This document shows positions 1-28,865 of a stretch of DNA of 28,865 nucleotides, piece after piece. The DNA is taken from assembly GCA_038127595.1 (NCBI GenBank), contig JAYPIC010000003.1, positions 27,064 through 55,928 on the forward strand, given 5' to 3'. The notes below the pieces were generated by a model, which saw only the letters and a program-made list of their open reading frames with translations, searched no databases and was not told the origin of the DNA. The translations under genes were made by a program, and so were the position numbers. Origin of the DNA: a bacterium (GTDB lineage Bacteria > Fidelibacterota > Marinisomatia > Marinisomatales > UBA1611). How positions within the stretch are numbered: position 1 is the first letter of the stretch; each line of letters begins with the position of its first letter.

Positions 1-55
1 GTAATATTGCACTGGAGACTGCTTTTGGTGAGAATAATCCTGATAATCCTTGGCT
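1..55 (+). repeat. Exact 55-nt direct repeat, copy 1 (copy 2 at 1495-1549), in-frame offset of 1494 nt
   Basis: gtaatattgcactggagactgcttttggtgagaataatcctgataatccttggct occurs at 1-55 and 1495-1549. Confidence 0.95.
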
Positions 56-1859
56 TGAATTTATGGGGTCTCAAGTCACTTTTCATGTAGACATGAATGG
101 ACAAACTGTTTCTGCAAATGGTGTCCATGTTGCAGGAAACTTTGGTGATTATGATTATGACAATACTTTTGAAAACCCAGCATATCCAAACTGGGATCCA
201 GCAGGTATTGCTCTAACAGATGACGATAGCGATGGAGTTTACAGCGTTACACTAGACCTTGTTCCTGGCACTATTGAGTACAAATTCATCAATGGTAATG
301 CTTGGGGCGGCGATAGTGACGATGAATGGGCTGGCGAAGATAATGATAATCAGCCATGTAGATCTGGCGGTGGTAATAGAACAATTACCATTGGAGAAAC
401 AGATCTAGATGTTGGGCTAGTTTGTTGGGAAAGGTGTATTCCTTGCGATGAAGTTTATGTGACGTTACGAGTTGATATGGAATACGAAACCGTTTCAGAA
501 AATGGTGTTCATGTCGCTGGAAATTTCCAAGGTTGGGATCCTGCTACTACAATGATGGCACTTGAAGCAGAAGGTAGTACAGTATACCACTATCAATTTG
601 GTTCTACTCCTGGAACTGAACTACAATATAAATTTGTAAATGGAATGACATGGGATGATGCTGAAACAGTCCCTGCAGATTGTGCAACTGGCGGTAACCG
701 TACTCATGTTGTAGGTGAGACTGATTTCGTAGCTGATGCTATTTGTTATAATCAGTGTGGTACTTGTACCCCTCCTGCTACTGCTGCGGTAACATTCCAA
801 GCAGATATGAGCCAATTATTAAGTTATGGCTTCGACCCTTCCATACATACCTTAGAACTTAGAGGTCCAATGAATGGTTGGAGCGGTGGCGATGAATTTG
901 TTGTTGATGCTCTTGATCCAAACCTGTACGCATTTACAAAAGAAGTAACTGCAGTACCTGGTGATCCGGTAGAGTGGAAGTTCAAAGCCAACCCAGACGC
1001 TAGTTGGAACAATAACGGTTGGGAAACATCTGCAAATAGAACATTCGTTTTTAGTGGGGAGACTCAAGTATTAGACCCAGAGGTACCTGCTATTTTACCA
1101 ACTGGTGAGCTTCAAAATGAAGTCACTGTTGATATGGCTGTAACCTGGAGAGCAAATACTGTCAACGCAAATGATGGCAACCCTTTCCCTCAAGCACCAG
1201 ATACCATTATCTTTAATGGTTCTTTCTTAAACTGCTGGTGTACATGGGGAGACTGTATGGGTGTAAGTTGTGCATCTGCAGTATCTTCAGAAGTACCACG
1301 GTTAGTTGATACAGATGGTGATGGAATCTATACCGGTTCTCTTACACTTCCAGCTGGTCATAGCAATGTTGTAACCTATAAGTTCGGAGCATACTATCCT
1401 GGTGTGGAATCTATCCCTGGTGATAATGGTGCAATGGATAATGAAGCAGGTTTTGGTGCGGATAGAGTACTTTACATTCCAAGCCAAACTTCTGGTAATA
1501 TTGCACTGGAGACTGCTTTTGGTGAGAATAATCCTGATAATCCTTGGCTGTTAAGTACTGATGATTTTGCATCACAACCTAATGAGTTCAAATTAAAAGG
1601 AAATTATCCGAATCCATTTAACCCTGTAACGACGATCAATTTTACATTAGACATTACTAGTGAACTCTCAATGTCTATATATAATGTAAAAGGTGAAAGT
1701 GTTAGAGAAATAAAAATGGGGCAGATACCATCTGGCGTACACTCTGTAGTTTGGGATTCTAAAGATAATTCAGGAAGACTAGTTTCTACTGGATTATATC
1801 TTTATACGATCCAATCAAATGGAAGAACGCTCAATGGTAAGATGTTATTCATGAAATAA
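3..1859 (+). CDS. 5'-truncated secreted protein with repeated CBM20/CBM48-like Ig modules and a C-terminal T9SS-type-A/FlgD-like sorting domain
   Basis: Frame is open from nt 3 (NIALETAFGENNPDNPWLEF-MGSQ...), so ATG 63 is internal. Repeated modules V(T)FxVDM...NGVHVAGNF..WDP...EYKF(I/V)NG. C-terminus GNYPNPFNPVTTINF...SIYNVKG...WDSKD...GLYLY...KMLFMK. No catalytic motif recognised in the visible part. Confidence 0.75.
   Translation, partial: NIALETAFGENNPDNPWLEFMGSQVTFHVDMNGQTVSANGVHVAGNFGDYDYDNTFENPAYPNWDPAGIALTDDDSDGVYSVTLDLVPGTIEYKFINGNAWGGDSDDEWAGEDNDNQPCRSGGGNRTITIGETDLDVGLVCWERCIPCDEVYVTLRVDMEYETVSENGVHVAGNFQGWDPATTMMALEAEGSTVYHYQFGSTPGTELQYKFVNGMTWDDAETVPADCATGGNRTHVVGETDFVADAICYNQCGTCTPPATAAVTFQADMSQLLSYGFDPSIHTLELRGPMNGWSGGDEFVVDALDPNLYAFTKEVTAVPGDPVEWKFKANPDASWNNNGWETSANRTFVFSGETQVLDPEVPAILPTGELQNEVTVDMAVTWRANTVNANDGNPFPQAPDTIIFNGSFLNCWCTWGDCMGVSCASAVSSEVPRLVDTDGDGIYTGSLTLPAGHSNVVTYKFGAYYPGVESIPGDNGAMDNEAGFGADRVLYIPSQTSGNIALETAFGENNPDNPWLLSTDDFASQPNEFKLKGNYPNPFNPVTTINFTLDITSELSMSIYNVKGESVREIKMGQIPSGVHSVVWDSKDNSGRLVSTGLYLYTIQSNGRTLNGKMLFMK
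1495..1549 (+). repeat. Exact 55-nt direct repeat, copy 2
   Basis: Identical to nt 1-55; the copies diverge at the next base (t vs g). Confidence 0.95.
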
Positions 1860-1875
1860 CATTCTATTTCTTTAT

Positions 1876-1912
1876 AAAAAAGGGGAAGCTTTAATGCTTC
1901 CCCTTTTTTTTT
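1876..1912 (+). terminator. Rho-independent terminator, potentially bidirectional
   Basis: AAAAAAGGGGAAGC-tttaat-GCTTCCCCTTTTTT(TTT): perfect stem followed by a T tract, 16 nt after the stop at 1859. Confidence 0.9.
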
Positions 1913-1932
1913 ACATTAAATTTCCACTACAG

Positions 1933-3240
1933 ATGAAAAGTATATCAATTTTTATATGTGTCTTTATTCTCTTTTCACTATTTTTCTCCTGCCAAAATAT
2001 TGAAAATAAAAATGTAATTGCTAAAGTGGGTAATTGTGAGCTAACTACCTTCGATTATAGTAAAACTTACTCTGAAAAAATTTTAAACACCGGCATCGTC
2101 GATTCAGACTTTGAACGCGAAAGACATTTAAATCAGTTAATAAGGTTGAAGCTTTTTGCTGATGCATCAATAAGAGACGATATTGCGCTGGACTCATTAT
2201 CTAACAAACTATTACAAATCGACTCAATAAAAATTATTAAAGATGAATTATTTAATGATGTAATTAAAATCAATGAAGATATAAGTGAGAATACGTTGCG
2301 AGATCATTATAAATGGATGAATAAAGAGTGTCAAATAAAGCATTTGTTCTTCGATGATTCAATTAAAGCATTTAACACATTCGTTGCTATTACAAACAAA
2401 AAAATTAGTTTTGACGAGGTTGCAAAAGATATTTTTAAAAATGAATTCTTAAAAGAAAATGGAGGAAATATAGGTTGGATAAAATACGACGACCTTGATC
2501 CAAATCTAGAGGAATATATCTTCCCTGCTCCTACAGGAAAAATGTCTAAGCCAATAAGAAGTTCATATGGCTGGCATATAATGATAAAAGTTAATGAGAG
2601 AGCTCAAATTCTAGTTGATGAGTTTTCATTTAACATCCGAAAAAAAAATATTAAACAAGGAGTTATTAAAAAGCTTAAGCAAGTCAAAGCAAATAATTAT
2701 GTCAACGATCTAATGATGGATAGTGAAATCATAATTAACGATACATTGTCAAACATTATCTTAAATGCAATTACAAAAATTTTAGATTTTGGTGAGGCTA
2801 GTAGATCTTTGATAAACCCAAATGAAGAAATTATGTCTGTATTAGGTAATTTAAAAAAATATAAAGACTTAAAGCTGGCATCTTACAAAAATAGTTTCTT
2901 CCATGTTGAGGATCTTATCAGCGGAATGAGGCTATTAAACCTCTCACATTTAAAACAAACTCCATCTAAAATTTTTCATCTAGCGTTAAGGAATAAGATA
3001 TTATTTGAAGAAGGAATGAAAAAAAACATTCATGATAAGCATGAAACAAAAATGAAATTAAAAGACGCTAAAGACAGAATACTTTCTAGATTATATTTAA
3101 AGAAATATTTTAATTCTGACAAGATGAATGTAAACGGGTCAAAATACTTGTCGATCGCTGACAGTCTAGCTGCAATTTCAAAACCGGTCATATACCAAAA
3201 ACGTTTTTCTCGTATTTTTGATTATAAAGATCATAATTAA
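1933..3240 (+). CDS. Peptidylprolyl isomerase lipoprotein (PpiC/parvulin domain, PrsA/SurA-like foldase)
   Basis: Lipoprotein signal MKSISIFICVFILFSLFFS-C; VIAKVG motif; parvulin motifs KHLFF, SFDEVAK, NGGNIGWI, SKPIRSSYGWHIM. Start moved from 1894 (inside the terminator) to ATG 1933. Confidence 0.8.
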   Translation: MKSISIFICVFILFSLFFSCQNIENKNVIAKVGNCELTTFDYSKTYSEKILNTGIVDSDFERERHLNQLIRLKLFADASIRDDIALDSLSNKLLQIDSIKIIKDELFNDVIKINEDISENTLRDHYKWMNKECQIKHLFFDDSIKAFNTFVAITNKKISFDEVAKDIFKNEFLKENGGNIGWIKYDDLDPNLEEYIFPAPTGKMSKPIRSSYGWHIMIKVNERAQILVDEFSFNIRKKNIKQGVIKKLKQVKANNYVNDLMMDSEIIINDTLSNIILNAITKILDFGEASRSLINPNEEIMSVLGNLKKYKDLKLASYKNSFFHVEDLISGMRLLNLSHLKQTPSKIFHLALRNKILFEEGMKKNIHDKHETKMKLKDAKDRILSRLYLKKYFNSDKMNVNGSKYLSIADSLAAISKPVIYQKRFSRIFDYKDHN

Positions 3241-3248
3241 TTTCGAAC

Positions 3249-3974
3249 ATGAAAAATAAATTATATGAATACATGTATGATGAAAGTATTCCTTTCGTTT
3301 TTTTAGGAGCAAGCCATGTTTTTTCAATCATATTATTTCTAGTCTTAGCATTATCAATTCCATATCTGGCAAAAAAAAATCTTAATGAAAATCAGCAGCT
3401 TTTCTTAGGAAAAATTATTGGTGTTTTGGTCCTAATCGGGTATTTAAGCTGGGTAATTTTAGAAATACTAGCAGGCTCATTTAATTTAAAACTCCACCTC
3501 CCCTTTCATCTCTGTAGAACAGCGAATGTTCTTATTTTTGTCGTTTTGTTTTTTAGAAGCTTTTTGGCTTACGAGATTGTATTTTTTTGGGGATTAACAG
3601 TTATACATGCCGTTATCACTCCTGATATTACTCAAGGATTTCCCCATTATCATTTCGTTCGCTACTGGTTAACCCATCAGTTAATGATCATAGGAATAAT
3701 ATACGCGACATTTGTTTATGATATTAGGCCTCATAAAAAAAGTATTTATAAATCATTTGTAGCTCTTTTGTTATTCTTCCTTATTACCGTTCCAGTTAAC
3801 CTGCTCTTGGATGCAAATTATTTCTGGATATGCGGAAAACCTCCAGTCGGAACCGTATTGGATTATTTTGGACCATGGCCTTGGTATCTAGTTGTAGCTA
3901 CATTATTAGCCTTGATCCACTTTTACTTTTTTTACTATTTAATAAATTTTATTTCTTTAAAAATATCTAAATGA
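3249..3974 (+). CDS. TIGR02206/YwaF family integral membrane protein
   Basis: Multiple TM segments; LPFHLC, AVITPD, HQLM, ANYFWI, LDYFGPWPWY motifs typical of the family. Confidence 0.85.
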   Translation: MKNKLYEYMYDESIPFVFLGASHVFSIILFLVLALSIPYLAKKNLNENQQLFLGKIIGVLVLIGYLSWVILEILAGSFNLKLHLPFHLCRTANVLIFVVLFFRSFLAYEIVFFWGLTVIHAVITPDITQGFPHYHFVRYWLTHQLMIIGIIYATFVYDIRPHKKSIYKSFVALLLFFLITVPVNLLLDANYFWICGKPPVGTVLDYFGPWPWYLVVATLLALIHFYFFYYLINFISLKISK

Positions 3975-3983
3975 GGTAACATA

Positions 3984-4403
3984 GTGAAATCGTATCATAA
4001 GGAGCTATGGCTCAACATTGAAAAAAGAATGGACTTTATCAATATTACGCCTGAAGTTGAAAAAGCAGTAATTGAAAGCGGTATTAAAGAAGGTCTTTGC
4101 CTAGTTAATGCAATGCACATTACCGCATCAGTGTTTATTAATGATGACGAGCAAGGTTTGCATAGAGATTACAAGTCATGGCTAGAGGAACTTGCACCTC
4201 ATGAGCCTCTATCTCGCTATGATCATAATCTTACGGGAGAAGATAATGGAGATGCTCATCATAAACGACAAATAATGGGCCGGGAAGTTGTTGTTGCGAT
4301 CACAAAAGGTAGTCTTCATTTCGGTACCTGGGAACAGATATTTTATGGAGAATTTGATGGTATGAGGGATAAACGAGTTTTAGTGAAGATCATAGGTTCT
4401 TAA
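3984..4403 (+). CDS. yjbQ: Secondary thiamine-phosphate synthase family protein YjbQ (UPF0047)
   Basis: [39 protein letters not shown] motifs; GTG start with upstream GAGG. Confidence 0.92.
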
Positions 4404-4409
4404 TAAAAG

Positions 4410-4829
4410 ATGATTGATCAATACAAATATACTTGGAAAATGGTAAAGCCATTAATTCCAATAATTTTTTTAGCTATTTGGGTTGTTCTTTTTGAAGATA
4501 AAATTTGGCCAGATTGGGAAAATGAGATACCCGTTAAAAGCTTTGGAAGAGGAGAAATACAATGGGAATATGATATGAATTCAGAGCAAGCAAAAGAGAA
4601 CTATCGTTTTGAATTTATTCAACTAACTGGCGTAGCTGATACCTCCAGACATGATACATTGATCGTAGATAAAACTGTTTTTTGTAAAATGGAAAATCTG
4701 GAAATGATTAATCTAAAAGACTTTTATGGGAAACAAATAAAGCTTAAAGGTCGCGTACTTGGCTATAATGCTTCATCTAAGAAACTGAGACTAGATAAGT
4801 GTTTTATCCTAACTTCACCAGGAACTTGA
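4410..4829 (+). CDS. Membrane-anchored OB-fold protein (tRNA_anti-like)
   Basis: N-terminal TM helix; EY..NSEQAKENY...IQLTG and IKLKGRVLGY...LRLDKCFIL, paralleling 6653..7042. Confidence 0.6.
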   Translation: MIDQYKYTWKMVKPLIPIIFLAIWVVLFEDKIWPDWENEIPVKSFGRGEIQWEYDMNSEQAKENYRFEFIQLTGVADTSRHDTLIVDKTVFCKMENLEMINLKDFYGKQIKLKGRVLGYNASSKKLRLDKCFILTSPGT

Positions 4830-5699
4830 ATCCTTTCCTTTTAAAGAAAAAGCTCTTGATATATTAAAACCCAAATATAATCTGCTAGTAGATATATCTC
4901 CATTAGCATTTTCAATAAATGTAAGCTCGTATGGTCCTTGCGCGTTCGAGATCATTACTTGAAAAACATGCCCTCCTGTTTCGTAATCAAAACCAATAGC
5001 AAAACTATTTTTAAAATTTTCCTCTCTCGAGCCAATTGGAACAAAGTAATCCCCATTGATTGAAAATCTATTTGTGATCTTATACCTGCCTGCAAATCCT
5101 AAAGAAGATAATTGATGCTTGTCACCTTCTTTCATTACAAGATTCCTATAAATAATGGTAGGAAGTATTTCTAAAGAAAGGTTTCTGTTAAACTTTCGAC
5201 CAATGATCAATTGGTTTATGTATAATAATCTGTTAGAAAAATTATCTTTTAATGCTGGGGCGTCTTCTGATTTACGACCAGTTTTTATTCCTAAATCGCT
5301 GTAAAGTAAAACTGAAACCGGCATGTTTCTCGCTCCTTTAGATTGCCTTAAAAGTTTTGTTTTAAGAAAAATATCATATATCTTGTCAAAACTACTTCTA
5401 CCTAGGCCAAGGGCAAATACATCATTAAATCCATAACTAAAATCATACCTTATGATCGCATAATCTGTACCAAAAAGATCATAAAACCCATTTTCAATTG
5501 AACCAAAACGATGTTGAATCATAAACTGTAAAACTTTAGGCTTTGGAATTTCTAGAGATTGTGCATTAGCTACTCGAGTGCCTTTGAAAGCGTACTCGAT
5601 ATACTCTACCTCTTCTGGCTCATCATTAATTAAATCAAATAGATCATCTTGCGCAAAGACAAATGAAAATAAAAATACTATTAGAAAATACATCTTCAT
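4815..5699 (-). CDS. DUF5777 family outer-membrane beta-barrel protein
   Basis: Signal peptide ending VFA-Q; AFKGTRVANAQSLE, LQFMIQHRFG, ETGGHVFQVMISN, GFNISRAF motifs; located next to YceI. Confidence 0.85.
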   Translation of the reverse strand: MKMYFLIVFLFSFVFAQDDLFDLINDEPEEVEYIEYAFKGTRVANAQSLEIPKPKVLQFMIQHRFGSIENGFYDLFGTDYAIIRYDFSYGFNDVFALGLGRSSFDKIYDIFLKTKLLRQSKGARNMPVSVLLYSDLGIKTGRKSEDAPALKDNFSNRLLYINQLIIGRKFNRNLSLEILPTIIYRNLVMKEGDKHQLSSLGFAGRYKITNRFSINGDYFVPIGSREENFKNSFAIGFDYETGGHVFQVMISNAQGPYELTFIENANGDISTSRLYLGFNISRAFSLKGKDSSSW

Positions 5700-6253
5700 C
5701 TTGGATTTAATTGGACAGATACGTTCACATTAATTACCTCTGCAATGTTAGACCTAACTACCTTCGGAACCTTAATATTGTAATCAATGAGGGCGACATT
5801 AAAGTTACTCTCGCCAATAATAGATTTTAAACTACGCCATATTTTACCTGGCTCTTTAATTTTTTGCTTAATCCCATGAATAGTTAACTCTCCCTCAATG
5901 AACACTTCAGTAGGATTTTCTGATAATTGGATTGTATTCCAATCAAGAATTTTACCTTTAAAAACACTTTTTGGATAAATATCTGATTCAAGGTAGCTTT
6001 CATTAAAATGCTCCTGCATTAATGCATTTTTAAAGGTAAATCCTTTTATAGGAAGTTGAAATGCAAATTCGCCAGTATTTTTATCTAAAACGCAAGACAC
6101 CTGTTTATTAATTGCTTTTATATCTTCTAATGGAGTTGAAGAAAAAAAACTGATAACCCCTTCACGGGTAATGTACCTTTCTTTCGCAAAAGAAAAAGAT
6201 AGCAGGGCAAACAAAATGATCAATATGTTTCTATGATTACTCATCATTGACAA
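5696..6253 (-). CDS. YceI family lipid/polyisoprenoid-binding protein
   Basis: Signal peptide; ISFFSSTPLEDIKAIN, ALMQEHFNESYLESDIYPKS, GELTIHG, DYNIKVP motifs. Confidence 0.9.
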   Translation of the reverse strand: MSMMSNHRNILIILFALLSFSFAKERYITREGVISFFSSTPLEDIKAINKQVSCVLDKNTGEFAFQLPIKGFTFKNALMQEHFNESYLESDIYPKSVFKGKILDWNTIQLSENPTEVFIEGELTIHGIKQKIKEPGKIWRSLKSIIGESNFNVALIDYNIKVPKVVRSNIAEVINVNVSVQLNPR

Positions 6254-6570
6254 AATAACTCCGAAAAATTTTGAATAATATCTAATTCTTGTTGTGATAA
6301 TTTTGTAGAACCTAATGGCATAAATTGAGGATTGGAAATATCCAAATTAATCCTTTCTATTACTTTACCATCCATGATTGCTGCAACAGATCCCTCAAAG
6401 TCATTATACCCAGGATGGCAACCAACACAATTATTAATTAAAATTGGAGCAACTGATTGCGTATAAAAATCTTGTACTTCAACACAATCATAACTCATAT
6501 CAATATAGTCAGACTCTACATTTTTTTGACAACCAGACAAGACAAGTAATAAAATAAAAAATAGTTTCAT
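6244..6570 (-). CDS. Small monoheme cytochrome c lipoprotein
   Basis: Lipobox LSG-C; VAPILINNCVGCH (CxxCH); distal MP (FMPLG...LSQQELDII). Confidence 0.8.
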   Translation of the reverse strand: MKLFFILLLVLSGCQKNVESDYIDMSYDCVEVQDFYTQSVAPILINNCVGCHPGYNDFEGSVAAIMDGKVIERINLDISNPQFMPLGSTKLSQQELDIIQNFSELFCQ

Positions 6571-6652
6571 TTTTTAGACATGTTTTTATTTAATTTCATT
6601 AAACATAATCAATTATACGCTATAATTGTCAATAATGTTTAAAGAAATTAAA

Positions 6653-7042
6653 ATGAAATTCATCAAAAAATATTTTCCCTTACTTATTATTCTGCTCGCT
6701 ATTGCAGTCTATTTTGTTTGGAATAAACCACATAAAGATTATTCCACTATGAGAACTGATATTACTATCAGCTCTTTAAATTTTATCAATGAATTCAAAG
6801 CCAATTCAACTTTAGCTACAGAAAAGTATCTTAATCAAATTATCTTTGTTAGTGGAAATACAACAGATAAATTGACCAAATCTGTTGTACTAGATAATGG
6901 AATAGTTTGCACCCTTGATTCATCATCCTTAAAAGCTCTTAGACTTATTCAAATAAATAATGAGATCTCCATAAAAGGCCGGTTTGTAGGGTTTGATGAT
7001 CTTTTTGAAGAGATAAGATTAGATCATTGCTTCATTATGTAA
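6653..7042 (+). CDS. Membrane-anchored OB-fold protein (tRNA_anti-like)
   Basis: TM helix then WNKPH; EFKANSTLATEKYLNQIIFVSG; IKGRFVGFDDLFEEIRLDHC. ATG 6653 preferred over TTG 6626. Confidence 0.75.
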   Translation: MKFIKKYFPLLIILLAIAVYFVWNKPHKDYSTMRTDITISSLNFINEFKANSTLATEKYLNQIIFVSGNTTDKLTKSVVLDNGIVCTLDSSSLKALRLIQINNEISIKGRFVGFDDLFEEIRLDHCFIM

Positions 7043-10022
7043 AACTAATGGTTTTAGTTTTTTCTACCCATTCTCTTAAGCTAGCAATCTTATTAATATT
7101 AATGTTATACACACCAAAAGCTTGCTCTACTTTACCATGAATGATAAATAATGTCTCCCAGTGTATGATATCACCAAATTCAGAAAACACCTTAGGAAAT
7201 AAAATACATTCATATACATCTGTCTCATCTTCTAGTGTCAAAAACTGCATGGGCTCATTAGCACTTGTTTGTGTCTCTTTTCTAGTGATATACATACCTA
7301 AAAGATAAATGTGCTTCCCTAATTTATTTGGTATATCTCTTGCAAAAGAAATACGTTTACTAACAATTGGGCGGTAAGGCTGTAGTGGATGAAGACTAAT
7401 TGGATATCCAAAGGTTTCAATCTCTAAACGATATATTTCATCAACAGAGAGATCATTTTTAATCGGTCCAAAACGCAGTGGCTCATTATCATTCTTATCA
7501 TTAAGGTAAAATTCAGCAACTATGTAAGCAATTTCCCTGTGACTTAGCTCACAACAAATATTTTTAAAACACTGTGCATTTGTCAACACCATTGCATCAG
7601 ACAAATCTAGCTTAACCCGAAATAGAAAATCATCTAACGATTGAAATGGGCTAGACTTCCGCTCAGCTAAAATTGTTTTGATTGTACTTTTCTTCAATTT
7701 CTGAATGCTCATAAATCCCATTCTAATTTGATTTTTTGCGCCAATCCATTCATACTTACTCTCGTTGATGTCTGGTAGTTTTATCATAATACCAAATCGT
7801 TTTGCTTCACTCATGTAAGCATATGAAGAATAATATCCTCCCTGATTTGATATTACTGAAGCAATAAATTCTGCTGTGAAATGACTTTTTAGGTAAGCAC
7901 AAGTGAATGCAAGCATAGCATAAGAAGCGGAATGAGGTTTGCAAAAAGAAAAACCTTTAAAAGATGATATCATCTCCCAAGCCTGCTCAATGATATCATT
8001 ACTATAACCTCTTTTCATTGCCTTGATAAAAAACGTTTCTCTCCAATATTCTATTTTAATTTTATCAGAATTTCGTGAAATCACTTTCCGCAAATTGTTT
8101 GCATCTAGATAGCCTAAACCGGTCATTATCATAACAACCATTGAAACTTGTTCTTCATAAACCATAATGCCATATGTCTCTTTTAGACATTCTAGATCTT
8201 GATGGAGGATATCCCATTTATCACCATGTATACGTTCTAACATTACATTTATAAAACGATTAGCTGCCGGACGAATTATAGATGAAAAAATAACAATATG
8301 CTCAAAATCCACAACTTTTGCCCTTGCCATCAACTGTCTGACGGATGGGCTTTCAATATAAAAAACACCTATCGTCTTCCCTGCTTTCATCATATTCTTT
8401 GTCTTGATATCTTCAACAGGTTGTATTTTATGATAGTTAATATATGGATCATCATTTGTGATCGATTGAAGATTGATCTGTTTTATGGTGTCTCTTACAA
8501 CAGCTAGACTTCGATTACCTAATAAGTCAATTTTAAGCAGTCCAGAATCTTCAACTTGATCCTTTTCCCATTCTACTATTTGCACTCCTTTTGGAGCTTT
8601 TAGAACAGGAACATATTTGTATATCTCATCAGGTACAATCACAATGCCTCCTGGATGTACTGAAGAATGTCTAAATACGCCCAAAATCTTCTCACTACTC
8701 TTCAATACATCTTGTAATCTTTCATCAATGTCAACCTCAGAGAACCTGCTATCTTTTTGAACTTGATCTTTTAAATTTCTACTAAAAGTAAATGACCTCA
8801 CACGCTTTGTTATGCTATTAATCTGTTCATTTGAGAACCCATACACTTTGCTAACTTCCCGAATTGTTGAACGTGGTTTTAAAAATACTTGATTTGAAAC
8901 CATTGCAGTACGATGATTACCATATTTTTTAAAAACATAGTCAATTATATTATCACGCTCATCCCAAGGAAAATCTATATCAATATCAGGCATACACACT
9001 CTTTCAGGGTGAATAAAACGATCAAATGATAGGTTATATTTAATTGGGTCAACCTGAGTAATAAAAAGACAATAACTAACCACAGATGCGGCAGCAGATC
9101 CTCTACCAATTGTTGATTTAGTTTGAGAGACAATGTCTTTTACGATTAAAAAATATGGAGCAAAACCTTTCTGCACAATAAGGTTCAATTCATGTTCAAT
9201 GCGAATACTTATCGCACTTGATATCTCTCCATACCGTATTGCAGCACCCTCGTAGGTGTACTTGTTTAATTTTTTGTTCGCTTGAAACGTATCTTTCAAT
9301 GATAACCCAGGGAAGATAGTATTAATAAATGCCCAATTATCTTTGCACCGTTTTGCTAAATAGTGGCTATTATTAATCGCATCCAAGCTATTTGGAAACA
9401 GGTCTATCATATCAGATTCGTTTCTAAACCAATGCTCCTCATTCTTGTACTCATTCCTAACCAAATCATCTAATGTACTATTGAGGTCAATTGCTCGAAG
9501 TGTCTTATGATATATGTGGTCTAATCCGTTCTTAAAATAGACGTCTGCTGTCGCAATCATTTCTAGTTTGTATTTTTTTGATAATTTCCTTGCTGTAGGC
9601 TCCTGCATTCCCGGACGCAATTCAACAAAAAGCCTGTCATTAGGGATAATGTCTTTTAAAGATTTGAGTGAAGATGATTTATGTGCGAGAATAAATAAAC
9701 CACTTGAATATTTTTTTAACATATCTCCAGCAGAACGATTTGGGTCTGAGTAACAATCAGTAATTAAGCGGCACATGTTCTCATAACCAATGTCATTTTC
9801 TACTAGAATCACAACCTCATCAATATTTGTTATAAGATTAACTCCCGCAATTGGCCTAATATTTTTTGACTGAGAAGCTTGAACGAAATTTATAAATCCT
9901 CTAACTGTGTTCACATCCGTCAACGCCACATGTTGAGACTCATTTAATGTAATTATCTCTTCGAGTCTGAGCGTACTCCTCATTTTTGAATAAATTGAAT
10001 GAATATTTAAATGAGTAAACAT
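7035..10022 (-). CDS. dnaE2: Error-prone DNA polymerase III alpha (DnaE2/ImuC-type C-family polymerase)
   Basis: PHP start THLNIHSIYS and ALTD; GRGSAAAS; catalytic PDIDIDF; HPGG; KIDLLG; FSFCKPHSASY; OB fold FLTLEDET. Short (995 aa) and directly downstream of lexA-imuB. Confidence 0.88.
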   Translation of the reverse strand: MFTHLNIHSIYSKMRSTLRLEEIITLNESQHVALTDVNTVRGFINFVQASQSKNIRPIAGVNLITNIDEVVILVENDIGYENMCRLITDCYSDPNRSAGDMLKKYSSGLFILAHKSSSLKSLKDIIPNDRLFVELRPGMQEPTARKLSKKYKLEMIATADVYFKNGLDHIYHKTLRAIDLNSTLDDLVRNEYKNEEHWFRNESDMIDLFPNSLDAINNSHYLAKRCKDNWAFINTIFPGLSLKDTFQANKKLNKYTYEGAAIRYGEISSAISIRIEHELNLIVQKGFAPYFLIVKDIVSQTKSTIGRGSAAASVVSYCLFITQVDPIKYNLSFDRFIHPERVCMPDIDIDFPWDERDNIIDYVFKKYGNHRTAMVSNQVFLKPRSTIREVSKVYGFSNEQINSITKRVRSFTFSRNLKDQVQKDSRFSEVDIDERLQDVLKSSEKILGVFRHSSVHPGGIVIVPDEIYKYVPVLKAPKGVQIVEWEKDQVEDSGLLKIDLLGNRSLAVVRDTIKQINLQSITNDDPYINYHKIQPVEDIKTKNMMKAGKTIGVFYIESPSVRQLMARAKVVDFEHIVIFSSIIRPAANRFINVMLERIHGDKWDILHQDLECLKETYGIMVYEEQVSMVVMIMTGLGYLDANNLRKVISRNSDKIKIEYWRETFFIKAMKRGYSNDIIEQAWEMISSFKGFSFCKPHSASYAMLAFTCAYLKSHFTAEFIASVISNQGGYYSSYAYMSEAKRFGIMIKLPDINESKYEWIGAKNQIRMGFMSIQKLKKSTIKTILAERKSSPFQSLDDFLFRVKLDLSDAMVLTNAQCFKNICCELSHREIAYIVAEFYLNDKNDNEPLRFGPIKNDLSVDEIYRLEIETFGYPISLHPLQPYRPIVSKRISFARDIPNKLGKHIYLLGMYITRKETQTSANEPMQFLTLEDETDVYECILFPKVFSEFGDIIHWETLFIIHGKVEQAFGVYNININKIASLREWVEKTKTISFT

Positions 10023-10060
10023 AATAATTAAACTATAAGAGCAATAATTTTAAGATTTAC

Positions 10061-11227
10061 TCAATGACCTAAAGCGTGTAAGACATTTGCTTTTTTAATA
10101 GAAGTAATACCGTACTTATGACGTATGACTTCTACAGCTCTTGATATTTCCATATCACGCGATTCAGGTATGTAAAATAAATTTCTTTGTTCAACATAAG
10201 GTCTTAATTGACTGACATCCAATAGGATACTTCGTATCGAAATACGCCTCGTGTTTGCTTTAAGAAATAATTCTTTACATTTTTTACCAACAGATGCATC
10301 ATCTGGATGATCTACTCCTCCAACTTTACTAGAGCTAAATCCATCAATATAATGAATCTCGAGTCTAATATTTTTTGATACTTGACCACGCTCTCTTAAA
10401 ATAAATGCTATTTTCTCAGATAGGTCTTGAACCGCAGATAATAACATATCTTCACTATTAGTATTTTTTGGCAAAATTATTTGTTCTAATAAATGATCTT
10501 TTAAAATAGGTGGTCTTACTAATGAAGTATCTACTCCCACTGTTTCGTTTGCTAATTGAATGGAATGTGTTCCAAAAAGAGTACGAAAATCATCAGCGTG
10601 TTTTGATAATGTCTGAAGTTGAGCTATTCTATCGATTAATAGAAAATAAAGTACTTTACATACTGGTTTCAGTCTAGCAGTTGGTAGAACCTTAAAGCTT
10701 AAAGGGGCAAGAAAGCGATCTTCCATACCAGGAGTAACTTCGTGGATATTATCAGGAATAACATTCGTTATAATTTTACTAATGAGTTTGTTAGCACCAA
10801 TACCCATTATGGATATAAGGCTAATACGGCTTTCTACTTTTTTTAAAATAGACAAGCCAATGTCTTTTATATCTTTATTCAAAAAAGACATACCTTTCAT
10901 ATCCATATAAAAACCACTTATACCACTTGGTTCTATAACTGGCGAAAAGCTAGACAAGGTATCATATGTATACTTATTTACTCGCTGGTATAAAGGACGG
11001 TTATATGGCAAAAATTGAACTGCACTTTTTTTCTTTTTTGCTATGGAGACTTTCATCCCCTTATATAAACCTTCTTGCTCTGCTTCATGAGATAATGATA
11101 TAATAGTGCCATTGCTATCTGAAGAAGAGATAATAGCAATTGCCCGGGTTTTTAGAGTCGGGTCAATTGCCCTTTCAGCTTGTAACTCTATGGAATCTAG
11201 ATTTAAATAAAATACTTCAGGTAACAT
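10061..11227 (-). CDS. imuB: ImuB-like, probably inactive Y-family polymerase
   Basis: Y-family fold motifs (LSHEAEQEGLYKGM, GIGANKLISKI) but catalytic acids lost (YLNLDS in place of HxDMD; PSGISG in place of SIDE). Clamp-like motif QRNLF and RecA-N-terminal-like tail RAVEVIRHKYG. Confidence 0.8.
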   Translation of the reverse strand: MLPEVFYLNLDSIELQAERAIDPTLKTRAIAIISSSDSNGTIISLSHEAEQEGLYKGMKVSIAKKKKSAVQFLPYNRPLYQRVNKYTYDTLSSFSPVIEPSGISGFYMDMKGMSFLNKDIKDIGLSILKKVESRISLISIMGIGANKLISKIITNVIPDNIHEVTPGMEDRFLAPLSFKVLPTARLKPVCKVLYFLLIDRIAQLQTLSKHADDFRTLFGTHSIQLANETVGVDTSLVRPPILKDHLLEQIILPKNTNSEDMLLSAVQDLSEKIAFILRERGQVSKNIRLEIHYIDGFSSSKVGGVDHPDDASVGKKCKELFLKANTRRISIRSILLDVSQLRPYVEQRNLFYIPESRDMEISRAVEVIRHKYGITSIKKANVLHALGH

Positions 11228-11239
11228 TCACGGCGTATA

Positions 11240-11854
11240 CTAGCTAGGATATTCTCTGAAAGAATATAAAAGCACGCCATTTATGTGAAATTTATCAGTT
11301 TCTTTAATTGTAATAATTGGGAATTCAGGATTCCGAGGATGTAACTCAACATGATTTGATTTAGGTACATAACATTTGAGTGTAGCTTCATCATTAATGA
11401 TCGCGACTACAATCTGCCCTGATCTAGCAGATGCTGTCTTTTTTACTACAATGTAATCCCCATCTTGAATGTGTTCATCTATCATTGATTGACCTCGAAC
11501 CTGTAAGACAAAATTATCAGGATGAACTAATGATGATGGTACTGTAATACTATTTGGTGTTTCTAATGCTTCGATAGGTTCACCTGCTGCAATGAGCCCT
11601 AATAACGGCAAACAAGCCTCGGGATGCGTGGCGTGCTCTTGAGTTAATGTTAGTGCTCGTTTGCCGTTAGATCCTTTTGTTCGATATAGGTGTCCTTGTT
11701 CCTCAAGAGTCTTAACATACCAATTCACCGTCCCTAAAGATTTAAAACCAAGCCCTATCATTATCTCATCATATGTAGGTGCTTCATTTTGCATAAGGGT
11801 AAAATTATTTATGAAATCCAAGAATTTCTTTTGCTTTAGGGACAGTGATTTCAT
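11240..11854 (-). CDS. lexA: LexA repressor
   Basis: wHTH PTYDEIMIGLGFKSLGTV; Ala-Gly cleavage site IAAGEP; catalytic Ser (VRGQSM) and Lys (ATLK). Confidence 0.95.
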   Translation of the reverse strand: MKSLSLKQKKFLDFINNFTLMQNEAPTYDEIMIGLGFKSLGTVNWYVKTLEEQGHLYRTKGSNGKRALTLTQEHATHPEACLPLLGLIAAGEPIEALETPNSITVPSSLVHPDNFVLQVRGQSMIDEHIQDGDYIVVKKTASARSGQIVVAIINDEATLKCYVPKSNHVELHPRNPEFPIITIKETDKFHINGVLLYSFREYPS

Positions 11855-11865
11855 GACGTTAAATA

Positions 11866-12006
11866 TTAATTAGCTTGTTCTTTTAATAACGGATTATATA
11901 ACCCGTATGAACTGTTCTCATTCATTTCATATTTTTTAATACGACTAATTGCACGCATGACTATTAATGAATTTTCTCTTTGCTTTTTATTTTTTAATCT
12001 AAACAT
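11866..12006 (-). CDS. Putative 46-aa small protein upstream of lexA
   Basis: Manual translation MFRLKNKKQRENSLIVMRAISRIKKYEMNENSSYGLYNPLLKEQAN*. Fills the space between the promoter and lexA and stops 11 nt before the lexA ATG. No homology evidence. Confidence 0.45.
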   Translation of the reverse strand: MFRLKNKKQRENSLIVMRAISRIKKYEMNENSSYGLYNPLLKEQAN

Positions 12007-12012
12007 TTTATA

Positions 12013-12034
12013 TACTCGTAAGTTACTCGTAAGT
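12013..12034 (-). promoter_or_regulatory. Candidate LexA operator: perfect 11-bp tandem repeat
   Basis: Plus strand TACTCGTAAGT-TACTCGTAAGT, directly 3' of the predicted -10 on the minus strand and covering the expected transcription start. Confidence 0.55.
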
Positions 12035-12064
12035 ATTTTATAAAAGAATATTGATATAAGTCAA
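12035..12064 (-). promoter_or_regulatory. Sigma70-like promoter of the lexA-imuB-dnaE2 operon
   Basis: Minus strand TTGACT (12064-12059), 18-nt spacer, TAAAAT (12040-12035). Confidence 0.55.
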
Positions 12065-12077
12065 CTACTGAAATGAT

Positions 12078-12305
12078 CTAAACTATATTATTGCTTATAA
12101 GATCGTCTATTTCGCTATGTTCAGGAAACCGACCGAGAGATTTTTTAGAGAAGATAAGCTTTTCATCAAGGCGCACCTCAAATACGCCTCCACCACTTGA
12201 AATAAGTTCTACTTGAGCGTCATACTTACTCTTTAAATATTCCTCCAAACTGGAGGCTTTAGGTAAGTAGTTTCAAACGTTACAATATTCTATAGATATT
12301 TTCAT
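12078..12305 (-). CDS. SelW/SelT/SelH (Rdx family) selenoprotein with in-frame TGA (Sec11)
   Basis: Manual translation MKISIEYCNV-U-NYLPKASSLEEYLKSKYDAQVELISSGGGVFEVRLDEKLIFSKKSLGRFPEHSEIDDLISNNIV*. CxxU plus GGGVFEV, IFSK and GRFP are Rdx hallmarks; TGA at 12275-12273. Missed by the ORF track. Confidence 0.92.
12223..12269 (-). promoter_or_regulatory. Bacterial SECIS-like hairpin
   Basis: 3' of the UGA: TACTTAC-c-TAAA-g-CCTCCA-GTT-TGGAGG-aata-TTTA-aaga-GTAAGTA. G-containing apical loop about 21-22 nt from the UGA. Confidence 0.75.
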
Positions 12306-12336
12306 AATATTTATTTTATATGTGCTTCTATATTAA

Positions 12337-13146
12337 TTAAAACTCATAGGCTAAGCGAGTTTTAATTTTACCAGTTGGCTGTAATATGAAAGATAGATTT
12401 ACTTTATTATTATTTTTTGTGTACCACTTAGGAACAAGTACCCCAATTGCACTACCCACTAGATAACCCGCTACTACGTCTGAAAGAAAATGTTTACCTG
12501 CATCATAACGACAATACGCTGTGTATGCAGGAACTAAAAATGCTGATGCCCATAAATACGGTGAAATGTTGCTTCCAGGTCTATAATCCTCATGCATACT
12601 AGCCATTAGAAACCATGAAACTGCAGAAATAGATGTATGCCCTGAAAAAAAACTTTTTCTATTATCTTTTTTCAATTTGTAATTATCCGATGCATTGTCT
12701 GCGTACAAATATGGTCGCGGCCGACCTACTAATACTTTAGTGAAATTTGTAAAACCTAAGGTTAAAAAAAGGCTTTGAGCCCAAACAAAAGAGAAATTGC
12801 GATAATCGCTTCTAATTTCTTGATCAAACATCAATAATCCAGGTACAGCAATACTAGAAAATAATAATAGATCACTCACTTTTATACTGCCCACATTCCA
12901 ATTATCTATTGCCCTAGAATCATAATCAGGTATGTCACTAGGTTTTAAACCAGCTATCTCACTTAAATCCATCGGCGTATAGTCCATTAGCATAGAGCCT
13001 AATAATAATCCGCCACTAATCCCTGCAATTTTCATATCTAGGTTTCTTGATATATTATACGGGGAGTTGTTTTTCCCCTGCCCTTTAGCTAAAACGGATA
13101 AAATAGCTACAAGAAGGAATACTCTTTGTGCCAGCTTAATTATCAT
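12337..13146 (-). CDS. PAP2 superfamily phosphatase
   Basis: KVLVGRPRP, SFFSGH and RYDAGKHFLSDVVAG match the three PAP2 motifs; N-terminal signal peptide. Confidence 0.9.
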   Translation of the reverse strand: MIIKLAQRVFLLVAILSVLAKGQGKNNSPYNISRNLDMKIAGISGGLLLGSMLMDYTPMDLSEIAGLKPSDIPDYDSRAIDNWNVGSIKVSDLLLFSSIAVPGLLMFDQEIRSDYRNFSFVWAQSLFLTLGFTNFTKVLVGRPRPYLYADNASDNYKLKKDNRKSFFSGHTSISAVSWFLMASMHEDYRPGSNISPYLWASAFLVPAYTAYCRYDAGKHFLSDVVAGYLVGSAIGVLVPKWYTKNNNKVNLSFILQPTGKIKTRLAYEF

Positions 13147-13251
13147 GCGTATGATTCCATAATATTTACGTTATAATATTACGCTACTCAATTAAAACAT
13201 TCTTAATGTTTTCATCCTTTGCGAAAGCAAAAAAGCTCTAGCATTTAATCT

Positions 13252-13280
13252 TTAACTGTCCAAAAAATTTTAAGTAAAAT
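13252..13280 (+). promoter_or_regulatory. Possible sigma70-like promoter for the lysA operon
   Basis: TTAACT, 17-nt spacer, TAAAAT, ending 26 nt before the lysA ATG. Weak evidence in AT-rich DNA. Confidence 0.35.
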
Positions 13281-13306
13281 TCGTATATACAATAATACAT
13301 GCAAAA

Positions 13307-14560
13307 ATGATTAATCACCCTCTATCAAACATTATTTCACAGACAAAATTATTAGAAGCACTTGCAGATCAATATGGCACGCCTACTTATGTCTACTCGA
13401 AAAGTAGGTTAGAGCATAATATTAGTGAATTGCTGAGAGCGATAAGTATGAGTTTTGCTAACTACCAGATATACTATGCCGTAAAAGCAAATAGCAACAT
13501 TAACATTATTAAAATACTTAAAAATAAATTTAATGACCTGGGATGTGACTGTTCTAGTCCAGGAGAATTATTCGCGGCAGAAAAAGCAAACGTTAACATG
13601 TCAGACTGTGTTTACACGGGTAATTATGAGTCAATAGAAGACCTTAAGACCGCATTTAATGCAGGAGCAGAAATTAATTTGGATGACTTAAATTCTTTTA
13701 ATAGGCTGAAAACAATTGGAGTGCCTGAATACGTAAGCTTCAGACTAAACCCAGGAAAAGGGCATGGACAATTTAAAGGTATTATTACAGGCGGAAAAGA
13801 TTCAAAATTTGGTATTCCGAAAGAGAATATTGTTGAAGCCTATAAAAAAGCAAAAAGTTTTGGAGTAAAAAGGTTTGGACTTCAATGCCACGCTGGATCT
13901 TCTACACTTGATGCAGATACATTCAGTGATATAACCGAGCAGATATTAAAATCTGCAAGAGAAGTCGAAAATTCTTTAGAACGAAAACTAGAAAAGATTA
14001 GTATTGGAAGTGGATTTGGGATCCCTTACCGAGATGAGGAAAGGCCTGTAAATCTTCAAAAATTATTTAAAAATATAAGCCTAGTATTTAAAGGTTACTA
14101 CGGAGATGATAATAAAAATTGGCCAACACTATGTATTGAGCCCGGGAGAATATTAGTTGCTGATACTGGATTCATACTAACTAGAGTAACTGGAACTAAG
14201 TCTTCTTATAAACAATTTATTGGCCTTGATGCAGGAATGGAAACATTAATGCGACCAGCTCTTTATGGAGCTTTCCATCGAGTGCAAAAAATCGGTGAAA
14301 ACGATGGTAAAACTCTTAAATATGACATTACAGGAAGAATATGCGAAAATACAGACCGCATATCTAGAGATTACGATATGCCAACTATAAATGAAGAGGA
14401 ACTTTGTGCGATAATGGATAGTGGAGCATATGGGTACTCAATGTCACATAATTTTAATACAAGGCCGCGTCCAGCAGAGGTTTTAATTGATGAAGAAAAA
14501 TTAGTCTTAATCAGAGAAAGAGAATCAATCGAAGACATATTTAGAGGATGCAATGTATAA
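13307..14560 (+). CDS. lysA: Diaminopimelate decarboxylase
   Basis: YGTPTYVY, PLP lysine YAVKAN, SPGEL, SKFGI, HAGS, GSGFG, EPGRILV, RPALYG, GRICENTD, GAYGYSM...FNTRPRPAEV. Confidence 0.92.
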   Translation: MINHPLSNIISQTKLLEALADQYGTPTYVYSKSRLEHNISELLRAISMSFANYQIYYAVKANSNINIIKILKNKFNDLGCDCSSPGELFAAEKANVNMSDCVYTGNYESIEDLKTAFNAGAEINLDDLNSFNRLKTIGVPEYVSFRLNPGKGHGQFKGIITGGKDSKFGIPKENIVEAYKKAKSFGVKRFGLQCHAGSSTLDADTFSDITEQILKSAREVENSLERKLEKISIGSGFGIPYRDEERPVNLQKLFKNISLVFKGYYGDDNKNWPTLCIEPGRILVADTGFILTRVTGTKSSYKQFIGLDAGMETLMRPALYGAFHRVQKIGENDGKTLKYDITGRICENTDRISRDYDMPTINEEELCAIMDSGAYGYSMSHNFNTRPRPAEVLIDEEKLVLIRERESIEDIFRGCNV

Positions 14561-16991
14561 AAAAATATTGATTCTTTATTTTTTAATGATACAATCTTTG
14601 CTTTCTCAACATTATCAAAGTATTCATCAGCAGCAACTAGAGTATTACAACGCCAATTATGTAATGCCCGAAAGAACTGACACTAACATTGTAATAAATC
14701 CGATTTCTAACAGGACAAGAAACCCATCTAGAGAGGTATTTGGCTATCACCCATATTGGATGGGTACAGCATGGACGAGTTATAATTTTAATTTGATTTC
14801 TACTCTAGCTTACTTTAGCGCGGAAGTAACATCCACAGGCGGACTTAGCAATTTACATGGGTGGCCAGTTGCTAGTCTAATTAATGAAGCTCATGAGCAT
14901 GGAACAAAAGTTGTATTATGTGCAACCCTCTTTAATAGTAGCGATATCACAACGTTATTAAGCAGCGCTCAATACAGACAGAATTTAATCGATAATTTAC
15001 TGTCTCAAGTTCAAGCTGGTAACGCTGATGGTGTAAACATTGACTTCGAATCATTCCCAGCATCACAACGAAATAACATGGTTACTTTTATAACAGACCT
15101 CACAGAAGCTTTTCACACTGCAATCCCAGGATCTCAAGTTACATTAGCAATGCCTCCTGTTGATTGGAGCAATGCGTGGGATTATAATGCACTAGCATCA
15201 ATAAGCGATGGATTATTTATCATGGGTTATAATTACCATTACAGCGGAAGCTCCACTACAGGGCCAAACTCTCCCCTCTCAGGACCAGGTTACACGTTAA
15301 CTTGGACAGTCTTAGATTATTTAAACAAAACAAACTTTCAAGCTGAAAAACTCATTCTTGGCATTCCTTATTATGGATTTGAATGGCCCAGCGCTTCAAA
15401 TGCATCTGGCGCGACCACAAATGGAACAGGAAGTCCAAAATTTTATTCTGAGATTGAGGGACTTGCTCAGTCATACGGTAAATTATGGCACTCGACTTCA
15501 CAAACACCTTGGTACCATTATAACAACAATGGCTGGAACCAAGGATGGTACGATGATAGTTTATCTCTATCCTTAAAATATGATTTTGCATTATTTAATG
15601 ATCTCAAAGGCGTAGGTATATGGGCTCTTGGATATGATGATGGACGACCTGAGCTATGGGAATTATTACATGCTAAGTTTGGAGACACAGCACCACCAAC
15701 AAAGCCATCAAACTTGTATATGAAAAACATTGGCCAAGGTTCTATTAAAATAGATTTTACTGGATCTGAAAACGCATCTAATTTCATAGTTTTGCGAGGC
15801 TATCTAGATGTTGTTGGTGGCTTAGATACAGTTGGAATATTCTCTGAAAGGCCTATAATAATTGATAATCTTGTAGAAGGTGACTCTTACTTCCTTAGCG
15901 TAGTAGCAAGAAATTCACTTGGTAGCAGTGAACCGACAGAAATGCTTGGTGTTATACCATCAAGTGATGATGTTAAAGCATTAATTGTAAATGGATTTGA
16001 TCGAGTCAATGGAACGAATAACACCTTTGATTTTATTCGCCAGCATGGAAGCGCACTTCATACTCATGGTATCTCATTTGATGCTACTTCAAATGAGGCT
16101 GTAGTCAGCCAGCAGATTGACCTTTTAGATTATCAATTTATCGATTGGATCCTTGGAGAAGAAGGCACATCCACGAGCGTATTTTCATATAGTGAGCAAA
16201 ATAAAATTATTGAATATCTAGAATCAGGAAAATTTTTGTTTATCTCTGGCTCAGAAATAGGCTATGATCTTGAAGCACAAGGCAGTGATACAGACAAAGA
16301 TTTTTATCAAAACTATTTAAAAGCAGATTACATTTCAGATGCAGCTGGCGGGCATCAAGGAGTCTACAGCGGCTATGGCCTTTCAAATACAATGTTTGAT
16401 GGCATAAATAACATGACCTATGATAATGGAAGTCAAGGAACGTACAATGTAGATTGGCCCGATGGGATTAAACCTACAGGCGGAGCTTCGCTTTGCGCAG
16501 CTTTCACTAATACTGATTATAATACTGTAGGCGGTATGGGTATTGAATATGAAGGTGCTTTTGGTTTTAGCAATCAAACAGGAGGTATTGTTTACCTATC
16601 AGTAGGATTCGAGGCGATTTACCCTGAGGCTAAAAGAAATGATTTAATGCTTAGAATAATAAATAAATATGAGTCTCAGCTTAACACATTTGATGAAATA
16701 GATATTCACCCATCAGATTTAAAAATAAATAACATTTATCCAAACCCGTCAAATAATTCCATGACTATTTCATTTTCAGTTCTATCTCAACTTTCTCCAA
16801 TTGAAATAAGTATTAGAAACATACTTGGCCAACAAATGTATAAAACATATATTACGCCAAAATCTAGAAATATCAATTGGACTTGGCATGGCAATGATGA
16901 CCAAGGCTTTAACGCGCCGTCAGGAACATATTTCATTTCTTTATCTCAAAAAAATATTAGCCAGACTAAAAAAATTACATTACTTAAGTGA
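14553..16991 (+). CDS. Secreted GH18 glycoside hydrolase with FN3-like domain, unassigned alpha/beta domain and T9SS-type CTD
   Basis: Signal peptide; catalytic DGVNIDFE (DxxDxE); IMGYNY; KLILGIPYYG; GVGIWALGYDD; FN3-like segment after PPTKPSNL; CTD IYPNPSN...SGTYFI...KKITLLK. Confidence 0.88.
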   Translation: MYKKILILYFLMIQSLLSQHYQSIHQQQLEYYNANYVMPERTDTNIVINPISNRTRNPSREVFGYHPYWMGTAWTSYNFNLISTLAYFSAEVTSTGGLSNLHGWPVASLINEAHEHGTKVVLCATLFNSSDITTLLSSAQYRQNLIDNLLSQVQAGNADGVNIDFESFPASQRNNMVTFITDLTEAFHTAIPGSQVTLAMPPVDWSNAWDYNALASISDGLFIMGYNYHYSGSSTTGPNSPLSGPGYTLTWTVLDYLNKTNFQAEKLILGIPYYGFEWPSASNASGATTNGTGSPKFYSEIEGLAQSYGKLWHSTSQTPWYHYNNNGWNQGWYDDSLSLSLKYDFALFNDLKGVGIWALGYDDGRPELWELLHAKFGDTAPPTKPSNLYMKNIGQGSIKIDFTGSENASNFIVLRGYLDVVGGLDTVGIFSERPIIIDNLVEGDSYFLSVVARNSLGSSEPTEMLGVIPSSDDVKALIVNGFDRVNGTNNTFDFIRQHGSALHTHGISFDATSNEAVVSQQIDLLDYQFIDWILGEEGTSTSVFSYSEQNKIIEYLESGKFLFISGSEIGYDLEAQGSDTDKDFYQNYLKADYISDAAGGHQGVYSGYGLSNTMFDGINNMTYDNGSQGTYNVDWPDGIKPTGGASLCAAFTNTDYNTVGGMGIEYEGAFGFSNQTGGIVYLSVGFEAIYPEAKRNDLMLRIINKYESQLNTFDEIDIHPSDLKINNIYPNPSNNSMTISFSVLSQLSPIEISIRNILGQQMYKTYITPKSRNINWTWHGNDDQGFNAPSGTYFISLSQKNISQTKKITLLK

Positions 16992-18295
16992 TTCATTTAT
17001 CCAAAATATTACTATTTAGCTACATTACATTAGTTTTTATAAACTGCCAACAAACTAAAAATAAGAGTGAGAATAATCAAATACCCAACGCACAATATGA
17101 AAATTTAGCACCATCTTACATTAAAGGAATTCATGAAACACAGTCACTTTATTATAAAAATAAGTCAAAACCAATTATAGAGAAATTGAATGTACTAAAT
17201 GGCATTGATGTTTTACTTGAGAAAAAACTTCACTTCATTAAATCTAGAAAAATCGCACTTGTAACAAACCATAGCGGTGTAGATAAAAATTCAATCCCAA
17301 ACTACAAGAGATTGATGGAAGTCGAAGATGTTGAATTAAAGGTAATTTTTTCTCCAGAACATGGATTATTTGGAGAGTCGGAAGCTGGAGAAAAAATAAA
17401 TTACTCAGATATTGATGAGCTTCCGAGAGTAATTAGTTTATATGGTGGCACAAGAAAACCAAGCGCTGAAATGCTAGAAGATGTAAATCTTATCATTTAT
17501 GATATACAAGATATCGGCGCACGTTTTTATACATACATTTCTACATTAGGTATGGTCATGGAGGCAGCAGCTGAACTAGATATTCCAGTATTAGTTTTAG
17601 ACAGGCCTAATCCAATAAGAGCAGATATTATAGAGGGGCCTTTACTTGATATCAAACATCAGTCTTTCGTTGGATACTACCCTATTCCAACTAGATATGG
17701 TGGAACAGTAGGCGAGCTAGCAAATAAGATCATAGAAAATAAATGGATCTCACCCATTCCAGAACTTGAAGTAATTAAGATGGAAGGGTGGCAGTCAAAT
17801 GCCTGGTACGATCAAACTGACCTACCGTGGATTCCTCCTTCCCCAAACATACCAGATCTTAAAACTGCAATTATATACCCTGGAATGTGTTTATTTGAAG
17901 GTACAAATATCAGCGAAGGTAGAGGAACACCAAATCCATTTAAATGGATAGGTTCACCTTGGATTGATGGGAAGAAATTATCACAAACATTAAATAATTT
18001 TAAGTTACCCGGCGTTGTCTTTGTACCAAAGAGCTTTACCCCAATCCGAATACCAGGTAAATCAGAAAATCCAAAATTTAAAGATCAAAAATGTAATGGC
18101 ATCGAAGTTTGGATCACAGATCGCGATAAATACAGAAGCATTGATGTTGGAGTACTGACTTTGTATACGATTTATAATATGTATCCAGAAAAAATAAAAA
18201 TTCGAGAAAGCGGATTAAATAGATTATGGGGTAATAATACGCTATATGAAAAACTTACTCGCGGCGTCACGGCTCAAGATATATTAAAATATTAA
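16988..18295 (+). CDS. DUF1343 / NamZ-family exo-beta-N-acetylmuramidase, likely lipoprotein
   Basis: GIDVL, IALVTNHSG, FSPEHG, SLYG, YDIQDIGARFYTY, VLDRPNP, PPSPN, EGTNISEGRGT; lipobox-like FIN-C. Confidence 0.9.
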   Translation: MIHLSKILLFSYITLVFINCQQTKNKSENNQIPNAQYENLAPSYIKGIHETQSLYYKNKSKPIIEKLNVLNGIDVLLEKKLHFIKSRKIALVTNHSGVDKNSIPNYKRLMEVEDVELKVIFSPEHGLFGESEAGEKINYSDIDELPRVISLYGGTRKPSAEMLEDVNLIIYDIQDIGARFYTYISTLGMVMEAAAELDIPVLVLDRPNPIRADIIEGPLLDIKHQSFVGYYPIPTRYGGTVGELANKIIENKWISPIPELEVIKMEGWQSNAWYDQTDLPWIPPSPNIPDLKTAIIYPGMCLFEGTNISEGRGTPNPFKWIGSPWIDGKKLSQTLNNFKLPGVVFVPKSFTPIRIPGKSENPKFKDQKCNGIEVWITDRDKYRSIDVGVLTLYTIYNMYPEKIKIRESGLNRLWGNNTLYEKLTRGVTAQDILKY

Positions 18296-18299
18296 TTTT

Positions 18300-18974
18300 A
18301 TGGGTGATTCGTTAACAATAACATCTATTTTTTTATTAGGGTGCTTGCATGCTTTAGAGCCAGGGCATGGTAAAACTTTTCTTTTGGCATATACTGTTGG
18401 TGGAAAATTAGATTTTCAAAAAATAGCGCTTTTAACACTTAGCTTATTAGTTTCTCATTTTTTTGTTCTAAGTATAATCGCAATCATCTTCAATCTAATT
18501 CTAACCGAAATAGCCAATTCATTTATGCATGAATTTTCTCATTGGATAGCACCAATTATAATACTGAGTTTTGGTTCTTTTATTTTAGCCAGAGCAATTT
18601 ATAAAATCAAACATGTGCATTCAGATAATTGTGGCCACAACCATGGGGTTTTTGAAGATACAAAAATAGAAAACCCAATCACGGTAGGCATATTAACAGG
18701 AATGTTGCCATGCGCTTCTTCTATAGCTGTAGTCATGATGACTGGAATGAATCCATCAATAATATCTATAATTCGCTTCATATTGATTTATGTGTTAGGA
18801 ATAGCTCTAATATTATTTTTAATCGTTTTGACATTTAATTTCACAAAAAACATAGTTATGGAAAAATTTAATGATTTGAAAATTAATATTAATCAGGAGT
18901 TATTAAGTGGATGTCTGATACTAGGTGTTGGTTTTATTTACTTGGCATACAACCTGGTAGGACACTCGCATTAA
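18300..18974 (+). CDS. RcnA/NiCoT-like nickel-cobalt transporter
   Basis: LHALEPGHGKT signature, short His loop HVHSDNCGHNH, GMLPC, about 6 TM helices. Confidence 0.8.
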   Translation: MGDSLTITSIFLLGCLHALEPGHGKTFLLAYTVGGKLDFQKIALLTLSLLVSHFFVLSIIAIIFNLILTEIANSFMHEFSHWIAPIIILSFGSFILARAIYKIKHVHSDNCGHNHGVFEDTKIENPITVGILTGMLPCASSIAVVMMTGMNPSIISIIRFILIYVLGIALILFLIVLTFNFTKNIVMEKFNDLKININQELLSGCLILGVGFIYLAYNLVGHSH

Positions 18975-18989
18975 AAACACTAAATGACT

Positions 18990-20306
18990 TTATTTTTTTA
19001 ATAAAATCATTTTTATAGGCTCAATATCATCAGATGGAGAAGGTTTAGCAAAATAAACACCTGAACCTAATTTTTTACCATTTAAATCTTTTCCATCCCA
19101 AACAAATTCTAAACGTCCAGAAAAGGCATCTACTCTTTCAACCATATTTACTTTTCTACCTAAAATATCATAAATGTTCATTTTAAAATCCATCTTATCC
19201 TTCAATTCAAAACTAAATGTGACTGCATTAAAAAACGGGTTTGGATATGGATCTTTAAAAATTGATATTGGTGGTATTTCAAAGTAATCTTGGATGAAAC
19301 TAAATATCTCAGCTCGATATCTTGGAAGTTCAATCCATACATTATCTCCAGGGCATGATGTAGTCCCGAAGTAATCACGATGACCTAGTAATAATGATGG
19401 GTTTTGTCCATATGTATCTGAAATCCACGAAAACAGCCTTACTATAGCTTCTCTACTTTCAGGAGTTATTTCTTGCGTGCAAGAATATGATGTTTCAGGA
19501 GGGTGATAACATCCTAACAAACAAACTCCTATATTTCCTGTGTTTGCTCCGCCAACATGAGCACCGATGACTGTCTCAGGCCTCCCTTGATATATATTAC
19601 CGACCCTATCCACAAGAAAATGATAACCAATATCATTCCATCCTCTACCATTTTGATGAAAATCTTGAATCCAATATACTTGATTTTTACCTTCCTCTAA
19701 ATCATCAGCACTGCAACATGCAGCATGATGAAGTGTAAGCTTATCAAAATATGGGTGATAACTGTATGCTCCCTTTGAATCTTCAGCTCCCCACTCTTCT
19801 CTACTAATAATAGTTGGCTTTGGTATAGCTCCAGACACTATTTCCATTTTTTTTGCTAGACCAGGTAGCTCATCCTCAATTGGGAATATTATTATGGAGT
19901 TAATATCAATAGAACCGACAGCAACGACCTTGTAGGAGAATGAAAAAGGTAGGCTTTTTAAATCTTTTAAAAAAGTTGCAATAACACTGCCATCATTAGG
20001 TTGAGAAAATAAATTTCCATTTATTGTGATATCATTGTTTCCATCATTAACAATAAATAGTACACTTTCAATATTATCTCCAATGAATTCAATTGCAGCT
20101 CCTTCAATTGCTTGATCAATTAAAGGAGACTCCCCTTCTACAATTAAAAAATTTAGACTATCTCTTGAGCTAAATACTGGATTTCTGTCAACACTTAATC
20201 CAATATCATCAAGCTGAGCTGAAATTTTTTGAGGAATGATAAATGAAATTGATAAAAAGAAAAAAACTCTATGAACTATAGAGTAACGAAGAAAAAGATT
20301 ATACAA
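18990..20306 (-). CDS. N-acetylmuramoyl-L-alanine amidase (Amidase_2/PGRP-like) with C-terminal T9SS/FlgD-like domain
   Basis: IISREEWGA, LTLHHAA, GWNDIGYHF, GAHVGG, NIGVCLLG, GHRD..TSCPG (Zn ligands present); CTD PYPNPF...IYDILGR...WDGKD...SGVYF. Start codon uncertain. Confidence 0.88.
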   Translation of the reverse strand: MYNLFLRYSIVHRVFFFLSISFIIPQKISAQLDDIGLSVDRNPVFSSRDSLNFLIVEGESPLIDQAIEGAAIEFIGDNIESVLFIVNDGNNDITINGNLFSQPNDGSVIATFLKDLKSLPFSFSYKVVAVGSIDINSIIIFPIEDELPGLAKKMEIVSGAIPKPTIISREEWGAEDSKGAYSYHPYFDKLTLHHAACCSADDLEEGKNQVYWIQDFHQNGRGWNDIGYHFLVDRVGNIYQGRPETVIGAHVGGANTGNIGVCLLGCYHPPETSYSCTQEITPESREAIVRLFSWISDTYGQNPSLLLGHRDYFGTTSCPGDNVWIELPRYRAEIFSFIQDYFEIPPISIFKDPYPNPFFNAVTFSFELKDKMDFKMNIYDILGRKVNMVERVDAFSGRLEFVWDGKDLNGKKLGSGVYFAKPSPSDDIEPIKMILLKK

Positions 20307-20319
20307 TTAAAAAGTCAGT

Positions 20320-21357
20320 CTAGTAATTAAAACCGAGCGATACTCTTTGCACAATACCAAGAGGTCCAAAATCAGATGATGTATAATCAACACTTAAATT
20401 ATTATTTGAGTTCATGATTGGATATTTCACACCGACACCAAAGGACAGCCCCTCAATGGCATCCTTTTTACCTATGCCTGGGTATCCTGCTCTTATGGAA
20501 AACATATTGTTTACATTAGTTTCAATACCAATGTTGATATATTCATAATTATCATTGGGGTGAACGGCATCAAAAGCAAAAAGGACATCAAGTTTCTCTT
20601 GGTCAATGATATAACCGCCTAAACCGACTCTAAATAATAAAGGAAGTGGAAAAGCATCTGTTTCATATTGTGCGTTAACAAATTCAATATTGCCTTGATT
20701 GTTAGGATCGGGGTCCACGCTAATATTCATATCTCTACCTGCTAGTGATATATCATTTCCAAAATTAGCTATGCTAGCACCTAAGATTAAGTTCTTGATT
20801 GGCGTTTTATATTGTACTCCAATATCAACACCAATAGTTTGCCCTGAAGAATGCCATATACGCTGCCTAATATTTTTAATTGTTGCTCCAAGTGATAATT
20901 CATCTGTTAGTTTTTTACCAACACTTAATCCAATTGACATATCTTGAGAGTTAAACTTCTCTCCAGTCCCATTTGGATTTTCAATTGTTCTAACCAAGTC
21001 ATCAGGCGATGTAAGCATTGCAAGAGACAAAGAAAATACTCCAACCCTAGGCCACTCAAATCCGAAAGAACCAAAATTATAATCTGTTCCTGCAAGCCAA
21101 CCATTATTTTCAAAATATGCTTGAATTCCTTTAAGGTTTGCTAAACCGGCAGGATTCCAAAAACCACTAGATAGATCATTGACAATGGCTACATTTGCAC
21201 CGCCCATCGCAGATCCTCTAGCTCCAGCACTAATTTTTAAAAACTGAGCTGCGGTCGTACCTACTTTTGAAATATCTTGATCATTCTCCAACTGAGAAAA
21301 ACTAAAGGATATTCCGAATATTAATATTGCCGTAATTATTCTATAATTTTTCATCAT
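20320..21357 (-). CDS. PorV/PorQ-family (UPF0164-like) outer-membrane beta-barrel
   Basis: KVGTTAAQFLKISAGARGSAMG, FWNPAGLA, LPLLFRVG, aromatic C-terminus SLGFNY. Confidence 0.85.
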   Translation of the reverse strand: MMKNYRIITAILIFGISFSFSQLENDQDISKVGTTAAQFLKISAGARGSAMGGANVAIVNDLSSGFWNPAGLANLKGIQAYFENNGWLAGTDYNFGSFGFEWPRVGVFSLSLAMLTSPDDLVRTIENPNGTGEKFNSQDMSIGLSVGKKLTDELSLGATIKNIRQRIWHSSGQTIGVDIGVQYKTPIKNLILGASIANFGNDISLAGRDMNISVDPDPNNQGNIEFVNAQYETDAFPLPLLFRVGLGGYIIDQEKLDVLFAFDAVHPNDNYEYINIGIETNVNNMFSIRAGYPGIGKKDAIEGLSFGVGVKYPIMNSNNNLSVDYTSSDFGPLGIVQRVSLGFNY

Positions 21358-24300
21358 TTAATTACCGCAAATCTTCCAGTTGATTCATTACCGTTATCGC
21401 TCTTCACATGGAAAATATACATTCCAAATGAAACAGGAAAGTTGTCCGATGTTGTTAGATCCCAATACTTAATACCATCTTCTATTGAACTATTATGTTT
21501 TAATGATCGTACCAACTCGCCAGACATAGTATATATGTCAATTGAGCAGTTAGATGGCAGATTAGCAAAATAGACCCTTCTTGGTCCTCTATCTAACGGA
21601 TTTTGAAGATCAAGAGGTTCAATATTGCTAGAAACTACATAAGGATTTGGCACAACATATATATCATCCATATTATCTTTTTCTACAATAATATCTTCTT
21701 TTGATGAAGAAGTAGAAAATGCGAAAATATCATCAACAAAGGCTCTTGTCGTAAATATAGAGAATACATCTCCCTCCATTGGTGCAATAGGTACATCAGT
21801 TGTATCAAATGTCAATTCCCATGAGAAAGAACTCATCGATGAGTCTTGAAGAATTATAATCCGCTCACCAGGGTTCCAGGTACTATCAAATGGGGCAGTT
21901 TCAATTACGATGAATGGTAATTGCCTAGGTTCAAAACCTCTTGTTGTTTCCCAAATTTCAAAATTTGCCTGAACATATTCATATCCAGGTCGGTAATTGT
22001 TACTAATTTTTTCATTAAACCAGCGCAATTCATAATCAGCTGGATATTTGTTATTACCAAGATTATTAAAAGGCTTTACGGTAGGGACCCAATTATTTGG
22101 ACTGTCTTGATTCCAGCCTATTTTTTCCTCATCTAGCTCTAACACCTCATTTTGAATACTTAACGTCATGCCATCAAAAATAGGATTGCCTTCCTCAAGT
22201 GCAAGTTTTTTACTGTTTTTAATTGGATAATAAATGAATGTAGCTACTATCTGTTCAGACTCATTTATTGAACCATCGTTGTGAATTAGAATTTGCCCAT
22301 CTGTATCTAATAAATCATAATCACTACCCTTAGTCAAAAGGATGCCATTAGAATTATGCAACTCAAAAGTAAGACTGTCAATATTTTGATGAGAAAGCTT
22401 ATGATAATTTCCTAACCTTGCTATCAATGTATCAGAAACTTCTTTCTCATCTAAAACGCTATAATTAAGCCCATCATCTTCACTAAAAATAATTTTATAG
22501 TCGTTTTGATCTTGGATAGCTGTGTGATCTATAATCTCTAAATTTATCAAGCCAGTACCATTACCTTGGATTTGATCTGGCAAACTATCCTTAAATGTTG
22601 AAGCAACGTAACCAGCTGTCATGGTCCTAGGCACTACAGCTACTGTATTTACATCCAAAAGAACTTCACCTGTCTCAGGATTTACAGTAATGGTTTTTGA
22701 ACATTCAACTGGAGCTACCATTAACTCAGCATCACCATGATCGTAAGAAACAACTGCATAATAATATTTTTGACCATTGATAACATTATTAGAGTCAACA
22801 AATACGTGACGAAGTCCAGTATTATCCCCCAAATTATAACTAATTCCTCTTCCTGAATACGGGATTGAACTCAATCCTGAATAGTCATTTACTAAATCAA
22901 ACTTTGCTGATGCACCGTCAACAGTCTTTAAAGGTTCAAATAAAAATTTAGACCCATTTGCATCTGTTATTGTTTGCTGATCTAAAAAAGAAGGATCAGT
23001 AGATCTATAAATGACATATCCCTCAAAATCATATGTTTCAGTTATTGGATCAAAACTAGTTTCTGCAACATCATCCCAATATAAAGTGACCTTTTGGTCA
23101 CCTGGAACTGCAGTAACGTTTGGTTTTTCTGGTGGTTTAGCAAATTGATAATTTTTTTCATAAATATCTTGTGCAGTAACAGCATTTAAAGTCAAGTCAT
23201 CATAATCTTGTCCCACGATCAACGCTATGCTAAACCTTCTGGATTCTTTTTTCGGTAAGTCAATTGGACCAGAACTATATATGAATATATAATCCCCAGC
23301 TTGAACTGAATTAGCTGAATCGAATACTCCAGGGGTTAAATAATTTTCAAAAATGAATTGATCATTTGAGATTCTATTTTGACTCGTAAAAGGAGGAGAG
23401 GCAAATCCAGTTAAACCGACCATATCAGATTCATCAAGATCAGTCCAATCTATGTTTGGTTCACCTGGCTTTCTCGGATCAAATGGATCTCCAGGTGTTG
23501 GCAAACCATCGTCCTCTCCCTCGTCTCCTGTATTAGGAACACCATCAATTCCAACATCATGTTTTTCTACATTCCAATCTCCATCCTCATCTATACCATT
23601 ATCTTGCCTTTCATCAATCATACCATCGTCGTCATTATCAATACCATCATATGGCTGACCAGGACTTTCTAAAAATTTATATCCAAAATATCCAGGCGCC
23701 CTACCAGACACATCAGAAATACCATCAGCATCCCAACAATAGACCATGTTCAGATTTTGATCAAAAAATGAAAGATCATCTTGCCAATTAGAAGGGCCAC
23801 CAACATGAGGATCGCCCCACATGCCAAAAGTAACATCATTAAGATCTTTATCACTCTTATTTGTGACTTTATAAATGAGAAAAATAATATCCTCAGCTAG
23901 AGGGTTTGCCCATTGATAATATCTAGATTCAATCTCAATACCTAAGCCTCTCTTTGAGGAATCAGCTTCGAACGGATAGTATTGGAATTCCTTATTTGTT
24001 CTATCATCAACTACAAAAAATGATTCCAAGTCAGAATTTGAAGCCCCTTGCCTAAGCGCACCAGGCCAAACGTAATCTTTTAAATTTGAATTATACCATC
24101 CAAATGGCCAACTATCGGGCTTTCCATCTCCATCTCTATCCAAGTCATTACTTGTCGGAATATTTTCACTTACTGGGTCACCATAAGGCACTGTAAAATC
24201 GTCATTCCATGCCAACGGTTCCCAACCATAAAATTCCAATCCGTCTGGAGAAACCTCTCCACCAAGTGAAGTAAGACCATCACTGATCATGTTAGCATAC

Positions 24301-24713
24301 CAGTTTGTATCACCGTCAACAATTTCATAAAAAGCATCTTGATGATGGCCTGATTCAAGGGGGACTTTTGCACAAATAAATGGCCCAAACTCATACCCAT
24401 ACCCTAACGTCTCCCAAACAATATCCGTTACTCTATTTCCAGGACTACTAATCGATCCATAGTTCCAAATTTCCGTAGTTATTTTATTCCCGTTTAATAT
24501 TGCTTTTTGGCGAGGCAAAATCTGCTCGTCCGCAGCTTCTGCTTTTCTGGATGCAGACAATCTGTCTCTCCATCTATAATATCTATCATGATCGCGTTTT
24601 GTCCAGCTTTTTTTAGGCCCTTCAATATACCACTCTACATCTTTCCCAAATGGCCATTGTGCTGATAAACTCGTAATAATAAAGATTGCTGATATAATTA
24701 TTCTTTTAAACAT
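21354..24713 (-). CDS. Large secreted hypothetical protein with Ca-binding-like Asp repeats, FN3-like region and VVPNPY-type CTD
   Basis: Signal peptide SLSA-Q; DRDGDGKPD, DGIDNDDDGMIDE; PGDQKVTLYWD...DFEGYVIYRS...NGQKYYYAVVSYD; C-terminus IYVVPNPY...IDIYTMSGELV...WDL...GMYIFHV...FAVIK. Confidence 0.75.
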   Translation of the reverse strand: MFKRIIISAIFIITSLSAQWPFGKDVEWYIEGPKKSWTKRDHDRYYRWRDRLSASRKAEAADEQILPRQKAILNGNKITTEIWNYGSISSPGNRVTDIVWETLGYGYEFGPFICAKVPLESGHHQDAFYEIVDGDTNWYANMISDGLTSLGGEVSPDGLEFYGWEPLAWNDDFTVPYGDPVSENIPTSNDLDRDGDGKPDSWPFGWYNSNLKDYVWPGALRQGASNSDLESFFVVDDRTNKEFQYYPFEADSSKRGLGIEIESRYYQWANPLAEDIIFLIYKVTNKSDKDLNDVTFGMWGDPHVGGPSNWQDDLSFFDQNLNMVYCWDADGISDVSGRAPGYFGYKFLESPGQPYDGIDNDDDGMIDERQDNGIDEDGDWNVEKHDVGIDGVPNTGDEGEDDGLPTPGDPFDPRKPGEPNIDWTDLDESDMVGLTGFASPPFTSQNRISNDQFIFENYLTPGVFDSANSVQAGDYIFIYSSGPIDLPKKESRRFSIALIVGQDYDDLTLNAVTAQDIYEKNYQFAKPPEKPNVTAVPGDQKVTLYWDDVAETSFDPITETYDFEGYVIYRSTDPSFLDQQTITDANGSKFLFEPLKTVDGASAKFDLVNDYSGLSSIPYSGRGISYNLGDNTGLRHVFVDSNNVINGQKYYYAVVSYDHGDAELMVAPVECSKTITVNPETGEVLLDVNTVAVVPRTMTAGYVASTFKDSLPDQIQGNGTGLINLEIIDHTAIQDQNDYKIIFSEDDGLNYSVLDEKEVSDTLIARLGNYHKLSHQNIDSLTFELHNSNGILLTKGSDYDLLDTDGQILIHNDGSINESEQIVATFIYYPIKNSKKLALEEGNPIFDGMTLSIQNEVLELDEEKIGWNQDSPNNWVPTVKPFNNLGNNKYPADYELRWFNEKISNNYRPGYEYVQANFEIWETTRGFEPRQLPFIVIETAPFDSTWNPGERIIILQDSSMSSFSWELTFDTTDVPIAPMEGDVFSIFTTRAFVDDIFAFSTSSSKEDIIVEKDNMDDIYVVPNPYVVSSNIEPLDLQNPLDRGPRRVYFANLPSNCSIDIYTMSGELVRSLKHNSSIEDGIKYWDLTTSDNFPVSFGMYIFHVKSDNGNESTGRFAVIK

Positions 24714-24717
24714 AATC

Positions 24718-27372
24718 CTATAAATCTAAGCTCAGTCCCAGTTTAAAAGATCTAGGAGCAGAGTAATAATTTGGTCTAGTTACATAATCCTCCCATGTAT
24801 GCAGACCAGCCATTCCATAATTTGCAATTAATTGTTCAGACTCCTGATTACTGCGATACTCATATGTGTATTTGGCAGTTCCAGTGTCATTAAAAACATA
24901 ACGTTCATTTCTAATGTCGAATAGATTGTAAACTCTCACAAAAAGAGAAACTTTATAGCTTCCAACTGAGACTCTTGTTTCAAGCTTTGCATCAACATTT
25001 CTTTGTACCGGTTTCCTACCACTGTTTGGTTTTGGAACAAAATTTGCATTTGGAATTGAAGGCGTATAAGGCCATCCAGTAGCTATTTTACCAATCAATC
25101 CAAGAGTAGTTTTAGATGGATCCCCGATGATTAAAGTCGTATTTAAAAGATGAGATTGATCCCATGATAATGGAACAATTAATTTTTCTTCTTCAATGCC
25201 ACTCAATGCGCTGAAATAAAACGAACCTGAGTTAACGGAGTTTCCTTCAGATTTTTGATAGGTATAATCTACCCAAAGACTAGTTCTAGAAACGGGATCA
25301 TATCTCTTAGTAAGAGATAAAGTCAACCCTCTTGCACTTCCATAATCCTTATTTAAATAGATTGAATAGTTAGAAGGTCCATAATTAGGGCTATTATACC
25401 TAATACTTTGCAGAGCAAGAAGCTCTCTAATATCTTTATGAAATAAATTAATATCCATTCCGATCATATTACCAAACTGTTGTTGAAAACCAAATTCATA
25501 CAATACCGTCTTCTCTGGCTTTAGATCAGGATTACCTACAGTAGGGGATAAACCAGCACCAAAATAACTTTCGCGATACAAATTTCTAAGCGTTGGCATT
25601 TGATAGAAATGACCATAAGAAAAGTGGAAAATACCTTTGTCAGTTATAGGCAGAGAAACACCGATTCGTGGGGATATCATTGTTTTTGTCGTAGCCTCTT
25701 TTTCATCTGCTTCAGGGTATATAAGGTTTGCAATCGTTGAATCATTAGGTATAAAAGCGTCATATCTAAGACCAACATTCATGATCATTGAACTATACTC
25801 CATTTTGTCTTGAATGTATGCAGAATATTGAACAGCATCTTTATCATAAAAAATATGATATGGAGATTTATTTTCTAGAAGAACCGTAGGCTCATTATAA
25901 TTTTGATCATAAAGCACCTGAAGATTTCGCTCCACTAAATTATCATTTCTAAAACTGAATCCAGTTTTAATCTCATGATTTTCACTTATTTGAGTTGTAA
26001 AATCAAATTTCCCACCAATTGATTTAGAATTTCTGTATGTATGTCCCATTTGAGTGCCACCAAACAAAAATGTGGCTGAGGTGGGTTCAGTATTTATGTA
26101 ATCTGTATTGACATACCTTTCATCTAAGGTGTCAGCGTACAAATAATTTTTATAATCAGTATCACTAATAAAAATATTTCCCTCATAAAAGCTTTTCGGT
26201 GAAAGAGAATGATTGATCTGAAGCGAGTGATTATTATTTTCTGTATAGCCTGTAGCTATGCCGTCAGGATTATACTTGTAAACATGTGAATAGCTCTTAC
26301 TCTGAGATTTAGACATTATTGATTGAGTTGAAATTTTAATTCTAGGAGATACTCTCCATGTAAATTTTGATAAAAAATTATTGCTTTCACTAGGGTTCAT
26401 AGGAACATAGCTACTGTCACCTGACATTTGTATATACCAATCACCACTTGGAGGAAAATATGCAAAATCGCTCGGCCTATGTTCCCTAACACCATAAAGA
26501 TAACCATCACTTTTATTATTTCTTACTGATACATTAAAAGTAAGCTTATCACCTAAACTTGGAATAACTGGCCCAGATACAAACGCATCCAAAGTGCGAT
26601 TTGCTGTTATTGATTGATTAGAAATATTTGGAAAGATTTCATCCGCATTTGAATTATAATCTCCAGCATAGTAAGAAATACTGCCCTCGTAATTTTTACC
26701 TCCATCTCTTACCTTTACATTAACAACACCACTCATAGCATTTCCATACTCAGCATTAAATGCACCACTAACAAGCTTCATTTCCTCTAATGCTTTATTA
26801 CTTAAGCCTACTGCGAGAGAATTTGTGAAAAAGGGGTTTGATACAGAAACGCCGCCAATATAATATCCGACCTCATTACTCCTTCCGCCTCGAACATGAA
26901 GAGCACCGCCAGCACTTTGGTTCACTCCAGCATGAGTTGATAAAACTCCAAGAAAGGATTCAACAGGCATATCTTGAATCTCTTTTGCTGTAGTTACTCT
27001 TTGAGATGCTGTTAGGTCTTTTTGAACCAAAGGTCTTTCAGCGAGCACTGTAACCTCTTGCCCTTCAACAACAGATTCCTCAAGACTTATATTCAACTCA
27101 GTGGTTTGATCGGTTGTAATTCTTACATCCTTAACTATTACAGGAGCAAATCCTATAGCATCAGCACGAACAGAATAACTACCAGGAGGTATATTTAAAA
27201 TAACAAATTTACCTCTTTCATCAGAGGCAACACCTAGATATGAATCAACAATAATAATGTTGACACCAACTGCAGGAGCATTATCTGATTTTTGAACAAC
27301 AGTACCTACTAACTTACCATTCGAGCTATAAGCTAGTGCTACAAAAAGTAAAGACGCTATTATTTTTTTCAT
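24718..27372 (-). CDS. TonB-dependent receptor with N-terminal carboxypeptidase-regulatory-like domain
   Basis: GKLVGTV...GKFVILNIPPGSY; plug HVRGGRSNEV and GAFNAEYGNAMSGVVN; SPRIGVS, GNPDLKPEKT, NLFD, C-terminal PRSFKLGLSLDL. Confidence 0.93.
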   Translation of the reverse strand: MKKIIASLLFVALAYSSNGKLVGTVVQKSDNAPAVGVNIIIVDSYLGVASDERGKFVILNIPPGSYSVRADAIGFAPVIVKDVRITTDQTTELNISLEESVVEGQEVTVLAERPLVQKDLTASQRVTTAKEIQDMPVESFLGVLSTHAGVNQSAGGALHVRGGRSNEVGYYIGGVSVSNPFFTNSLAVGLSNKALEEMKLVSGAFNAEYGNAMSGVVNVKVRDGGKNYEGSISYYAGDYNSNADEIFPNISNQSITANRTLDAFVSGPVIPSLGDKLTFNVSVRNNKSDGYLYGVREHRPSDFAYFPPSGDWYIQMSGDSSYVPMNPSESNNFLSKFTWRVSPRIKISTQSIMSKSQSKSYSHVYKYNPDGIATGYTENNNHSLQINHSLSPKSFYEGNIFISDTDYKNYLYADTLDERYVNTDYINTEPTSATFLFGGTQMGHTYRNSKSIGGKFDFTTQISENHEIKTGFSFRNDNLVERNLQVLYDQNYNEPTVLLENKSPYHIFYDKDAVQYSAYIQDKMEYSSMIMNVGLRYDAFIPNDSTIANLIYPEADEKEATTKTMISPRIGVSLPITDKGIFHFSYGHFYQMPTLRNLYRESYFGAGLSPTVGNPDLKPEKTVLYEFGFQQQFGNMIGMDINLFHKDIRELLALQSIRYNSPNYGPSNYSIYLNKDYGSARGLTLSLTKRYDPVSRTSLWVDYTYQKSEGNSVNSGSFYFSALSGIEEEKLIVPLSWDQSHLLNTTLIIGDPSKTTLGLIGKIATGWPYTPSIPNANFVPKPNSGRKPVQRNVDAKLETRVSVGSYKVSLFVRVYNLFDIRNERYVFNDTGTAKYTYEYRSNQESEQLIANYGMAGLHTWEDYVTRPNYYSAPRSFKLGLSLDL

Positions 27373-27387
27373 TGCCGGGGTGTAAGA

Positions 27388-27416
27388 TATAAGGGAGGGC
27401 AGTGCCCTCCCTTATA
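27388..27416 (-). terminator. Strong intergenic stem-loop (terminator, attenuator or mRNA-stabilising hairpin)
   Basis: TATAAGGGAGGGC-AGT-GCCCTCCCTTATA perfect inverted repeat between the FG-GAP gene stop (27441) and the TBDR start (27372); no poly-U tract. Confidence 0.65.
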
Positions 27417-27440
27417 CAACTTGATTAAATGGTTAGCTTA

Positions 27441-28865
27441 TTACTTAAGCAAGGTCATGCTTTTGACCTTTTTCATGCCTGCCCACTCAAGGCTGTAGAA
27501 ATACATTCCTGTAGAAACAGACAATCCATTTTTATTTTTACCGTTCCACATAACTTTGTGTGTACCAGCAGAGACCAATTCGTTATTGATCAGTGTATTT
27601 ACCAACTGACCATTAACATTGTAAATCTTTACAGATACTTTACGATCGATTGGTACTGTGTACTGTATCGTCGTATTTGGGTTAAATGGATTAGGATAGT
27701 TTTGCTCAAGACGATATTCTTCTGGAGCAATAAACGTAATTGGGTCATCAGCAGCTAATTGCTCTGAACCATTTTCAATAAGAACGAAACTCCATGCTTT
27801 TTCATTTTCCACTTTTGTTAACGTAGTATCATACTTTGAATCAGTAGCATTCCATGTGTAAGCCGTATGAGTAAGTGAATCTCTTACGTTTTGAAAAGAT
27901 AAAAGAATTTCCTTCTTGTTATCTCCATCAAAATCTAAAAGATCACCTTCCCAATGAGTCAATATTCTTGATGGGAATCCCCACTTAAATGCATGACTAA
28001 CAGATACATCACCATTCTCATCTGTGGTTGTTGTAGTCTCAGTTACATCGAGCTCTCCCCAATAAATAACTTTTTCAAGATAGCTAGATCCGGAAGATGG
28101 ATCAGGACCGATGTATTCTAAAGCAGTAACATTTGGCCTACTTCTACTTGAAAAGATATATGGGTTATCATGACCATCATAGCCATTTCCAATATCTCCA
28201 GAGAAAGTACCTGCGTTACCAATTCTATGAACCTGGTCAGGACCGATGGTTGTTACGTCTTCACCATTATCATAATCTACGACATAAATATCACCAGCAT
28301 TAACACCCCATGATCCACCATAGTCAGCATAGTATACCTCATGGTTTCCATCTCCATCAACATCAGAAGCAAAACCTCCAAATAATGAAAATTCATCGCT
28401 AGGATATGTCGGCTGATAGTAGCTACCCGCAGAACCTGAATCAGCAATTACATACGTATCAGGTCCAGTAGAACTAAAGTTATAGAGGTTGAAGTAATTC
28501 CAATGATGGTTTACTACCTCATAATTACCATCTCCATTTAAATCAGCTGGTAATGCATGGTAAGGACTTCCACCACCATAGGTGTTACTGTTAGTTTGGA
28601 ATTCGGTAACCCAGGTTTCAAATCCTCCGCCAGAATTGTGAACAAGATCATCACCTTCTTGCAAAGAAACAACCAATGTCCCTCTAGGACTACCTCTCCT
28701 AATAGCAGTAATTAACTCTTGGCGACCATCACCATCTATATCAAATAGTGTGATCCTTTCGTGATCACCTCTGAATCCAGCTCCATCATCACCACAGCAA
28801 ATTGCAACTTCAACAGCACATATAGCTGAAGGTTGCTCACCATAGTTATCACTGCCCATTACTCC
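27441..28865 (-). CDS. 5'-truncated secreted FG-GAP/VCBS-repeat protein with T9SS/FlgD-like CTD
   Basis: DIDGDGRQE, DLNGDGNYE, DVDGDGNHE, DFDGDNKKE repeats; CTD LEQNYPNPFNPNTTI...GMYFY...SMTLLK. Frame stays open to the window edge (GGA GTA ATG) and no signal peptide is visible. Confidence 0.8.
   Translation of the reverse strand, partial: GVMGSDNYGEQPSAICAVEVAICCGDDGAGFRGDHERITLFDIDGDGRQELITAIRRGSPRGTLVVSLQEGDDLVHNSGGGFETWVTEFQTNSNTYGGGSPYHALPADLNGDGNYEVVNHHWNYFNLYNFSSTGPDTYVIADSGSAGSYYQPTYPSDEFSLFGGFASDVDGDGNHEVYYADYGGSWGVNAGDIYVVDYDNGEDVTTIGPDQVHRIGNAGTFSGDIGNGYDGHDNPYIFSSRSRPNVTALEYIGPDPSSGSSYLEKVIYWGELDVTETTTTTDENGDVSVSHAFKWGFPSRILTHWEGDLLDFDGDNKKEILLSFQNVRDSLTHTAYTWNATDSKYDTTLTKVENEKAWSFVLIENGSEQLAADDPITFIAPEEYRLEQNYPNPFNPNTTIQYTVPIDRKVSVKIYNVNGQLVNTLINNELVSAGTHKVMWNGKNKNGLSVSTGMYFYSLEWAGMKKVKSMTLLK

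Follow-up and report, generated by a model that had tools for sequence, protein, structure and literature searches.

Why does a bacterium keep the last gene of the lysine pathway, lysA, when it seems unable to make diaminopimelate (DAP)? The question is raised by a marine SAR406 (Marinimicrobia/Fidelibacterota) bacterium in which lysA lies in a conserved cluster that may serve to degrade and import the cell walls of other bacteria. We analysed a window of 28,865 nt (contig JAYPIC010000003.1, positions 27,064–55,928, forward strand) of its genome, a MAG (GCA_038127595.1) that is 95.8% complete in 133 contigs; the compared genomes are likewise MAGs. With somewhat better than even confidence we read the locus as a peptidoglycan-utilisation locus, PUL-like but without SusC/SusD. 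This reading builds on gene families, conserved linkage, the dapA, dapB, dapF and dapL genes that were not found, recurrence of the uptake cassette and coverage in RNA libraries.

Gene organization of the locus

Three plus-strand genes, lysA (13307–14560), a gene for a secreted GH18 glycosidase (14553–16991) and namZ (16988–18295), lie in a tight operon, convergent with a minus-strand cassette that encodes an amidase (18990–20306), a barrel of the PorV/PorQ family (20320–21357), a 1119-aa protein (21354–24713) and a TonB-dependent receptor (TBDR, 24718–27372). A sequence-only reading of this DNA had described this arrangement from lysA (13307) through the TBDR (27372); its coordinates match those of the ORFs, and the lysA/GH18 and GH18/namZ overlaps are real (8 nt and 4 nt). 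Its gene list was incomplete, as a gene of 224 aa (18300–18974, plus strand) lies between namZ and the amidase gene, and the cluster runs beyond 27372, to the window end, into a gene whose product is an FG-GAP protein that also bears a sorting tail. The 224-aa product is a DsbD_2-like polytopic membrane protein (PF13386, 27.5 bits) with a weak Ni/Co efflux match (NF007454, 41.1 bits, under the cut-off of that model). An orthologue at this position was found only within the genus (G003, G007, G008), and the protein is probably not core to the locus. Divergent from lysA lies a gene for a PAP2-family membrane phosphatase (12337–13146, minus strand; PF01569, 70.4 bits), which is a conserved neighbour of lysA: its orthologue adjoins lysA in G003, G007, G008, G013 and G022, and a PAP2 gene does so in G032 as well.

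The locus is covered in four metatranscriptomes from four studies, over 26 to 30 of 30 bins, and contigs from RNA libraries bridge lysA/GH18, GH18/namZ and TBDR/FG-GAP; because DNA carry-over is possible, these are not proof of transcription or co-regulation.

Conservation of the cluster in related genomes

Orthologues of lysA (at least 47% identity) are present in 25 genomes of the order, directly beside a long GH18 gene in 19 and beside namZ in two, so that lysA touches GH18 and/or NamZ genes in 21 of the 25. G003, G007, G014, G020 and G009 carry the convergent cluster in full, TBDR cassette included; variants of it occur in G022 and G013, whose clusters lack the amidase, and in G040 of family f2, where GHL10 replaces GH18. 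Other genera and one further family therefore have the cluster too, with proteins 50–65% identical across these, and the convergent pairing with the amidase/TBDR cassette is kept at 50–60%, family f2 included. Synteny in relatives, which the sequence-only reading had proposed as a check, thus holds over genera and families, and the linkage of the genes is far beyond chance.

NamZ orthologues adjoin GH18 and lysA throughout the order. The pairing of GH18 with NamZ has two independent forms, one with a long and one with a short GH18, and comparison across genomes indicates that the operon stayed whole when GH18 was inserted between lysA and namZ. Other loci vary in composition. G015 carries lysA-NamZ-C26-S13 DD-peptidase-S66 LdcA-transporters-GHL10-NamZ, and G032 has lysA-GH18-NamZ-fucosidase-S13-MBL-GH20, the fucosidase being an alpha-L-fucosidase, opposite a SusC/SusD pair. 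In G037 MurQ adjoins NamZ and the TBDR cassette does not adjoin lysA-GH18-NamZ, while G020 and G022 encode an extra BNR/Asp-box tail protein.

In G046 lysA-NamZ lies less than 10 kb from lysC-dapB-dapA-dapD, and in G052 an operon lysC-dapB-dapA-dapD-lysA adjoins NamZ. Since the lysA-NamZ neighbourhood is found in DAP-prototrophic relatives too, it is ancestral; the adjacency is partly inherited synteny and no proof of a salvage role. Family f23 has lysA in 21 of 21 genomes and dapB in only two of 21, and among the NamZ matches listed, in the eight genomes compared, its lysA and NamZ genes are distant or on separate contigs. No lysA was found in family f12 (0 of 6 genomes, of 1 Mb), nor in several further members of the order.

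Apparent loss of the diaminopimelate pathway

The lysA product is a DAP decarboxylase by model (TIGR01048, 360.6 bits, cut-off 297.9) and by its 15 best PDB matches, all of which are DAP decarboxylases; it is cytoplasmic, without a signal peptide. Every one of the 25 lysA genes in the order is intact and free of internal stops (47–95% identity). The sequence-only reading had made lysA a salvage gene if dapA, dapB and dapF were missing, and these were indeed not found in the genome, nor was DapL over the cut-off. Within the order, dapA (over the cut-off) and dapB were each found in none of 41 genomes and dapF in one. A tblastn search of the genome with three DapA, three DapB, two DapD, a Ddh and a DapF from the same phylum gave no match, and the positive controls LysC, Asd and NamZ all matched. 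As controls of detection, murA was found in 34 of the 41 genomes (27/27 of high quality); across the phylum, 23 of 121 genomes had dapB, every one outside the class of the window. For the alpha-aminoadipate route, LysX exceeded its cut-off only in G031, G032 and G036; the best match in the genome under study is RimK.

The genome retains Asd, ThrA, ThrB, ThrC, MetA, MurA and MurE. On the DAP-ligase model MurE reaches 494 bits (cut-off 373), on the Lys-ligase model it stays under the cut-off, and it carries DNPR at 413–416, which we take to be a DAP-type signature. It thus seems to be of the DAP type, a call that is not safe because the cultured relative IA91 has lysine, not DAP, in its murein (PMC11652737, in excerpt). 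With no recognisable dapA, dapB or dapF in the genome or its order, yet with MurA, a DAP-type MurE and lysA kept, no source of DAP can be recognised other than external peptidoglycan or free DAP, and no endogenous route to lysine other than the decarboxylation of DAP. The organism seems unable to make DAP, and we propose that LysA converts scavenged meso-DAP to L-lysine.

Secreted hydrolases and NamZ

The GH18 protein (PF00704, 120.6 bits) consists of a signal peptide, the GH18 domain (about aa 60–380), an apparently Fn3-like stretch, so read by eye, a GATase1-like domain (aa 470–725) and a type IX sorting tail (TIGR04183, 35.4 bits, cut-off 23). The structure model of aa 470–725 (pLDDT 82.6) has a GH42-domain/GATase-like fold. 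The best PDB matches of the GH18 domain are 4wiw, YdhD (3cz8), YaaH (4s3k) and SleL (4s3j), with E values of 1e-19 to 1e-12; chitinases, including chitotriosidase, come close behind (1e-17 to 1e-13), and GH85 (ENGase) is matched weakly, at E 8e-6. Its motif DGVNIDFE agrees with DGVxIDFE, which the YdhD, YaaH and SleL proteins share, and does not have the second Asp of the classical chitinase motif, which we take to be DxxDxDxE. The domain's nearest relatives thus appear to be the YdhD/YaaH/SleL group and not the classical chitinases. SleL and YaaH carry LysM domains and, like YdhD, are spore proteins of Bacillus, whereas the SAR406 protein has the Fn3-like and GATase1-like parts and the type IX tail. 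The tested member of the group is a spore-cortex N-acetylglucosaminidase; in a published table SleL is entered as a glucosaminidase cleaving small fragments of peptidoglycan, and YdhD by similarity to YaaH only (PMC10653849, in excerpt). We propose that the GH18 enzyme is an endo-beta-N-acetylglucosaminidase acting on peptidoglycan glycan.

NamZ (GH171; NamZ_N 248.7 bits, NamZ_C 147 bits) is a predicted exo-beta-N-acetylmuramidase. The suggestion that it is a lipoprotein fits the signal peptide with Cys20 in the translation, through which it is probably lipidated.

The amidase is a secreted PGRP-type N-acetylmuramoyl-L-alanine amidase (Amidase_2, PF01510, 62.6 bits, aa 188–321). Alignment with PGRP3 and PGRP-LB showed the His and Cys residues of ...HHAA..., ...GHRD... 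and ...SCPG... to be conserved; these are presumably the zinc ligands. Of the sorting domains that the sequence-only reading gave to both GH18 and the amidase, the former is clear and the latter lies just below the curated cut-off (22.8 vs 23), but matches the tails of at least 25 other proteins that the genome encodes. The amidase is proposed to strip stem peptides from peptidoglycan.

The TonB-dependent uptake cassette

The first gene of the minus-strand unit encodes the FG-GAP repeat protein (27441–28865; FG-GAP_3, FlgD_ig, Por_Secre_tail), of which the window holds the C-terminal 474 aa of about 1220; the full-length orthologue of G003 has 1222 aa. The gene is also upstream of the TBDR gene in G003, G007, G020, G022 and G014. 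The TBDR has a plug, a barrel and an N-terminal CarboxypepD_reg domain, and its orthologues (56–98% identity) lie in the same cluster in G003, G007, G014, G020, G022 and G040. The exported 1119-aa protein matches no Pfam family, has a sorting tail of 21.2 against a cut-off of 23, and belongs to a phylum-restricted family, its nearest Atlas clusters being unnamed Fidelibacterota proteins. Its paralogues follow TBDRs at C3:21791-25732 and on contigs C43, C40 and C17. The barrel, third gene of the cassette, matches the PorV/PorQ family (NF033709, 182.9 bits, cut-off 90) and is under both the PorV and the PorQ equivalog cut-offs; the genome encodes three close paralogues of it, all preceded by a TBDR and a large protein. 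We propose that the TBDR imports peptidoglycan fragments, with the 1119-aa protein as its surface substrate-binding partner. An inner-membrane importer for DAP, peptides or muropeptides was not identified within the window.

Elsewhere in the genome the same cassette type adjoins TrmB/GH77/phosphorylase/GH13 genes with a tail protein bearing an X25 starch-binding domain, and another copy adjoins GH16-malectin/GH3 (laminarin enzymes). As the cassette type thus stands beside alpha-glucan and laminarin enzymes, the locus is PUL-like, with one cassette per substrate.

Further wall-salvage genes lie elsewhere in the genome. They comprise C26-S13-LdcA-Gate-Gate-permease on contig C33, where S13 is a DacB-type DD-peptidase, a GH3 + beta-lactamase-fold fusion resembling NagZ-AmiE on C86, GH20 on C16, MurQ and a second NamZ that adjoins an SSF transporter. 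SprA is encoded as well. Among the three catabolic genes that the sequence-only reading named, murQ is present; neither nagA (best match 21.6 bits) nor anmK was found in the genome, nor was a BadF/MurK-type MurNAc kinase. As recognised, the route of sugar catabolism therefore has gaps at the formation of MurNAc-6-P and the use of GlcNAc-6-P.

A model of peptidoglycan utilisation and its alternatives

We infer all steps of the following mechanism. At the cell surface, the type IX-exported amidase would cut stem peptides off foreign peptidoglycan, and the GH18 enzyme, exported likewise, would cut GlcNAc-MurNAc bonds of the glycan, leaving MurNAc at the non-reducing end. The fragments may then enter through the TBDR, with the 1119-aa protein, the PorV/PorQ-like barrel and the FG-GAP protein taking part. 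In the periplasm, lipoprotein NamZ would take off terminal MurNAc, helped by products of the unlinked genes: the GH3(NagZ)-AmiE-like fusion, GH20, the DacB-type DD-peptidase, LdcA and a peptidase-C26-like protein. In the cytoplasm, MurQ would open MurNAc-6-P and LysA would decarboxylate the freed meso-DAP to L-lysine.

The earlier proposal that these genes depolymerise debris, import it and salvage DAP gains from synteny, the dap genes that were not found, murQ, the nearest relatives of the GH18 domain and the coverage in metatranscriptomes, and is weakened by the missing nagA, anmK and kinase and by the inherited lysA-NamZ adjacency. That adjacency could mean that the neighbourhood was inherited without functional coupling: lysA, left over from an ancestral lysC-dapB-dapA-dapD-lysA operon that by chance adjoined wall-recycling genes, would now at most detoxify DAP occasionally or be in the course of loss, and the cassette would import something unrelated. 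The arrangements in G046 and G052 would fit, as would the genomes of f12 and others in which lysA was not found, the separate cassette of G037 and the SusC/SusD pair that G032 has instead. We nevertheless hold this to be unlikely: a gene without a substrate is not expected to stay intact over at least seven families, and lysA is intact in 25 of 25; the 8-nt overlap, the insertion of GH18 into an unbroken operon, the convergent pairing kept across genera and f2, and the gain of LdcA, DD-peptidases, GH20 and MurQ in variant loci argue for coupling.

The target might also be chitin, chito-oligosaccharides or GlcNAc-rich glycoproteins (N-glycans), in which case GH18 would act as chitinase or ENGase, and the amidase and NamZ would be side activities. 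GH18 is the classical chitinase family, the chitinase and GH85 matches point this way, as do GH20 and alpha-L-fucosidase in G032 and the BNR/Asp-box proteins of G020 and G022, and without NagA neither route is complete. This is rather improbable given the top PDB matches and the motif without the chitinases' second Asp, the conserved residues of the PGRP-type amidase, the co-location of S13 DD-peptidase, LdcA and MurQ in relatives and the repeated GH18-NamZ pairing; moreover, NamZ acts on terminal MurNAc, not GlcNAc (PMC8054146, in excerpt). Very unlikely, in our view, is recycling of material from the cell's own wall turnover, on the B. subtilis pattern, although NamZ, the NagZ-AmiE-like fusion, MurQ and LdcA are a known recycling set (same source): type IX tails imply action outside the outer membrane and, with TBDR uptake, indicate an external polymer, and a cell that does not make DAP could gain no net DAP in this way.

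Relation to known systems

The proposed peptidoglycan utilisation by this locus has a close parallel within the phylum. The main paper on the muropeptide dependence of IA91 (Marine Group A) is reportedly that of Katayama et al. (2024, Nat Microbiol). The sequence-only reading knew of no such locus; this does not extend to muropeptide dependence, which is published for this cultured member of the phylum, Fidelibacter multiformis IA91 (PMC11652737, in excerpt, as for the rest of this paragraph). IA91 depends on exogenous muropeptides, a reliance that its authors trace to the phylum ancestor, and is reported to be unable to make DAP and lysine; MurQ-type MurNAc catabolism is described. It is an anaerobic subsurface organism of class AB16, without wall synthesis genes and also unable to make MurNAc, D-Ala and D-Glu, whereas the order of the window keeps MurA (34/41) and MurE and is missing the DAP branch alone. 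The excerpt mentions no lysA-GH18-NamZ operon, type IX amidase or TBDR cassette; the main paper may cover marine clades.

In B. subtilis, the murQ-murR-murP-amiE-nagZ-namZ operon serves peptidoglycan/MurNAc recycling; NamZ, an exo-glucosaminidase and a muramoyl-L-alanine amidase dismantle peptidoglycan from the non-reducing end, with MurQ downstream (PMC8054146, in excerpt). The SAR406 genome similarly has two NamZ, the NagZ-AmiE-like fusion and MurQ, but neither PTS MurP nor MurR; its amidase is of the PGRP type, a GH18 enzyme is the candidate glucosaminidase, both are exported as type IX cargo, a TBDR would mediate uptake, and lysA is within the operon. Tannerella forsythia, also of the Gram-negative FCB group, salvages one wall building block from neighbours' peptidoglycan with an AmpG-NamZ1-MurT-MurK-MurQ cluster and NamZ1/NamZ2, GH171 enzymes on peptide-free glycan (bioRxiv 10.1101/2021.12.02.470905, in excerpt). 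There the auxotrophy is for MurNAc, not DAP/lysine, and lysA is outside the cluster; in the SAR406 genome neither AnmK nor a kinase of the MurK type was found.

As in Bacteroidota SusC/SusD PULs, an outer-membrane uptake module adjoins substrate-specific secreted enzymes, and the genome holds several modules with different enzyme sets. The window has no SusD or SusC-type match, and a phylum-specific protein of about 1100–1300 aa and a PorV/PorQ-family barrel are found instead; G032, in turn, places a SusC/SusD pair beside the lysA-GH18-NamZ operon.

Organisation of the locus and its conservation in the order

The genome that carries the window is a 2.0-Mb assembly of 133 contigs with a completeness of 95.8%. 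Every open reading frame named in the sequence-only reading was found at its position. On the plus strand, lysA (13307–14560), a GH18 gene (14553–16991) and a NamZ gene (16988–18295) overlap by 8 nt (lysA/GH18) and 4 nt (GH18/NamZ). They face a minus-strand unit that encodes an amidase (18990–20306), a PorV-like barrel (20320–21357), a 1119-aa protein (21354–24713) and a TBDR (24718–27372). The family assignments of LysA, GH18, NamZ, Amidase_2 and TBDR all lie above curated cut-offs. The minus-strand unit extends past 27372 into a gene for an FG-GAP protein of about 1220 aa (27441 to the window end), which is cut by the end of the window.

A gene for a 224-aa membrane protein (18300–18974, plus strand), absent from the sequence-only reading, lies between NamZ and the amidase. 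Its product weakly matches DsbD_2 and a Ni/Co efflux protein, and it directly follows NamZ only within the genus (relatives G003, G007 and G008). The protein could conceivably transport a wall fragment.

In order to follow the linkage, 41 genomes of the order Marinisomatales, our own included, were searched for lysA, with an orthologue defined by at least 47% identity. Orthologues were found in 25 of the 41; G027 and G036, which hold only a paralogue of 26–28% identity, were left out of the count. lysA directly adjoins the long GH18 gene in 19 of the 25 and NamZ in two more (G040 and G015), while in four (G011, G021, G031 and G034) it adjoins neither. Twenty stretches from 13 genomes were then compared by BLASTP, and the cluster was found to be kept in other genera and in another family, as the peptidoglycan-scavenging proposal called for. 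The full convergent arrangement, with lysA-GH18-NamZ facing amidase, PorV-like barrel, large protein, TBDR and FG-GAP protein, is present in G003 and G007 of the same genus and, at 50–65% identity, in G014 and G020 of other genera. G009 has it as well, with NamZ parted from GH18 by 7 kb of inserted LPS and sialic-acid genes. A BNR protein with a sorting tail takes the amidase position in G022, and the cluster of G013 has no amidase. In G040, from another family, lysA-NamZ leads on to a GHL10 enzyme that carries a sorting tail, and then to a further tail protein, the amidase and the cassette.

Other genomes carry variant loci. G032 and G037 have lysA-GH18-NamZ without the cassette type of the window. 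In G032 these genes are followed by an alpha-L-fucosidase, an S13 peptidase, a metallo-beta-lactamase-fold protein and GH20, and opposite this operon lies a SusC/SusD pair accompanied by an FG-GAP/ASPIC protein and a CBM9 protein. In G037, MurQ (382 bits) adjoins NamZ, together with a class-A beta-lactamase-like protein and a sodium:alanine symporter. After lysA-NamZ, G015 encodes a peptidase-C26-like amidotransferase, an S13 DD-carboxypeptidase/endopeptidase (234.8 bits on the PBP4 model) and an S66 LD-carboxypeptidase, and further on two Gate-domain proteins, an amino-acid permease, an NhaC-like carrier, an agmatinase, a GHL10 protein and a second NamZ. Most of the functions added by these variants are predicted to be wall-specific. 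GHL10 (PF02638) stands in place of GH18 next to NamZ in G040 (L019:3098–4936) and beside the second NamZ in G015 (L020:13723–16818), which hints that this little-studied family may also act on peptidoglycan glycan. A short GH18 (28–32% identical) pairs with a NamZ paralogue in G010, G011, G012, G016 and G034.

Predicted type IX cargo and a PUL-like cassette

The GH18 protein and the amidase had both been read as carrying C-terminal sorting domains. The GH18 tail scores 35.4 as a type A sorting tail (TIGR04183, cut-off 23), and the tails of the amidase (22.8) and of the 1119-aa protein (21.2) fall just under that cut-off. By BLASTP, at least 25 further tails in the genome resemble that of the amidase, similar tails are found on at least 30 of its proteins, and the type IX translocon protein SprA is encoded on contig C83 (507 bits). 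The barrel, described as PorV-like, passes the broad PorV/PorQ family model (182.9 vs 90) and lies under the equivalog cut-offs of both PorV (62.5 vs 250) and PorQ (85.9 vs 220), so by its profile scores it is a member of the family, neither PorV nor PorQ itself. Three close paralogues from this family and weaker ones are encoded in the genome.

No SusD-like family was found among the window proteins, and the TBDR matches generic models only; SusD was seen only in G032. The window therefore does not appear to hold a PUL of SusC/SusD type. The 1119-aa protein matched no Pfam family, and the Atlas search returned only unnamed Fidelibacterota clusters. By BLASTP, TBDR, large protein and barrel recur as a triplet just upstream of the window (C3:18396–26748) and on contig C17, and parts of it, cut by contig ends, were found on C43, C40 and C73. 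The upstream copy is flanked on one side by a TrmB regulator, GH77, a glucan phosphorylase, an SSF carrier and a GH13 amylase, and on the other by a starch-binding (X25/CBM-like) tail protein. The C43 copy precedes genes for a GH16-malectin tail protein, GH3 and a CotH tail protein. As the enzymes beside each copy differ, every cassette has its own substrate-specific enzymes; those linked to the cassette of the window are the amidase, GH18 and NamZ. The comparison shows the TBDR/large protein/PorV-like barrel cassette as what appears to be this phylum's counterpart of a PUL. The upstream locus (C3:10000–28922, reaching window positions 1–1859), which encodes a TBDR, a 1313-aa protein and a PorV-like barrel, shares this build and apparently serves the utilisation of alpha-glucans.

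Predicted wall-degrading enzymes and the sugar side

Both domains of NamZ exceed their Pfam cut-offs (NamZ_N 248.7 and NamZ_C 147 bits), which assigns the protein to the GH171 exo-beta-N-acetylmuramidases. Specificity within GH171 is described as differing between TfNamZ1 and TfNamZ2 (10.1101/2021.12.02.470905). The amidase scores 62.6 bits on Amidase_2 (cut-off 26), and its alignment to PGRP3, as one of the catalytic PGRPs, shows that the HHAA, GHRD and SCPG stretches are kept, with both histidines and the cysteine. We take these three residues to be the zinc ligands of catalytic PGRPs.

The GH18 domain scores 120.6 bits on PF00704 (vs 29.6) and covers profile positions 59–317 of 317. The classical GH18 catalytic motif is DxxDxDxE; here the active-site stretch reads D-G-V-N-I-D-F-E, in which the last aspartate and the glutamate are kept and the middle aspartate is replaced by asparagine. 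The middle aspartate is also absent from 4wiw (V) and YdhD (T), and DGVxIDFE is common to the three proteins. The best solved relatives are 4wiw, YdhD (3cz8), a chitinase (8hw6), YaaH (4s3k) and SleL (4s3j), the last of which is described as a glucosaminidase active on small wall fragments (PMC10653849). If the GH18 enzyme acted as a glucosaminidase, its products would carry MurNAc at their non-reducing ends, as NamZ requires of its substrate. A wide search for GH18 relatives returned metagenomic proteins only, from Marinimicrobia where an organism was given and some of them auto-named YaaH, and no domain partner such as LysM that would settle specificity.

Residues 470–725 of the GH18 protein (window 15960–16727) adopt the fold of the GATase1-like domain of GH42 enzymes (pLDDT 82.6). 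This fold was considered as a clue to substrate and set aside, since it allows no catalytic inference. The GATase1-like domain recurs in separate tail proteins of about 880–900 aa beside the locus in G009, G023 and G040 (L017:18101–20000, L018 and L019:5022–7712).

Of the three MurNAc genes that the sequence-only reading expected in the genome, murQ is present (355.9 bits, cut-off 302); NagA reached 21.6 bits at best, and neither AnmK nor the BadF/MurK-type kinase family had a match in the 95.8%-complete assembly. A complete MurNAc catabolic route (kinase or PTS, MurQ, NagA) does not appear to be encoded, the sugar side of the proposed route is incomplete, and no gene was assigned as an inner-membrane importer. 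Further candidate genes lie elsewhere in the genome. C86:3588–6131 (locus L045) encodes an 847-aa fusion of a NagZ-like GH3 and a beta-lactamase-fold domain, which looks like B. subtilis NagZ and AmiE joined; GH20 is on C16, and a second NamZ on C19 lies beside an SSF carrier and near an alanine racemase. In B. subtilis, such activities are reported to dismantle peptidoglycan together with NamZ from the non-reducing end (PMC8054146), and gene families matching that set, NamZ and the GH3 fusion among them, are present in our genome. An operon at C33:4275–9805 (locus L043) encodes a peptidase-C26-like amidotransferase, S13, S66 LdcA, two Gate proteins and an amino-acid permease, and adjoins an FG-GAP/ASPIC protein and another TBDR. 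It is conserved in G015 (L020:5029–10543). We speculate that the C26-like protein of these operons might cut the gamma-D-Glu-DAP bond.

An orphan lysA in genomes that lack a recognisable DAP branch

LysA scores 360.6 bits over the whole protein on TIGR01048 (equivalog cut-off 297.9), its top 15 PDB matches are all diaminopimelate (DAP) decarboxylases, and it falls far under the cut-offs of the DokD and FslC models. By the equivalog score, the protein is assigned as a DAP decarboxylase. The absence of dapA, dapB and dapF, proposed as the mark of a salvage role for lysA, was borne out in our genome: profile searches returned no match for any of the three and no DapL above cut-off. Searches by tblastn with DapA (3 queries), DapB (3), DapD (2), Ddh and DapF from relatives in the same phylum gave nothing at E ≤ 1e-3, while controls from the same loci (LysC, Asd, PBP4B-like, SSS and NamZ) all matched. 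The rest of the aspartate family is encoded on C29, with an archaeal-type Asd (326 bits), ThrA, ThrB, ThrC, MetA and MetY. Across the order, dapA and dapB were above cut-off in none of the 41 genomes (four hold sub-threshold DapA-family paralogues) and dapF in one (G022); the control gene murA was found in 34 of the 41 and in 27/27 high-quality genomes. lysA is intact, with no internal stops, in 25 genomes of the order.

MurE, also encoded in our genome, scores 494 bits on the DAP-ligase model (cut-off 373), is under the cut-off of the Lys-ligase model, and carries DNPR at 413–416, a motif that we take to mark DAP-adding MurE enzymes.

Other ways of obtaining lysine or DAP were weighed. An alpha-aminoadipate (LysW) route was rejected in our genome, where the best match is RimK (390.8 bits) beside RimB; in the order, LysX is above cut-off only in G031, G032 and G036. 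Reuse of tripeptides by an Mpl-type ligase found no support in the one candidate considered, an extra Mur-ligase-like gene on C8 that is FolC. Because neither dap nor alpha-aminoadipate genes were found, LysA acting on external DAP is the sole recognisable route to DAP/lysine. The linkage of lysA with NamZ has in turn to be read against its history. In the wider phylum dapB is above cut-off in 23 of 121 sampled genomes, belonging to families f22, f24, f26, f27, f29 and f31 and to 1–2 of the 21 genomes of f23, and in 0 of the 34 genomes of the window's class within that sample. The dapB-positive G046 has, in order, AmiE/PBP4B-like, SSS, lysA, NamZ, SSS-like, LdcA, two small genes, DacB, lysC, dapB, dapA and dapD. 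In G052 a lysC-dapB-dapA-dapD-lysA operon stands back to back with an aminotransferase and NamZ, and in G141 the dap genes are together with ddh, asd and lysC, with lysA elsewhere. Family f23 has lysA in 21/21 genomes, and in the eight that were compared lysA and NamZ, among the matches listed, are on different contigs or far apart.

Since lysA-NamZ lies beside dap genes in G046 and G052, the neighbourhood is older than the dap loss, and the argument that adjacency proves salvage is thereby weakened. The order of the window seems to have lost lysC-dapBAD and retained lysA. The evidence left for salvage is an orphan lysA, kept intact in those 25 genomes and welded to putatively secreted wall hydrolases.

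The very small genomes of family f12, in the same order (for example G035, and G102 as one contig of about 1.0 Mb), have lysA, NamZ and dapB in 0/6 each, and murA was seen in G035. If their wall needs DAP or lysine, it would have to be imported ready-made.

Implications for the marine SAR406 lineage

Gene content supports the core of the proposal, namely that a conserved, PUL-like locus targets peptidoglycan and that lysA provides the salvage step in a lineage with no recognisable DAP synthesis. The uncultured SAR406 lineage is widespread in the dark ocean, and remnants of peptidoglycan are recognised among the components of marine dissolved organic matter. We regard as a serious possibility, somewhat short of an even chance, a broader reading, in which this abundant pelagic SAR406 order would consist of natural DAP (and so lysine) auxotrophs that build their own wall with a DAP-type MurE and meet both needs by harvesting foreign peptidoglycan through the type IX/TonB locus that encloses the orphan lysA. 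Peptidoglycan would then serve the order as an obligate growth factor, beyond food, and SAR406 cells would be a dedicated ocean sink for cell-wall-derived organic matter. The locus offers a concrete mechanism for the consumption of cell-wall debris, with two predicted secreted enzymes, an uptake cassette and predicted periplasmic exo-enzymes. Such a dependency, to which the lack of DAP synthesis, the orphan lysA and the predicted DAP-type MurE point, could explain resistance to cultivation and suggests DAP or peptidoglycan as additions to media.

A precedent is the cultured Marine Group A bacterium Fidelibacter multiformis IA91, which is described as obtaining wall, energy and carbon from exogenous muropeptides, as unable to make MurNAc, D-Ala, D-Glu, DAP and lysine, and as having a murein of Ala, Glu and Lys; its authors trace the reliance on muropeptides to the ancestor of the phylum (PMC11652737). 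The locus would extend this dependence, in a milder form, to marine clades that synthesise their wall. No report of the DAP gap, the orphan lysA or this locus in marine clades was found in the literature searched, and the primary IA91 paper or its supplements may hold one; for SAR406 and diaminopimelate, the search returned a fosmid paper with only a dapE annotation.

Presence in RNA libraries and adjoining genes

Thirteen RNA-labelled runs contain part of the window. In four libraries from four studies, contigs covered 29, 28, 30 and 26 of 30 bins, and contigs bridge lysA/GH18 (library X1, 13438–16217), GH18/NamZ (X2, 16725–17598) and TBDR/FG-GAP (X3, 26921–28211). The locus is present in RNA libraries; DNA carry-over is possible, and co-regulation is not thereby shown. 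Contig depth, which cannot rank genes, was greater across the TBDR cassette and very high at the FG-GAP gene. An X3 contig has its start at 13302, 5 nt ahead of the lysA start codon, and runs into adapter sequence there; this hints only weakly, if at all, at a fragment end. Scans of the window returned 66 promoter-like sites (68.4 expected) and five terminator-like sites (9.1 expected), and neither gave anything usable.

On the minus strand, 7035–11854 encodes LexA, a Y-family polymerase (ImuB/DinB-like, 388 aa) and a DnaE2-like error-prone polymerase (995 aa), which together resemble a cassette for SOS mutagenesis that has no separate imuA. This cassette also adjoins the locus in G003, G007, G008 and G013.
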